Source of the DNA: Staphylococcus phage vB_SauM-UFV_DC4
Direction: 5' to 3' (one strand)
Length of the DNA stretch: 64,000 nucleotides
Sequence record: MZ779063.1
The stretch's first letter is position 1; each line of letters starts with the position of its first letter. Of this stretch, positions 1 to 64,000 are shown piece after piece. The position numbers and the translations under genes were made by a program. The notes below the pieces were generated by a model. That model ran no database searches. It saw nothing but the letters and a program-made list of their open reading frames with translations, and was not told where the DNA came from.

Positions 1-558
1 AAATTTGTATATCTTAAAACAGAAATAAAACCCAGTACTATTGTAGATTTAATAGATTCTTTATCAAGTGGTTTTAATTGGTTAATAAATGAATATATTT
101 CTAATGATATACTAAATATACATTATATAAAGAAAAATTTATTAGACATTTCCAATAGTGAATATAAAACTCTAGAAGAAACAAGATCTCAGTTAGATTT
201 AGAATTAGAATTCATAAGTAGTAATGAAAAACAAAGAAAGCAATCTAATATTTTAATAAAGGATATTCATAAAGAAATAAATTATATAAGGAATGAATAC
301 ACAAAAGTATTCACTCTTAAGAAAAGTAAAACCAGAAATAATAAACCAATAAAAATAAAAATTAGAAATTTATATGATGAAGATCCAATATCTATATTAA
401 AAATAATATTAGACTTAGGAGAAGAATATTGTATGAATAGTACTATATTTAACGCATTTACTTATTCATTAATGTTAACAAATAATTTAGATTTCATAGA
501 CGAAAAAGAATTTCAGGATATAGTTAAGAAAGAGAAAGTGAAAAATACTTTCATTTAA
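1..558 (+). CDS. Hypothetical protein, C-terminal 185 codons; N-terminus lies upstream of the window
   Basis: Frame 1 is open from nt 1 to TAA at 556-558. It is missing from the supplied ORF track because it has no in-window start. Lys/Asn/Ile-rich like neighbouring genes. Confidence 0.45.
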   Translation, partial: KFVYLKTEIKPSTIVDLIDSLSSGFNWLINEYISNDILNIHYIKKNLLDISNSEYKTLEETRSQLDLELEFISSNEKQRKQSNILIKDIHKEINYIRNEYTKVFTLKKSKTRNNKPIKIKIRNLYDEDPISILKIILDLGEEYCMNSTIFNAFTYSLMLTNNLDFIDEKEFQDIVKKEKVKNTFI

Positions 559-754
559 AACATTATTCATATAGTTTGAGGAAATTTTCCTTAAGCTATA
601 TGAATTATTTTATTTTTTTTCTAAAAATATAAACTAATTTATATTAATAATTTTTATAATGTATCATTCACTTAGTCGCAAATATTTATTTATTTTAAGA
701 ACATAAATTTTATATCAAATAATATAGAATTTTTAAAAAGGAGAATTTAATTTT

Positions 755-1318
755 ATGGAAAAATATGATAAATTAACTGAAGAATTAGAAGCTTTATATG
801 AGCAATCTCAAGAAGAAGCTCTAGAAGAACAGTTCGAAAGCATTATCGAATCAACTGATGAAGATAAAGCAGAAGAAGTTGAAGATAAAGATTCTAAAGA
901 AGATTCAGACGAAGAAGAAACATCTGTTGAAGAACAATTTAACAGTATCTTAGAATCAGAAGATGAAGAATCTGATGAGGAAGAAGATGACGAAGATTCA
1001 GAAGAAGAACCGGTTGAAGAATCTGATGAGGAAGATTCAGAAGACGATTCAGAAGATGATGAAGATTCTTTAGAAGAAGAATTAAATCGTTTATTTGAAG
1101 AAAATGAAGACCCAGAAATGGATGTCGAAAAGCAAACTACAAAAGCTAATGACATGAACTCAAAAAAATCATCTGACTCTACTGAACATCCTGAAGAAGA
1201 TGTGAAAAAAATCACTTCAGAAGATGAAGACGAAGAAGAAGATGCTGAAGATGACGAAGAAGAATCTACTAATGAAGATGAATCATTAGAAGAATCATTA
1301 GATCGTATCTTTGGTTAA
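755..1318 (+). CDS. Poly-acidic repeat protein, more than 50% Asp/Glu, four copies of an EEQF-S-I-L-E-like amphipathic motif separated by acidic linkers
   Basis: ORF with SD AAAGGAG 8 nt upstream. Internal repeats EEQFESIIES / EEQFNSILESED / EELNRLFEENED / ESLDRIFG. Confidence 0.7.
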   Translation: MEKYDKLTEELEALYEQSQEEALEEQFESIIESTDEDKAEEVEDKDSKEDSDEEETSVEEQFNSILESEDEESDEEEDDEDSEEEPVEESDEEDSEDDSEDDEDSLEEELNRLFEENEDPEMDVEKQTTKANDMNSKKSSDSTEHPEEDVKKITSEDEDEEEDAEDDEEESTNEDESLEESLDRIFG

Positions 1319-1339
1319 TTATTAATTAATCTTTAAAAT

Positions 1340-1373
1340 ATCCCCTAACCTTATTAATTTAAGGTTAGGGGAT
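1340..1373. terminator. Bidirectional intrinsic terminator hairpin between convergent genes
   Basis: 12-bp perfect stem tcccctaacctt / aaggttagggga, 8-nt loop, A/T-rich flanks on both sides. Confidence 0.7.
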
Positions 1374-1387
1374 TAATATTGTATTTT

Positions 1388-1846
1388 TTATCTGAAATAA
1401 TTAGTATTATCAGTCATTTTTCTTCCAAAAGCATCTAGTCCATCTAATGGATTAACTTTATCTCCAGTTGTTTTAAAATCATCTCCACCATAAGTGCCGC
1501 TAAAATTTGTATCTACGCCTTTAGATAATTCTTCACTCATTTTATTTAAGTGTCTTACTCTTTCAACTTTTCTCTGATAATAGTCTTCTGCTTCTTGTTG
1601 AGATTTTAATCTATTTTCATCAATAGTTTCGTTATCTTTTAATTTAGTTACTGGAGTAAAACCATCCATAACTACATAAAATTTATCAATTTGATCCTGA
1701 TAAATAAAAGGTATTTTAGTTTTTAAATGTAAAGTAGTTGGTTCATCTTCATACTGTAATGTCTCATATTCAAGTATATTACCTTCTTTATCGACAGTGA
1801 CAGATATATCCATCATAATTTCTTCTTTTTTCTTTTCTTCTGACAA
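1388..1846 (-). CDS. Hypothetical protein, possible fibre-assembly accessory
   Basis: ORF immediately downstream of the 998-aa fibre gene on the same strand; apparent TTG start. Confidence 0.5.
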   Translation of the reverse strand: MSEEKKKEEIMMDISVTVDKEGNILEYETLQYEDEPTTLHLKTKIPFIYQDQIDKFYVVMDGFTPVTKLKDNETIDENRLKSQQEAEDYYQRKVERVRHLNKMSEELSKGVDTNFSGTYGGDDFKTTGDKVNPLDGLDAFGRKMTDNTNYFR

Positions 1847-1870
1847 GTCTTTTCATCTCTCTTTCATATT

Positions 1871-4867
1871 TTAGTTTCTTCCATAAATATAAGAGTTTAG
1901 GAACCAAGCATTTCCTTTTTGACCTGGTTTAACACGAGCTCGTATAGCTACTGAAGCTATAGATTGTTGTGGTATTCCTAAATCAACAATAATCTCTTTA
2001 AATTTAGTTTTAGTAACACTAGTAGAAGTGTCTTTAGGTATTGATACAGTTTTATCAAAAATTACACCATTCTGTTCGTTAAAAGAGTCTACTTTAATAT
2101 CTATACCACATTGTGGAGTAGCATACCATATACCAATGTGTAACCATCTAGTTTCATGTTGACCGTATAATGTCATAGCACGTCTAAAGTAGCTACCTGT
2201 AGTCTTATCACTAAACATAAATGCATTACCGACATTTTTAAATCTAGGAGTACCATTAGACATTAAATCTTGCACACCAGGTTCTGAACGTACATAAGCT
2301 GTAGTGAATCGTGGCATACCATTGTATACTAAATAACCACCATCAGGGCGTTTGATAGTGATACCGCCTTTAACTTCTCCCATAGCATCTAACATAGTTT
2401 GAACAACTATATTTTTAGACATTAAATTAGTAATAGCAGCTTCTTTAATAGTAGCTCTACCATTAGAAATTATTACATCACCATCATTAATATCAACCAT
2501 CTTAGATTTTAATTTAATACTATTAGGATCAATATCAAAAGAAGATAATTTATCATTAGATGAAGATGACATAGTAATACCATCAGCTAATAGAGATAAT
2601 GCAGAACCCATTTTTTCTATTTTAGTTTTATCAGCATTGTAAGTTTCTTTAGTAACACTTAGAGCGATATTATTTTCTGTTTGACTAATTCTACTTTCCA
2701 TATTAGTAATTCTAGCATTACTATCTTTAATAGACGGTTGCCAAGCAGTAGATTTATTACCTTCTTCAACTTTTAATCCTTCAATATCAACAGACATTGG
2801 GAAAGTTCCATTTTTATTAATAATCATATTAATTAATGTGTCAGTTGTAAATGAATCATTAGGAATAAATACTACTTCTATTAATGTTAAAGCAGAAGTA
2901 TCATCAAACGTAATATTACGTGAATCTTGACCTTTAGCAACACCATTAACAAAAGTATTAGTTATAGTTGAATTAGGTATACTAATATCAACATTAGTTA
3001 ATGTACCAGTTTTCTTTTCTAAGTTAAAGCTTAATATGTGTTCACGTCTATTTCTAACTTTATCTAATTTAAATTTAATACCTTGACCGTTAGCAGTTAA
3101 AGCTGTATTAAGTTCTCCGTATTCTAAATAATTAGTTTTAGTTAAAGTTACAGAACCAATTGGTGTAATATTAGCAATGCTAATTAAGTTCATACCGCCA
3201 ACTGTAATTTTACCGGCTTCTGTAACAGCATAACCATTAGAAATACTGTCAATAGATTTTTGAATAGCATCTTTAATATTCGATTGAGCTTCATTATATC
3301 TCAAGTAGTTAGTATTAAATTGAGCTATTTCTTCTTGAGTGGCTACACCGTCAATAATAGTATTAGTGATATCTTGTATTAGTATATTATATTTCTCATT
3401 AAATAAATCATATTTATTTTTTAAATCTGTTTTTACTGAATTAGCCATCATTTTATTAGGATAAAGTGTATTAAAGATTTTATCTATTTCAGCTTTATCT
3501 TTATCAATAACATTTTTCTGTTTATCAATAGCAATTCTTTCAGCATTAGATATAATACCATCTTTGAAAGCTTCAGTAACTGTATCACCTAAACCTACAG
3601 CATTCTTTTCGATATTAGTTATTTTACCATTAATAGTTTTATTATAGTTTTCTAACATATTATCATAATCTTCAGGTGCAGCTGTCCAGTCAGAAGACAC
3701 ACTACCTCGTTCAACTTTAACTCTAGCAATATCAAATGTACCACTTAATCCATTAAGGTCAGTATCTACTCCAAGAAGCAATTTAGTATTATTTCTTCCA
3801 GTTAGTGTTTGTTTATATACAAATGAATATCTATGCCATTCTTCATCAATATCTAAATACTTTTCAGCGATTGGTGTAGAATAATTACCAGAAGGATCAA
3901 TGAAGTAACAATAATCAAGTCTATTAAATGTATCTGATCTAAAATCAAATGAAATAGTATAAGTCTCATTATATTCTAGTTTAAAACCATTATAACTTTG
4001 AGCTCCTACTTGTCCTTCAATACCTTCAGTATTAATTGTAAAATAACTTTTACCGTTACTGTCTTGTCCAAAAGTTAAAGCATTTGGGTTTGATGAATTT
4101 AAAGCATCCGGTTTTAACAACCAATTACCTGAAACAGCTAAAGAATTTTCTAATAAGTTTTTACCACCAATAACAATACCGTCAATTTCAGATTTAGAAA
4201 CTGTTTGTTCTATTAAGTCTGCAAATTGAGATATCTGACTTTCAAATTCAGTTACTTTATTATTAACCGTATCTATATCAGCTCTAGTAACTGTATCTTG
4301 TAGAACTCTAGCTGTTTGTTCTCTAAATGATTCTAATTTAGTAATACTATCATTAATTTCATTAAGAGTGTAATCAGTAGCTATACTCTTAATGGACTCT
4401 GCAGTTTGTTCTACTTTAGTACTTAAATATTGTATAGATGATTCATATTTATTAACTTTAGACATTGCTATTGATAGGGACTCTTCATTAGATGAAACTC
4501 TTCCATTTAAAGAATCTAGATTACCTTTAATATCAGAATCCCATCCACCTTCAGCAACGCTATCAATATAGTCAATACTTAGTTTTTGGTATTTTCTTAA
4601 TTCAGTTTTTAATGTATCAAGTGTAACATAGTTAGATAAATCTAAATCAATATCGTGACTACCATCTAAATTTCTTAATTTTTCTATTAAATTATCATTT
4701 TCTTTATCTAAAGAATCAATACTTGTATTTAAGACATTAATTCTATTTTTATTATCTTCTGACAGATTTTTAATGCTATCTTGTTCTTGTAATAAAGAAT
4801 TGAATTTCGATTTAATAGAATTTATTTCTTCATTTATTTGAAGAAGATTTTTTTCTTTATCTTCCAT
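1871..4867 (-). CDS. Tail fibre / receptor-binding protein with N-terminal coiled coil and a CBM-like module
   Basis: 998 aa. N-terminal heptad-rich region. A GGKNLLENS ... ERGSVSSDWTAAPEDY module matches those in the 2662-aa neighbour. Confidence 0.6.
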   Translation of the reverse strand: MEDKEKNLLQINEEINSIKSKFNSLLQEQDSIKNLSEDNKNRINVLNTSIDSLDKENDNLIEKLRNLDGSHDIDLDLSNYVTLDTLKTELRKYQKLSIDYIDSVAEGGWDSDIKGNLDSLNGRVSSNEESLSIAMSKVNKYESSIQYLSTKVEQTAESIKSIATDYTLNEINDSITKLESFREQTARVLQDTVTRADIDTVNNKVTEFESQISQFADLIEQTVSKSEIDGIVIGGKNLLENSLAVSGNWLLKPDALNSSNPNALTFGQDSNGKSYFTINTEGIEGQVGAQSYNGFKLEYNETYTISFDFRSDTFNRLDYCYFIDPSGNYSTPIAEKYLDIDEEWHRYSFVYKQTLTGRNNTKLLLGVDTDLNGLSGTFDIARVKVERGSVSSDWTAAPEDYDNMLENYNKTINGKITNIEKNAVGLGDTVTEAFKDGIISNAERIAIDKQKNVIDKDKAEIDKIFNTLYPNKMMANSVKTDLKNKYDLFNEKYNILIQDITNTIIDGVATQEEIAQFNTNYLRYNEAQSNIKDAIQKSIDSISNGYAVTEAGKITVGGMNLISIANITPIGSVTLTKTNYLEYGELNTALTANGQGIKFKLDKVRNRREHILSFNLEKKTGTLTNVDISIPNSTITNTFVNGVAKGQDSRNITFDDTSALTLIEVVFIPNDSFTTDTLINMIINKNGTFPMSVDIEGLKVEEGNKSTAWQPSIKDSNARITNMESRISQTENNIALSVTKETYNADKTKIEKMGSALSLLADGITMSSSSNDKLSSFDIDPNSIKLKSKMVDINDGDVIISNGRATIKEAAITNLMSKNIVVQTMLDAMGEVKGGITIKRPDGGYLVYNGMPRFTTAYVRSEPGVQDLMSNGTPRFKNVGNAFMFSDKTTGSYFRRAMTLYGQHETRWLHIGIWYATPQCGIDIKVDSFNEQNGVIFDKTVSIPKDTSTSVTKTKFKEIIVDLGIPQQSIASVAIRARVKPGQKGNAWFLNSYIYGRN

Positions 4868-4929
4868 TATTAAATTTCACCAAACTTTCATTTTTATTTA
4901 AATAATAAGTTGATGTTTTATGATTTTAA

Positions 4930-5436
4930 TTAAACGAATAATGAAAGATTGATTGCATTTGTATAAGGATCTGATAATTTATATACATAAATATTAGTAA
5001 TCATTAAATCTTTCATTTCAATTTCATTATTTTTCATCAATTCATCTAACTCTGTATCTTCTTTAATAGAATCAAAAATAGCTGGACCGATATACTTTAA
5101 TACTTCTTTGTCTAATTTGTCAGCTACATCTTCTTCATATTCTCTTAAGTAAGCTTCATACTCATCATTATTTCCCTGAAAACTTTGTTTATTTTTAGCA
5201 TGCAAATCTTCATCATCTAATTTAATAACAAATGTTGGTTTTTTAACATCAATATGTTTTTCTGCCGCTTCAGATCTAAATTTAAAGTTTTCAGATTTAT
5301 TAATAGTATCACGAATAATATCAACTGTATTCTCTAAATCGATATAGTTCATAATGTTATTTCTAATTCTCATTATTAACTGCAAATCTCTAATATCTTT
5401 TTCTTCATTAACTAATACATCTTTATTATTTCTCAT
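4930..5436 (-). CDS. Hypothetical protein
   Basis: ORF, ATG start, same strand as the fibre genes. Confidence 0.5.
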   Translation of the reverse strand: MRNNKDVLVNEEKDIRDLQLIMRIRNNIMNYIDLENTVDIIRDTINKSENFKFRSEAAEKHIDVKKPTFVIKLDDEDLHAKNKQSFQGNNDEYEAYLREYEEDVADKLDKEVLKYIGPAIFDSIKEDTELDELMKNNEIEMKDLMITNIYVYKLSDPYTNAINLSLFV

Positions 5437-5438
5437 TT

Positions 5439-6089
5439 TTATTTATTCTCCATTCTTTTCTCTTTTATTTTTTCTATTAATGTTTTATACTTGTCTAATA
5501 ATACTTTATCCATTCTACCTTTAGATTCTTCTAGATCATCTTTTACATATTTAATATGTATGAATGTTTTATCTTTAAAATCACTAGAATACTTCTTAAG
5601 AGAAGTTACTTTAAATATCTGAGCATCATCTTTCCAAAACATTTCATTCATAACATCAAATGTAGTTTTTTGGAAATTATCAACATCAGGAGTATTTGTT
5701 CTCTTAATTAAACCTAAAAGTTTAAATAATATAAGTTTTATTGAATCAGTATTATTACAAGGATTTCTTTCTGTAATTAATTCAAATTCAATAGGTTTTT
5801 CAAAATTATTTTTAATGATATCTTTTATAAAATCTTCTTTTAATTCTTCTTTCATTCTTTTCTTTAGTTCTTTTTTATATGTGTGTAAAGGATCATAAGT
5901 TCTCATTCCGCTTTTTCTATGTCTAAGATATTGATAAACTTCATGATCATCTATAGAAATAATAATTTCATTATCATTTACACTTTTATATTCAATATTA
6001 CAATTTTTAACTTCTTCAATTTTATCTAATATCTTTTTAGGTACTTCTTTTTTCTTTTTAGGCATTTTTTCATTCAATTCCTTTAGCAA
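5439..6089 (-). CDS. Hypothetical basic (Lys-rich) protein
   Basis: ORF. Start ambiguous: TTG at 6089, or ATG at 6065 giving MPKKKKEV. Confidence 0.5.
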   Translation of the reverse strand: MLKELNEKMPKKKKEVPKKILDKIEEVKNCNIEYKSVNDNEIIISIDDHEVYQYLRHRKSGMRTYDPLHTYKKELKKRMKEELKEDFIKDIIKNNFEKPIEFELITERNPCNNTDSIKLILFKLLGLIKRTNTPDVDNFQKTTFDVMNEMFWKDDAQIFKVTSLKKYSSDFKDKTFIHIKYVKDDLEESKGRMDKVLLDKYKTLIEKIKEKRMENK

Positions 6090-6184
6090 AGTGTATATTT
6101 ATAATAATAACGTTATATGTATATTAAAATTTTTTATAAAATAAACGGTAACATTCAATTTAATGAATGTTACCGTAGAATATA

Positions 6185-6724
6185 TTAATTTGATTGATCT
6201 TCAGCAGATCCTCCACCTAAGATTTCAGGATTGTAATTAGCATCAGCTCTAACATCTGATTCTATTAATTCTTCATCATCTTCAGTAGAAACTTGTTGTT
6301 CTAAACCTTCACTCTCAGGGATTTCTGGATCCTTTGACAAGTTTGTAGTTTCTTGGTTGCTCTCTTGCTCCAAAAAAGGTTTCACTGGAGGAAGAACCGT
6401 ACCGTCATAGTCCATTGCTTGAAGAGATTTTTCATTATTTGTAGTAGGTCTACTTTTAGCTAAGTTACGTTCAGAGTCAGCTATTCCTTCAGTAGTACTA
6501 TCTACAAAACGACCAACTAAACTAGATATAACCCCTGCTAAAACTTGAACAATACTTAAAACATTAGTTTCAGTGTCACCAGAAACTTCTCCGCCAAAAG
6601 CACGAATTAAGAAAATAACTACGTTGACTAATTGAACTAATAGGGCTGCTGTCCATGCTTTATTTTTAAATCTAACTAATACGTTAATCTGTTTATCTTT
6701 ACCAATTTTTAAATTTTTTCCCAA
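6185..6724 (-). CDS. Holin-like membrane protein: two N-terminal TM helices and a long acidic C-terminal tail
   Basis: TM segments AWTAALLVQLVNVVIFLI and VLSIVQVLAGVISSLVG. TTG start with AAGGAG SD 10 nt upstream. Follows the XhlA-like gene. Confidence 0.4.
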   Translation of the reverse strand: MGKNLKIGKDKQINVLVRFKNKAWTAALLVQLVNVVIFLIRAFGGEVSGDTETNVLSIVQVLAGVISSLVGRFVDSTTEGIADSERNLAKSRPTTNNEKSLQAMDYDGTVLPPVKPFLEQESNQETTNLSKDPEIPESEGLEQQVSTEDDEELIESDVRADANYNPEILGGGSAEDQSN

Positions 6725-6764
6725 TTTAATATTTCTCCTTTTTTATTAAAATAAATATTTAAAA

Positions 6765-7322
6765 CTATCCTCCAAATATTCTTCTAAGTATATCTAAGAT
6801 TACTGAAGGAGCTAATATCAAAGACACTATATTGACAAATAAATTTCTTTTAAAAGTTTTATTTTCTTTTTCATCATTAGAACCGTCTTCAATCTTCTTA
6901 AACTCAATTTCAAAGTCTTCTATATTAAGTTTACTATCTAAACCCAATCTTAAATCTTGTATATCACTAGTTATTTTTCTTTCAACTTGTTCAACATTTT
7001 GATTTAATTCTTGTTTAACAGATTGTATTTGTGATTCTAATTCATAATGTCTTCTTTTTCTTTCTTCTTCTTCAATTTTTCTATTTTCTCTATCTTCTTT
7101 CATTTCTTTTCTAATTTCTTCAGTATTTTTACCCATGCTTTCAAGTAATACTTCTACACGTACTAAAGTGTTACTTGTTTTTTGACTCTCGGATTTAACT
7201 TCATCTATTTTCTTATCAAACTTCTCTTCAATTTCTTCTTTAAGTGAATTATTTGACTTTAGTAATTCTAATTCAGTTATAGATTTACTATTTTCATACA
7301 ATCTTCTTTTATCTTCTTCCAT
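6765..7322 (-). CDS. Coiled-coil protein with C-terminal tail-anchor TM, XhlA-like architecture
   Basis: About 150 aa of Glu/Lys-rich coiled coil, then LFVNIVSLILAPSVILDILRRIFGG. Start overlaps the upstream gene by 14 nt (coupling). Confidence 0.4.
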   Translation of the reverse strand: MEEDKRRLYENSKSITELELLKSNNSLKEEIEEKFDKKIDEVKSESQKTSNTLVRVEVLLESMGKNTEEIRKEMKEDRENRKIEEEERKRRHYELESQIQSVKQELNQNVEQVERKITSDIQDLRLGLDSKLNIEDFEIEFKKIEDGSNDEKENKTFKRNLFVNIVSLILAPSVILDILRRIFGG

Positions 7323-7803
7323 TTATAATAGATTCCATTCTCATTTCAAGAATTGTAAATACTGCAAAGAAGAGATTTAGGAAAGAGATGATGATTTTTA
7401 ATATTATAGTAGATTGCATACCAGCACTATCTAAAGATAGAATAGCGTATATTAAAAATAGAGCGAAGTTAATAAATGCACCTATAGTCATTAAAGGTTT
7501 TGTCATGAAATTATCCAAGAATAGGGAAGCGGCTAAAGCCAATCCTCCAATAATTAAAAATACTCCATATGTTTTTAAATCCATAAAATGAGAAATAGCC
7601 ACATAAATATCTGATGTTCTATAAGCTTCTCTTGTTCTAAAAACAAATTGAAAACCATAAATTAAAGAATAAACAGCTAAGAAAATAGGAGTTATATAAT
7701 ATTTAAATTGCTTAAGAAAATAATATAATTTGATGACTAAACTATTTGCTTCTTCAACACTTAGATTATCTTCTCTATCATTATTTTTATTATCGTCCGT
7801 CAT
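7309..7803 (-). CDS. Integral membrane protein, about 4 TM helices
   Basis: Four hydrophobic 20-aa stretches. First gene of a three-gene membrane cluster. Confidence 0.5.
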   Translation of the reverse strand: MTDDNKNNDREDNLSVEEANSLVIKLYYFLKQFKYYITPIFLAVYSLIYGFQFVFRTREAYRTSDIYVAISHFMDLKTYGVFLIIGGLALAASLFLDNFMTKPLMTIGAFINFALFLIYAILSLDSAGMQSTIILKIIISFLNLFFAVFTILEMRMESIINGRR

Positions 7804-7903
7804 AGTTATTTTTCACATCCTATTCTTTTATTATAAATCTTTATTATAAACCTTTGTTCCTTTAATAGTCTTGATGAGTCCTATAAATTTTCGAGCAAAA
7901 TAA

Positions 7904-7937
7904 AGTCCCTAACACTCAAATAAGAATGTTAGGGACT
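7904..7937. terminator. Intrinsic terminator hairpin
   Basis: Stem agtccctaaca / tgttagggact with 12-nt loop, in a 273-bp gap between - strand genes. Confidence 0.55.
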
Positions 7938-8076
7938 GTTTGAAGACTTTGCCAAAATTAAAAGAAAAAAGAATAAAGATAGACAAGAACAAAGAAATTG
8001 TATGAAAGATATTTATGTAAATAACTTTCATATAAATATGTTCTATTTTTCTTTATTCAATTGATGCTGATAAGAA

Positions 8077-8493
8077 TTACTGGTTAGGTAAAGATCCACC
8101 TTGAGCTGTTGAAGGGTTTTCAGGATCTTCTTCTTGAGGTTCTACTTCTGTAGCTCGACCAACACCTTGAACTTCAGAATCTTCAACTGAATCCTCAACC
8201 ATATGTTCTTCATCAATAGGATCGATTTCTTCAACTAATTCTTCACTACTATTGTGGGTTCCGCTTGTATACCATGTTTGAGATCCTCTAAAATCATTAG
8301 CTGGATCATATGATGGATCCGTCACCCAATCACCATTATTAGAATTTTCTTCATTGAAAGCAATTTCATTTAAAATTTCTTCAACTAATGCTTTTAACCC
8401 ATTGCCTTCAGAAACTTCTTCTAATTCCAATACTCCTTTAGCAACTAAGGTTGCATGAAAAGTTACAATAAAAGATTTTTTACTAAATTCCAT
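8077..8493 (-). CDS. Hypothetical acidic protein
   Basis: ORF; acidic, Pro/Glu-rich C-terminus. Confidence 0.5.
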   Translation of the reverse strand: MEFSKKSFIVTFHATLVAKGVLELEEVSEGNGLKALVEEILNEIAFNEENSNNGDWVTDPSYDPANDFRGSQTWYTSGTHNSSEELVEEIDPIDEEHMVEDSVEDSEVQGVGRATEVEPQEEDPENPSTAQGGSLPNQ

Positions 8494-8508
8494 AATATAA
8501 AATTCCTC

Positions 8509-8877
8509 CTATTTTCTATTAGCCATTAAAGCAGCTAATCTCTCTTGAAGCTCACGAATTTCTTTTTCTTCAGGAGTTTCTTCTGGTTCTTCTTTCTTAT
8601 TAAAAGTTTCACCTGGTTTTTCAGCTAATCTAGGAGTAGCATTTTCATATTCTATTTTTAATTTTTCCATCTGTTCACGAATATTATGGTCTACAATAAA
8701 TATTACAGATTCTTTAGTTGAATCATTCATATTTCCTATAGAATAACCATAGAAATATCCTTCTTCATCTATATCTTGCATATTTATGATTAGCCAGAAT
8801 CGACCATCAATTCTTTTTCCTCTTTCATCATACATATTTTTATGTGTTTCTACAAATGCCAATAAGAAAACCTCCAC
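8509..8877 (-). CDS. Hypothetical protein
   Basis: ORF directly downstream of the giant fibre gene. Confidence 0.5.
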   Translation of the reverse strand: MEVFLLAFVETHKNMYDERGKRIDGRFWLIINMQDIDEEGYFYGYSIGNMNDSTKESVIFIVDHNIREQMEKLKIEYENATPRLAEKPGETFNKKEEPEETPEEKEIRELQERLAALMANRK

Positions 8878-8923
8878 TATATTATTTTAATTTATAAATA
8901 ATAGTTTAAAATAATATAGTTAG

Positions 8924-11900
8924 TTATCTCACATCACTTTCAAAATTACTTAATGACATACGCACTATAGATATTTGACCTAATTGTGCACTTCCTGTAG
9001 AACCTGTTATAGAAAGCTGTATCAGTAAATATTTATTAAAATTATCAGGAACTCCTAAATCTATAGTTGCTATTCTTGTTGAAGTATCAACTTTAGAACT
9101 TCCTGTTACCCCTATTTCTTTATGCATTTTTATATCACTATTTGTTTTCCAACCCATACCATCACTAAATGTAATATAAAGATTATTGCCTTCAGTTACT
9201 GTTGCCCTGTAAACAAATTTTAGATATCTTCTATTATGATGATAACTAAATACATTTAGTGTCGCTTTGTCTTTACCTGATGATTCATCTAATTGTGCAT
9301 TATCGTAACCATATTTATAAATATCTCTATAAATATTATATGTTCCAGCTCTAGTATCGTCTAATACTATAGGTCTAAAGTTTTTTTCATTGGTAGCATG
9401 AGCAGATCCACTAACCCAGTTCCAAGTTCTAACTCCAGGCATAGTAGGCATAAAGTTAGTTTCAGATAAGAACATACCTTCAACCATTTGGTCAACACCG
9501 TTTTTTCTTATATTTAATCCAGTTGAATTTATTTCCACAAAATTATCAGTATCTAGAGCACTTTTTGATATTCTCAATACATCATTTGTAAATGAAAGAT
9601 TGCCTTTATTATTATATATTTTAACTTTATCCGTATTTAGATCTATACTACTAGATATCATTTTAATTGATTCCGAGTTCATAGTTATCTTACTTGATAA
9701 AGAACTAGTGCTATATTTATCTAATGCCGAAGGTGTCCATGGTTTTAATTGATTACCTTTTTCTAATTTTGGAAGAGCGTAATAAAATACAGTTCCATCA
9801 TTATAAGCATCAGTTTTATCATAGTTGTTATAACGTAATAGAAATCTTAGATAATTGGTTCTTCCATTACTAGAGTTTCTAGGTATTTTAGCTGTAAAAC
9901 TATATCTAACCCATTTATCAAATATAAATTCACTAGCAGGTATCTCAACTACACCAAATTTAGGATTGGTAGTTTGTTGTATATTCTCATAAGTTGCCAC
10001 CTCAAAATATATCTTATAAGTAAGGAATTTTCTAGCTGTTGCAGGAATGTATATATAAACAGAGCCTGTTACTTCATCTCCAATACTAAATTGACCTTCT
10101 TGACCTACAGGTAAATAGCTTGACATTACTGCAGGCCATGTTGTTCCAAAGTTATTATGTTTATATTTGAAGACATCTTTTACTTTATTAATATCAAAAC
10201 TAGTATCGTCATTAGAATCTTTCGACTCAATTACAGTTATATTTTCAAAAGAGGCAGTTATATCAGCATTATCTGTAGTTCCTGCTTTTGCAGCATAAAA
10301 TAACAACTGATTAATTTTATCCTCATTAGGAGTAGTAATTTCTATTACGTTTCTTTTAGTTGTGCTAACAGGATAATCTATTCTATTAACTGAACTAATT
10401 TCAGGTAATGTATCCAAATCAGTTGAATACCCTGAACCTTTATAAGGATATCTATATGGGTACAATGAAATTAAACCTTCACTATTTTTCCCAGATTGTA
10501 TATTATAATCAAATGCTACTTTATATTTAGTATTCTTTTTTAGATATCCATTTAATGGAAGAGTCATTCTTTTATAAGTTCCTCTGGATACATTGTTTAC
10601 ACGATAAACTGAACCTAAAGCTAGATTGTTATCGGTATTAAAAGTCATATCATCTTCAGAAGCTATTGAAAATCTAGGATTTTTAGGATAATTTCCTTCA
10701 TCCAGTCTTATATTTTTAAAGTAAAACTTACCATCTGAATATGGTGAAACGGAGGCTATTATTAATCTTAATTGAGTCATTCCGCTTAAATCTGAGCTAG
10801 TTAGATTGAACGTAGTTTGGAAAGTACTCCAATCATCATTGATATCATTTTCAGCAGATATTGTATAACTTAAAGGATTGATTGAACTTGATGATTTGTT
10901 CACACGTAAACTTACAGTAATAGACCCTTTAGTAGTTTCTAAAGATTTTCTAACATCAAAACTAAAAGTATAAGTACCTGGCTTAATTTTAGATAATTTT
11001 AAACTTCCATCTGCATCTTTATAATCAATATTAGATGTTTGCCATTGTTTCCATCCTTCATTAGAATTTGAAATTATAGAAAGATAATCTCTATAATTTG
11101 TAGTTGTATCTGTTGGATTTGATTCAGTTGATCCACTAAATGTGTATGTCCAGTAAGGTGAGTCAATCTTATCCGCAAAGTTTAAATTGTTTGATGTATC
11201 ATCATCATTAGTTTTCCAACCTTCCCATCCATTTCTAAGATCAGAGTTAATAAGTGCGTTATCTGCATTAAGATAATTATTTATTTTATTAACAGATAAC
11301 TCAATAGAATCTGCCTTTTGATCTATTTTAGAAGAAACAGTCGATATTGAAGTCTCAATATCTTCGGGAGCTGGTGTCCAATCAGTAGATTTATTACCTT
11401 TTTCAAGTTTAATCCATTCTATAGTTGATAGATAATTTCCATCTTTAGGCATATCGTATATTGTTAATAACTTACTTAAATTTCTTGAAGATTGTTTGGC
11501 AACCCCAGTACCTATCCATAAACCCTTTTTAGAATCATATGTTAAATTACATAAGTTTGTATAACCGTCATCAATATAAGCACTAAAATAGTGGTCTTTA
11601 TTATTTGTATTACCTTTTATTGTAACTGTATAAGTCTCATCCACTATCCAATCTAATGACAAATTATATGGTTTCCCATATAATGTATGATTTACATATT
11701 TATTATTTTTACTATCTAAAACTAAATTTCTTCCACCAATTCGAATATCATTAATTTGAGAGTTTACATCTTCGGGAGCTGGAGACCAGTCAGTTGCTTT
11801 ATTACCCTTTTCAATTTTAATATTTTCAATAGAGAATTTATCTCCATTGTTATTGTTATAAGCATATATAGCCCATCTAGTGTTAGTTCCAGAAGTCTTA

Positions 11901-14900
11901 GTTATTTTAGAAGTGTATTTATATCTAAATTTTTTATTACCAACATTAGTTATTGTATCGCTACCAATAGACATACCTGGATCTACTACACTATCATATA
12001 TTCTGAAAACATCTCCACGTTCCATTTGTAAGTCAAATGATATAGAAATTTCATCTCCGACTTTTACTTTATTCAATAACTCATCAATATAAATTCTCCA
12101 TAAATATTGATAAGATCCATTTGAATTATCTTCAAAGCCTTTATTCCAAGATAAACTGTTTTCTAATAAGTTTCTTGCACCAATCTGTATATTATTAATA
12201 TTTTCATTAACTCTATTTTCTACTGCAGTAACTTGTGATGTAATTTGATTTGGTAATTGTTGGATACTAGAAGTATTAGCAGCAATTTTACCATCCATCT
12301 CATCTTGTTTACTAACAATACTAGTAATCTTATCAGTTTCTACTTTTAATTCACTGTATTGATTTGTAGTTTTAGTATCTAATGTCGTAATAGAAGAAGC
12401 GTTAAGTGTAATATCTTTCTCAGTTTGAGTTATACGAGTTTCATTTTTAGCAAATCTACTTCTATAATCTTCTGGCGATACGTCCCAAGAAGAAGCCACA
12501 TTACCTTCTTCTAATTGAATATGACCTACATAAGTATCCTTAGTTGTATTATCAGCAGTAAACTGAATTTTAAGGAAATTATTAGTTTTAGAATTGAATC
12601 TCAACTCATAACGAGTAGGAGTTGTTGTCAATGTCTTAGCAGATTCAGTCATAGTAATAAGATAATCTTTAGGAGAAACTTCAGTAGTTAAACTTGAAGC
12701 TTTCGTAATAGGTGTTTTAATTACTGGAGACGCAGCTGCTGAATAAGCATCATAGCTTAATACATAATTCGTATTAGGTTTAACTGCAACTATTTGAGAC
12801 ACTTCAGATAAATTTGTTCTAGTATTAGCATAAGTTATACTATTATTAACTTTTTTAGTAATGCTAGCTAAGAAAGGTAAATCAAATTTTTCAGTTCCAG
12901 CAAGCATGTTCTTAGTACCAATTTTAACTTTTCCCGATATAGCTTCAGTACTAGTCTCAGTTGTTACTCTTTGATCTATTCTACCAATTTCAGCAGTAAT
13001 ATTTGTATTTAAATTTGATACAGTTTCATTAACGCTAGTTTTAGTGGCATAATCTTTAGAAATATCTTGTTTAATAGAATCAGCTGTAGTAGTAATGCTA
13101 GCCTGTAAAGTTTGTTTAGTGTCATTAATAGCAGATTGTCTATCTGTAACTTCTTGAGTTATTTTATCATTAGCTACTTTTAATTCACCAGTTAAATCAC
13201 TGATATTGCCTTCATTTTTAGTAACTTTATCAGCAGTAATAGTATAGCTATCATTAAGTTGGGTTACTTTAGTTGACAAATCAGAATAATTTTCATCACT
13301 TCTATCTATTCTAGAAACTAATGATGTGATATTATCAGTGGCTACTTTTAAACTACCTTCTAAATTAGTGACATTTTCTTGAGTGACTTTTTGTTCTTCA
13401 GAAATAGCTTTAATTTCTCCAGCAACTGTTTCTAATCTAGATGATATATCTCTGACAACTTTATCATCTAAATCTTCTATTTTCTTAGATACTTCTTGAC
13501 GAATCATATCTACTGTTTGACTGACTTCAGAGAAACCTTCGACTACCTGTTTACGATAATCATCCATTTCTTTTTTAGTCATCATAGTGGCTACTAATTC
13601 ATTAGTGTCAATTACAGTTTTCTTAACAGATTCTAATCCAGTGACATCGTACATTTCTAAATTAGTAACCCAGAATTTAGGTTCATCAGAACCATCTTCA
13701 AATTCTGTTACATCTGAATCTTCAGATTGGTTTACCTTAAAGTATAATGTCATATAGAAAGCACCGTATAAGAAACCATTAGTACCTCTAACATTTTCTT
13801 TAGTAATTAAACCTTGACGGTGATACCAACCATTAAATTCTTCAGGATCGTCATCTTCTTCTGTATTAGGAATATCTTCATCTTTAATTAAAGACCATTC
13901 AACATTACTATCAGTGAATGTTCCTGAAACTTTAGTTCCGGCAGGGAAACCTCCATCTTCAGAATCGTAATTAATTAAATCAAAAGGTCTATTTAAATAG
14001 ATACAATTGTTTTCTCTATCAATAGCTCCAAAATCCCAACCGTTCATGAATACATTTCTAGAATAAGTTGATTCTCCATAATTATAACCATCATTACTCT
14101 TGAAATTCCAAATAACTAATGAATGATTATCATTATAATCTACTAAATTAGGATTAATATTTTTATTAACTATTCCTGCATTTGATACATTATAATTATT
14201 AGTCATATTCTTAATAGCTTCTTCTTCATCTACCGGAGTTGAATTAGTTTCAACTGGTTCTTCAGATTCAGACATAGGGAGATCAGGTTCTGTAGTTTTA
14301 TCTTCTTCAGGAGTATCATCTGCATATATTACACTATCTTCTTCTTCATCAGGTAATGCATTAGGATCATCTATAGAAAGAATATCATCTGCATCACTAG
14401 GTAATATAACTGATCCATCTCTATCGTAATCATAAACAGGAGTATCATCTTCTTCATCTAACGGTGCAGATTGGAATCTATAAGTGTCATCAAGACCATC
14501 AAGACTCTTGAAATAAATAACTTTATCCCCTTGTCTTAATTCTTGAGCTAATTCAATTACAGGTTTCTCACTACCCATTACATGTTGTGATTCTATTAAT
14601 TGTCCGTCTTTATCATAACTTAAATGACCTATAGAAGAAGGAAGAGAATTATTATTCTTCATAAACATAGAAAGTTTGTATGTTTTCTCTGGATTAATTG
14701 GTATTAATCTTTCAGAAGAAACAGTATTGTTAAATCCTTCCATTCTAAATGAAGCTGCAGATTGGAAAGCGTCTGAATTATCGTAATACATTCCAGGAAA
14801 GTTTGATTCATCTCCTTGATCTGCATTACCATTAAAAATTAAGTTATCTCCACGAGAATCCATATAGTAATTAAATTCTTGTTGTGATACTTCTAATTCT

Positions 14901-16912
14901 TGACCTAAATCTTCTCTAACACTATTAGCTTCAGCCATAGCTTTATCTATATCTTTAGATTTTTGATCTAATTCTTCTTGTTGTTTTTCTAACTCTGTTT
15001 TAGTATTCTCTAAGTTAACTTTAGATTCAGCAATTTCATCTTTAGTTTTTTGAATCTGTTCTTGGATAAGATCAAACATATCTTGTTTATCTATAGTACC
15101 ATCTATTAAACCAGATTCAGAGTTAAGAGGTAAACCTAATACGCTTGATAGATTTTCTTTTAATTGATTTAAATTTTCTTTTAATCCTCTATCGGAATCA
15201 TTAAGGTCATTTTCAATTCTGTTAACTTTAACTCTCATTAATTCTAAAGAAGTTTTTACTTCATTGATATCTTCAGTTACGTTGATATTTCCTGTCAATT
15301 TTTGAGTTTTACTGTCATAAGATAAACCTAAAACTCTTCCAATTTCAGAAAATACAGTATCTTTAATACCATGAGAATATTCATTTTGAAGTTTATTCAT
15401 TTCTAAGTTAATAGCTTCATTAGATAATTCAATAATACGTTTAGTGCTATTGATTACAGAATAAAATCCTACAAAAGATTTATTAATATCTTTCATTAAT
15501 GATTCATTCTGATCAGCTCTATTAAGCTTATTAACTTCAGATTTTATTTTATCGAAATTAGTATCAATTTCTTTAATTTTGTCTCTAACCTGAATCTTAA
15601 TTGCATCTTCTTTAAGATAAGCAGAATCAAATATAGATTTCAATTGATTATTAACTTGATCTTTTTGAGATTTAATTAAATTAAAATCAGAAATAATGGC
15701 ATCAAAGTTAAGTTCTTTATTTGATTGTAATACACTTAGACCATCTGTACCACTACCGTTATTAGTGCTAATATCATTAATATAATTTTTAAATGATTCT
15801 AATTGTTTATTAACTAAAGATTCAACCAATTTAACATTATTACTTTCAGAAGATGTATTATCTTTAATAAAGATGTTATCATTAGCGTATTTAGTATAAT
15901 TCTCTAACATTTCAGGTTTATAAACTTCATTAGAATTTTTATACTTAGCAAAGAAGTTAAATTTCTCAATATTATAATCAAATAAACTTCTCTCTAATTT
16001 ATATATTTGAAACCCTGCTGTTAATTCAGGTTTTATATTTTTATAATTGATGAATATTTGACTTGATATAAATTTATTATAATGACAATTAGTCCAATTT
16101 CTTAGAACTAAACCAGTCATTTTTAAATCTATAGCATTCAAAGAACTGTCATTAAGGTATTTAGAAGCAATCTCTTCCATTTCATCTCTAGTTTTTCCTT
16201 TAACTTCCATAGTGTCAAATATATAATTTTCATCTTTAATAAATCTAGCTTGGTTTAATGAATCTTTAACAGTAATAGATTCATTATTATCATTATACAT
16301 AATTAAGCCAGTTTTAATATTTGATTTATCTACATTAAATTCAAAACCAGGAATTCTACCAGAAACTTCTTTAGGATTAGATTTTCTTAAATCTTTACCT
16401 TTATTAATTATTAAAGTTCTTTCATTTGTATTAATATCATACTTATGTCTAATAGATAAATCTTTTTCAAATAAAATATCTAATAATTTTTCAAATACAG
16501 ATTTATTATTTTTAGATAAAGTAATTTCTTCATCAACAACCAAATCATTATATTCAATATTATACCCTGTATTCAATAATAGAGTGCTTAATACTGATTT
16601 TAATTGTCCTTTTAATTCTTCATTAGAATTCACAAAAGTATTATTTAAATCTTTTACATAAGAAGGAATTAATGAAGATTTTAAACCATCTTCTTCAATA
16701 CAAACAAATTCAGAATCATTCTTACTTTCATCTTTAATAATTATATGTGTATTTTCTGAAATGTAGTTTTTACTTTTGAATTCAATATTAATAATTTCAG
16801 TTTTCTTACTAAAATCATATACTAATTTCTCACTAGAAATTACATTTTCAAAAGTTTCTGCAACTAATTTACCTTCAATTCTTTTACGTTCTTTATCTAG
16901 AATACTAATCAA
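8924..16912 (-). CDS. Giant modular tail fibre / adhesin (2662 aa) with coiled-coil regions and at least four CBM-like beta-sandwich modules
   Basis: Uninterrupted 7989-nt ORF. Modules begin IGxRNLLxNS and end EKGNKxTDW(S/T)PAPED, three to four times. Long heptad-like stretches. Acidic linker DDPNALPDEEEDS. Confidence 0.65.
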   Translation of the reverse strand: MISILDKERKRIEGKLVAETFENVISSEKLVYDFSKKTEIINIEFKSKNYISENTHIIIKDESKNDSEFVCIEEDGLKSSLIPSYVKDLNNTFVNSNEELKGQLKSVLSTLLLNTGYNIEYNDLVVDEEITLSKNNKSVFEKLLDILFEKDLSIRHKYDINTNERTLIINKGKDLRKSNPKEVSGRIPGFEFNVDKSNIKTGLIMYNDNNESITVKDSLNQARFIKDENYIFDTMEVKGKTRDEMEEIASKYLNDSSLNAIDLKMTGLVLRNWTNCHYNKFISSQIFINYKNIKPELTAGFQIYKLERSLFDYNIEKFNFFAKYKNSNEVYKPEMLENYTKYANDNIFIKDNTSSESNNVKLVESLVNKQLESFKNYINDISTNNGSGTDGLSVLQSNKELNFDAIISDFNLIKSQKDQVNNQLKSIFDSAYLKEDAIKIQVRDKIKEIDTNFDKIKSEVNKLNRADQNESLMKDINKSFVGFYSVINSTKRIIELSNEAINLEMNKLQNEYSHGIKDTVFSEIGRVLGLSYDSKTQKLTGNINVTEDINEVKTSLELMRVKVNRIENDLNDSDRGLKENLNQLKENLSSVLGLPLNSESGLIDGTIDKQDMFDLIQEQIQKTKDEIAESKVNLENTKTELEKQQEELDQKSKDIDKAMAEANSVREDLGQELEVSQQEFNYYMDSRGDNLIFNGNADQGDESNFPGMYYDNSDAFQSAASFRMEGFNNTVSSERLIPINPEKTYKLSMFMKNNNSLPSSIGHLSYDKDGQLIESQHVMGSEKPVIELAQELRQGDKVIYFKSLDGLDDTYRFQSAPLDEEDDTPVYDYDRDGSVILPSDADDILSIDDPNALPDEEEDSVIYADDTPEEDKTTEPDLPMSESEEPVETNSTPVDEEEAIKNMTNNYNVSNAGIVNKNINPNLVDYNDNHSLVIWNFKSNDGYNYGESTYSRNVFMNGWDFGAIDRENNCIYLNRPFDLINYDSEDGGFPAGTKVSGTFTDSNVEWSLIKDEDIPNTEEDDDPEEFNGWYHRQGLITKENVRGTNGFLYGAFYMTLYFKVNQSEDSDVTEFEDGSDEPKFWVTNLEMYDVTGLESVKKTVIDTNELVATMMTKKEMDDYRKQVVEGFSEVSQTVDMIRQEVSKKIEDLDDKVVRDISSRLETVAGEIKAISEEQKVTQENVTNLEGSLKVATDNITSLVSRIDRSDENYSDLSTKVTQLNDSYTITADKVTKNEGNISDLTGELKVANDKITQEVTDRQSAINDTKQTLQASITTTADSIKQDISKDYATKTSVNETVSNLNTNITAEIGRIDQRVTTETSTEAISGKVKIGTKNMLAGTEKFDLPFLASITKKVNNSITYANTRTNLSEVSQIVAVKPNTNYVLSYDAYSAAASPVIKTPITKASSLTTEVSPKDYLITMTESAKTLTTTPTRYELRFNSKTNNFLKIQFTADNTTKDTYVGHIQLEEGNVASSWDVSPEDYRSRFAKNETRITQTEKDITLNASSITTLDTKTTNQYSELKVETDKITSIVSKQDEMDGKIAANTSSIQQLPNQITSQVTAVENRVNENINNIQIGARNLLENSLSWNKGFEDNSNGSYQYLWRIYIDELLNKVKVGDEISISFDLQMERGDVFRIYDSVVDPGMSIGSDTITNVGNKKFRYKYTSKITKTSGTNTRWAIYAYNNNNGDKFSIENIKIEKGNKATDWSPAPEDVNSQINDIRIGGRNLVLDSKNNKYVNHTLYGKPYNLSLDWIVDETYTVTIKGNTNNKDHYFSAYIDDGYTNLCNLTYDSKKGLWIGTGVAKQSSRNLSKLLTIYDMPKDGNYLSTIEWIKLEKGNKSTDWTPAPEDIETSISTVSSKIDQKADSIELSVNKINNYLNADNALINSDLRNGWEGWKTNDDDTSNNLNFADKIDSPYWTYTFSGSTESNPTDTTTNYRDYLSIISNSNEGWKQWQTSNIDYKDADGSLKLSKIKPGTYTFSFDVRKSLETTKGSITVSLRVNKSSSSINPLSYTISAENDINDDWSTFQTTFNLTSSDLSGMTQLRLIIASVSPYSDGKFYFKNIRLDEGNYPKNPRFSIASEDDMTFNTDNNLALGSVYRVNNVSRGTYKRMTLPLNGYLKKNTKYKVAFDYNIQSGKNSEGLISLYPYRYPYKGSGYSTDLDTLPEISSVNRIDYPVSTTKRNVIEITTPNEDKINQLLFYAAKAGTTDNADITASFENITVIESKDSNDDTSFDINKVKDVFKYKHNNFGTTWPAVMSSYLPVGQEGQFSIGDEVTGSVYIYIPATARKFLTYKIYFEVATYENIQQTTNPKFGVVEIPASEFIFDKWVRYSFTAKIPRNSSNGRTNYLRFLLRYNNYDKTDAYNDGTVFYYALPKLEKGNQLKPWTPSALDKYSTSSLSSKITMNSESIKMISSSIDLNTDKVKIYNNKGNLSFTNDVLRISKSALDTDNFVEINSTGLNIRKNGVDQMVEGMFLSETNFMPTMPGVRTWNWVSGSAHATNEKNFRPIVLDDTRAGTYNIYRDIYKYGYDNAQLDESSGKDKATLNVFSYHHNRRYLKFVYRATVTEGNNLYITFSDGMGWKTNSDIKMHKEIGVTGSSKVDTSTRIATIDLGVPDNFNKYLLIQLSITGSTGSAQLGQISIVRMSLSNFESDVR
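11364..11428. repeat. Intragenic repeat copy 1, encodes an EKGNKSTDWTPAPED module end
   Basis: About 85% identical to 11769..11833 (cttcgggagctgg..ccartcagt...tttattacc). Confidence 0.7.
11769..11833. repeat. Intragenic repeat copy 2, encodes an EKGNKATDWSPAPED module end
   Basis: Direct repeat of 11364..11428, about 400 nt away in the same ORF. Confidence 0.7.
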
Positions 16913-16966
16913 ATTTAATTCACCATCCTTTCATTTAATTGATATTAATGTGTTCCATGTCAATAA

Positions 16967-17389
16967 TTAATAGTCTTCTAATTGTTCAGCTAGCGTATCA
17001 ATAATAGCAGCTTTTTTCCCTGATAGTTGAGTTTCCATATTATCAATAATATTTAATAAAATAGATTTATCTCTAACAGTAATAACTGCTTTTTCTTCAT
17101 CAATAGCTAATATATCTTCTTTAGCATTTGGGAATTCACTTACATTAAGAATAATACTTTCTGGATCTTTAGGGTCTTTAACAATATTACCATTTTCATC
17201 TTTTTTAGAAAATTCGTCAACCATATCTTTTCTATCTTTAGCATATTCTTCATAAGATTCTTTAAGTTGATTAATGAATTTAGTTCTATGTCTAGATTTA
17301 TTACCATTAAGTGGAATATTGAATAACACATCATATACAGTTTGTAAATCTTCATTTTTAATTGTAACTTGTTCAATTGTTTCTACCAT
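16967..17389 (-). CDS. Hypothetical protein
   Basis: ORF. First gene of the - strand operon, at a divergent region. Confidence 0.5.
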   Translation of the reverse strand: MVETIEQVTIKNEDLQTVYDVLFNIPLNGNKSRHRTKFINQLKESYEEYAKDRKDMVDEFSKKDENGNIVKDPKDPESIILNVSEFPNAKEDILAIDEEKAVITVRDKSILLNIIDNMETQLSGKKAAIIDTLAEQLEDY

Positions 17390-17506
17390 TTTTAGAAAAC
17401 TCCTTTTAAATTGATATTTATAATATAAATTAAGTTATTATGGCATTTTAAAAAATTACTCAACATTTTATTTATTATGAAACTAATAGAAAGTGGGTAG
17501 AAATAT

Positions 17507-18769
17507 ATGCCTCATTTAGGAAAAGAAAATGGTTATTCCATGTGTACTGCATCACCTTCATTATCTAGTGTTATATCAGGTGTACAATCATTCATGTGGA
17601 CATATTTTAAATCAATGTTCCCTAGTAATTTTTTTGCTTCAACTTATGTAAATACTTCTCTTAATTCAAATTCACTAAAAGATATGAAGGAACGTAAAAA
17701 AGGTTTTCCTCATTTATCAATGAATACACAATTTGAATTGGGTGATGGTTTTATGTCAGGTTTACCTATGTGGCATAAGACTGATAGATTTGTAATGAAA
17801 AATCTTAAAAGAAATTATAGATTGATATTTGAAGACGATACAAGAGGAATTAGAATATATACAGTTCCTCAAAGATATAAGATAGTATTTAATTACGGTA
17901 TACTATTACAAACAGAAATGGGAGCTTGGAACGTTCTTAATCACATTAATCAAACGTTTGAAAATGGTGGATATAATTATGCTAATGAAATAAGAATACC
18001 AACAAAATTACCAGAAATATTTATTGTTAATATATGTAGAAAACTAGGTTTAGATATTAATAACAATAAAGATAGAATGCAATTAAATGATTATATGATG
18101 ACAAATGGTTTAGGTCCAATTACTAATAAAAAAGATTTGTCTACTGGTAAAGAAAAGTATACTTATGATTATACTACTAATATATTATTAAATTATCCTG
18201 ATTTAACTAATTATGAAAAAGAAGTAACTAATCTAATAAATAAATCAGCTTCAGTTAGATATGCGATATCTGCTGAATTATGGGTACCTGGTAGTTATAT
18301 ATTAGAAATTGAAGATGATTTCAATATTCAAAGAGAAATTGATTCACTTTCAGATGATGTTTTACAATTCGACATTGCTATTTTACAAGATATGATTCCT
18401 AAGGAAAATGAAAGAGGAATGAAATTATTATTAGAAAGAAACTTTAATACTGAAATGAATGTTAAATTTGATTCAACTCAGATTGAAGAAATATTAGATA
18501 AAGATGTTATAAATTCAATTAAAGAACTTAATAAGATTAATGGGGACATTCAAAAAATCGTAGAATTCAAATTGTTTAAAAATAATAAACCTATGAGTAA
18601 AGATGAATATTTCGTTGATTATGATACATTTGAATTAATTGTAAAAGAACCTGAAGATAATAAGGTTCACACACTTGTAATGTATGCGGATACACGTAAG
18701 ATTAATATGATAAATGAATTAATAAATCAAGGAAGAAAAAAAGATTTATACAAAATGGACATATTTTAG
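17507..18769 (+). CDS. Hypothetical protein, 420 aa; true start may be internal
   Basis: ORF. The N-terminal 30 aa are Ser/Cys-rich and atypical; an alternative Met lies 30-40 codons in. Confidence 0.45.
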   Translation: MPHLGKENGYSMCTASPSLSSVISGVQSFMWTYFKSMFPSNFFASTYVNTSLNSNSLKDMKERKKGFPHLSMNTQFELGDGFMSGLPMWHKTDRFVMKNLKRNYRLIFEDDTRGIRIYTVPQRYKIVFNYGILLQTEMGAWNVLNHINQTFENGGYNYANEIRIPTKLPEIFIVNICRKLGLDINNNKDRMQLNDYMMTNGLGPITNKKDLSTGKEKYTYDYTTNILLNYPDLTNYEKEVTNLINKSASVRYAISAELWVPGSYILEIEDDFNIQREIDSLSDDVLQFDIAILQDMIPKENERGMKLLLERNFNTEMNVKFDSTQIEEILDKDVINSIKELNKINGDIQKIVEFKLFKNNKPMSKDEYFVDYDTFELIVKEPEDNKVHTLVMYADTRKINMINELINQGRKKDLYKMDIF

Positions 18770-18789
18770 AAAAAAAAATCAAAATATTA

Positions 18790-18821
18790 GAGGTAACTAT
18801 CAAATTAATGATAGTTACCTC
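18790..18821. terminator. Bidirectional terminator hairpin
   Basis: 13-bp perfect stem gaggtaactatca / tgatagttacctc, loop aattaa, followed by aattttatt. Confidence 0.65.
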
Positions 18822-18828
18822 AATTTTA

Positions 18829-19635
18829 TTATTTTACATTAGTTCTGTATTCAAGAATAGTTTTTACTAAAAGCATATTAGCATTTAATTCTTTAGAAGT
18901 TCCTTCAGCTTCTTCAGCTTTAAGTTTACCTACTTGTTCTAAAGACATCATTTCCATTGGATTAATATTTTTAGGAATTTTACCTGAATTAAGTTTAATA
19001 ACTTCGCTAGCTTGCATAGCTTTAATAGATTCATTTAAAAATTCATTAATGACTGAATCTGAAAAGCTTTTAATAACTTTGTTATCTTCTTTTTTAGTGA
19101 TATCATTACCTTTAATTAAGTCTGCTCTGTTATAATATACAAATAAATCAATATAAGTTACTAAGATTATATTGTATATTTCTTGGAAGTTTAAATTAGT
19201 GCCCATATTTTCATCAGTGTAATTCAACATTAATGCAAATACTCTTTCACTAATATTACTTTGTCCTTCTGGAAGAAATTCATCAAAACCTACACTTCTA
19301 GACATTGATAAGAAGTCCATAATATTTCTTGCAAAGTTTTCTTCACTGTTTAATTCATTTTCATCAGTAAAGAATTTAACAAAATCAGAATATGATAGAC
19401 CAGTAATATCATCTGATTTTCTTCTAATCATTTTCATACTATAAAAATCTCTAAATGTTTTACTATCTCCAGTTGAACCTAATTTATCTTCTAAGATTTC
19501 TAATTCTTTTCTGTTGGATTCTTCTTTCATTTCTTTCATTAATACATTTGAAACATCCTCGTTAATTCTTTCTAAATCATTGTTAAATAATTCAATTGCT
19601 TGGTTTAATTCTTCCATTATCCATTTCATCTCCAT
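18829..19635 (-). CDS. Hypothetical protein
   Basis: ORF. Confidence 0.5.
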   Translation of the reverse strand: MEMKWIMEELNQAIELFNNDLERINEDVSNVLMKEMKEESNRKELEILEDKLGSTGDSKTFRDFYSMKMIRRKSDDITGLSYSDFVKFFTDENELNSEENFARNIMDFLSMSRSVGFDEFLPEGQSNISERVFALMLNYTDENMGTNLNFQEIYNIILVTYIDLFVYYNRADLIKGNDITKKEDNKVIKSFSDSVINEFLNESIKAMQASEVIKLNSGKIPKNINPMEMMSLEQVGKLKAEEAEGTSKELNANMLLVKTILEYRTNVK

Positions 19636-19716
19636 TTATAAAAATTATTTAAGATTATTTAATTACCATTAATCTCATTTATATAATATATATTTAAATA
19701 ATGTTTATAATTTTAT

Positions 19717-20370
19717 TTATATATCTGAAGCTTCTAATAATTCATTATACTGTTCTATTTGATGATCTAACATGTAATCTTTATAATACGAAACAAATTC
19801 ATTTACTTTACCAAATATTGAAGATAATGGAATGATAATTTTACCTGCATGAGCTAATTGATGATTTGTTTTGGATAGTAATACTAAACCTACTTTATTA
19901 TCGAAATGTAATTTCATAACTCTTTCTGCTATATCTATTGATGTGAATTGTTCATCTTCCATTATAGCTCTATTAACTACTATTTCTACAATCTCATATA
20001 ATGTAAAAGGAAAGTGATGATATTCCATTGTAACCATGTCTTCTGTTAAATTTGACATTGTTATATCATTTTTTAGATTGTATTCTTCTTTTAATATTGA
20101 TAAATACTTTTTATATTCATTTGATCTTCTTACTAATCCTTCTACATTCTTAATAAATTTCTTTAAACTATTTTCTGATTCTATTTCAAAGTATAAACTT
20201 GATATTTGAAATTTACTTTTTTTATTTACTAATGTTGTATTATTATTTGAATCTTTCTTGATTAGTATATTATTAATTCTATTATTTTTATTTAATTTAA
20301 CTTTACTACTTGAAAATTTCTTATTATTAAATTTTATATCTACATTTTTATTACTACTCATTTTATTCAA
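19717..20370 (-). CDS. Hypothetical protein with Asn/Lys-rich N-terminus, possible regulator
   Basis: ORF, first gene leftward of the large divergent intergenic region. No domain recognised. Confidence 0.45.
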   Translation of the reverse strand: MNKMSSNKNVDIKFNNKKFSSSKVKLNKNNRINNILIKKDSNNNTTLVNKKSKFQISSLYFEIESENSLKKFIKNVEGLVRRSNEYKKYLSILKEEYNLKNDITMSNLTEDMVTMEYHHFPFTLYEIVEIVVNRAIMEDEQFTSIDIAERVMKLHFDNKVGLVLLSKTNHQLAHAGKIIIPLSSIFGKVNEFVSYYKDYMLDHQIEQYNELLEASDI

Positions 20371-20380
20371 TTCCTTTTTA

Positions 20381-20507
20381 TTAATTAAAAATTAATTAAT
20401 TTATTATATTTATATTCCTTATTTATTAAAAATTCTTTAATTAAAAATATATTTATTAAAAATTTATTAATAATATTTATATTAATTAAAATTTAATAAT
20501 TAAAAAT
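20381..20507. repeat. Iteron-like array: six copies of the 12-mer TT(A/T)ATTAAAAAT in 127 nt of a divergent intergenic region
   Basis: Copies start at 20381, 20422, 20437, 20452, 20482 and 20496. Contains TTAATTAA palindromes. Confidence 0.6.
20437..20483. repeat. Intergenic AT-rich element, copy A
   Basis: ttaattaaaaatatatttatta[aaaatttatta]ataatatttatatt. It is 36/36 identical to 63965..64000 apart from an 11-nt insertion. Confidence 0.7.
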
Positions 20508-20597
20508 AAATAAACTACCCCCTAAATCCCCCTTCTTGTAAAACAAATTCCAAACTATATATTAAATTATTAGCTCAGAAAATTAAAAATTTTTACT

Positions 20598-20642
20598 AAA
20601 TAATATATCTGTTACAAAATGTATTAATCTAATACAGATATA
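20598..20642. promoter_or_regulatory. 11-bp perfect inverted repeat aatatatctgt ... acagatatatt with 23-nt spacer; candidate operator or structured leader
   Basis: Seen directly, about 190 nt upstream of the + strand gene starting at 20829. Confidence 0.3.
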
Positions 20643-20828
20643 TTAATTCTTTTTTATAAGTATAATTATATAATTATTTCAATCATTGGTATGTTTATTT
20701 TTGAATTGAATAGAGAACATATTAAGTTAATATAGATTTTTAAATTAAAAATATTATAGAAAATATACAGAGATATATAACAACCTTTTATTAAATATAC
20801 AAAGAGAGCGAGGATTAAATGAGATATA

Positions 20829-23372
20829 ATGGCTATAGAATTTAATGATTTTAATAGATTCAGTAAAGATGATTTAAGAAAATACAATCCTCTCTATTTT
20901 TATAAAGCATTTACTGAAGAAGATATAGAAAATTTAGATGATGTTATTAAATATTGTCAAGGTCTAATTATTAAAGATCAGTCAATGGCAGATAAATTAG
21001 AATCAAATGACTCAATGATGGAATCTGATTTATATATAAGAGCTAAAGATGATACGCTCGATGATTACTATTCAGTTTTCGATAGAGATAGTATATTAAG
21101 AACGTATAAAGAAAAAAATCCATACTATGGTAAATTAAGAAATTTATATGATATTGATCCATACGATTCAAGAACGACTAGCGATTTTCAAATAATAAAA
21201 GCACTTAATAAAACTTTAGATAATAAAGAAGAATCTATATTATTGGAAAGTTATACAGAATCAGTTGAATATTTTAAAAAAGTAACTCATACTAGAGCGT
21301 TTAATAATCAAATATATTACAGAGAAATGTTTTATATGTATCTAATTAATGCAACTCTACATAGATATATTAATAAAACTATGTATAGAATATTCGATGT
21401 TGATAGATATACAAGGAGAGATCTTAAAAATGCATTTATATCTAATGGTTTGGATTACTTTGATGAGTTCCCACTTGAATATCAAAGAAGAACTTACAAA
21501 AGATTAAATGATTTAATTAGAAATAAAGGCACTAATGAAATATTTCCTATAATTGAAGAAATATTCTCTATTAATTCTATTGATATTAATAAATATTATC
21601 TAGCTAAGCATCCGAATGATTTGAAATTTTATAAAACTAATGTAAATGATAATTTCAATCCTTATAAAAATAACCAATATAGCTACAATGAAATTGTCGA
21701 TCTTGATCCATATTGGAGAAATACTAAAGAAGAAGTTATGGATAAAGCATTTAACGTTATACAAACTAAATATTTGTCTACTGATGCTGTTATAGATATA
21801 ATTAATAACAGTAAATCTTTATCATTCTTATACAGTTTAATTAACTTAATGAAAGAAGATAAAAATATTATCGAAGATGACAGTTTCAATATGACTAATA
21901 CAAGAATTAGTTCTAGAAAATTTAATGTCTTTGACGGAATTGTTACACTTAATACACTTGTCATAAATTATATTAAATGGAATGATAACATTAAGAATGA
22001 TAAAAATATGAATATATATGCGTATAATTTTAATTCAGATATAAAAGATACTGTAGATGATATTCGTAATTATATTTATTCTAGACAATTTGATAAATCA
22101 GACTATACTGATTTTGCTAGAGAATTAAATTTCCTTAATATTAAGAAATTTAAAAATAGAAATACATTAAGCTATGAAGATATCATAAATGAATATGAAT
22201 CATCTGACTTAGCTCAAAGACAATTTAAATTCATCTCTGAAATGTTAACTGGTGAAAATGGATCAACTCAATTAGAATATTATATTGAAAATGATTTAAT
22301 TATTGATGGTATGCGTTATTTATGGACTCAGATATCAAAACCAGAAAGAAACTTCTTATTCAAAAATATTTCTTATTATGAAAACTTTATGAAGATATAT
22401 AAGAAATTCTTAAATGTAATGGTAAGAGATGGAAGAATTGATAGAGAAGACGTATATAAAATAATGATTGAAGACGAATCAATTGATAAAGAATTAAAAG
22501 ATTTTGTTAAAGTTATGAATGTTAGATTTTTAAATGAATCTTACGATAGATATAAAGACAATAAGAATGCTGAAAATATTGAAAATATAGTTACTGCAGT
22601 CAGAAAATCTATAGACTATTCAATTAAGAATAATCAATATACTTCTAAAAAACAAATATCTAGATATCCTGCATTAAAATCATATATTTCAGATATATTA
22701 GTTTATGATGATTCTGATAAAGATTTAATAAATATTTATGATATTATTAATATGTATAAGCATAATGAAAAATTCCGTAAAGAACTAGAAGAATTAATAT
22801 ATAATGCGAATGATCCTCATTTAAGAGAAAAATTTATTACATTGCATAAACAACTATTTATCAATAATTCTAGTAATGATGTATTTAATGGATTTAAGAC
22901 CTATTCAGATTATCTTAAATTTAAAGAACCTGATTTGTATTATTATACTATTGTAGAATCAGAAATATATGATGAAGATACATTTGATAGAGAAACTATC
23001 TTTAGAGAAAGAATTTTTGAATTAGTTAGTAGTATTGATAATCATTTAAATTTAAAAGAACAGTATTTCACTAATAGTAATTTTGTAGGTATAGTTAATT
23101 TTATCAGAGATTATATTACTATTTTAATTACATTATTTAAATCTTATTCAACTGATTTAATTTATACTAGTCTATTATTTAAATTAGATGATAAATTTGA
23201 AAATAGTATACATTTAATAGACGAAGCCAATGTTAAATATAGTGGAACTTCTAAAAAAGTAGATAAAATCAATACACTTGACAATAAAAATATCATTGAT
23301 AAAATTAATAGAAAAGAAAGTATTGAGACTAAAGATGAATTAAAAATCTCAATAATTAAGAAGGGAGATTAA
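20829..23372 (+). CDS. Hypothetical large protein (847 aa), possibly virion/morphogenesis-associated
   Basis: ORF opening the long + strand block. Tyr/Asn-rich. No motif recognised. Confidence 0.5.
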   Translation: MAIEFNDFNRFSKDDLRKYNPLYFYKAFTEEDIENLDDVIKYCQGLIIKDQSMADKLESNDSMMESDLYIRAKDDTLDDYYSVFDRDSILRTYKEKNPYYGKLRNLYDIDPYDSRTTSDFQIIKALNKTLDNKEESILLESYTESVEYFKKVTHTRAFNNQIYYREMFYMYLINATLHRYINKTMYRIFDVDRYTRRDLKNAFISNGLDYFDEFPLEYQRRTYKRLNDLIRNKGTNEIFPIIEEIFSINSIDINKYYLAKHPNDLKFYKTNVNDNFNPYKNNQYSYNEIVDLDPYWRNTKEEVMDKAFNVIQTKYLSTDAVIDIINNSKSLSFLYSLINLMKEDKNIIEDDSFNMTNTRISSRKFNVFDGIVTLNTLVINYIKWNDNIKNDKNMNIYAYNFNSDIKDTVDDIRNYIYSRQFDKSDYTDFARELNFLNIKKFKNRNTLSYEDIINEYESSDLAQRQFKFISEMLTGENGSTQLEYYIENDLIIDGMRYLWTQISKPERNFLFKNISYYENFMKIYKKFLNVMVRDGRIDREDVYKIMIEDESIDKELKDFVKVMNVRFLNESYDRYKDNKNAENIENIVTAVRKSIDYSIKNNQYTSKKQISRYPALKSYISDILVYDDSDKDLINIYDIINMYKHNEKFRKELEELIYNANDPHLREKFITLHKQLFINNSSNDVFNGFKTYSDYLKFKEPDLYYYTIVESEIYDEDTFDRETIFRERIFELVSSIDNHLNLKEQYFTNSNFVGIVNFIRDYITILITLFKSYSTDLIYTSLLFKLDDKFENSIHLIDEANVKYSGTSKKVDKINTLDNKNIIDKINRKESIETKDELKISIIKKGD

Positions 23373-23377
23373 AAAGC

Positions 23378-24214
23378 TTGTTTAATTTTGATAGATTTTC
23401 AAGAAGACTTGTTGAAAGTAACGCTATGGAACAAGAAAAAATAGATGAGATAAGCTCAAGAGTGGAAACAAGAGACTCTAACGCTATTAATATCAAATCA
23501 GATTTTAAAGAAGATATAGGAAATTACATTAAAGGTATTGTTAAATTTTCTAATCCTAGAACAGGTGAACTAATACATCAAGAAGAAAATTTAGTTTTAA
23601 TGAGAACTCGTGTTTGGTTATTAGAAAAATTATTTGGTAAAGGTATACCTTCAAACTATAATGCAGATAGTACCCCTGATCGTACAATTTGTTTATTCTC
23701 GATTGGGTCAGGTGGAGCAGATGTTAACAATGCAGCTTTTTCTCCTTATACAGTTAAGTATTCGGATCAAAAATTAAATAGACCAATTCCATTTGTAGTA
23801 GAAAATCCAGATAAAGAAAATTCTGATTTAACTGCAAATAATCCTAGTATGATTGAAGAATTATCTGATGAACAGAGAAGAAAATATTATCTTCCTGAAG
23901 ATAAACAAGATGGAACTACTAGTTTCTATGGTAAACGTTTTACTAATGCGACTAAAGAAAATCCTCTTGGAGATTCAAAAGGATGGATTATTGATAATGA
24001 AGATGGTTCAGTAGCATTTTCATTAAAAATGTCAGTAGAACCAGATGAAGCTAGAGGTTCTATCGTAAATGAATTAGGTTTATGGTTAGCTAAATATAAT
24101 GAAACTGAAAATAAATTTGATGGTACTGAATTAGCTACAAGACTTACATTTGATAGTCGTTCTTTAAAGAACTTATCAGATGGATTAGATATAGAATATA
24201 TTATTTATATTTAA
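23378..24214 (+). CDS. Hypothetical protein
   Basis: ORF 5 nt after the upstream stop. Confidence 0.5.
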   Translation: MFNFDRFSRRLVESNAMEQEKIDEISSRVETRDSNAINIKSDFKEDIGNYIKGIVKFSNPRTGELIHQEENLVLMRTRVWLLEKLFGKGIPSNYNADSTPDRTICLFSIGSGGADVNNAAFSPYTVKYSDQKLNRPIPFVVENPDKENSDLTANNPSMIEELSDEQRRKYYLPEDKQDGTTSFYGKRFTNATKENPLGDSKGWIIDNEDGSVAFSLKMSVEPDEARGSIVNELGLWLAKYNETENKFDGTELATRLTFDSRSLKNLSDGLDIEYIIYI

Positions 24215-24221
24215 TAAAATA

Positions 24222-24251
24222 ACCACAACGATAAATTAATATCGTTGTGGT
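24222..24251. terminator. Bidirectional terminator hairpin
   Basis: 12-bp perfect stem accacaacgata / tatcgttgtggt, loop aattaa, T-rich flank. Confidence 0.65.
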
Positions 24252-24255
24252 ATAT

Positions 24256-24474
24256 TTATTTTTTATCTTGTTCTTTTATCTCTTCTAATAGGATTTCATT
24301 AAAAGTAGATAACTTATCTATTACTTTTCTTTGATTTCTATTTTCTTTTTCTATCATATTAATTCTTATAGATATATCTTCCAAATTCTTAAGGATTAAT
24401 TTAGTTCTTACAATTAATGGTAGACTTATCAATAAGAAATATATTAAGAGGCAAAGGATAACAAGCTGTATCAA
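24256..24474 (-). CDS. Small membrane protein (72 aa): N-terminal TM plus charged coiled-coil tail; holin/antiholin-like
   Basis: TTG start with GGAGG SD 9 nt upstream. TM LVILCLLIYFLLISLPLIV. Antisense to its neighbours and adjacent to the endolysin-like genes. Confidence 0.4.
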   Translation of the reverse strand: MIQLVILCLLIYFLLISLPLIVRTKLILKNLEDISIRINMIEKENRNQRKVIDKLSTFNEILLEEIKEQDKK

Positions 24475-24543
24475 TAGCGGTTTCCTCCAGTACTTACATT
24501 ATAGAAAAAATTTTATAGAAAAGGGAGCGTTGATGAAAATACT

Positions 24544-25212
24544 ATGAATTATAAAGAATCGTTTAAAGAATTTGACTTCAGCAGAGACTTTGAAGCTGTA
24601 GTCATAGATAACTCAGATTTTGATACAAAATATGAAGTTAAGCTATTTGTTTTTGAACTAATAATGACCACCTTGCAAGATTCCCCAAGAAATATCAAAA
24701 GAAATCTATATGCATCAAATATTATTAATATAGAAGATTTAGATATATCTGAGAATATTGATATTGGAAATTATTTAGTCTGTCAACCGTTGATGAATAA
24801 TGATCTTGATAAACCTTTAAGAAAACCTGAATTATATGACAGAGTTTTACTTAAATTCCATAATGCAAATCCTAAATTCCCATATTATTACGATATGCAT
24901 CTTCCAAGAAAATATAAACCTGAAGAACCTCATATTCCTAATAGAAGACAAATCAAAGGAAATTATTATAGATTGCTTATGTATAGAGAAGAAAACATGA
25001 CAGGAAATGACGTTAATGTAGTAGGAATAACACTGCATGGTCTAGGATATTCTGTCAATAAATATGATAGTAAAAACTATATATTCGATAGAACTATGTT
25101 AGAATCATTATTACAGTTCCAAAAAGATAATAACCTTAAACAAGATGGAGACGTTGGCCCAATTACATTTAACAAATTAATAGAAAAATACAATGCAATT
25201 AGCTATTGTTAG
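24544..25212 (+). CDS. Protein with C-terminal peptidoglycan-binding domain (PG_binding_1-like)
   Basis: C-terminus ITLHGLGYSV...FDRTMLESLLQFQKDNNLKQDGDVGPITFNKL fits the LGY...DG.FG..T...FQ...L..DG.VG..T consensus. Confidence 0.5.
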   Translation: MNYKESFKEFDFSRDFEAVVIDNSDFDTKYEVKLFVFELIMTTLQDSPRNIKRNLYASNIINIEDLDISENIDIGNYLVCQPLMNNDLDKPLRKPELYDRVLLKFHNANPKFPYYYDMHLPRKYKPEEPHIPNRRQIKGNYYRLLMYREENMTGNDVNVVGITLHGLGYSVNKYDSKNYIFDRTMLESLLQFQKDNNLKQDGDVGPITFNKLIEKYNAISYC

Positions 25213-25229
25213 AAATGAGGAATTAAAAA

Positions 25230-25814
25230 ATGTATTATGAAATTAAACAAGATAGACGAAGAAGAAGTAGTACTTTTCAAACACATATAATAATTACTCA
25301 TATGAATAATTTAATACTTAAGGAAAACAAATTTAGTGATAGAGATTTACTTAAAGGATCTTATAAATATTCTTGGGGTAAAGTTCAGAATTATCTAATT
25401 AGACATGCTAATATTAGAGCATTACCTATGCATTATTATGTAGAATTAATAGATAAAGATTACGCTGTTATGGAAGGATTATCTGATTATAAACCTAGCT
25501 ACTACCTTCAAGAATTAGCAGATAAAGGAATTATACCTCAGAAATATAAAAATAGTATTTTAATAGCTGTAGCTGATGATTTTAATTTATATAATCCTGA
25601 TGTACGTATGTTTAAACATCTAGCAGATAAATTATTAGTACCTTTATGTAAAAGACATCGATTAAGTTTTCATGAGATAAAATTATTAGATGAAATTTAT
25701 AGAGATGACTATCTTGATCATCTTGATGAAAATCGTTTTGAAACTAAATCTATGAATAGATTTGATAAACAGAGATTAAAAAATCAATTTAATATCTATA
25801 ATGTAATGAAATAA
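25230..25814 (+). CDS. Amidase_2 / PGRP-fold N-acetylmuramoyl-L-alanine amidase-like protein, endolysin candidate
   Basis: RHANI..MHYYVELIDKDYAVMEG..NSILIAVADDFN..FHEI parallels T7 lysozyme blocks VHCSAT..GYHFIIKRDGTVEAG..NSIGVCLVGG..HHEV. The downstream Cys ligand was not found. Confidence 0.4.
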   Translation: MYYEIKQDRRRRSSTFQTHIIITHMNNLILKENKFSDRDLLKGSYKYSWGKVQNYLIRHANIRALPMHYYVELIDKDYAVMEGLSDYKPSYYLQELADKGIIPQKYKNSILIAVADDFNLYNPDVRMFKHLADKLLVPLCKRHRLSFHEIKLLDEIYRDDYLDHLDENRFETKSMNRFDKQRLKNQFNIYNVMK

Positions 25815-25846
25815 AATTTATTTATATTTTGTTACTAACAATATAA

Positions 25847-25870
25847 ATATAGAAATTTAGATTTCTATAT
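25847..25870. terminator. Weak AT-rich hairpin after the amidase-like gene
   Basis: atatagaaat-ttag-atttctatat followed by a T-rich tract. Confidence 0.3.
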
Positions 25871-25979
25871 TGTTTTACCTTTTGTTTTGTCTTATGTTTG
25901 TGCTCTGATTTCAAAGTCATTTTGCTCTTAACTTCGTATAGTATAAAACTTTGCTATTTATAATTTTTTTAGCTAAGTT

Positions 25980-26001
25980 AATAAAGCTTATAAGCTTTAT
26001 T
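25980..26001. promoter_or_regulatory. 22-bp perfect palindrome aataaagcttataagctttatt inside a 375-bp non-coding gap
   Basis: Seen directly. Contains two HindIII hexamers. Confidence 0.3.
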
Positions 26002-26152
26002 GGACAAACTGCCATGTCAAATTTATAAATAACTTACAATATATTAGCGTATTAAGTTTTTATAATAAAAAAATTATTGCTTTCGCTTAATGATTAAATT
26101 TCTATTTTAATCTTTATTTATGATTTACTCCTTATATAAATAAAAAATAAAT

Positions 26153-26182
26153 CCCCAATACCATAGAAAAATGGTATTGGGG
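26153..26182. terminator. Bidirectional terminator hairpin
   Basis: Stem ccccaatacca / tggtattgggg, 8-nt loop, T-rich runs on both strands. Confidence 0.6.
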
Positions 26183-26189
26183 TATTTTA

Positions 26190-26903
26190 TTAACCGAAAT
26201 ATAATTTCTTTCTGTTACTATTAAATATAGAATAATTTTCCATCTTTTCTACTAACTCTCTACGTTTATCTCTTGCTTCACGTAAATCATCCATATTAAG
26301 ATTTAATTCTCCAAAAGTAGTTTGTAAGTTCTGGAATCTACTTCTCATAGCATATAGTGATATTTGAACATCATAAGAAGCTAATTCTAAGAAATAGTCA
26401 TGCATATTATTTGGTACAGAACCAAAATGTTTATCATGATAAGTATTCAGAACTATTAGTAAATTAACAGAACCAATTACAGCAGAACTTAATATTTCTA
26501 TTTTATTAGGATGATGGTATCTAAAAGTAGATGGTGATAAATTAATTGCCATTAAATCAGACATCATTTGACTATCTATAGGATTTCCCATAGCAAATCC
26601 TGCATAAGGACTCATATTACCTGCATATCCAGTTAAATTAGTAACAGGATTATTAGCTCCAATTACTCTATTAATATTAACTATAGGATTCTCAGAATCT
26701 ATATAGAACATATTAGTAGTTCCTTCTACTTTATCTTCTGGTTTTATAATTACTCTTTCTTGCTTAGGATGAAATTTACTAAATGTAGGAATAGTGAATC
26801 TTTCTACTGTTTTAATAATTTCATCAGGTTTTAATTCTAAATCAGTGAACATGAAACCTACATCACGTTCAATATAGTTAAGTATTTCTGTATTGGTTAA
26901 CAT
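26190..26903 (-). CDS. Hypothetical protein, possibly a head morphogenesis/core protein
   Basis: ORF adjacent to the putative prohead protease. Confidence 0.45.
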   Translation of the reverse strand: MLTNTEILNYIERDVGFMFTDLELKPDEIIKTVERFTIPTFSKFHPKQERVIIKPEDKVEGTTNMFYIDSENPIVNINRVIGANNPVTNLTGYAGNMSPYAGFAMGNPIDSQMMSDLMAINLSPSTFRYHHPNKIEILSSAVIGSVNLLIVLNTYHDKHFGSVPNNMHDYFLELASYDVQISLYAMRSRFQNLQTTFGELNLNMDDLREARDKRRELVEKMENYSIFNSNRKKLYFG

Positions 26904-26927
26904 AACCTTTAATCACATCCATACACA

Positions 26928-27770
26928 TTATTTAAAGTTTCTATAGAAATCATCAAGTCCATTAAGAACAGATTCTTCTAAGAACACTTTGATAGTTTTA
27001 TTACTTTCTCTAATTGAAGCTAATTGAGAACCTTTATCATAACTGATATTAGATTCATCAACTCCAGCAAATCCCATATCTTCTGCAATGTATTTCACAT
27101 TATCTGAATTTTCTTTAATATAAGTTAAAACTTCTCTAGGAGAGAATTCAGTAATTTTACCATTAGCAAACATATCAATTGATTCATTTACCATTTGTAA
27201 ATCATTAGGATTATAGTTATTATGACCTTCTGAAATAATATTTTGAATATAAGAATCTTGATGAGATGGAATTACTACCCAATCATAGCAAATTAATCTT
27301 AAAGGCTTAGTAACTTCAACTTCACCAGAAGGAGTTCTATTAATTTTACTGAAACCACGCATTGAGAAAGATACGTCAGATTTTTGTCTAATTAAACCTT
27401 TCATATCTTTACCAGCTGCTGTTTGAGCTGTTTCTACTTCTCCCATTAATTTATTACCATTCCACCAAGTTCTAGTAACAATATGAGAAATATTGCGTTG
27501 ATCAATATACATTTGACGTTTAGGTTCATCACTTAAGGGATGTCCTGATTCCCCGTAAAAAGTTCTTCTTGCTAATTTTTCTTGTATTACTGGACTATCT
27601 AAACCACTTTGAATAACATCTTTACGATAAACACGACCATTACGGTTTTGTCTATCCGCTTCTTGTAACTCAGCAATGAATCTAACCGATTTATTATTAT
27701 CTTGAACTACTTCTGGTTGAGAAGTTGTATTAGATTCATTAATAAGATAAGCTTTTATATCTTTAGACAT
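26928..27770 (-). CDS. Putative prohead core protease (T4 gp21-like), tentative
   Basis: Position next to the scaffold-like and capsid genes. GRVY and GESGHP blocks are reminiscent of phage prohead proteases. Confidence 0.3.
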   Translation of the reverse strand: MSKDIKAYLINESNTTSQPEVVQDNNKSVRFIAELQEADRQNRNGRVYRKDVIQSGLDSPVIQEKLARRTFYGESGHPLSDEPKRQMYIDQRNISHIVTRTWWNGNKLMGEVETAQTAAGKDMKGLIRQKSDVSFSMRGFSKINRTPSGEVEVTKPLRLICYDWVVIPSHQDSYIQNIISEGHNNYNPNDLQMVNESIDMFANGKITEFSPREVLTYIKENSDNVKYIAEDMGFAGVDESNISYDKGSQLASIRESNKTIKVFLEESVLNGLDDFYRNFK

Positions 27771-27870
27771 TTATTTAACTTCCTTTCACATATTAAATTT
27801 AGAATATTTAAATGTTTGATAAGCAATTTTAACAATAGAATATTAACCTTAATGAAAATATGAATAGGAT

Positions 27871-28890
27871 GTGAAATACTTGAAGAATTTCAATGAAGTA
27901 GAAAGTGAATTAAAATATTTCATAGAACAAACAGATAACGATTCTTTTCCTGTTGATTTATATGATAAATTGATTGATATTGAAAAGTATGCAGATGTAG
28001 ATTCTTTTACAAGTGATCAAGTTAGGAAATCGGTTAAATATCTTGTTGCTTTAAAAGATTCACTAGAAAGATTTGAAATTGAAAATGAACAGTCTGAAAT
28101 GGCAGTTAATATGGTTCTTCATAAAATAGAATTTTTAAAAGATAAGTATAATACTCTTTATATTAATAAACGTGTTCCAAATAATGGTTACATAGATAAT
28201 TTATATAAAGAAGATTTCAGTTCTAATATTAATACAGAATTTAATTTTAAACAATTAACTGTAGCATTAGCTGAAAGTCCTGCTGATTCTAAACTAGAAA
28301 GAAAAGCTGTTATTAATTTCTTAATGGAAGGTAATATGAATTATCTCAATGAAGCTTATGACGATGATGATGACGAAGATTATCTTGATGGTCTTGATAG
28401 TAGTTTTGAAACTTCTAAAGAACCTAAAGTTGCTGAAAAGAATTTAAATAGATTAATTGGTTCTGTTAAAAAAGCAACCGCTTCTTCTAAAAATATGAAT
28501 GATAAACAATTAGCTAAAGCTAACCGTATTAGATTTGTAAGAGCTTTATTAACTGGAATTTTATTCTGTATTGGTTTAAAAATTAGTTCAGCAGCTATTG
28601 GTAAAGCTAAAACAGCTTTAATAGGGTTATTGACTGTAATTGTTTATAATGCAAGTAAAGGTAATGAACTTAATAGACTTATCATTGTATTAGAAGAAAG
28701 AATCCAAACTTTAGAGAATAGAATTGATTCGACTGATGATGGAGAAAAGAGAAAAGAATTAAGAATATTAAAATCAGATTTAGAAGGTCAACTTAAGAAA
28801 GCTAATTTCCAAAAGAAATCTATTGAGAAAACTAAAAATGCGATTTCTCGTGGAGATGTAAACGATAGTGGGTCAGCGTATGACTATTAA
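27871..28890 (+). CDS. Prohead scaffold/core-like protein with coiled coil and one hydrophobic segment
   Basis: GTG start. Acidic DDDDEDY stretch. Two ORFs upstream of the capsid gene. Confidence 0.45.
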   Translation: MKYLKNFNEVESELKYFIEQTDNDSFPVDLYDKLIDIEKYADVDSFTSDQVRKSVKYLVALKDSLERFEIENEQSEMAVNMVLHKIEFLKDKYNTLYINKRVPNNGYIDNLYKEDFSSNINTEFNFKQLTVALAESPADSKLERKAVINFLMEGNMNYLNEAYDDDDDEDYLDGLDSSFETSKEPKVAEKNLNRLIGSVKKATASSKNMNDKQLAKANRIRFVRALLTGILFCIGLKISSAAIGKAKTALIGLLTVIVYNASKGNELNRLIIVLEERIQTLENRIDSTDDGEKRKELRILKSDLEGQLKKANFQKKSIEKTKNAISRGDVNDSGSAYDY

Positions 28891-29554
28891 TAATAGAGAT
28901 CTTTTATCTGAATCAATTAAAAAATTATTAAATGGTAATAATATTCTTAATGAAGCTGAAGATGATGAAACTAATAATGATTCTTCAGATACTAATACAG
29001 ATGATACAAGTTCGGAAGATACTACTAATGATAATGAAGAATCTTCAGAAGAAAATTCAGAAACAGAAGAAGATAATCAAGATGATAATAATGAAGATGA
29101 TTCTAGTGCAGATGACTCTGAAAGTGATTCAGGATTAGATGATGGTTCAGAAGAGAATTCAGATGAAGACAATCCTTTAGACGATCAATCTGAAGAAGAA
29201 AATAATGAGCCTAAAGAAACTAATTCAGATAAATATCTAAAATTACAAATATTTAATAAATTAAATGATTTAATAGATGTTTCATTAAAATTTAAAGATA
29301 TTGTAAATGAAAAGAATATGGAATCATTTGATAAAAATGAAAAAGAAAAAATGAGTGAGATTACTGTCCAAACTTCAAATAACTTAGACAGTTTAATTGA
29401 TAGTATTAATTTATTTAACAATAAATTTATAAATAATATTGATGCTGATAAATGTCAAAAACTTTATACGAAGTTTGAAAGTACTTATGAAGAGATCTTC
29501 AATATTTATTTAAAAGAATACAATAAATTGAATAAAGACAAAAAAAGCAAATAG
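28868..29554 (+). CDS. Highly acidic Asp/Glu/Ser/Asn-rich prohead scaffold/internal protein; start more likely ATG at 28880
   Basis: Low-complexity acidic N-terminal half. Immediately upstream of the capsid gene, as with T4 gp22/IP. Confidence 0.45.
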   Translation: MGQRMTINNRDLLSESIKKLLNGNNILNEAEDDETNNDSSDTNTDDTSSEDTTNDNEESSEENSETEEDNQDDNNEDDSSADDSESDSGLDDGSEENSDEDNPLDDQSEEENNEPKETNSDKYLKLQIFNKLNDLIDVSLKFKDIVNEKNMESFDKNEKEKMSEITVQTSNNLDSLIDSINLFNNKFINNIDADKCQKLYTKFESTYEEIFNIYLKEYNKLNKDKKSK

Positions 29555-29732
29555 TTTTATATTTCAAATTTTATTCCGTTTTATTAATATTTATAAAATT
29601 AATAACATTAACATATGAAAAGAAATATTTCATTACAAATAATGATTATTTTTTATAAACAAATTTATATAATAAAATTAATAAATATAAACTACACGCT
29701 AATATATTTAAGAAAAGGAGCAGAAAAAATTT

Positions 29733-31337
29733 ATGTTAAACCCAAACAGAATTAAAGATGAATTTTCGGTTCGTTTAGAAGATATCGAAAACTCTATTAA
29801 TGAATCATATAACCTTAGTACTATCGGCGGAGATTTCGCTGCTATTGCTACTGACGATGCAGTATTTGAAAGCTATAAAGATCAATTATTAGAAGGTTTT
29901 GACGCTGCTGAAGGAGAAGCTTTAGCTGGAATGTTAGATAATACTCGTGAAGAAATCTTAATGGAATCTTCAATGGGGCCTATCCAACCTTACGCTTCAC
30001 TTTCTATGCCTATTTTAGTTAAACTTTGGGCTCGTTTAGCTTTAACTGAAGCTTTACCAACTCAAGTTGCTAACAAACCAAACTTTACAGTTCCAATCTT
30101 AACTCCATATGTTGTGGATGCAGATGGTAACAAACATGCTTTACCAGAATCAATTAATAACACACCTGAAACTTTAGTTGGATTAGTTCAAATTAAAGAA
30201 GATATCGCAGTTGAAGGTGGAAAAATTACTGATTACGATTTATTTAATGGATTAAAAGAAGGTAAAGAAGTTCGTAAAGGTATTGACCGTTTAGACCGTA
30301 AATTCAAAATCGTTGAAGCTAAATGGAGTGATTCATTCGATGAACGTACTTCAGCTGCAGGATTCGTTGAATTAGGTTCTAATGTAGTTAAATTACAAGA
30401 CAATGATACATTAGTAGGACAAATTAAATATCCTACAAATGGTGATGGTGAAGTTGAAACTGACACTGTCTTAGGTAAAGTAGATGTTTCTACAGGTGAA
30501 CTTACTTTGACTTCAGCTTCAGGTAAATTAACTGATGTTAAAGTTAAAGGTTATGTAGCTTCTGAACAACATACTTCAGCTACAAACGTTGAACTTGGTT
30601 TAACTCGTAAAGACGTTGTTATTGATACAGCTCAACACATCGAAGCTACAGTACCTCTTGAAGTAATTCAAGATATGAAAGCTACTTATGATATCGATGG
30701 AGTTGCTCGTTTATCAGAAACTATGTCTCAATTATCTAGTCAAAAAGTTGACTTAGACATTATTGAATTCTTAGATCACGAATATAAAGAAACTGATGCT
30801 AAATATCACTTCAGCTTCGATGTATTCCCACATAGTGATTACAGTGCTCATCCTAAAGATTGGTTAGAAGGTCTACGTGAAGTAATTGACCACACTACTC
30901 AATCAATGAAAAACGATTACAAATTATATGACGTTCAATTCGTTATCGTTGGTAACCCATTAGACGTTCGTTTAATCCCTAACGTTTCTTGGACTTTCAA
31001 TGGTGGAGACCGTAACGCTGATGCTTATTCTAACGGAATCAAAATTAACTATTCATTAGGTGCTGCTTCAGGTACTGCTAACTACCGTATTATCGGTTCT
31101 GACTTAGTACGTCAAGGTGAATTAACTATTATTGCTATTCCTCAACAAGATAACTATAAAACATTCATGTTCTACCCTTACACATTCAATGTTGTAAATG
31201 GTGGAGGTTACCTAAATACTCGTAACCCTAATGTTCCTAACATGATGATGACTCGTAGATATACAGTTGAATCATTTGTTCCGATCATTGGACGTATTAC
31301 AATCAAAAACAACAACGGTTCAGTATACGCTCGATAA
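29733..31337 (+). CDS. Major capsid protein, T4 gp23-like
   Basis: 534 aa. C-terminal blocks FMFYPYTF..MMMTRRYTVESFVPI parallel gp23 IYYAPYVAL..VMGFKTRYGIGINPF. SD AAAGGAG. CGT/GCT/GGT-biased high-expression codon usage. Strong terminator follows. Confidence 0.8.
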   Translation: MLNPNRIKDEFSVRLEDIENSINESYNLSTIGGDFAAIATDDAVFESYKDQLLEGFDAAEGEALAGMLDNTREEILMESSMGPIQPYASLSMPILVKLWARLALTEALPTQVANKPNFTVPILTPYVVDADGNKHALPESINNTPETLVGLVQIKEDIAVEGGKITDYDLFNGLKEGKEVRKGIDRLDRKFKIVEAKWSDSFDERTSAAGFVELGSNVVKLQDNDTLVGQIKYPTNGDGEVETDTVLGKVDVSTGELTLTSASGKLTDVKVKGYVASEQHTSATNVELGLTRKDVVIDTAQHIEATVPLEVIQDMKATYDIDGVARLSETMSQLSSQKVDLDIIEFLDHEYKETDAKYHFSFDVFPHSDYSAHPKDWLEGLREVIDHTTQSMKNDYKLYDVQFVIVGNPLDVRLIPNVSWTFNGGDRNADAYSNGIKINYSLGAASGTANYRIIGSDLVRQGELTIIAIPQQDNYKTFMFYPYTFNVVNGGGYLNTRNPNVPNMMMTRRYTVESFVPIIGRITIKNNNGSVYAR

Positions 31338-31367
31338 GAGTAGTACTTTATCATTGCTATTTATATT

Positions 31368-31396
31368 ACCCATACATCTCTCTGAGGTGTATGGGT
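31368..31396 (+). terminator. Intrinsic terminator after the capsid gene
   Basis: Stem acccatacatctc / gaggtgtatgggt with one wobble pair, 3-nt loop, then ttattttat. Confidence 0.7.
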
Positions 31397-31430
31397 TTAT
31401 TTTATATCAAAAAGGAGAATATAATTCATT

Positions 31431-32585
31431 ATGAATTTACAAGAAGAACAACAATTAAATAAAATTAATAAAATAATGAATATCAATGAAGATGCTTTTA
31501 ATTTTAGTAAAAATACTTCATTATTGAGAGAAATAGATGAAGAATTTAAAACATTATTAGATAGTTATAATTATGATAAATCTGATTTTGATTTAATTGA
31601 TAAACATGAAATAAATAAAATATCTACTAATATTTCTAAAATCACTAAGAAGCTATTTAATACTAATATGAAATTAAAATTTGTTGAAGCTGATCCTAAA
31701 GGAAAAGATAAATTTAGAGTTGAATCAATTGCAAGTACAATTATAAAACCAGAACAAATTAGAAATACATTAGATGGAATTTCTAAAATAGTTATAGAAG
31801 AAAAGAATGGAATATATTATTCTAAACCTAGAGAAATTGAAGTTTTTATGGAGTTATCATCTTTAAGATACTTTTTAGAAATGAAAAAGAATTCTAAGAA
31901 GGTATCTTTTTCTAATTTTAATGAAAGAGTTTGTACTTCAATATTATTACATGAAATAGGACATAATTTATTTTTACCTATTGAAATTAAAGTAATAACT
32001 CAAGGTAAAGAACCTGCTTTTGAGCTTAAATATAAAGACAATAAACCGGTACAATTTCAATATACTAAAGATATAGAAGCGGACACTGATAGAAATTTAA
32101 AATTAGCTGGTCCTATGATAATTTCTATGACACTAATGGTTGCTATTTTAACTTCATTAACAGGTGTAGCTGCTATAACTGGAATTGCTTCTATTTTTTC
32201 TTTCTTTAAATTAGGATCAATGGATAATAAAAGAGTAGAAAAAATGAATTATAATCTATCTGAAAGATCTGCTAATCAATTACCTGCTTTATATGGATAT
32301 GCAAAAGAGAATATAATGCTTTACGATATGGTTTATGCTGCAACTAATAGTAAAATGGAAAAAACTAAAAATAATATTTTCAGTAAAATATTTAGAGGAT
32401 TAATGTATCCTGGTAGATTATTTATTAGAAATTATAAAGACTATTCATCAGATTCCATTGATAATACTATTAAGACTCTTAAATTTGAAATAAGTAACCC
32501 TAATAATAGTAAAGAAGTTAAAGAAAGTTTAAAACAACAACTTTCTGATATTCAAACTTTGATGAAGAAATCAGATAGAATGTAG
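31431..32585 (+). CDS. Membrane-associated HExxH zinc-metallopeptidase-like protein
   Basis: ILLHEIGHNLF motif. About 35 aa of hydrophobic tandem TM (LAGPMIISMTLMVAILTSLTGVAAITGIASIFSFF). Lies between the capsid and terminase genes. Confidence 0.5.
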   Translation: MNLQEEQQLNKINKIMNINEDAFNFSKNTSLLREIDEEFKTLLDSYNYDKSDFDLIDKHEINKISTNISKITKKLFNTNMKLKFVEADPKGKDKFRVESIASTIIKPEQIRNTLDGISKIVIEEKNGIYYSKPREIEVFMELSSLRYFLEMKKNSKKVSFSNFNERVCTSILLHEIGHNLFLPIEIKVITQGKEPAFELKYKDNKPVQFQYTKDIEADTDRNLKLAGPMIISMTLMVAILTSLTGVAAITGIASIFSFFKLGSMDNKRVEKMNYNLSERSANQLPALYGYAKENIMLYDMVYAATNSKMEKTKNNIFSKIFRGLMYPGRLFIRNYKDYSSDSIDNTIKTLKFEISNPNNSKEVKESLKQQLSDIQTLMKKSDRM

Positions 32586-32610
32586 ATAAGAAAAGTGAGT
32601 TGAAATAAAT

Positions 32611-34644
32611 ATGACTACTAAACCAAAATTAAAGAAAAAAGTGTATTACGATTATAAAACTAATAATGTTAGTTTTTTAAGAGTAGCTAGAGATCTTAAG
32701 AAGAACAACGTTAGAAATTATGGTATTCCATTAACTTTATATGATAAAAATCTTGTGGGAGTAGATCCTTGGGATCCTGAACTTTCTGATGAAATGAAAA
32801 CTCGTGTGTTAAGAGAAGCTAAAATTAATATATGGTTTTATCTAAGGGAAGTTATAAGAGTTCCTGTTCCTGGTGGTAAGGTTATGTATGAACTTCATAG
32901 AGGTAATATGGCTATGACTTTTTGTATGCTACATAACCTCGATACAGCTATAATGCTTCCACGTCAGCACTATAAAACATATTCAGCTGTATGTTATTAT
33001 TCATGGATAATGTTATTAGTAGGTAGTAACTATACAATGCTATTTACACATAAATCATATTCAGATACAACGGAAAACTTAAAACGTCTTAAAAACTTAT
33101 TTAAAGAGAAGTGTTTACCTGAATATGTATTAGCTAACTTTGGTGATAAAAATGATAGAGATAAGATTAATGAGTTTCAATTAGCTAGTAATAATAATAC
33201 CATTAAAACAGTTTCACCACCAACCAATGCTGAATCTGCAAACAAGGCAGGAAGAGGTAGTACCGTTCCAATGGTTTGGCTAGATGAGTGGGCTTTCATT
33301 CCACATAATCAAACAATGTTTGAAGCAATGAGACCAGCAGTCTCTACAGCATCAGCTATAGCTAAAAAGAACGGTACACCTTATGGTCTTCTTATCACCA
33401 CAACACCGAGTACTTTAGATGTACCTCAAGGACAGTTTTTCTTTGAACAAATGAATGATGCGGCTCAATGGACAGAAAAAATATATGATTATTACATTAA
33501 TTCTGAAGAAGAAGGTAACGAAAAATTAGAAGAATATATGGAAAGTAATTCAGGTAATTCATTCATCTATATAGAATATTCATATAAAGAATTAGGTAAA
33601 GATGACACTTGGTTAGAAAAGCAAAAACGTCAAATTGGTTCTTTAGAAGCAGTTAAACGTGAAATACTTCTTGAATGGGCATTTAGTAACGATGATTCAT
33701 TATTTGATGAAGAACAAATGTCAGAATTATCATTATATGCAAATAAAGAGATATATAATACTATTGATTTTAAAATAAATGGTAAAACTTATTATGTTCA
33801 TATGATTAAAAAGATGGAAAATATGCATGAAAAGAACTGGCTTGTTGGTATTGACATATCTGGCGGTCTTGGTCGAGATAATACTGCATTTACTGTAGTT
33901 GATCCGGGTACATTAGAACCAGTAATGGTCTTCCAAAATAATATAATTAATGGTCCTACTTTCAGAAAATTAATTAAAGAACTTATTACACTTTATATAC
34001 CTAATGCAGTATTAATACCTGAACGTAACTATGCTGGTACAGTAATGATAGAAGATATGATTCAAACTGATAATATTGGAGATAATATTTTTTATTCATT
34101 AAAGAATAGAACAGCAGAAAAACAAGTTGAAGTTAATAAACAAGTATTTAATGAAATGCCTAGACATAGCACTAATAAAGTTACTAAACAAGTAAGAAGA
34201 TATGGTATCGATACAACTAAAAAATCTCGTGACTTAATGCTTAATGAAATTTTATCAATGATAGTTGAAGAAAAGCCTTATCTGGTTAATAATAAACCAT
34301 TATTCCAACAAATAAAATCTCTTCAAATGAAAAAAGGTAGAATTGATCATCCTGATGGCGGTCATGATGACTTACTTATGAGTTATTTATTCTGCTTATA
34401 CGCATACTATTATGAAAAAGATATTAAGAAATTTGTTAAAGTTAAATACGGTTCAATAGTATCTCCAACTGGAGAAAATGCGGAAGAGATTGAAAAAGAA
34501 AGACAAGCTAGAAGAAAAGATATTGCATCCATAAAACGTATTGGTGGAATTATTGATGGTAATTCTCCTAGCAATCCTCTATTACAGAATAATAATTCCG
34601 CTCCAAATCAAAAATCAAAAAGAATAATGAATTTATTGGATTGA
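32611..34644 (+). CDS. terL: Terminase large subunit
   Basis: 677 aa. Walker A-like LPRQHYKT, Walker B VWLDEWAF, C-terminal nuclease block VGIDISGGLGRDNTAFTVVD. Confidence 0.9.
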   Translation: MTTKPKLKKKVYYDYKTNNVSFLRVARDLKKNNVRNYGIPLTLYDKNLVGVDPWDPELSDEMKTRVLREAKINIWFYLREVIRVPVPGGKVMYELHRGNMAMTFCMLHNLDTAIMLPRQHYKTYSAVCYYSWIMLLVGSNYTMLFTHKSYSDTTENLKRLKNLFKEKCLPEYVLANFGDKNDRDKINEFQLASNNNTIKTVSPPTNAESANKAGRGSTVPMVWLDEWAFIPHNQTMFEAMRPAVSTASAIAKKNGTPYGLLITTTPSTLDVPQGQFFFEQMNDAAQWTEKIYDYYINSEEEGNEKLEEYMESNSGNSFIYIEYSYKELGKDDTWLEKQKRQIGSLEAVKREILLEWAFSNDDSLFDEEQMSELSLYANKEIYNTIDFKINGKTYYVHMIKKMENMHEKNWLVGIDISGGLGRDNTAFTVVDPGTLEPVMVFQNNIINGPTFRKLIKELITLYIPNAVLIPERNYAGTVMIEDMIQTDNIGDNIFYSLKNRTAEKQVEVNKQVFNEMPRHSTNKVTKQVRRYGIDTTKKSRDLMLNEILSMIVEEKPYLVNNKPLFQQIKSLQMKKGRIDHPDGGHDDLLMSYLFCLYAYYYEKDIKKFVKVKYGSIVSPTGENAEEIEKERQARRKDIASIKRIGGIIDGNSPSNPLLQNNNSAPNQKSKRIMNLLD

Positions 34645-34651
34645 TTACAAT

Positions 34652-34685
34652 AAAGGTAATGGCATAATAATTTGTCATTACCTTT
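34652..34685 (+). terminator. Intrinsic terminator after terL
   Basis: Stem aaaggtaatggc / gtcattaccttt followed by a T run. Confidence 0.6.
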
Positions 34686-34822
34686 TTATTATCACAAATT
34701 TTTATTATTCCATCTTAACTAATTTGTATAATAGAATTTCAAGAATAATTTTAAATTAGAATTTTTTCTAAATTTAATAGAATAATATAATATATAATAA
34801 TAAAACGGATGGTGAAAATAAA

Positions 34823-35614
34823 TTGGCAAAAACATATTTAATTGACGATAAAGATGATTTAGAAATGGTAAAAGAAGAATATGATGAAGTCATTATGAAT
34901 ATATCTGAAGACATTATGATTGATAATATTAAAGAACAAATTGAAGATTCAAATTCAAGACAGTTCTATATTAATCAATATCATAAAGATTTCTTTGAAT
35001 ACTTTGAAATTAGATTTAAATTTATTTTAGAAAGATATAAAGAAGATAATGATATCTTAATTAAAACTAAACAAGTTTATCATGATATTCTTAATGAAAT
35101 TCAAGAATCTATTGAAAATACTTATCAATTTTCTTTAGAATTTCCAGAAGATATTTTAATTGAAGATAAAGCTCAATACATTAAATCATTGTATAATTTC
35201 TTTGTATTAAATAAAAAAGAAACTTTAAATAATTTATTTATTAACTATATTGAGAAGAATATAATGCAATTAGCTAAAACTTATAAAGATAGTATGGATG
35301 AAGATGTTATTAACTCTCTTTCATATAATAACTTAAAGAAAACTATTGATAATGATTATACACCTTTAGTATATTCTATTCCTGAAATTATTGATGGTAT
35401 TCATATTTCTGATAATGAAGATGTAATAGAGACTATTATCTATGATGAAGAATCTGAATTAAATAACTATCAAATTGATAAAATGTTAGTAGAACAATCT
35501 GTAACAGATGTTAGATTTGATAATCATTTAATTAATGTATTTAGAGATTCTTTTATAGAGAATAATGTATTACATCGAGAAGTTCAATACTATTTTATAG
35601 ATAAGTATAAATAA
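34823..35614 (+). CDS. Hypothetical acidic protein
   Basis: ORF; TTG start after GGATGGTGA. Confidence 0.45.
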   Translation: MAKTYLIDDKDDLEMVKEEYDEVIMNISEDIMIDNIKEQIEDSNSRQFYINQYHKDFFEYFEIRFKFILERYKEDNDILIKTKQVYHDILNEIQESIENTYQFSLEFPEDILIEDKAQYIKSLYNFFVLNKKETLNNLFINYIEKNIMQLAKTYKDSMDEDVINSLSYNNLKKTIDNDYTPLVYSIPEIIDGIHISDNEDVIETIIYDEESELNNYQIDKMLVEQSVTDVRFDNHLINVFRDSFIENNVLHREVQYYFIDKYK

Positions 35615-35638
35615 TAACATATAAGGAGAAAAGCTAAA

Positions 35639-36385
35639 ATGACTGAAGATAAGAGCAAAGAATTAGATTTAGAAAAATTAGAACAAGATATAGAACAAGC
35701 TAATGATGAATTTGAAAAAGAAAATGAAAAGATTGAGAAAGAGTTAGAAGAAACAAAAGAGGGAATTAATAAAGAAATAGCTTCTTATTATGGTAAAGAT
35801 AGTATTAGTCTTAATGACACTATTTCAGTAGATGCTAAGGTTAATAGATACCAAGAAAAATTAGACTTTATTAATGGAGATTTAAGTTTTGATAGTGAAG
35901 ATGATATTCCTGAAAGACTTAAACCTTTTAAAAATATGGAAATAAAAGATACTAAACAAATTGAAAATATTATTCAACAAATTAAAGACAGTAAAGAGGC
36001 TAAACATCTTGTAGAAAATATTACTATTAGTAAATTACCTGTTAATGATAATAAACTTAAAAAAGTAAATGAAAAATTAAATATGAAAATTTACAGATAT
36101 AATAAGTTACATGGTAATGAAAATAATGAATATAATTACATTGATTTAGAAGATATTCATAATACTCTAAAAAATGCTTTAGACAACGATAGTTTCAAAG
36201 AATCAAATACATTATACAAATTTATGTGTGCATTAGGTTCATACATGTCGCAAAATTATGAAAAATATCCTTACTATATAAAATCTCTTTCTGAAAATGT
36301 TGACTACATTGGAAAATTCGGTAATAAATTAGATCAGAACGAAGACTTTATCAAAGTAATAAATAGTATTCTTAAGAAATACTAA
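35639..36385 (+). CDS. Hypothetical coiled-coil protein
   Basis: ORF with AAGGAGA SD. Confidence 0.5.
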   Translation: MTEDKSKELDLEKLEQDIEQANDEFEKENEKIEKELEETKEGINKEIASYYGKDSISLNDTISVDAKVNRYQEKLDFINGDLSFDSEDDIPERLKPFKNMEIKDTKQIENIIQQIKDSKEAKHLVENITISKLPVNDNKLKKVNEKLNMKIYRYNKLHGNENNEYNYIDLEDIHNTLKNALDNDSFKESNTLYKFMCALGSYMSQNYEKYPYYIKSLSENVDYIGKFGNKLDQNEDFIKVINSILKKY

Positions 36386-36427
36386 AATATATTATTAAAA
36401 ATTATAAGAAAGAGGTTTGATTAAAAG

Positions 36428-36667
36428 ATGGAACAAATTAAATTTTATACTAAGAATAACTGTGCTAAATGTGGTTTCAGTAAAATGTTTTTAAATAATA
36501 AAGGTGTTGCTTACACTGAAATCAATATTGATGAAGATGAAAGTGCTAAAGAAGAACTTTTATCTAAAGGATACCAATCATTACCTGTAATTGATTTTGG
36601 AACAGATGTAATCGTTGGTAATGATCCTGCTAAATTAAATCAAATTTTATCTACAGTTACTGCTTAA
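36428..36667 (+). CDS. nrdH: NrdH-like glutaredoxin (redoxin for class Ib RNR)
   Basis: 79 aa. CAKC active-site motif near the N-terminus. LPVIDFGTDVIVGNDP block. Context upstream of nrdIEF. Confidence 0.6.
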   Translation: MEQIKFYTKNNCAKCGFSKMFLNNKGVAYTEINIDEDESAKEELLSKGYQSLPVIDFGTDVIVGNDPAKLNQILSTVTA

Positions 36668-36691
36668 TTAAATATAAAGGAGATTATAATT

Positions 36692-36892
36692 ATGCAAACT
36701 ATTTTTAATAGTCCAGAAGAAGTAGATTTTAAAAAATTAGCTGAGAAAGCTAGAAATAATGATAATGAATTAAATACAAAAGCTGTTCATGAAGGAGAAT
36801 ACAATTACAATTTCAGTATTGAAGGTTGGAATTACTCATTCAGTTCAGATGGAACTTATTGGAAATGGAATTATCAACAAGTTAATCAATAA
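36692..36892 (+). CDS. Small hypothetical protein (66 aa) inserted between nrdH and nrdI
   Basis: ORF with AAGGAG SD. Trp/Tyr-rich. Confidence 0.4.
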   Translation: MQTIFNSPEEVDFKKLAEKARNNDNELNTKAVHEGEYNYNFSIEGWNYSFSSDGTYWKWNYQQVNQ

Positions 36893-36910
36893 TAATGATT
36901 AATAAAAAAC

Positions 36911-36941
36911 GATCTATCACAGAGATAATCTGTGATGGATC
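36911..36941 (+). terminator. Terminator or attenuator hairpin inside the nrd cluster
   Basis: Stem gatctatcacag / ctgtgatggatc with one G-U pair, then tattttt. Confidence 0.55.
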
Positions 36942-36979
36942 TATTTTTAACGAAAAATTTTATATTTGGAGAGATTTAA

Positions 36980-37384
36980 ATGAAATTACTTTATTTCTCA
37001 TTAACAGGAAATAGTAAAAAATTTGCTGAGAAATTAGATAGCTCTATAGTAGGAGAACCTATTGAACTTAATAGAGATAATTGTGATGATATTAAAATGG
37101 ATGAAGAGTATGTATTAGTATGTGGATCTTACAATACTCCTCACGCTATTTACAATCATGTAGAAAAATTCTTTAATAATGGTAATAATTTAGAATTATG
37201 TAAAGGTATAATTGGCTCAGGAAATAGAAACCTAAATTATCAATTCTTAACTACACCTAAAAGATTATGTAGTGATTTTAATTTAGAATTGATTGCAGGA
37301 GTAGAATTGTTTGGAATTAAAAATGAACATTTAGAAGTAAATAAAAAATTAGAAGAGTTATCTAACTCTAGTATTATAAATTAA
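36980..37384 (+). CDS. nrdI: NrdI flavodoxin-like protein
   Basis: YFSLTGNS, EYVLVCGSYNT and GIIGSGNRNLNYQF blocks typical of NrdI. Confidence 0.8.
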   Translation: MKLLYFSLTGNSKKFAEKLDSSIVGEPIELNRDNCDDIKMDEEYVLVCGSYNTPHAIYNHVEKFFNNGNNLELCKGIIGSGNRNLNYQFLTTPKRLCSDFNLELIAGVELFGIKNEHLEVNKKLEELSNSSIIN

Positions 37385-37410
37385 TATATTGTAAGGAGAC
37401 TTTTAATAAA

Positions 37411-39612
37411 ATGCCAAAAGAAATAGACTTAACTTCAGAAAAATTTAAAGATTATTCATATAACGAATTAAACTCAAGAGGTTCACAATTAAAAGATGGT
37501 AATTTAGATTTAGAATTTGAATTAACATCTGTTAAAAAATATTTCTTAGATTCAGTTAATAAGAATGTAAGATACTTTAAAACATATAAAGAAAAAATTA
37601 ATTATTTAGTTGATAATGATTATATTGATGGAGACATGATCAGTAATTATGATTTTGAATTTATTAAAGGATTAATGAAAGAATTAATGGCTTATAAACA
37701 TAGATTCACTCGTCTATTAGGAGCTAAGAAATTCTATGAACAGTATGCAATGAAAGATGATGCAGGAGAAATTTTATTAGAACTATATGAAGATAGAATT
37801 TTATTTGTAGCTTTATATTTAGCTGATGGTGATGAAGAATTAGCTAGAAATATTGCTAATGAAATTATTACAGGTACTTTCCAACCTGCTACACCAACAT
37901 TCCTTAATGCAGGTAGAGTACGTTCTGGGGAATTAGTAAGTTGTTTCTTATTAACTATGGAAGATTCTTTATCATCTATTTATAGAAATATTTCTAACGT
38001 GGCACAATTAAGTAAACGTGGTGGAGGAATTGGAGTATCTTTAAGTAATTTACGTGCTGACAATGATCCAATTAAAGGTGTTGAAGGAGCAGCTTCAGGA
38101 GTAGTTCCAGTTATGAAAGTATTTGAAGACACATTATCGTATGTAAATCAATTGGGTCAACGTAATGGTGCAGGTGCACTTTACTTAAACATTTTCCATA
38201 AAGATGTAGTAAAATTCTTAGATACTAAGAAAGAAAATGCTGATGAGAAAGTAAGATTAAAAACTATTTCATTAGGTTTAACAGTTCCAGATAAATATTA
38301 TCAATTAGTTAAAGAAAATAAATCATTATATACATTTAGTCCATATGATATTAAAAAATATTACGATTTAGATTTCGATAGTATTGACTTTAATACTTAC
38401 TATGATATCTTTGTAGATGATAAACGTATTAGCAAAGAGAAAATGTATGCTCGTGATTTAGAAACTACTATTAGTAAATTACAACAAGAATCTGGCTATC
38501 CTTATATCATTAATATTGATACTGCTAATAGAGCTAATCCAATTAGTCATGGTACAATTAAAATGAGTAACCTATGTAGTGAAATTTTACAAGTACAATA
38601 CCCTTCATTAGTTGACGATAATCAACAATATGTTAAAACAGGAACAGACGTTTCATGTAACTTAGCTTCAACTATCGTACCTGGTTTAATGAAATCAGAA
38701 GACTTTGGTAAATCAGTTGGAACTATGTTAAGAAGTTTAAATTCAGTGGCAGAAAAATCTAATATTGAAGCTGTACCTACAGTTAAGAAAGCTAATGATT
38801 TATTCCATACGGTTGGTTTAGGTGCAATGGGATTACACACATATTTAGCTGAAAATCATATTCAATATGGATCAGAAGAATCTAAAGACTTTACTAATAT
38901 TTATTTCATGTTATTAAACTATTGGACATTAGTTGAATCAAATAAAATTGCTAAAGAAAAAGATGAATCATTCTACTTATTTGATAAAACTGAATATGCT
39001 GATGGTTCTTACTTTGATAAACGTTATATTGGTAAAAATATTCAACCACGTACTGAAAAAGTTAAAGAATTATTTGAAGATATCTTTATTCCATCTGATA
39101 GTGATTGGGAACAATTAAGAAATAATATCGTTATGGATGGTTTATACAATCAAAATAGATTAGCTGTAGCACCTAATGGTTCTATTGGTTATGTTAGAGA
39201 AGTATCACCTTCAATTCACCCTATTGTTGAATTAATTGAAGAACGTGTAGAAGGTAAAACAGGTACTACTTTCTATCCAGCACCAGGTATTACACCAGAT
39301 AACTTTGATTACTTTAAGAAAAATGCTTATCAATTAGATATGAGAGATATGATTGATTTATATTCAGAAGCTCAATATCATGTAGATCAAGGTATTTCTA
39401 TGAATATTTATTTAATGAATGAACTTGATCCAGATCTTTATGAATGGAAAAAAGATTCTTTAGATAAAGAAACTACTACTCGTGATATTAGTAGATTACG
39501 TAACTATGCTTACAGTAAAGGTATTAAATCTATGTATTATACTCGTATTTATTCACCAGACCATGATGAAAATTCTCAAGGTATTGTTGAATGTGAATCT
39601 TGTTCTATTTAA
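37411..39612 (+). CDS. nrdE: Ribonucleotide reductase class Ib alpha subunit
   Basis: 733 aa. PATPTFLNAG, active-site SNLCSEI, C-terminal ECESCS redox tail. Confidence 0.9.
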   Translation: MPKEIDLTSEKFKDYSYNELNSRGSQLKDGNLDLEFELTSVKKYFLDSVNKNVRYFKTYKEKINYLVDNDYIDGDMISNYDFEFIKGLMKELMAYKHRFTRLLGAKKFYEQYAMKDDAGEILLELYEDRILFVALYLADGDEELARNIANEIITGTFQPATPTFLNAGRVRSGELVSCFLLTMEDSLSSIYRNISNVAQLSKRGGGIGVSLSNLRADNDPIKGVEGAASGVVPVMKVFEDTLSYVNQLGQRNGAGALYLNIFHKDVVKFLDTKKENADEKVRLKTISLGLTVPDKYYQLVKENKSLYTFSPYDIKKYYDLDFDSIDFNTYYDIFVDDKRISKEKMYARDLETTISKLQQESGYPYIINIDTANRANPISHGTIKMSNLCSEILQVQYPSLVDDNQQYVKTGTDVSCNLASTIVPGLMKSEDFGKSVGTMLRSLNSVAEKSNIEAVPTVKKANDLFHTVGLGAMGLHTYLAENHIQYGSEESKDFTNIYFMLLNYWTLVESNKIAKEKDESFYLFDKTEYADGSYFDKRYIGKNIQPRTEKVKELFEDIFIPSDSDWEQLRNNIVMDGLYNQNRLAVAPNGSIGYVREVSPSIHPIVELIEERVEGKTGTTFYPAPGITPDNFDYFKKNAYQLDMRDMIDLYSEAQYHVDQGISMNIYLMNELDPDLYEWKKDSLDKETTTRDISRLRNYAYSKGIKSMYYTRIYSPDHDENSQGIVECESCSI

Positions 39613-39627
39613 TTGGAGGTATTTAAT

Positions 39628-39846
39628 ATGACATTAAAAGAAAAATTTGAAAGTAAATATAGAAATTTAAATAAAGAACCAGAAATTTTAATTGTAGTAA
39701 TTAAACTACCAAGTGGAGCTAAGGAAGTAATTTCCAATAGCTCTGACTTGGATAATAAAGTTCATTATTACTTAGAAAATTATGATGATCAATTTAGACA
39801 TGTTAGAGATAGCAATGTACAGATAATTGATTTCGTATTAGTTTAA
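39628..39846 (+). CDS. Small hypothetical protein (72 aa) inserted between nrdE and nrdF
   Basis: ATG at 39628 with GGAGG 7 nt upstream. The track's 39613 TTG start is less likely. Confidence 0.4.
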   Translation: MTLKEKFESKYRNLNKEPEILIVVIKLPSGAKEVISNSSDLDNKVHYYLENYDDQFRHVRDSNVQIIDFVLV

Positions 39847-39871
39847 AAATAAAGAAAAAGGATGAAGTTAA

Positions 39872-40942
39872 ATGGATAGAGGAGATTTCTTAACAAGTTA
39901 TACAAAAGATAAAGGTTATTATACACCTGTAAATTGGAATAGAGTAGATGATTATGTAGATATTATGACATATGACACTTTAGTATCTCAATTTTGGACA
40001 TCAACACGTATTCCAGTATCTAATGATATTAAAGCTTGGTCTAATACTGATGATTTAACTAAAGGAGTAGTTAATAAAGTATTTGCTGAATTAACTATTT
40101 TAGATACACTTCAATCTCGTGAAGGTTCTGATGCTTTAATGCATAGTGCATTAACTACATTAGAAGAAGATGTATTAAGAAATATCGGTTTTATGGAATC
40201 AATTCATGCTCGTAGTTATAGTACTATTTTTACTACATTATGTACTTCAAAAGAAGTAGATGAAAACTTTGAATGGGCAGAAAATAATAAATATGTACAA
40301 AAGAAAATTAAATTAATAAATGAAGCTTATCAATCTGGAGATATTCTTAAAATTCAAGCAGCTTCAGTATTCTTAGAATCATTCTTATTCTATTCAGGTT
40401 TCTATACTCCTTTAAGATTAAAAGATAGTCTTAAATCAGTTCTTGAAATCATAAAATTAATCTTAAGAGATGAGTCTGTTCATGGTTCATATATTGGATA
40501 TAAATTCAGTAAGAGATTTGAAAAATTAAGTGAAGAAGAAAAAAATGAAACTAAAATGTGGGTAAATAACTTACTATTTGAACTTTATCAAGTTGAATGT
40601 GAATTCATTGAAGAAGTTTATACTGAAATTGGTTGGGCAGAAGATGTTAAATTATTCGCTCAATATAATGCTAATAAAGCTCTATTAAATCTTAAATTAG
40701 ATCCTATTTTCGAAACTACTGAAGAAGATGTAAACCCTATCGTAATGGCAGGATTAAAAACTTCTACAGGAAATCATGACTTCTTCTCTCAAGAAGGTAA
40801 TGGTTATTTATTAGGTAAAGCTGAAAATACTAAAGAAGAAGATTATGATTCAATCGATATTAATGAACTTAATAAGAATATCATTGATTCGTATAAAGAT
40901 AAAGCAGACGATAGATTTAGTCATAGTTACTATATAGATTAA
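39872..40942 (+). CDS. nrdF: Ribonucleotide reductase class Ib beta subunit
   Basis: 356 aa. Metal-ligand block ESIHARSYS and FLFYSGFYTP typical of NrdF/R2. Confidence 0.85.
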   Translation: MDRGDFLTSYTKDKGYYTPVNWNRVDDYVDIMTYDTLVSQFWTSTRIPVSNDIKAWSNTDDLTKGVVNKVFAELTILDTLQSREGSDALMHSALTTLEEDVLRNIGFMESIHARSYSTIFTTLCTSKEVDENFEWAENNKYVQKKIKLINEAYQSGDILKIQAASVFLESFLFYSGFYTPLRLKDSLKSVLEIIKLILRDESVHGSYIGYKFSKRFEKLSEEEKNETKMWVNNLLFELYQVECEFIEEVYTEIGWAEDVKLFAQYNANKALLNLKLDPIFETTEEDVNPIVMAGLKTSTGNHDFFSQEGNGYLLGKAENTKEEDYDSIDINELNKNIIDSYKDKADDRFSHSYYID

Positions 40943-41030
40943 TAAAAATTTTATTGAATGATTAACAAATATAGTATAATAAAAATAAAAAAGGTAATTT
41001 GTTTTTATTATGATTAATTTGCATACATTT

Positions 41031-41060
41031 CCCCTAACATTCTTAATTGATTGTTAGGGG
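41031..41060 (+). terminator. Intrinsic terminator after nrdF
   Basis: Stem cccctaaca / tgttagggg, 12-nt loop, then attttttac. Confidence 0.7.
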
Positions 41061-41132
41061 ATTTTTTACGCCAAATTTTGATCTGTAACAAAGATATATT
41101 AATTCAATTAATGGGAAAGGAGATAAAATGGA

Positions 41133-41879
41133 TTGAAACTTAAAGAACTTAAAAGAGATGGAAATTCTATTATATTCACTGGTGAAATATTAGACATTTA
41201 CATTCCAAGAGAACAATTCAAAAAAGGTTTATCAGAACATCGTGGTGAGTATATTAACACGTATGGAATGTTTCAATTTGAAATAAAAACTGAGAAGCAA
41301 GCTGAAGAAGGTAAACAAGGTGTTTTAAGAAAAATGAAATATCCTAACCCTATCGATTTTAACTATGTAGAGAATTTTAAGTTTGATGGAAAACTGTCAG
41401 ATAACATGGATTCAATACAATATGAAGTCTTTAGACTAAGAACCGGATGTCAATTTGTAGCTAATGTTAATATAGAACAATCAGCTGAAACTGTTAAGAA
41501 TTTCTTATTCTTATTCCATGCAGGTAAATTACCTACTTTTATAGATTATAATGATATTATTAAACTTCATTATGATGTATTGGATAGTAATAAAGTAAAC
41601 CTTAAATCTAATTCATTAACTTATGAATTGATTATTGCTGAATTATGTAGATATAAAGAAAATGTAGAAACGCCTTATAGAATAGCTTTAAATAAAAAAC
41701 AAAATGTTGGCCCTTTAGATTATATTAATTACAATCTTAAAAAATTACCTAACCTTAATTCTACATTTGCTTCATTCACATTTGAAGGTATGGATGATAC
41801 TATTGTGACATCTATAGGTAGAACTGCTAAAGGTGGAACAGAAAAACGTTCACCATTAGAAGACGTAATGAAATATTAA
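41133..41879 (+). CDS. Hypothetical protein upstream of the sheath gene, possibly a tail completion/terminator protein
   Basis: TTG start 12 nt after AAAGGAG. Position only. Confidence 0.35.
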   Translation: MKLKELKRDGNSIIFTGEILDIYIPREQFKKGLSEHRGEYINTYGMFQFEIKTEKQAEEGKQGVLRKMKYPNPIDFNYVENFKFDGKLSDNMDSIQYEVFRLRTGCQFVANVNIEQSAETVKNFLFLFHAGKLPTFIDYNDIIKLHYDVLDSNKVNLKSNSLTYELIIAELCRYKENVETPYRIALNKKQNVGPLDYINYNLKKLPNLNSTFASFTFEGMDDTIVTSIGRTAKGGTEKRSPLEDVMKY

Positions 41880-41902
41880 TAAGAAAGGATGAATCTAATA
41901 AA

Positions 41903-42097
41903 ATGTTCTGGAAAGTATCAAAGAATCTCTTAAAGTTATCTAGAAGTATTTTAACATTCATTGAACTTAATTCAAATAAAAAGAAATATCCACCTTATTT
42001 AGCTTTTTTAGTATTCCAGAATAGTATAACAATAGATCAAGTTCCTAATGAATTTAAAGAAGAAGTTCAATATTTATTGGATGAAAGTTTTAAATAA
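41903..42097 (+). CDS. Small hypothetical protein (64 aa)
   Basis: ORF with AAGGA SD. Confidence 0.35.
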   Translation: MFWKVSKNLLKLSRSILTFIELNSNKKKYPPYLAFLVFQNSITIDQVPNEFKEEVQYLLDESFK

Positions 42098-42225
42098 ATT
42101 ATGATTGGTATCATTGTATATACTTTTCTAAATTAAACATACTATTATAAAATTTAATTATAATATAAAATCTATTGAAATTAATCACATAGATGTAAAT
42201 ATTCGAAAGGAAGGTTACAAAACAT

Positions 42226-45200
42226 ATGGCAGACTTTATGTATCTCCATCCTTCTGTACAAACACAAATCAACTCTTATCAAAATAATTACCCTACAGCT
42301 GAAGGTCCTGTAACATTATTTGCTGCAGACACTTTTGAAAAAGGTAAAGATGGAGTTATTGATTTTGTAGGTACTGAAGAAGAATTTATTTTTAAATATG
42401 GTGAACCAAACTATACGAAATACGGTCAAGCTGCTTATAACCTCGTGAACTGGTTACGTTCTGGTGGTCAAGCTTATGTATTACGTGTATTACCTAAAAA
42501 TGCAACTTACTCTCATGCTATATTAAACGTACAAAGTAGAGTACAAAAAGATGGTAAAAAAGTTTTAACGGATGCAAATGAATTAGTTAAAATTGATGAT
42601 GTTAAAATTCGTCCAACAATTGCATTTGTTAAGAAAAATAATAGAAATATTGAAGAATTAGTTAACGAAATCACTTTAGATCGTGGTAATGAACAAACAG
42701 TAGACGGTTATAATAATAACTTCTTACTTTTAGCTTATCCAAATGGTCGTGGTGAATCTTATAATGATTTAGGTATTCGTTTAACTTTAAATACTTCATA
42801 TGACACTAGTGGTCGTACTGAACGTGTTTATAACTTAGAAGTACTTGAATTTGACGAATTTAGTAATGTTAATGTAATTGATGGCCCATTCTTAGTTACA
42901 TTTGATCCAGATTCAATTTCAGATACTGGTGAATCAATGTTCATCGAAGAGGTTGTTAATCGTTATTCTAAATACGTTAACATCAAATTTAATCTAGAAA
43001 ACTTCCAAAATCTAGCTAAAGAAATTAATCCTAATGTACATCCTGCAAGCATTGATGTTATTTCTGGTAAATCTAAAGTTAGTATTGATGGAACTCCTGA
43101 GACTTTCTACTCAGAAAAAACTAAACAATCTGAAGATATCCATATCACTTTACACCGTTACAATAATAAAGGTGTACCAGTAACTATTAGTGGTAACCCT
43201 GTATTGAATAAACCTGATTTTAACGATCCAGTTGAAAATGCATTAATTTCATTAGACAATGGTATGCGTGAAAAAACTTTCGTTACAGATTCAGATCGTC
43301 TTTCTTACATGAGAGATCAATACAAAACTTTACGTTCTGATAATTTTACAGAATTTAAATCATTATTAAATAAAATTATTGTACCGGGTAATGGTTTATT
43401 TGAAGATGATGCAGGTAGCTTACCTAAAACTATTAAAGATAATTTAGTTTCTGCAAAATTAACACAAGAAGATGTAACTGCAGATATCAATGATGAAGAA
43501 GCAGTTGAAGAAGAATTAGCTGGAAAATTCAAACCTTCTGAAATTAATTTCGGTGGTAAACCTGCTGGAGCAGCTGAACGTTTAGTTCAAGATTATAACA
43601 CTTATTTTGAAGATTCAAATGAAGAAAATCTTTCTGCAGTACTTTCAGGTACAGAAGAAATTGGTTCTTTATTATTAAACGAATTCTTAGATAACGGTAA
43701 TAAACTTAACGCTGCTTACGAATTAGTTTATAAATCTAATTCAGGTATTTCTTCAAATCCTAAATATCAAGCTGATGTTAAAGAATTACGTGATGTATTG
43801 GCTCAAAAAGACCAAATCCGTATCTTTGGTATTCAACATAAATCTAATATCTTAGATATTACAAATGATATTGCTGAATTACGTATTGGTATGAAATCAG
43901 TTACTAACTTAGAAGGTATGTCTAAAGTATTAAATGATACTGAAACAGAATTACGCTATGTAATTGACAACTTAATGCCTGCTGTTCGTGAAGGACTTCC
44001 TAAAGAAGCAGTTGACTTTATTAACACTGTTCCTGATGGTGATGATGAAGATACAGAACGTGATTTAGTTTCTCCAGAAGCTATGTTAAACTCATTAGCT
44101 GACAAACAAATGTTAGTTGACGATATTAACTTAGGATTAATGGAAGACAATGCTGCTAACCGTGAAGAAGTATTCGTAGCTTGTAATGAAATCGCTAACC
44201 AATTAGTTGATTTAATTAACAGAGCTGTTTCAGTAGCTTCTGTATATAAAGTTGCTCGTGCGGTACGTATTGCAGCTAATACAATCTATTATGATATTTC
44301 TATCTTCCGTAAAAATATTGATGAAATGATTCAAACTCGTTCTAACTATACAGAAAGAGATATTACATTGAATGCTCATCAAAATATTGAATTAGCTGTT
44401 GCTAACTTGAATAAAGCTAACTCTAAATACTTCAATACTAATCTTATTGATGTATCTAGTCCAGTTAAATTCTTATTCGGTTCTGATGGTGACTTCTCTT
44501 ATGCTGAAGACATTTCATATAAAGATCGTAAAAACTCTGTTAACCGTGAATTAATTAAAGCTTATAAAGGTTTAATTGATGAAGAAATTACAAACACTAA
44601 AGCTTATCCATTTGATGTTGTTCTTGATGCTCGTTATTCTAACGAAGTTAAGTTCGCTATCTCTGAATTAGCTAAAAATGTTCGTAAAGACTTTGTATTC
44701 TTAGCTGATACGGTTACTGATCGTTACCCAGTTAGTCCTGAAGATGCAATTAGATGGAGAAAAGAAGAATTTGCTGTTTCTTCTGAGTATACAGCTATTT
44801 ACTCTCAAGATTTAACTTACTATGATGAGTACACTGGTAGAGACATTCGTTTCACACCAACTTATCGTTTAGCTTCAATGATTCCTTATCAAGCTGTTAA
44901 CTCTGGTTTACACTTCCCAATTGCAGGACCTAGACGTGGACTAGTTGAAGGACATAAAGCTTTATCTTGGGCTCCTAATGAACCTTATAAAGAAAAACTT
45001 TATACTTCTAAAATTAACTACATTGAAAAAGATATTGATAGAACTAAATTTGGTGCACAAATGACTTCTATTAAATCTGATGGTCCATTATCTAACTTGA
45101 ACAATATCTTTACATTAAATCAAATTAAACGTGATGCAGAAACTCTTGTTTCTGATTACCAATTTGAATTAAATGATGATGAAACTCGTTCAATTATGGG

Positions 45201-45378
45201 TACAGAGTTGAATGCTTATCTTACTCGTTATGTATCTAACCGTAGCTGTGAAACTATTCAAGCTGAAGTTAGTGCAGATGAATACGATAAATCTCAACGT
45301 ATTGTACGTGTTAAAATTTCTGTTAAATTCAACAATGTTATTGAACGTATCTTCATTGACATTAATGTTGAAAAATAA
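42226..45378 (+). CDS. Contractile tail sheath protein, unusually long at 1050 aa
   Basis: N-terminal YGQAAYNLVNWLRSGGQAYVLRVLP resembles T4 gp18 YFMSAMNFLQYGNDLRVVRAV. C-terminal HFPIAGPRRGLVEG...KLYTSKINYI resembles gp18 WMSPAGYNRGQIL...RLYQEAINPV. High-expression codon bias. Confidence 0.85.
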   Translation: MADFMYLHPSVQTQINSYQNNYPTAEGPVTLFAADTFEKGKDGVIDFVGTEEEFIFKYGEPNYTKYGQAAYNLVNWLRSGGQAYVLRVLPKNATYSHAILNVQSRVQKDGKKVLTDANELVKIDDVKIRPTIAFVKKNNRNIEELVNEITLDRGNEQTVDGYNNNFLLLAYPNGRGESYNDLGIRLTLNTSYDTSGRTERVYNLEVLEFDEFSNVNVIDGPFLVTFDPDSISDTGESMFIEEVVNRYSKYVNIKFNLENFQNLAKEINPNVHPASIDVISGKSKVSIDGTPETFYSEKTKQSEDIHITLHRYNNKGVPVTISGNPVLNKPDFNDPVENALISLDNGMREKTFVTDSDRLSYMRDQYKTLRSDNFTEFKSLLNKIIVPGNGLFEDDAGSLPKTIKDNLVSAKLTQEDVTADINDEEAVEEELAGKFKPSEINFGGKPAGAAERLVQDYNTYFEDSNEENLSAVLSGTEEIGSLLLNEFLDNGNKLNAAYELVYKSNSGISSNPKYQADVKELRDVLAQKDQIRIFGIQHKSNILDITNDIAELRIGMKSVTNLEGMSKVLNDTETELRYVIDNLMPAVREGLPKEAVDFINTVPDGDDEDTERDLVSPEAMLNSLADKQMLVDDINLGLMEDNAANREEVFVACNEIANQLVDLINRAVSVASVYKVARAVRIAANTIYYDISIFRKNIDEMIQTRSNYTERDITLNAHQNIELAVANLNKANSKYFNTNLIDVSSPVKFLFGSDGDFSYAEDISYKDRKNSVNRELIKAYKGLIDEEITNTKAYPFDVVLDARYSNEVKFAISELAKNVRKDFVFLADTVTDRYPVSPEDAIRWRKEEFAVSSEYTAIYSQDLTYYDEYTGRDIRFTPTYRLASMIPYQAVNSGLHFPIAGPRRGLVEGHKALSWAPNEPYKEKLYTSKINYIEKDIDRTKFGAQMTSIKSDGPLSNLNNIFTLNQIKRDAETLVSDYQFELNDDETRSIMGTELNAYLTRYVSNRSCETIQAEVSADEYDKSQRIVRVKISVKFNNVIERIFIDINVEK

Positions 45379-45386
45379 TTAAACTT

Positions 45387-45420
45387 ATAGGATACGGCTT
45401 AATATACAGTCGTATCCTAT
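45387..45420 (+). terminator. Terminator/attenuator hairpin between the sheath and tube genes
   Basis: 12-bp stem taggatacggc / gtcgtatccta with a wobble pair, 10-nt loop, then tttattatat. Confidence 0.55.
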
Positions 45421-45531
45421 TTTATTATATAAATAAAGATCTTATATTAAATTATACGTATGAAGATGGTATATAAACTTCTATAATATACATTTATGTA
45501 AATAAGATTAATGAAAAGGAGAAAATAATAT

Positions 45532-46338
45532 ATGATTTTACCAAGTAAAAATCAGCGTGTGTTTGATAATAACATCGCTAAGAACAAGTGGTTCTATAAT
45601 GGACATATGAATCTTCAAACTCTTGAGTTTGATCCATTCGTAACTGGTTATTCATTCATAGTATGGACTAAGATTCCTTCTTGGGTTGAAAAACAATTCC
45701 CTGGTTTTAAAGCTATGACTCAAAAGAACTTTAAATCATTCCAAGGTTTAGAAAACATTGAAATGACTACAAACGATTATATGCATACGTTTAACGGTAA
45801 TAACTATCGTACAGCTGCTAGTATTACAAAAGGAAACACTGGTTTCCAAATGACTCACCAAGAATTCTCTGGTAGTCCAATTAAAAATATGTATCAATAC
45901 TGGGTATCTGGTATCCGTGATCCTCGTACTGGTATTGCAACTTATCCTAAAATTCATAATTTAGAATATGCTGCTAAAAACCATACAGGTGAATTATTAT
46001 ATATTCAAACTCGTCCAGATGCTAATAATACATCTAAAAATAATATTGAATTCGCTGCTTATTACACTGCAGTAATGCCTACTCGTATTTCTCTTGATCA
46101 CCATAACTACACTATGGAAACTCATGAAGAAGCACAAATTGAGCAAGACTTTGCAGGTAATATGGAAATTTCAGCACGTGTAAATGACTTTGCTAAGTCT
46201 AAACTTAATGAAATTTACAGCTTCACTGAACAAGGTATGTTTGATCCATCTGCACCTAAAACTGCTGGAGATAACTTATCTGATTTCGACTATAATAAAG
46301 GTGGAATCACTGGTTCAGGTAACGGAGATCTTAAATAA
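45532..46338 (+). CDS. Tail tube protein (268 aa)
   Basis: Immediately after the sheath gene. AAAAGGAG SD. High-expression codon bias (cgt/gct/ggt). No strong motif. Confidence 0.55.
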   Translation: MILPSKNQRVFDNNIAKNKWFYNGHMNLQTLEFDPFVTGYSFIVWTKIPSWVEKQFPGFKAMTQKNFKSFQGLENIEMTTNDYMHTFNGNNYRTAASITKGNTGFQMTHQEFSGSPIKNMYQYWVSGIRDPRTGIATYPKIHNLEYAAKNHTGELLYIQTRPDANNTSKNNIEFAAYYTAVMPTRISLDHHNYTMETHEEAQIEQDFAGNMEISARVNDFAKSKLNEIYSFTEQGMFDPSAPKTAGDNLSDFDYNKGGITGSGNGDLK

Positions 46339-46357
46339 TAGATTCTCTCAAATAAAA

Positions 46358-46390
46358 TCCCCTAATACTAAATTAATAGTATTAGGGGAA
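46358..46390. terminator. Bidirectional terminator between the convergent tube gene and the - strand block
   Basis: 12-bp perfect stem tcccctaatact / agtattagggga, 9-nt loop, then atatttttg. Confidence 0.7.
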
Positions 46391-46400
46391 TATTTTTGAA

Positions 46401-48566
46401 TTATTTATTAATTCTACTGTATATATGACAAAATGTTATGTCGTCTAAATTTACTGTTTCATTTAATAATCTTTCTTTCCAGTTCTCTCCAAGATCATAT
46501 ATCATTTCTGATAATACTTTTTCTGTATAATTTTGTAAAGGAACTAGTTTAGCATCATATTTACTGAATTTTCGTATATAGTTTTCATAACTTAAATCGT
46601 CAGATACATATTTAATAGATTCAAATATATAAGGTTTAAATATCATATATCTATCAAAATCCATATCATCATGAATCATCAATAATTTAGGTAAATAATA
46701 AGATTCAATAGGTACTTTAATTTCTAATCCTTGAATATTATTTTTATAATGAACTTCATATTTTAATTTTCTATCTTTCCAATCAAAATTATTAAGAGCA
46801 TAATGTATAGGTTCTTCTTTAAGGTAATAATCAATTCCATCATTACTATATGATTGAACACTATCAAACGATCTAGGATCGTTATCTGAATCAATATTAT
46901 TTAACTCATTATCTTCATTAGTCATTACATAATCTTCATATATAAAATAATAATTTTTAATATTAGGATACACTAAAGCTTTTTTATTGACATTTGAATG
47001 TTTTTTGACTGTATTTGAATTTATAATAAGAGAATCAAATAAGAAATTATTTTTGTCAGGTGTAGTTATTTGTATATCATTTTCTTTTCTAAGATAAATT
47101 TCATTGATATATTCATCTATATTCATTTCTGGAAATCTCTTATATAAACCTAATGTACATAAATTGTTATGATCTTCATGAACTTTAGCAATATAATTTT
47201 TACCATTAATATTTACTACCGCTTCTTCTTGTTTAGAATTCTTTATTTGATCATTATTAAATTTTCTTCTAAATAATATTTTGAAATCATACATTCCAGA
47301 TTCAGATAAATTTAAAGTATTCTTAACAGTTCCTGTAGTTAAAGAAAATTTATCAGATAAACTACTAACTTCTTCTATATTTGTAGTTTTATTATCTATT
47401 TTAAAAGTTTCTAAAGTTTTACCGGTTCCTTGATTATAAGAATCATTATCTATATAGAAATCTTTAATAGGTACTATAGTTCTAGTTCCTACTTTAAAGT
47501 GATTTTCTTGTTTTGAATAGAAAGGATTTTTAGCTTCAGGAACTTCAACTTCTTCTAATAATATAACGTTTATATCATTTTCTTTAGTAGAGAAGTTTTT
47601 ATCATATTCAAATTTAAATGTGTGAATTCCTTCTTCTAAATATAAAGGCGGTTCTTCAAAATATTCATCTTTAGCATCATCATATTTTTCTAATATAGAT
47701 CTAAACCATAATAAACTTTTATTCGTAGGAGTTCTAAAATAACTTCCCACATTATCTATAAATACTTTATTCACTGTACCATTATTATAATGATTTCCAG
47801 CTTTAAATCTTACTTCATAATGGGATGATTTAGGAATATTAATTTTCATTTCTAATATTCCATCTTCTATAGTCACATATCCTTTTCCTAAGAACCTATC
47901 ATAACCTGAATCTCTCTTATAAGCTCCATCAAATTCACTTTCTCTAGTTCTATAAACATCACCTAGATATGCATCATAGAATATTCTTCCATCTTCTACT
48001 AATCCATTATATATAATGCCATCTATTAATTCAGATTCTTTTAATATTTTTTGATTAAACGCATAGTCTTTAGGATAATTATTATTATCTTTATAGACTG
48101 GTGGATAAGGTTCAATTTTCACCTCACTTTCTACCAGATTGTTAAAATTTAAATCTTCATACTCAATATTACCTATATAATTGGTATCATATATTCTTTC
48201 CATTTTACCTAAGTAATTATAATATATTGTAAATAAATCATATTTTAATTCACCAATTAATTCATAAGGTCTTTCTTCATAAACTAAAACATCTTTAGTT
48301 AATTCATTTTGATTTAATATAGGATTTTCAATTCCATATTCTTTTTTAATATAGGAAGCTGATTCAAATAAATTAACCTCACCATCTTCTTTAAAAGATA
48401 ATTTTTTGTATTCATCAGAATCAAATTCTATTTTTAATAATAATTTTTCTTTCTTTTTAGTTTTAGTTGTAATCAATGGTCTATTTTCATTATCTTTAAT
48501 TTTAGTAATAACGATTTCACCATTATTATTTTTATCAATTAACTCTTCTATTCTATAAAGCTTCAT
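46401..48566 (-). CDS. Hypothetical protein (721 aa), likely a tail/baseplate component
   Basis: ORF. Last gene of the - strand structural operon containing the two giant hydrolase genes. Confidence 0.45.
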   Translation of the reverse strand: MKLYRIEELIDKNNNGEIVITKIKDNENRPLITTKTKKKEKLLLKIEFDSDEYKKLSFKEDGEVNLFESASYIKKEYGIENPILNQNELTKDVLVYEERPYELIGELKYDLFTIYYNYLGKMERIYDTNYIGNIEYEDLNFNNLVESEVKIEPYPPVYKDNNNYPKDYAFNQKILKESELIDGIIYNGLVEDGRIFYDAYLGDVYRTRESEFDGAYKRDSGYDRFLGKGYVTIEDGILEMKINIPKSSHYEVRFKAGNHYNNGTVNKVFIDNVGSYFRTPTNKSLLWFRSILEKYDDAKDEYFEEPPLYLEEGIHTFKFEYDKNFSTKENDINVILLEEVEVPEAKNPFYSKQENHFKVGTRTIVPIKDFYIDNDSYNQGTGKTLETFKIDNKTTNIEEVSSLSDKFSLTTGTVKNTLNLSESGMYDFKILFRRKFNNDQIKNSKQEEAVVNINGKNYIAKVHEDHNNLCTLGLYKRFPEMNIDEYINEIYLRKENDIQITTPDKNNFLFDSLIINSNTVKKHSNVNKKALVYPNIKNYYFIYEDYVMTNEDNELNNIDSDNDPRSFDSVQSYSNDGIDYYLKEEPIHYALNNFDWKDRKLKYEVHYKNNIQGLEIKVPIESYYLPKLLMIHDDMDFDRYMIFKPYIFESIKYVSDDLSYENYIRKFSKYDAKLVPLQNYTEKVLSEMIYDLGENWKERLLNETVNLDDITFCHIYSRINK

Positions 48567-48596
48567 TGTAATAACTCAACTCTCTTCTATAATATT

Positions 48597-50057
48597 TTAT
48601 GATAATGCACTTCCAATAGCACTGTTAGGATGAGGGTTTGCTTGAGATTTATAACCGTAAATAGTATCATCTATTTGTTGTTTAAATACTCTTCCTTTTA
48701 ACACTTGCATACTTCTTGAATACTGATTTTGCATATTAATTTGAGCTTTATCTATAATTGATAGTTGATCTCTTCTAATACCTGCTAAACAATCAATATA
48801 AGAAATTAAACCTGTATTAAATTTCATACGTTGGAATGATTTTGATGCCATTAAGTTAGGGTACATATCTCTTACATTTAGTGAAACTGTTATTTCTCTA
48901 GGGAAACCATCTGCTGTCCATGTACCTTCTTCTCCACGAACTATATTCATTGATGTTATAATACCTGTATGACATTCAAATCTACCAGGACAGTTTGCTC
49001 TAACAATGAATGGTTGTTTATATGAGAAAATAGAATCTTGTAAAGGTAAAGCTAATACCAATAATGACATGAACGGTAAATATACATTTTCAAAAATAGA
49101 TTGAGGATCTCCATACGCACTATAGAATTTAAATTCTAAGTTATAAGTACGGTCAAAAGTTGAGTTCATCCATACATCAGGATAATACATTGATGCTCCA
49201 TCTAAATTTTCCATAAAGTTACCAACTATACCACCTAATACTGGCATATTTGCAACCATATCATTAATGCTATCTTTAATAGATCTTGTAATTTTACCTA
49301 AAATAGAAGCTCCTCCAATACGAGCCATTTCTTTTTCTTCACGTATTTCTTGGTTTTTATTATTAATCTGAGAAGCTATATCAGATTGATTATACTCATG
49401 CATTGCTGATTCAGATACACTAGTAGCTTTATCCGCATAATAAGCTAAACCATAGTTTTTGTCATCTAAAGATCCACCTAAATCAAATGATCCTTTTAAT
49501 CCCATAGATGCATGTAATTGACTTCCCATGGTTTGTACGTATTTATAATATTCACTCATTTTAGGTTCAAAACTAACCATACGTCCATCTTTAGTATTAC
49601 CTATACCAACTAATCCAGCTGTAGTATTTGCCAATCTATCTAAACCTTCTCCAAAACTCCATAATTTACCTTCACCCGGTTTACCAAATAGTTTACCGTT
49701 CAATTTAGGCATACCTGGCATTATAAATACTAAAGGTAAGTCTAATTCAAATGTTCTTTTATATATTCTTCTATTAGGGTCATCTAAACTAGAGTAGTAC
49801 ATAGGCATTCCAAATACATCTAGTTCACCTTTAACATTTCTCAATTTAGTTTTATCGGAAGCACCATATTCAGAAATATTACGAGTATTACCTGTAGCAT
49901 CTTTAAATACACCTAAATCATTCTGACTTGGATCATATTCTTGGAAATCATAATCACCTTTAGTTTCATCAGGTTTAGGTATTAAAGCAATATCGTCATC
50001 ACTAATATCTAAAGGTTTCGTACTACCTTTTTCATTTTTATCTTTTTCTTCTGCCAA
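48597..50057 (-). CDS. Hypothetical protein (486 aa), likely a tail/baseplate component
   Basis: ORF downstream of giant protein B. Confidence 0.45.
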   Translation of the reverse strand: MAEEKDKNEKGSTKPLDISDDDIALIPKPDETKGDYDFQEYDPSQNDLGVFKDATGNTRNISEYGASDKTKLRNVKGELDVFGMPMYYSSLDDPNRRIYKRTFELDLPLVFIMPGMPKLNGKLFGKPGEGKLWSFGEGLDRLANTTAGLVGIGNTKDGRMVSFEPKMSEYYKYVQTMGSQLHASMGLKGSFDLGGSLDDKNYGLAYYADKATSVSESAMHEYNQSDIASQINNKNQEIREEKEMARIGGASILGKITRSIKDSINDMVANMPVLGGIVGNFMENLDGASMYYPDVWMNSTFDRTYNLEFKFYSAYGDPQSIFENVYLPFMSLLVLALPLQDSIFSYKQPFIVRANCPGRFECHTGIITSMNIVRGEEGTWTADGFPREITVSLNVRDMYPNLMASKSFQRMKFNTGLISYIDCLAGIRRDQLSIIDKAQINMQNQYSRSMQVLKGRVFKQQIDDTIYGYKSQANPHPNSAIGSALS

Positions 50058-50098
50058 TATTATTCACTTCCTTTAATTTCATTTATTTTGAAATAATA

Positions 50099-50138
50099 TA
50101 TGCGGATATGACATATAATAAACTGTCATATCCGCATA
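50099..50138 (-). terminator. Hairpin (attenuator or terminator) after the giant B gene
   Basis: 15-bp perfect stem tatgcggatatgaca / tgtcatatccgcata with 10-nt loop. U-rich run on the - strand. Confidence 0.5.
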
Positions 50139-50188
50139 ATCTTTACTATATAAAAGAGTTGTTCTTCTATTTATTCAAATTATTAACT

Positions 50189-53100
50189 TTATTTACCTGA
50201 AAATACTGGTATAGCAGATCTCACGTCAATATTGAATTGATCTCCATAAGCTCTATTAATAGCTTCTTGAAGATCAGAATCTCCTTGTGAAGGTCCATTA
50301 TTATTACCTGGATTGATAATAATAGTACTTCCGTTTCCATTATTACCACCTGTACCAGGATTATATGGATCATTAGGATTAACAATGACATTACCATTAT
50401 TATTACCATTATTGCCATTAGCTCCATTGTTTCCATTTTGTCCATTATTTCCAGTATTGCCGTTGCTACCATTATTTCCATTTGCACCGTTAATAATATC
50501 TGGATTATTTTGTAAATTATCTTTAATGATTCTATCAATTTCTTTATTAATTTCTTTGATAATTACATTACCTTTAGAATCAACTAAGTCACCTTTATTA
50601 TTGATAGTCGTGTTATTAAAGATATTATCACCTTTATTAATAGTAGTGTTATTACCTTTAAATGACATTTTTCTAAGTTGATCTAACATCTTAGCTGTAT
50701 TTTTATCAATATTACTTGTATGCTTAGTAATTTCATCTAAATCCATACGTTTTTGCTTATCAACTTTCATAGGTCCATTTTTGTAAGATACTGTAGAATT
50801 GTTATAATTATTGGTAATATTATAAATATTTCTTACAGTATTATTATCGCCTTGAATTGTTTGATGAGTAGTAGAATTGTTGGTTGTAGTTCCTGGTGAA
50901 GTATAGTTATTATTAACTATAGTAGAATTAGTATTTCCACCATTATTAATTACAGTACTTCCGCCAGAAGAACTTCCTGATCCTTGTTGTTGAGATTGAT
51001 TTGGCATTGATGAAGATGACCCATCTTGACCATTTGCACCAGATTGACCATCAGAACCACTAGATCCTGATGAACCTGAAGAACCAGAGTCTCCTGATTC
51101 CCCATCTTCTCCATCAGACCCTGATGAACCTGATTCAGATTTCTTCTTACCAGCTTCAGATTTAAGCTTTTCTTGTTGTTCTTGGTCTATTTTTTTGGCT
51201 TCTTCGTAATCAATACCATATATTTGAGCGTAACGTTTCATTAAACGGTCATTTAATGCTTCTTGTTCTTCTTCATCCATACGGTTATCGTCACGTCCAG
51301 TAATGGATCCGTACCAAGTACCATTTTTGAAACTATATTCTGAAGCTCCTGGTGAATCTCCTGATTCTGAACTTTCATCACTTGAGCTTCCGCTATCAGA
51401 ACCTCCTTCACCATATCTCATATAACCATCAATTCCCCATTTAGGGTTTTTATATTTATTAGCACTGTTAATAACAACACCATCAACACCATTAGCCTCT
51501 ACTTGTTTACCTCCACCAATGTACATTGTAACGTGTTCTATATTATCACATAAAATAATGTCACCTGGTTTAAGGTCTTTGGGGCTTTTAGCTTTAATTT
51601 TCTTAAAAGGCGTATCTCCATTCCAGAATGAATGAGTAGTGGCGTTCTTATCCATATCTAAACCAGCTTTTACATAAGCTCTAGCTATCAAACTAGAACA
51701 GTCAAAAGAATTAGCTCCTTGTCTGTTAGGTTGTGAATATTTTGCACCAACCTGTTTCTTAGCCCATGCAACAGCTTTATCAATTTTGGCTTTTTGACTT
51801 CCGCCACCGCCACCGCCTCTTTGTATAGGTGGATTACCTTTAATTATTCCTGTTCTACGTGAGCTTTTGTTTTTTCCTGATGTAGATGAAACCATGTTAG
51901 AAAATTTACTAATATCATTTGTATCAGCTATAACTGAACCGGCCCCACCTCCGCCAGCTCCTCCACCTTTTTTCTTAGTAGATTTTTTATCAGAACCACT
52001 GAATTTTTTGATAAAAGCATTACCAGAAGAAATACGTGACCCTAAAGCAGGAACACCGGCTCTTTCATATTTACTTACCCAAGAAGCAGCTGCTTGTTCT
52101 ACTGTTTTAGTAGTTTTAAGGTGAGATAAGGCAGCACTTTCTGATCCACTTAATTCTTTCCATAAATAATCCAATTGTAAGTCTAAATCAGACCATTTTT
52201 TACCTTTTTCTTTAGCATATTTCATTAAACCTTGTCTACGAGTATTATCCCATTGAGCAATACCAATACCATAACCAGAAATAGCACTATTAGCTTTTGC
52301 TTCATCAAATTTGGCATCTCCTTGAACACGATCAGCTTTCATTCCAGATTCATGTGCAAAGTTACCTAAAACACCAGCAACTTGTTCATTAGAAAGTCCT
52401 TTATCTTTAAGGAAATTCCAAATTTTCTCTGCACCTTCACCTTCAATTCCAGCTGCATCACTTCCTGAAGATGATGCTGAACTTGATGAAGATGATCCAG
52501 ATCCGGCCATAAATCCAGCCATGATATCATTCATCATACCGCCTAATTTATCGAACCAATCACCAATAGTATTAACTACTTCTCCTCCTGGTTCATTTAT
52601 ATCTAGTTTAGATTTTTTCTTTTTCTTCTTACTTAATAAAGAATAGAAAGGTGACATACGCATCATAGTCTCTGCTAATTTCTTAGGTGTTTTCTTAAGT
52701 TTACTCATGAGATTTTTAGGCATTAATTTATTCATTTGATGACCAATTCTACCCATTACAGATAATGGAGAATCTTTCATAGCTCCATCTACATCTTTCT
52801 TGATAGAATCTCTAGTTTTTCCTGCTGACTCTTCTACTTGTTTTTTAGCATCTTTACTAGCTTTATCTGACATGCCTTGCATTTCTGCTATTTCTTTTTT
52901 AGCTCTATCAGATGCTTCGCCTTCAATTCCTTCTTGATATGAACTTAATTCTTCTTTACTAGCTTCAGTCATTTCTTTACTCATATTTCCCATTTCTTCT
53001 TCATGACTAGAGAATTTATCTTTTAACCATCCCCAACCAGATTTAATTAATCCAGTTCCTCCTTGAAGAAGCATAGAAGTCATACCAGTTAAATTACTTA

Positions 53101-56077
53101 AGCCTTTACCAGCTAATGCCAAAGGAGCCATCAATAACATAGAAGCTCCGCCAACAACTTTTTTAATCAATCCTCCAAAGCCACTTGATTTTTCTTCCAT
53201 AGCCATATCAGTTTGATCTCCAAAGCTTTTAGCCATACCTGTAGTTTTCTGAACCATATTCATACCTAAACCAAATGCCGGTTTTACAATTGATTTATAT
53301 AATCCCATTCCAGCTAATCCCAATAAAGGAGTAGAAGCTAATAATGGATTATCTTTAATAAAACCACCTATAATTGAAGATTTATCTAAAGAACCATTCA
53401 TTTTAGTATCAACTGAAGGATCAACTGCAAAATTTTCTCCACCAGGTTGAGTTGAATCTAATTTTTCTTGTTCTTTTTTAGTCTTAGAAGGGTGATCATT
53501 GAATCCAATAATACTACCTAATGTCTTAATTGGGTGTTTTAAAGATTCAATAGGGTTGGCTATAGTTCTAATAATGTCTGGGCCAGCTAATGCTAATGAT
53601 GCAATTTGTCCAACTACAGGAATAGCATTTACACCAACACGAGCACCTACTTTAGCTCCTGCTTTAAGTAATCCTTTACCTATAGCTTTTTTAGCACCTT
53701 TTCCAGCAGCCATTTTAGCAGCTCTAGCTTTAAGTTTCCCTTTAAGTCTACTACCTGCACCGGCCATTAAAGCACCACCGGCAGCAAATTTACCAGTTAA
53801 AGAACCACCCATACTAGTTATTTTACCACCTAATTTAGTATTAGATAATTTACCTATTTTTTCTTTAACAAGGTCTTTACCTTTATTTTTATATTTATCA
53901 AATTTTTCTTTGACATGTTTATTACTATCAATAAGATCTTGAACGTCTCCTACTTTATCTGCAAAATCTTTATCATCTGAAGTGTCAGAAGCTTTCGTTT
54001 GTCCATTTTCTAAAGTTTGTTCATTAGGAATAATAGTAGATCTATTATCCTCATCATTAATATTATCATTTCTTCTTGTACTATCAGATTGTCTACTTTG
54101 ATTTGGACTAGAAGATGTTGTAGAAGTATTTTTATTTAAAGTTTGTTCTCTAGGATCTATTTCTCTAGAAACATTTTCATTAGGTTGATTTACATCACTA
54201 ATTATACCACTTGAATTTTTATCACTAGAATTACTACTATATCTTTGTTCAGGTATTTTATTATTTATTCTAGATACAATTTGTTTAATTTCACTTATAT
54301 CTTTATTAACGATATTAAAGCTAATATTATCATATACTGTATCTTTATTAGTGCTAAGAATACCGCTTCTATTTTCATTATTTAATTTAGAAGTAATATT
54401 TTTAGAAATACCTTTTCTTTGATTTTCATCATTAAGAGCATTTATAGAACTACTAGATAATCTCTTCTTAATATCTTTAGATTCTTTATTTAATTGCATT
54501 CTAGTTTTAGTTAAACTAGTTTTAGCTTCTTTATCATTAAATAATTTATCTAGAAGAATATTAAATGGATCATTAGGATCATTTGATTTAATTTGATCAA
54601 GTTCATTGCTTTTATTAATATTTTTAGAAATGATTTCTTTAATCTTAGATGTAGCTTTATTTTTATTATCTTCATTACTGAAAAGATCAATACCCATTTC
54701 AGAAGCTATATTTTCAAATTCTTTAGTAAAACTAGATTCTTTGATAGTTTTATTAACTTTTTCTTCTATATCATCTTTAATAGACTTGGAAGTTTTAAAT
54801 GAACCTGAATCATAGTCATAATGAATTTCTTGTCCATCTTCTGAAGTTAAACCAACTATTTTAGATAGATAACCAGGTATAACTGTATTAAGCGTATTAT
54901 GAGTTTCCACATCAAAAGCAACTTTTTGATGTCTGTCTTTTCTGTTAGCAGTTGATATACCACCAGTTACACTATCAAATATTTTGTCAATTAATTTACT
55001 TTTACCTGATTTAACATCTTCAAGAAGATCATCTCTTCTTTTATCTCTTTTTCTTTGTTTATCACCATTATCATTATCACTAAAAGGACTAAATTTCTTA
55101 TTAGCAAATTTACCAACAGCTTTTTCTATGAAAGTATTTTCATTATTAAGAAAATCAAAAGCTTTACCTTTAGCTACATCAACTAAACCTAAACTTTTAA
55201 TACCTTGTTTTTTAGAACCAATAACTTCTTTAAGTAATTCAGTTCCTTGTTTTTTAATAAAGTCTTTAGCTTTATCTTTGAATCCTTCTTCTTGAGATCC
55301 TTCTAATATACTTGATAAAGTTATATTAGATAAGAATAGATCTTCTAATGAATTACTATTTTTAATTTCAGATATATTCTTAATTTTAGTATTCTGTCTA
55401 ATAGCATTACTAGTTTGAATTAAACCATTTAAGTTTTGGAACATACTTTCTCTAATACTATCGTTAGCTTCTCTCATTAAATTAAGATTATCAATCATAG
55501 AAGTAAATCCGGTAGTATTTATTTGAGAAAGATTAGATACAGAAGAAGTTAATAGAGCTGTAGATTTAGCAGAAGAACCACCATCATTAATAACTGTTGT
55601 AGAAGATACTATTTTAGATTTATTATCATCTTCTTCATCAAAGTCATCAAATTCAAAATCTCCATCTAAAGAATCATCTGTGTCAGAATCCATATCTGAA
55701 AAACTATCATCAAAACCAAAATCTTCAAAATCACCACCGATATCCATACCCATGTTATTGAAGTCTTTTAGTGATCCTTTATCTTGGATAGTTTCTCCAG
55801 TTTTAAAGGTATTTTTAGTAGATTCTAAAGCTTCTTTAGATAAATCTTTAGTAGATTCACTTATCTTTTGTAATTGTTTTTTCTTTTTATTCTTTAATTC
55901 TTTGACAGCTTTTAATGGATTATTTTGATCCATCATACGTTTCATGTCATTAGACTTCATTTTATTTAAATTTTTGTTAAATTCAATATCTATATATTTT
56001 CTAGAAGATTTAGAGGAGGAGTTATTTCTAAACTCCTTCTCTATCTTGCTAGTGTTAAATTTCTTATCTCTAGCCAA
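50189..56077 (-). CDS. Giant tape-measure-like tail protein B (1962 aa) carrying a phage tail lysozyme-like domain and an NlpC/P60 (Cys-His) peptidase domain
   Basis: Lysozyme-like block GVLGNFAHESG...GIGIAQW at about 52040..52460. NlpC/P60 block FDCSSLIARAY...GDIILCDNIEHVTMYIGGG at about 51480..51760. Gly/Ala/Lys-rich GKxxGK segment. Asn/Gly-rich collagen-like C-terminus. Confidence 0.8.
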   Translation of the reverse strand: MARDKKFNTSKIEKEFRNNSSSKSSRKYIDIEFNKNLNKMKSNDMKRMMDQNNPLKAVKELKNKKKKQLQKISESTKDLSKEALESTKNTFKTGETIQDKGSLKDFNNMGMDIGGDFEDFGFDDSFSDMDSDTDDSLDGDFEFDDFDEEDDNKSKIVSSTTVINDGGSSAKSTALLTSSVSNLSQINTTGFTSMIDNLNLMREANDSIRESMFQNLNGLIQTSNAIRQNTKIKNISEIKNSNSLEDLFLSNITLSSILEGSQEEGFKDKAKDFIKKQGTELLKEVIGSKKQGIKSLGLVDVAKGKAFDFLNNENTFIEKAVGKFANKKFSPFSDNDNGDKQRKRDKRRDDLLEDVKSGKSKLIDKIFDSVTGGISTANRKDRHQKVAFDVETHNTLNTVIPGYLSKIVGLTSEDGQEIHYDYDSGSFKTSKSIKDDIEEKVNKTIKESSFTKEFENIASEMGIDLFSNEDNKNKATSKIKEIISKNINKSNELDQIKSNDPNDPFNILLDKLFNDKEAKTSLTKTRMQLNKESKDIKKRLSSSSINALNDENQRKGISKNITSKLNNENRSGILSTNKDTVYDNISFNIVNKDISEIKQIVSRINNKIPEQRYSSNSSDKNSSGIISDVNQPNENVSREIDPREQTLNKNTSTTSSSPNQSRQSDSTRRNDNINDEDNRSTIIPNEQTLENGQTKASDTSDDKDFADKVGDVQDLIDSNKHVKEKFDKYKNKGKDLVKEKIGKLSNTKLGGKITSMGGSLTGKFAAGGALMAGAGSRLKGKLKARAAKMAAGKGAKKAIGKGLLKAGAKVGARVGVNAIPVVGQIASLALAGPDIIRTIANPIESLKHPIKTLGSIIGFNDHPSKTKKEQEKLDSTQPGGENFAVDPSVDTKMNGSLDKSSIIGGFIKDNPLLASTPLLGLAGMGLYKSIVKPAFGLGMNMVQKTTGMAKSFGDQTDMAMEEKSSGFGGLIKKVVGGASMLLMAPLALAGKGLSNLTGMTSMLLQGGTGLIKSGWGWLKDKFSSHEEEMGNMSKEMTEASKEELSSYQEGIEGEASDRAKKEIAEMQGMSDKASKDAKKQVEESAGKTRDSIKKDVDGAMKDSPLSVMGRIGHQMNKLMPKNLMSKLKKTPKKLAETMMRMSPFYSLLSKKKKKKSKLDINEPGGEVVNTIGDWFDKLGGMMNDIMAGFMAGSGSSSSSSASSSGSDAAGIEGEGAEKIWNFLKDKGLSNEQVAGVLGNFAHESGMKADRVQGDAKFDEAKANSAISGYGIGIAQWDNTRRQGLMKYAKEKGKKWSDLDLQLDYLWKELSGSESAALSHLKTTKTVEQAAASWVSKYERAGVPALGSRISSGNAFIKKFSGSDKKSTKKKGGGAGGGGAGSVIADTNDISKFSNMVSSTSGKNKSSRRTGIIKGNPPIQRGGGGGGSQKAKIDKAVAWAKKQVGAKYSQPNRQGANSFDCSSLIARAYVKAGLDMDKNATTHSFWNGDTPFKKIKAKSPKDLKPGDIILCDNIEHVTMYIGGGKQVEANGVDGVVINSANKYKNPKWGIDGYMRYGEGGSDSGSSSDESSESGDSPGASEYSFKNGTWYGSITGRDDNRMDEEEQEALNDRLMKRYAQIYGIDYEEAKKIDQEQQEKLKSEAGKKKSESGSSGSDGEDGESGDSGSSGSSGSSGSDGQSGANGQDGSSSSMPNQSQQQGSGSSSGGSTVINNGGNTNSTIVNNNYTSPGTTTNNSTTHQTIQGDNNTVRNIYNITNNYNNSTVSYKNGPMKVDKQKRMDLDEITKHTSNIDKNTAKMLDQLRKMSFKGNNTTINKGDNIFNNTTINNKGDLVDSKGNVIIKEINKEIDRIIKDNLQNNPDIINGANGNNGSNGNTGNNGQNGNNGANGNNGNNNGNVIVNPNDPYNPGTGGNNGNGSTIIINPGNNNGPSQGDSDLQEAINRAYGDQFNIDVRSAIPVFSGK
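51128..51351. repeat. Module shared with giant A (copy in giant B), encodes GASEYSFKNGTWYGSITGRDDNRMDEEEQEALNDRLMKRYAQIYGIDYEEAKKIDQEQQEK...
   Basis: About 88% nucleotide identity to 56594..56820. Confidence 0.75.
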
Positions 56078-56100
56078 TTATTAGTTCCACCTCCTGCTAT

Positions 56101-59100
56101 CTATTTCAATTCTTCTAATAAACGGTCTAATTCTTTAGTAGATGCTAATGTATTTTTATCTATATTAGCTAACATTCTTACTAAATCATCTGAATACCAT
56201 AATTTTTCATAATCATAAGTATAACCAGAGTTACCATTTTCAATTTTAGAATTTTTATGATTGTTTACAATTTTATTATAATGGTTAGTTACTCGGTTTT
56301 TACCTTTTATAAATTCTTTATTCACATTTTCATTATTAATGACATTACTTTGTCCATTTTGATAATTGTTATTAACTGTTTTAGTATTTTTACTACCTTG
56401 ATTGTTAACAGCATTATTACCTCTATTAATATTAGAAAAACCACTATTAGCTAATGTTGGTAATTGGAATACCGGAGGATTTCCGATATTCTTATTATTA
56501 GTTATTTGAGATCTTGATTCTTGTGGTTTAGATGGCGATGCTGAAGAATCAGAACTATCTGAAGATTCTTCATCTCCAGAATCTTCACTTCCAGATCCTG
56601 ATGAACCTGATTCAGATTTCTTCTTACCGGCTTCAGATTTTTTCTTTTCTTGTTGTTCTTGATCGATCTTTTTAGCTTCTTCATAGTCAATACCGTATAT
56701 CTGAGCATAACGTTTCATTAATCTATCATTTAATTCTTCTTGCTCGTCTTCATCCATACGGTTATCATCACGACCAGTTATTGAACCATACCAAGTACCA
56801 TTTTTGAAACTATATTCTGAAGCTCCTGGACCTGATTCACTATTTCCTTCTTTATCATCTTCATCACTTTTAGAAGCAGAAGAACTAGATCCTCCTCCGC
56901 CAATAGTCTCTTTAATTGTACTTGCTAAAGCTTTCTTACCTTTACTATTCGGATGAACACCTAAACCATCATTTTCAATCATATCAGAACTGGCTTTACT
57001 ATTCCAGTCTATTACTTTTGAATCTGAACTTTCAATAGCTTTATTAGTTGCTTCAATAATATCAGAAATATCAGATCCTTTTCTCTTTTCAGGATCTACA
57101 TACGTATTAACAAAGTATACATCTGCTTTGTCATACATATCTTCTATTTCTTTAACATTACCTGTAGTTAATCCTCCATTAGTACCTAATTGCACTATAA
57201 TTGCATTTTTATCTTTATTGTATTTCTTTTTGTTGGATTCTAATACATTTTTACCATTAGGCGAAGGACCTCCACTTGAATAAGTTCTTGAAGGAACTGC
57301 ATTAATTTGAATTTTACTAACTGATTTTCTTATTTCAGAAGCAGCTCCTGCACCTATGGAGTCACCTACCATAAATACTTTATTGTAGGATTTACCTCCA
57401 CCGCCTCCACCAGTTACCGTTTTAGCTATTTTTCTAATGGCTTCAGGAGTATTACTGAATGGAAATCTATCTTTAATAAAATTATCAACTCGTTTTTTAA
57501 TCTTCTTAATATTGTATATATCTGAATTGTAAATCTTAGTTTTTTCTTTTTCTGCCTTTTCTTCAGTTTTCTTCTGATTATTTTCTAATTTATTTAAAAG
57601 AGCTCTATCATTTCTTACTTCTTTAGCTCTTTGTCTTTTAGCTTCTTTGACTTCTTGTGATTTATAACCACCGTCTACCATTTTTACAGTAGGATCAAAT
57701 GCAGCTCCACCTTTTTTACCTTTTTTAGATTTTCCAGCTTTACTACCTTTGTCTTCATCACTACCGCCTTTAGAACCTTTTAAAGGAGCTTTAATCCAAG
57801 GTGATGGATCTACAGAGTTTTTCTCCATAGCCCAACCGCCTGGTTTACCTTTATTTATTTGGAAGTGAAGGTGACCTGAACCAGCAGTATTAGCACCAGT
57901 GTTACCTGAGATTGCTATAACTTGTCCAATTTTAACTTTATCGCCCTTTTTAACTAATTGTTTAGTTAAATGCATATACGTACTATAGATGTTACCAGGT
58001 GATTTAACTTGAACAATATTACCTCCACCCGGATCGGTGTTTGATCTAATAACTGTACCTTCTACCATACATTTAACTTTTTGACCTGGAAGCATACCTA
58101 TATCAATACCATAGTGCTTTCCTCCGTTAAATGATAAACCAGAATAGTTACCATATGGTTGCCAAATCGCAGCACTTGGTATTTTTTTCATCCAAGCACC
58201 AACTGTGCCATCTGGTATTTGATTAATAGAACCAGGTACAATTTTCTTAGTATTCATATCTACTTCGCCAGCTTCACCTGAAACTTCAGGTTCACCGTCT
58301 CCACCAGAATCGCCACCACTGGAATTTTTCATTTTAGACATTGCAACAACCATTTCTTCCATTTTAACTAAGAAACGACTGAACCAATCTCCGATTTCTC
58401 CTTTACCATATTTAGAGAAATCAATTCCGCCTTTAGCTATTTGATACAAACTACCTAGAGGTGTACTCATGAACATATCTTTTTGAATATCTTCTTCAGC
58501 TTTTGGTCCTGATTTCATTTTATTATCAGTAATTGTTTTAAACATATCTCCACCAACTTTAGCTAGTGGGAACATAGGAGATGCTCTAAACATTAGTTTA
58601 GAAGTACTTAATATTAATCTACCTAAACCTGTTTGATCTTCAGTATGTTTTTCTTCTTTACTTTTAGCTTCATCTTCTATTTTATCACCAGGATGTTCAC
58701 CAATTCCGAAGAAACTACCTAATGTTTTAATAGGGTGTTTTAATGATTCAATAGGATGTTTAATAGTCTTGATAATATCAGGAGCCCACATTGCTGCACC
58801 AATTACTGGTCCAACAAATGGTATGAATGGTAATGCTGTTTTCAATCCTGCTTTTAATGCAAATTTTCCTCCAGCTTTCATTGCACCTTTACCGAATAAT
58901 TTATTTTTAGCTTTACCTATAGCACCAAAGGCTTTTCCTCCAAGTTTCTTAGCTCCACCAAATAAACCTTTACCGATAGATTTAGCTCTGTTAAAACCTT
59001 TAGAAGCAAATTTACTTATTCCTTTAGTTGCAGCTGAAGCATTCTTTTTATTAAATATTTTAGATATACCACTTTTAGCTACTTTCCCTATAGTTTTACC

Positions 59101-62073
59101 GGCACTTAATCCTTTTTTAACTAATCCTGCACCTTTACCTATAACCATTTTACCTAAAGATTTAACAGAAGGTAATTTATCTTTAGCAAATTTTCCAATA
59201 CCTTTAAATACATTACCTATTTTTTTAGGAGCACCTTTAATACCTCTAAATAATTTTCCTAATCCAAATTTTCCAGCTATATTTTTAATTCCGCCACCTA
59301 TTTTACCTAACATGCCAGGCATACTAGTAAAGAATTTACCTATTCCGCTTGGTAATAATTTAGATAATAATTTAGGTCCAAATTTAGCAGCTAAGAATCC
59401 TCCAGCACCCAACATTGCAGCGTTACCTAAGAATCCTCCAGCAGATGCTAAGAATCCTTTCTTACCAGGTTCTAGATCTTTTTTACCATTTTTACCTTTC
59501 ATTAATGAACCTAATACAGCTGCAGAAGTTCCAGCAAATAAAACTGGTCCCATTTTACTAAAATCAAGCATACCGTTCATCATTTTTTTAGCACCAATGG
59601 ATTTTTCAGCTTCTCCACCTTTTCCAAAGTTTATATTACCTCTAATGGATTCAGCAATTTCTTTTTTATTGGAACCTGTTATTTTAGACATAACATCTTC
59701 CCCAGATTTTCCTGCATCGGCAGTTGAAAGGCCTTGTTTCATTCTTTCTAAAGCTCCAGCATCTTGAGAATCTTCCATATCTTTTTTAATAGTTGGATCA
59801 TTGCCAAAAGCAGTTTTAACTAAATCGATTATTGTACTCTTAGCTTTCTTTTCTTTTTCCTCTCTAGTTAAATCATCTATTGTTTTGCTTGGTTCTTTAG
59901 TGTAAGTATCTTTATTAGCCTCATTATTATTAATTGATAATTTATTTAAACCAGGAATATTCTTCATTAAATCCATTAATGGATTATTATCTATAATACT
60001 AGATTGATTTATATTCTGATAAGGATATTCATCATCTTGATCTGGTTGAGTATTTTCTTGAGTTGAATTAACTCTACTAGATGCAGAAGAAACCATATCT
60101 TTAATAGCACTTGTAGGATTTTCTTTGTATTCTTTAGCTTTATTAACTGCATTAGAAAGACTATTTAATTTATCCATTACAGAAGCATGAGCTTCATTAC
60201 TTCCATTATTTCCACTTAGAATAGGGAAATTTTTACCTTTATCTATGATATTATTGATCGTATTAACTTTATTATTAATAAATTCTTTATTATTATTAAT
60301 ATTATCATTACTGAAATTATTGTCTAATTTTCTTTCTATTTCTAAGAAAATATTTTTAATTTCTTCTAAATCACTATTTTCCCAGTTAATATTACCAAAA
60401 TCTTTAATCTGATTAATATTATCATTATTATTAGATCTAGAATAAGTCGAATTAGATTTATTTAAACCTTCTATTTCAGTAAATGCCATTATTCTTGAAT
60501 TATCTTTTTTATCAAGTGTTTTTGAAATAGATTTCTTAATATTGAATAAATCAGTATTAAATTTAGCTGAATTCTTTTCAAACACTTCAGATAATGACTC
60601 AGTATTAACATTTATATTTTTCTGATTAACTATTTCTTTAAGTTTAGAAGTTTTTTGGATAGGTTTGTCTATTTTAGTTAATTCAGCTAAAACTTCTTTA
60701 GTTCTTTCTTCATCATTATCTAATTTAGATAATAATTCTTTACCTAAATAAGTATCTTTAAAATTAAATAAAGAATCTGATTTAATCTTATCCAAGTCTT
60801 TTTTCTTAGCCGAACCTCGATTTTCCCAAACGCCTTTTCGGTAATTATAGATACTACCTAATTCAGCATTATCTGCTAATCCGCCTGAACGACCTTCTTT
60901 TTTGGCTATCAAATTACCTTGAAGTCTAGATAAGAAGTCTGGTATAACTTTATTAATAGACGTATGAGATTCCATATCAAATTGAACAGGAGTATCTTTT
61001 TTACGTTTATTTTTTAGAGAAATACCGCCTTTACCATCACCTAATAACTCTTCTTTAAATTGATCTAATCTACCTGAAAGAGCATTTCCTAAATTAGATA
61101 TATACTTATTATCATTGCCAGTTAATCTTTCTAAACCTTTAGTAAGTTTACTATCTTCATCAAGATTTCTATTAATAAGCATAGAACCTATATTTTGTGG
61201 ATCAAATCTTTTATTCAATCTATTAAATATATTTTTATTATCGCCTTCAGGATCATAACCACCAATATCACCGTAAAGAAGTTTATTAAATGCAATTTTA
61301 GCTCCTTGAGTTGCAGCAAATTCAATAGGATTTTTAGCTACACCCATCAGCATTGATTTAAGTTGGTCTCCGGACATCATACCCATTAATAAATTTTCAG
61401 GATTAGTTTTCTCATCCAAATATTTTAATAAACTAATATTACCATTCAATATAGAATGTAATTTACTTTGTTTATTTCTTTTGGTATTTTCTTCCATTAT
61501 TGTATTTTGATATATACCATCCTGTATTGTACTTAAATTTGATAAAGCTGAATCTACGAGACTGTTAGTTGCTTGCATTGATAAAGAATAATTATTCAGT
61601 GCAATATTTGTTCCAACAAATCCTCTTTGATTTATCTCAGCTAAATTATTCATTGCTACTAGAGGTGAATTTGTTATTTTAGATTTCTTTTTATCTGATA
61701 AACTAACAATTTCAGATTTAGTCCCATCAGGATTATCAATATATTCTGTTACTGATTCATATTCAGGTTTTTCATTAGATAATTTTTCATTACTACTTGA
61801 AAAAAGATCATTTTCATTAGATTTATTTTTTAGTGTTTTTAATAAATCATTAGTAGAACCTTTAACTTCAGAAAATTTCTTTAATCTTCTTTCATCATTG
61901 TTGAATAATTTTAAACCTGAATCTCCCACTATAGCATCTAATGATGGATTAGATTTTATAAACGCATTAAAAAGAATACGACCAGTATTTTTAGAAGCAT
62001 TTTTAATGACAGTTGATTTATTATTATTTTCTAATTGTCTAATATTCTTTTTATTTCTATTATTTTTAGCCAA
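56101..62073 (-). CDS. Giant tape-measure-like tail protein A (1990 aa) carrying an M23 (LytM) peptidase domain and an SGNH/GDSL esterase domain
   Basis: TTG start after AGGGGTGA. M23 block HYGIDIG...YMHL...GHLHFQ at about 57850..58240. SGNH blocks FMVGDSIGAG, LGTNGG and DGLGVHP at about 56940..57400. The N-terminal ~600 aa and the IIKTIKHPIESLKHPIKTLGS motif are paralogous to giant B. Confidence 0.8.
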   Translation of the reverse strand: MAKNNRNKKNIRQLENNNKSTVIKNASKNTGRILFNAFIKSNPSLDAIVGDSGLKLFNNDERRLKKFSEVKGSTNDLLKTLKNKSNENDLFSSSNEKLSNEKPEYESVTEYIDNPDGTKSEIVSLSDKKKSKITNSPLVAMNNLAEINQRGFVGTNIALNNYSLSMQATNSLVDSALSNLSTIQDGIYQNTIMEENTKRNKQSKLHSILNGNISLLKYLDEKTNPENLLMGMMSGDQLKSMLMGVAKNPIEFAATQGAKIAFNKLLYGDIGGYDPEGDNKNIFNRLNKRFDPQNIGSMLINRNLDEDSKLTKGLERLTGNDNKYISNLGNALSGRLDQFKEELLGDGKGGISLKNKRKKDTPVQFDMESHTSINKVIPDFLSRLQGNLIAKKEGRSGGLADNAELGSIYNYRKGVWENRGSAKKKDLDKIKSDSLFNFKDTYLGKELLSKLDNDEERTKEVLAELTKIDKPIQKTSKLKEIVNQKNINVNTESLSEVFEKNSAKFNTDLFNIKKSISKTLDKKDNSRIMAFTEIEGLNKSNSTYSRSNNNDNINQIKDFGNINWENSDLEEIKNIFLEIERKLDNNFSNDNINNNKEFINNKVNTINNIIDKGKNFPILSGNNGSNEAHASVMDKLNSLSNAVNKAKEYKENPTSAIKDMVSSASSRVNSTQENTQPDQDDEYPYQNINQSSIIDNNPLMDLMKNIPGLNKLSINNNEANKDTYTKEPSKTIDDLTREEKEKKAKSTIIDLVKTAFGNDPTIKKDMEDSQDAGALERMKQGLSTADAGKSGEDVMSKITGSNKKEIAESIRGNINFGKGGEAEKSIGAKKMMNGMLDFSKMGPVLFAGTSAAVLGSLMKGKNGKKDLEPGKKGFLASAGGFLGNAAMLGAGGFLAAKFGPKLLSKLLPSGIGKFFTSMPGMLGKIGGGIKNIAGKFGLGKLFRGIKGAPKKIGNVFKGIGKFAKDKLPSVKSLGKMVIGKGAGLVKKGLSAGKTIGKVAKSGISKIFNKKNASAATKGISKFASKGFNRAKSIGKGLFGGAKKLGGKAFGAIGKAKNKLFGKGAMKAGGKFALKAGLKTALPFIPFVGPVIGAAMWAPDIIKTIKHPIESLKHPIKTLGSFFGIGEHPGDKIEDEAKSKEEKHTEDQTGLGRLILSTSKLMFRASPMFPLAKVGGDMFKTITDNKMKSGPKAEEDIQKDMFMSTPLGSLYQIAKGGIDFSKYGKGEIGDWFSRFLVKMEEMVVAMSKMKNSSGGDSGGDGEPEVSGEAGEVDMNTKKIVPGSINQIPDGTVGAWMKKIPSAAIWQPYGNYSGLSFNGGKHYGIDIGMLPGQKVKCMVEGTVIRSNTDPGGGNIVQVKSPGNIYSTYMHLTKQLVKKGDKVKIGQVIAISGNTGANTAGSGHLHFQINKGKPGGWAMEKNSVDPSPWIKAPLKGSKGGSDEDKGSKAGKSKKGKKGGAAFDPTVKMVDGGYKSQEVKEAKRQRAKEVRNDRALLNKLENNQKKTEEKAEKEKTKIYNSDIYNIKKIKKRVDNFIKDRFPFSNTPEAIRKIAKTVTGGGGGGKSYNKVFMVGDSIGAGAASEIRKSVSKIQINAVPSRTYSSGGPSPNGKNVLESNKKKYNKDKNAIIVQLGTNGGLTTGNVKEIEDMYDKADVYFVNTYVDPEKRKGSDISDIIEATNKAIESSDSKVIDWNSKASSDMIENDGLGVHPNSKGKKALASTIKETIGGGGSSSSASKSDEDDKEGNSESGPGASEYSFKNGTWYGSITGRDDNRMDEDEQEELNDRLMKRYAQIYGIDYEEAKKIDQEQQEKKKSEAGKKKSESGSSGSGSEDSGDEESSDSSDSSASPSKPQESRSQITNNKNIGNPPVFQLPTLANSGFSNINRGNNAVNNQGSKNTKTVNNNYQNGQSNVINNENVNKEFIKGKNRVTNHYNKIVNNHKNSKIENGNSGYTYDYEKLWYSDDLVRMLANIDKNTLASTKELDRLLEELK
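56594..56820. repeat. Module shared with giant B (copy in giant A)
   Basis: Aligned by eye to 51128..51351; about 85 aa of near-identical protein. Confidence 0.75.
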
Positions 62074-62151
62074 ACTTCAAATTCACCCCTAACATGATTT
62101 TCTTAATACATATATGTTTCTATCAGATTCATATAGATTAAATTAAAAGAT

Positions 62152-62219
62152 AAAAAAAAAATAAAATATTCACCCTAACACAAATAATCCAATTAAGGAC
62201 TAAATGTGTTAGGGTGAAT
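62152..62219 (-). terminator. Strong intrinsic terminator on the - strand between the 222-aa gene and giant A
   Basis: Stem ttcaccctaacaca / tgtgttagggtgaa at 62169-62218 with 22-nt loop. The - strand then reads a 15-nt U-rich run (plus strand 62152-62166 is A10TAAAA). Confidence 0.7.
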
Positions 62220-62224
62220 TAATA

Positions 62225-62893
62225 TTATTTATTCTTGACTACATCTTGTATCTTATTCAATACACTATCTAAATTTTTAGTATAAACTAAATTAGTAAAT
62301 AATACATCTAATAAAAATACTATAGTTTTATGTGTAATGTAAAATAAATTATTAACTATTTTATCTTGTTCTTCTTCGCTAATTTCTTCTTTATCTTGAT
62401 GATATTTTCTATTAGGTAATGAACGTCTACTTAATCCCATATATTCAACTAAATATTCATTTAATTTCGTTTTAATATCATCAAGTCTATCATAATCACT
62501 AATACTCTTATCGTTAGCTAAAAGAAGAGTTTTGTTATAATCGATATTACTTGTTTGAAGAAATTTATTGTCCATATATTTACTTAATAATGTTGAATTG
62601 ATAGATATTAAGTAAAGAATAATGTCTAATAATTCTTTTGATGCATTATTAATATATTCAAACTTCTGAGACTGATTGTATTCAGGATTATTAGTAATTT
62701 GATTTATTTCATAATTAAATTCATGAATTTCTTCAACTATTTGAGGTATGAATCTATCTACCATTTGATGTAATTCCTCATTACCAAAATCGTAACGAGA
62801 AATTACATTTACATGATTTATATACATAGCACTTATATCTAATTCAATAGATTCTCTTTTCTTATAAAAATGTTTCATTGACAATTCCTCCAT
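62225..62893 (-). CDS. Hypothetical protein
   Basis: ORF. Confidence 0.5.
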   Translation of the reverse strand: MEELSMKHFYKKRESIELDISAMYINHVNVISRYDFGNEELHQMVDRFIPQIVEEIHEFNYEINQITNNPEYNQSQKFEYINNASKELLDIILYLISINSTLLSKYMDNKFLQTSNIDYNKTLLLANDKSISDYDRLDDIKTKLNEYLVEYMGLSRRSLPNRKYHQDKEEISEEEQDKIVNNLFYITHKTIVFLLDVLFTNLVYTKNLDSVLNKIQDVVKNK

Positions 62894-62907
62894 GTTTTTA
62901 ATTGGTC

Positions 62908-63819
62908 TTATCTAAAACGTTTTTTGTATTCTTCTTCATATTTAGCATTGATATCTGAGACTTTAATATCTTTACCATCATCTGTTTTAAAGTTATCTTT
63001 ATCAATTTCTTCACCTTTAATTACTTCTTTATCTTCATTTTCTACTTTAGCTACCATAGCAATATGAGGTGGTACAAATGATGCTTGTTTAACTGTTTCC
63101 ATTTTAGCATTATGAATACGACCTTTAATTAATTTACGAGAGAAATGTACATTTTTCATAGTTAATGTTTTACCTTTAACTAGTGCATTTTCTCTAAGTG
63201 CATCAATTTCATTAATAATATCACTTAATTCTTTTTTAGAATATCTATTATCTTCTAGATTTGCTACTAAGTCATTAATAAGTTCTTCTTTAGTATAAGA
63301 TTTCTCACTGAATTTTTTAACATTTTTCTTTCTACTAGTCATTTTCTTTTTACCAACCTTCTGATTTGATTTAGTTTTTGTACTTTGTTTCTTTTCTTTT
63401 AATACTGGATTCTTAACTTCTTCTTTAGTCTCTTCTTGCTTAGTTTCTACTTTATCCTCTTCTTGTTTAGTTTCTTTTTGCTTAATTTCTTTTGCTTTCT
63501 CTGGATTTAAACCTGAAGCTGTTACAGTTACTTTATCATAAGAACTTTCTGTTGGAATATCTTTAAGATTAATTTCAACATCTTTAAGTTCATCTGAATT
63601 GATGAAAATTTCTTTTTTATCATAATTAATCTTAATAACATCATCATCTTCAGGAATTAAAACTAAATTCTTTCTGTCATATTTCTCTGGAATAGTTTCG
63701 ATATCAAATGTAATTGTATCTCCTTCATATCCTTGTTCTTCTGATAATTTAATCTTAGCTGACTCTAATACAGTTAAATCCTCTTTTTCTTTTGTAACTT
63801 TCTTTCTTGTAATTGCCAT
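62908..63819 (-). CDS. Hypothetical Lys/Glu-rich protein; start assigned to ATG at 63819
   Basis: AAGGAGAG SD lies 8 nt before the ATG at 63819, too close to the track's TTG at 63825. Confidence 0.5.
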   Translation of the reverse strand: MAITRKKVTKEKEDLTVLESAKIKLSEEQGYEGDTITFDIETIPEKYDRKNLVLIPEDDDVIKINYDKKEIFINSDELKDVEINLKDIPTESSYDKVTVTASGLNPEKAKEIKQKETKQEEDKVETKQEETKEEVKNPVLKEKKQSTKTKSNQKVGKKKMTSRKKNVKKFSEKSYTKEELINDLVANLEDNRYSKKELSDIINEIDALRENALVKGKTLTMKNVHFSRKLIKGRIHNAKMETVKQASFVPPHIAMVAKVENEDKEVIKGEEIDKDNFKTDDGKDIKVSDINAKYEEEYKKRFR

Positions 63820-63964
63820 ATCCAAATCTCTCCTTATATAAAATAATTTGAAGCTAATATTCTTACTAACTTCATTAAAATAATATATATTTATATTATT
63901 AATTGAAGTTTATAAATTTTTATTATTAGAGTTTTTCTATGATCCAGAGTATTAATATATTTTA

Positions 63965-64000
63965 TTAATTAAAAATATATTTATTAATAATATTTATATT
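63965..64000. repeat. Intergenic AT-rich element, copy B, truncated by the window end
   Basis: ttaattaaaaatatatttattaataatatttatatt matches 20437..20483 minus an 11-nt indel. A partial copy also sits at 63884..63907. Confidence 0.7.

Follow-up and report, generated by a model that had tools for sequence, protein, structure and literature searches.

Can two different rulers template one tail? The textbook view of tail-length determination rests on one tape measure protein (TMP) per phage, and the question is raised by a conserved pair of co-length paralogs in the Staphylococcus jumbo phage vB_SauM-UFV_DC4 (DC4), of which we analyzed a stretch of 64,000 nucleotides (the window). The same pair raises the questions of how several folded enzymes travel in the lumen of the tail tube and of how jumbo phages get through the staphylococcal wall, which is thick, cross-linked and O-acetylated. 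Both open reading frames (ORFs), here called A and B, were recovered on the minus strand exactly where an earlier note on this DNA had placed two back-to-back genes of 1962 and 1990 amino acids (Table 1). In GenBank, A is labeled “tail lysin/lysozyme” and B “tape measure protein”, and the translation of B is 100% identical to UFVDC4_00260.

Both genes start with TTG behind a Shine-Dalgarno sequence, which reads AGGAGGTGG in A and AGGGGTGA in B. They are separated by 23 nt and lie downstream of a terminator-like hairpin; in the Madawaska record, a terminator is annotated at the equivalent position. The scan for sigma-70 promoters gave fewer matches than shuffled sequence and is hence uninformative, and the tRNA and Rfam scans over the window gave no matches. 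A fusion of B with A by readthrough or frameshift was considered and ruled out, since the frames differ and two stops precede the start of A in its own frame.

The 486-aa virion protein encoded directly downstream of A (PHROG 20401) has homologs in 283 phage records by tblastn and resembles phiKZ gp182 (BLASTP E value of 2e-15), which forms the hexameric “spacer” ring of the baseplate (PMC13250141). The tail sheath gene (42226 to 45378) is found about 5 kb from A, and the pair sits in a tail/baseplate module beside central baseplate genes, as is characteristic of the TMP class. The 222-aa and 305-aa proteins encoded upstream of the pair belong to no Pfam or PHROG family and show neither similarity to AR9 g201 and g202 nor upstream synteny, and homology did not recognize a tail-assembly chaperone pair among them; such a frameshifted upstream pair is not universal in myophages.

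Table 1. Position of genes, domains and signals of the A/B locus in the window
Feature	Position	Strand	Residues	Evidence or remark
486-aa virion protein	48597..50057	minus	486 aa	phiKZ gp182/AR9 g205 homolog; directly downstream of A
Gene A (UFVDC4_00259)	50189..56077	minus	1962 aa	ORF and Pfam; TMP-type paralog with Phage_lysozyme2 and NlpC/P60
A-specific C-terminal tail	50399..51130	minus		Two proline-free Gly-X-Y tracts; Pfam Collagen E 5.8e-7
A C-terminal core	51158..51355	minus	1575-1640	PGASEYSFKNGTWYGSITGRDD...RLMKRYAQIYGIDYEEAKKIDQEQQ
A NlpC/P60 cysteine peptidase	51455..51799	minus	~1427-1541	Pfam E 5e-11 (match aa 1455-1541)
A Phage_lysozyme2 (PF18013)	52001..52432	minus	1216-1359	Muramidase type; Pfam E 7e-36
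A Gly/Lys-rich tract, hydrophobic segment and motif	53438..53977	minus	~701-813	Hydrophobic aa 814-832; PDIIRTIANPIESLKHPIKTLGS
A N-terminal block	54254..55642	minus	146-608	Contains VAFDVETHNTLNTVIPGYLSKI at ~aa 385
Gene B (UFVDC4_00260)	56101..62073	minus	1990 aa	ORF and Pfam; TMP-type paralog with M23 and SGNH
B C-terminal core	56635..56832	minus	1748-1813	Near-identical to A core
B SGNH domain	56899..57381	minus	~1565-1725	PDB sequence and fold match to OatA
B Peptidase_M23	57847..58119	minus	1319-1409	Lysostaphin/LytM type; Pfam E 1.5e-21
B Gly/Lys-rich tract, hydrophobic segment and motif	58714..59676	minus	~800-1078	Hydrophobic aa 1079-1097; PDIIKTIKHPIESLKHPIKTLGS
B N-terminal block	60325..61740	minus	112-583	Contains motif VQFDMESHTSINKVIPDFLSRL at ~aa 363
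Intrinsic-terminator-like hairpin	62152..62218	minus		TTCACCCTAACACA...TGTGTTAGGGTGAA and T run; ends gene upstream of B

Tandem duplication of a tape-measure-type gene

The BLASTP comparison of A with B returned three colinear blocks, all of which were found again in five further phage genomes: an N-terminal block (A146-608/B112-583, 25% identity, E value of 9e-11), a Gly/Lys-rich block with a conserved motif (A771-879/B1037-1151, 43% identity, E value of 2e-20) and a C-terminal block (A1570-1801/B1745-1985, 52% identity, E value of 3e-41). The shared N-terminal architecture proposed in the earlier note is thereby borne out, and the possibility, raised there, of a paralogy limited to one short module is refuted, the C-terminal block having been missed at that time. 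Judging from the sequence, A and B are tandem paralogs across the whole scaffold. A Gly/Lys-rich composition was confirmed in both proteins, over about 100 aa of A and about 300 aa of B, and a second hydrophobic segment of A (aa 970-988) lies just past the tract, hydrophobic segment and motif listed in Table 1. The motif PIESLKHPIKTLGS is kept in both copies, as DIIRTIANPIESLKHPIKTLGS in A and DIIKTIKHPIESLKHPIKTLGS in B; its presence had been correctly noticed, whereas its wording needs amendment, A having R where I/K had been written. In B, the motif DNA is a 21-bp tandem duplication (KHPIESL followed by KHPIKTL).

The most conserved element is the 62-aa C-terminal core, which shows at least 85% amino acid identity across 12/12 A and B proteins and for which the hhalign comparison of the A family with the B family gave an E value of 4e-63. 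The DNA of the core is 80 to 91% identical between paralogs and between clades; a recent gene conversion behind the near-identical core is ruled out by these values, and the divergence of the DNA under a retained protein points to purifying selection. The residues directly after the core co-vary within genomes, which may be a trace of an earlier exchange.

As for the number of such genes in related phages, which the earlier note had suggested comparing, the A/B pair occurs in 9/9 sequenced Staphylococcus jumbo phages, and a single gene is found in Bacillus phages AR9 (g204) and BpSp (gp263) and in Yersinia phage phiR1-37 (g083); Listeria phage LPJP1 probably carries one such gene as well, annotated as fragments. 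The duplication is absent from the sequenced relatives of the Staphylococcus jumbo phages. In AR9, BpSp, phiR1-37 and LPJP1, the single gene lies directly upstream of the gp182/g205 homolog, and it follows from this constant position that the pair represents a lineage-specific duplication of a lytic TMP of the phiKZ-gp181/AR9-g204 type. Thus, A and B are shown to be tandem-duplication products of the giant lytic tape-measure-type gene of the lineage, and the duplicated gene corresponds to AR9 g204 and, by position, to phiKZ gp181.

Both proteins are homologous to BpSp gp263 and to AR9 g204, which is a TMP by annotation only. The homology searches identified neither A nor B as a known non-TMP virion protein, an outcome that the earlier note had named as refuting. 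The E value against AR9 is 3e-8 for A and 1e-4 for B; with hhalign, the N-terminal block of A reached a probability of 94% and an E value of 9e-8, and the B family matched AR9/BpSp with an E value of 3e-5. In particular, the VAFD..VIP..LSKI block of both A and B matches AR9 g204 at an equivalent position, and the motif VQFDMESHTSINKVIPDFLSRL of B recurs in AR9 g204. Of the 62-aa core, LPJP1 has a weak counterpart, and AR9 and BpSp gave no match. The single LPJP1 gene resembles A more closely than B in its N-terminal block (E value of 3e-14 for A) and in the order of its payload, which makes A the probable ancestral-type copy. A search of IMG/VR with the N-terminal 619 aa of B returned no relatives, and a word-indexed search of 5.8 billion proteins with aa 2-1160 of B returned only three Staphylococcus phage clusters.

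The dN/dS ratio between close orthologs is 0.13 to 0.16 for A and 0.15 to 0.17 for B, and both copies are functional and under purifying selection. One copy could in principle be a redundant or decaying duplicate devoid of a function of its own, and the loss of the SGNH catalytic residues of B in most clades would fit such a view. However, both ORFs are intact in every genome examined, over a span of more than 40% protein divergence, the dN/dS ratios are low in both, and the catalytic motifs of the M23, lysozyme and NlpC/P60 domains are retained in all clades, so that decay of either copy is already disfavored and very improbable.

Enzyme domains of A and B

The lysozyme-like and NlpC/P60 domains attributed to A and the M23 domain attributed to B were all recognized by Pfam with scores well above the gathering cutoff (123.9 versus 28.2 bits, 42.9 versus 23 bits and 76.9 versus 28.7 bits, respectively). 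The Phage_lysozyme2 domain of A weakly matched one PDB entry, the N-terminal domain of phi29 gp13; six A orthologs carry an unchanged GNFxxES motif, in which we infer a putative catalytic Glu. The NlpC/P60 domain conserves the Cys of FDCSSL and the His of HVT(M/I/L)YIG in all clades, and its PDB matches include 8er5, the diffocin hub-hydrolase 8v3w and CwlO. In the M23 domain of B, every clade keeps the zinc ligand motifs HxxxD and HxH (KHYGIDIG and HLHFQ), and within the PDB this domain comes closest in sequence to 5kqb (“Peptidase M23”), LytM and lysostaphin, with E values from 1e-22 to 1e-17.

The SGNH domain of B, also proposed in the earlier note, gave only sub-threshold Pfam matches (Lipase_GDSL and DUF459) and is upheld by its sequence match to the C-terminal domain of OatA (PDB 6WN9/6VJP, E value of 5.5e-10) and by its fold, the AF2 model (pLDDT of 62) having 6wn9 as top Foldseek match with a TM of 0.70, in addition to matches with TesA, CE3 and CE2. 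Its putative catalytic residues are Ser1572 (GDS), Asn1632 (GTNG) and His1707 (DGLGVH), and we predict that it is a peptidoglycan O-acetyl esterase. Among the 73 closest representative homologs, collected by an exhaustive HMMER search, PF18013 is fused to the SGNH domain in 48, M23 in 13 and an OatA-type AT3 domain in 6, and the motif alignment revealed that the DC4 domain carries the GDSIxxG and D-GLGVHP signatures of the lysozyme-fused SGNH subfamily; the word-indexed search of 5.8 billion proteins with the same domain gave one marginal match. Three aspects of this predicted domain are new: its relationship to the C-terminal domain of OatA, its place in a subfamily for which fusion to the muramidase family of A is usual, and the survival of its catalytic Ser and His in the DC4/Madawaska clade only. 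In LY01, SA1, Machias and AH12, the domain has GDD or GDE and lacks the catalytic His. It follows that the four wall-degrading activities attributed to the pair hold for DC4 and do not extend to the whole group.

What has diverged between A and B is the enzyme cassette, which is flanked by the membrane segment and the core. We could also notice that the payload cassette has been exchanged between clades by recombination. Different from B, A has a C-terminal tail with two Gly-X-Y tracts, one of 13 triplets (aa 1650-1688) and one of 10 (aa 1864-1893). Such tracts, counted from five triplets upward, are present in all A orthologs and missing from the B orthologs, AR9 and BpSp, which hints at trimers of A alone instead of a mixture with B. 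The DNA of this tail contains a 9-bp tandem repeat.

Tape-measure status and use of the two copies

The pair was described before by Korn et al. as “two potential tape measure proteins”, both with alpha-helical content and transmembrane segments, in a phage with a tail of 233 to 237 nm (bioRxiv 10.1101/2020.12.14.422802). Our hydropathy analysis gave hydrophobic segments in A and B, the helical content being as stated by these authors, and apart from their report the literature brought up no relevant case of a phage with two TMP genes. The published DC4 virion proteome, which is shallow (15 proteins), contains neither A nor B, nor does the published LC-MS/MS table of SA1, which is of low coverage; a low copy number could explain their absence from both.

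At 1.5 Å per residue, 1962 to 1990 aa correspond to 294 to 298 nm, compared with the tail of 233 to 237 nm, and length and tail agree only if the enzyme cassettes of about 370 to 455 aa are left out. Furthermore, the phiKZ counterpart combines 2237 aa with a tail of 184 to 200 nm, and the Staphylococcus phages about 1975 aa with a tail of about 235 nm; a longer protein with a shorter tail implies that there is no simple length scaling in this protein class. This lack of scaling would suit a situation in which neither protein is the ruler, both being baseplate-associated virion lysins and tail length being set by another protein. It would be in line with such a situation that the TMP models of PHROG and Pfam do not recognize the scaffold, the TMP-labeled PHROG matches falling on the enzyme domains only, and that phiKZ gp181 appears in reviews as a cell-puncturing lysin of the baseplate (PMC5380687). 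However, the 2026 structural atlas of phiKZ, in which a text search for gp181 gave no match, assigns spike, hub and spacer to gp164, gp163.1, gp101 and gp182, which leaves the lumen as the obvious remaining place. Moreover, the related genomes annotate no other TMP candidate. The architecture of the two proteins is that of lytic TMPs such as T5 pb2, namely, a long N-terminal low-complexity or helical part, a Gly-rich hydrophobic segment and lytic domains. On balance, we consider it improbable that both proteins are lysins without a ruler function.

Each tail might instead contain a homo-oligomer of either A or B, giving two virion subpopulations that differ in their wall-breaching chemistry and would extend the host range to more staphylococcal wall types. 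The scaffolds are equivalent and matched in length, so that either could support a normal tail, the Gly-X-Y tracts suggest homotrimers of A, and a payload cassette that recombines between clades fits a host-range module. Nevertheless, the SGNH subfamily of B is normally fused to the muramidase family of A, which argues for the two proteins acting at one site, and the 23-nt gap under one upstream terminator offers no obvious switch; alternative use of the copies thus seems doubtful at best.

Better placed, yet still unlikely, is a division of labor in which one copy alone sets tail length and nucleates tube assembly and the other is an accessory ejected lysin, which would keep the TMP scaffold merely for lumen loading and expulsion. 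The ruler could be either A, as the ancestral-type copy, or B, as the annotated TMP. Over their first ~110 aa, no similarity could be detected between A and B (z of -0.3) or between either of them and the outgroups, yet each of these segments is conserved among its own orthologs, which suggests different partners at the head-proximal end; the restriction of the Gly-X-Y tracts to A and the greater closeness of the single LPJP1/AR9 gene to A than to B point in the same direction. This division of labor is at odds with the near-invariant C-terminal core and the membrane motif kept in both copies and with the equally strong purifying selection on A and B. It also has to face the matched total lengths: the difference between A and B is only 28 to 81 aa across six genomes, although internal landmarks are shifted by up to 265 aa. 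We take this length constraint, as read from the sequences, as a point in favor of a joint use of the two proteins, and the SGNH-PF18013 fusions found elsewhere may likewise be counted as a functional link between A and B.

It is thus possible to hypothesize, with a probability of roughly 0.5, that A and B are duplicated lytic TMPs that are co-loaded in the tail tube and expelled to cut the wall at complementary bonds. In this scenario, the two proteins would be made from one late transcription unit, at a low level owing to their TTG starts, and would be loaded into the lumen of the tail tube, the C-terminal core of each being attached at the baseplate center near the gp182-like spacer; their near-equal total length would be maintained because both must fit one tube. 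Sheath contraction would expel both. The M23 domain of B would then cleave the pentaglycine bridges of staphylococcal peptidoglycan, the NlpC/P60 domain of A the stem peptides and the PF18013 muramidase of A the glycan, whereas in the DC4 clade the SGNH esterase would strip the 6-O-acetyl groups behind the lysozyme resistance of S. aureus glycan. Finally, the hydrophobic Gly-rich segments would enter the membrane and provide a conduit for the DNA. The esterase step cannot be essential to the conserved function of the pair, as LY01, SA1, Machias and AH12 have lost the catalytic Ser and His of the SGNH domain.

A more specific version, which we regard as less likely than not, is the co-packaging of A and B in one lumen, for instance, as a trimer of A and a trimer of B, to form a co-length ejected “wall-breaching kit”. 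De-O-acetylation by SGNH, followed by PF18013 cleavage and accompanied by M23, would then be a sequence of reactions that elsewhere belongs to a single polypeptide and is split here. What speaks against co-loading is that the folded enzyme domains of several chains, of 15 to 20 kDa each, are hard to fit in the tube lumen, that the Gly-X-Y tracts hint at separate trimers of A, and that the virion proteomes list neither protein.

If the co-packaging of A and B is correct, DC4 would be the first tailed phage shown to have a tail built around two different tape measure proteins, and it would possess a counter-measure against OatA-mediated lysozyme resistance, the predicted esterase unlocking the muramidase on lysozyme-resistant peptidoglycan. 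The enzyme domains of A and B might also be of use against S. aureus. The significance is limited by the fact that the pair is known from the literature and that we infer the mechanism beyond gene content.

Comparison with known systems

The closest parallels are AR9 g204, BpSp gp263 and the LPJP1 gene, which occupy the same slot directly upstream of the gp182/g205 homolog and are of similar size (1797 to 1925 aa). Like A and B, they have the VAFD..VIP..LSKI block near aa 360-430, followed by a hydrophobic Gly-rich segment of the FIPxVG type, and carry a lytic domain within the last third of the protein. In AR9, the FIPGVG segment (aa 1263-1281) is analogous to that of B, and in LPJP1 the order of glycosidase, NlpC/P60 and core-like segment is the same as in A. 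Different from the Staphylococcus phages, these phages have one gene instead of two, a T6SS_VgrG3-like_C glycosidase instead of Phage_lysozyme2, and neither M23 nor SGNH. The combination of a ruler scaffold, a membrane-active hydrophobic segment and one or more muralytic domains in one protein is also known from T5 pb2 and from the TMP of S. aureus phage phiIPLA35, but these phages have one TMP gene rather than two co-length paralogs with four domains.

By position, A and B can be likened to phiKZ gp181, a 2237-aa virion-associated peptidoglycan hydrolase encoded directly upstream of gp182, with its lytic domain toward the C terminus; it is listed as a putative trimer (PMC5380687) and differs in being encoded by a single gene, in having one glycosidase domain and in its Gram-negative host.

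As regards the SGNH domain, the best solved-structure match is S. aureus OatA (6VJP/6WN9), whose GDS, GTNG and His blocks align with B. In OatA, an AT3 membrane domain supplies the acetyl groups, whereas Pfam found no Acyl_transf_3 (AT3) match in B; block V reads DGIH in OatA and D-GLGVH in B; and the Asp at Ser+4 of OatA is replaced by Gly in B (GDSVMVD versus GDSIGAG). In OatA, whose O-acetylation of peptidoglycan leads to lysozyme resistance, this Asp coordinates water and favors transfer over hydrolysis (PMC9487903). The SGNH domain of B is more closely related than to OatA to domains of the esterase type that occur in fusion with lysozyme and with M23 hydrolases. By description, a further likeness is offered by Tal (Gp44) of phage phi11, a staphylococcal tail-tip protein that joins a peptidase-type domain to a C-terminal SGNH/GDSL domain. 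MurNAc 6-O-acetylation matters for phi11 adsorption (PMC4876445). Different from DC4, the carrier here is Tal instead of a TMP, and the SGNH domain that it bears has been likened to carbohydrate esterases (PDB 2WAO).

Gene structure and paralogy

Genes A and B of phage DC4 are a genuine pair: a lytic tape-measure-type gene has been duplicated in this lineage, and the pair is conserved there. The duplication has been partly described before. What appears to be new is the full paralogy across three blocks with an invariant core, the presence of only one copy in relatives together with the synteny to gp182, the reading of A as the ancestral-type copy, the SGNH domain with its subfamily and clade-limited catalytic residues, and the enzyme cassette exchange between clades.

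Both open reading frames (ORFs) of about 2,000 aa lie back to back on the minus strand, exactly where the earlier note had placed them. They are separated by 23 nt, with a strong hairpin terminator upstream of both, and each starts with a TTG codon approximately 9 nt past a Shine-Dalgarno site. The interval 50189-62073 shows 95.6 to 97.9% identity over its full length (megablast) to PALS_2, S6, Madawaska, and MarsHill, which, like DC4, are PBS1/AR9-like jumbo phages. In PALS_2, gene A is annotated from an internal ATG (1,915 aa); since its ORF reaches the same TTG as in DC4 (13749-13903 of the PALS_2 sequence, L002), the difference in annotated length is an annotation artefact.

Coordinates of the features in the window
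Feature	Coordinates	Strand	Remarks
Gene A	50189-56077	minus	ORF, 1962 aa
Gene B	56101-62073	minus	ORF, 1990 aa; 100% identical to UFVDC4_00260
Heptad repeat in B	58720-58761		21-bp tandem duplication
Segment of B set against the LY01 mosaic	56700-58470		LY01 B, aa ~1200-1800
Spacer gene	48597-50057	minus	486 aa; uninterrupted
721-aa protein	46401-48566	minus	downstream of spacer gene; conserved in Staphylococcus jumbo phages
Hairpin	46358-46389	T runs on both strands	perfect 13-bp stem; between convergent genes 45532-46338 (+) and 46401-48566 (-)
2662-aa ORF	8924-16912	minus	several PHROG matches: tail, minor-head, host-range adsorption proteins
998-aa ORF	1871-4867		matches families overlapping those of the 2662-aa ORF

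BLASTP of A against B returned three colinear blocks, a pattern also found in Madawaska, SA1, LY01, Machias, and AH12. The N-terminal likeness and the Gly/Lys-rich motif region reported in the earlier note both aligned, the former over about 470 aa (25% identity, E 9e-11) and the latter as a hydrophobic, Gly/Lys-rich stretch that contains the PIESLKHPIKTLGS motif (43% identity, E 2e-20). The C-terminal block had been overlooked; it aligns over about 240 aa at 52% identity (E 3e-41). Within the C-terminal region, all 12 A and B proteins share a 62-aa core (PGASEYSFKNGTWYGSITGRDD..RLMKRYAQIYGIDYEEAKKIDQEQQ) at 85% identity or more, despite a DNA identity of 80 to 91% between paralogs and clades, the remainder of the paralogs being about 25% identical; such conservation points to strong purifying selection for an interaction common to both proteins, which is plausibly docking at the baseplate centre. 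In B, the KHPIESLKHPIKTL motif consists of two heptads (KHPIESL and KHPIKTL), the underlying 21-bp copies matching each other at 85% of the DNA.

Elsewhere in the window, the 721-aa protein, which gave no match in Pfam or PHROG, could be, by its position, another central baseplate (hub-like) component, and the hairpin next to it looks like a bidirectional terminator. The 2662-aa ORF probably encodes a giant tail fibre; the DC4 proteome contains a 998-aa "Tail fibers" protein (UFVDC4_00220).

Wall-degrading domains

The lysozyme-like and NlpC/P60 domains expected in A, as well as the M23 domain expected in B, were called by Pfam (Phage_lysozyme2, NlpC/P60, and Peptidase_M23). The lysozyme domain matches phi29 gp13 weakly, and the closest matches of NlpC/P60 are 8er5, the diffocin hub-hydrolase, and CwlO. 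The M23 domain most resembles 5kqb, LytM, and lysostaphin, so that it is probably a Gly-Gly endopeptidase.

The SGNH domain claimed for B falls below the Pfam threshold, yet it is real: its AlphaFold model (pLDDT 62, core 70 to 89) has the S. aureus OatA structures 6WN9/6VJP as top Foldseek matches (TM 0.70), with further SGNH esterases and transferases ranking below them. An exhaustive HMMER search retrieved 196 relatives (E <= 0.001), one looked-up cluster of which belongs to Candidatus Saccharibacteria. Among the 73 closest representatives, the same polypeptide carries Phage_lysozyme2 in 48, M23 in 13, and CHAP in 12, and an OatA-type AT3 domain in only 6. In OatA, an Asp at Ser+4 favours transfer, whereas the DC4 domain lacks it. 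Given these fusion partners, the missing Asp, and the subfamily signatures GDSIxxG and D-GLGVHP, the domain is best read as a predicted peptidoglycan O-acetyl esterase of a subfamily normally fused to the muramidase family of A; such fusions connect A with B in the Rosetta-stone sense. The lysozyme resistance of S. aureus glycan comes from O-acetylation by OatA, which offers a rationale for pairing the two activities. The catalytic Ser (GDS) and His (GVH) occur only in the DC4/Madawaska type, being replaced by GDD/GIT in LY01 and by GDE/GYM in SA1, Machias, and AH12; with these residues lost in most clades, the SGNH step cannot be essential to the pair. The nearest relatives outside phage isolates are the metagenomic proteins P0005 (1518 aa) and P0006 (1662 aa), with 38 to 44% identity, an N-terminal SGNH-like part, and no further Pfam domain; the contigs that carry them reach 130 kb.

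Between DC4 and LY01, B is 92 to 97% identical over aa 1-1200 and only 29 to 59% over aa 1300-1800, and the LY01 M23 segment (aa ~1200-1500; sequence L008) resembles that of Machias (~76 to 85% identity). This mosaic indicates that the enzyme cassette has been exchanged between clades by recombination.

Retention and length of the two copies

Judging from their sequences, both paralogs are maintained. The dN/dS between close orthologs is 0.13 to 0.16 for A and 0.15 to 0.17 for B, and M23 HxxxD and HxH, lysozyme GNFxxES, and the NlpC/P60 Cys and His are kept in all clades. Corresponding internal landmarks of the two proteins are offset by as much as 265 aa, although total lengths differ by only 28 to 81 aa (six genomes), which would be consistent with a limit on overall size. 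Across this protein class, length does not scale with tail length (about 1975 aa and 233-237 nm in Staphylococcus jumbo phages; 2237 aa and 184-200 nm in phiKZ). Taking 1.5 A per residue, the two proteins would each reach ~295 nm, which agrees with the tail only after subtracting the ~370-455 aa enzyme cassettes, a post hoc fit. Proline-free Gly-X-Y tracts in the C-terminal tail, present in every A ortholog and in A alone, weakly hint at A-only trimers. Neither protein was detected in the low-coverage virion proteomes of DC4 and SA1. It is possible to hypothesize that A and B are co-packaged and enzymatically complementary.

Origin of the pair

With the first 1160 aa of B as the query, tblastn matched only the nine Staphylococcus jumbo phages, at two sites in every record. 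The spacer gene directly downstream of A, which is widespread among jumbo phages and was detected in 283 phage records, served as synteny anchor. Its product is a homolog of phiKZ gp182 (E 2e-15), described in the 2026 phiKZ structural atlas as a hexameric spacer ring between tube initiator and hub (PMC13250141); the atlas makes no mention of gp181. The spacer gene seems to be a hot spot for introns or mobile elements: the Machias annotation (L006, 23766-26883) splits it into two exons around a transposase-like ORF (CasX in the annotators' HHpred note), and that of AR9 (L004, 15791-18126) into three exons that enclose two small ORFs.

Immediately upstream of the spacer homolog stands a single gene in AR9 (g204, annotated "tail tape measure protein", 1925 aa), BpSp (gp263, 1797 aa), and phiR1-37 (g083, 2553 aa), and an apparently single one, annotated in fragments, in Listeria phage LPJP1; in phiKZ, gp181 (2237 aa, tail-associated endolysin) directly precedes gp182. 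The block VAFD..T...VIP..LSKI...Y.Y..G.F (~aa 360-430), common to A and B, occurs at an equivalent position in AR9 and BpSp; a FIPxVG-type hydrophobic segment is shared as well. The pair therefore goes back to a tandem duplication, specific to this lineage, of the one giant lytic tape-measure-type gene that the group otherwise carries.

The DC4 genome paper labels A "tail lysozyme" and B "tail tape measure protein" (PMC10638138), and in SA1 both paralogs are annotated as tape measure proteins. The N-terminal block of LPJP1 matches A better (E 3e-14) than B (E 5e-7), and AR9 g204 is likewise nearer to A, so that the GenBank labels ("tail lysin" for A, "tape measure" for B) look arbitrary. If anything, it is A that represents the conserved type, with B as the derived copy; the LPJP1 gene, with a VgrG3-like_C glycosidase, then NlpC/P60, and then a core-like segment, is colinear with A.
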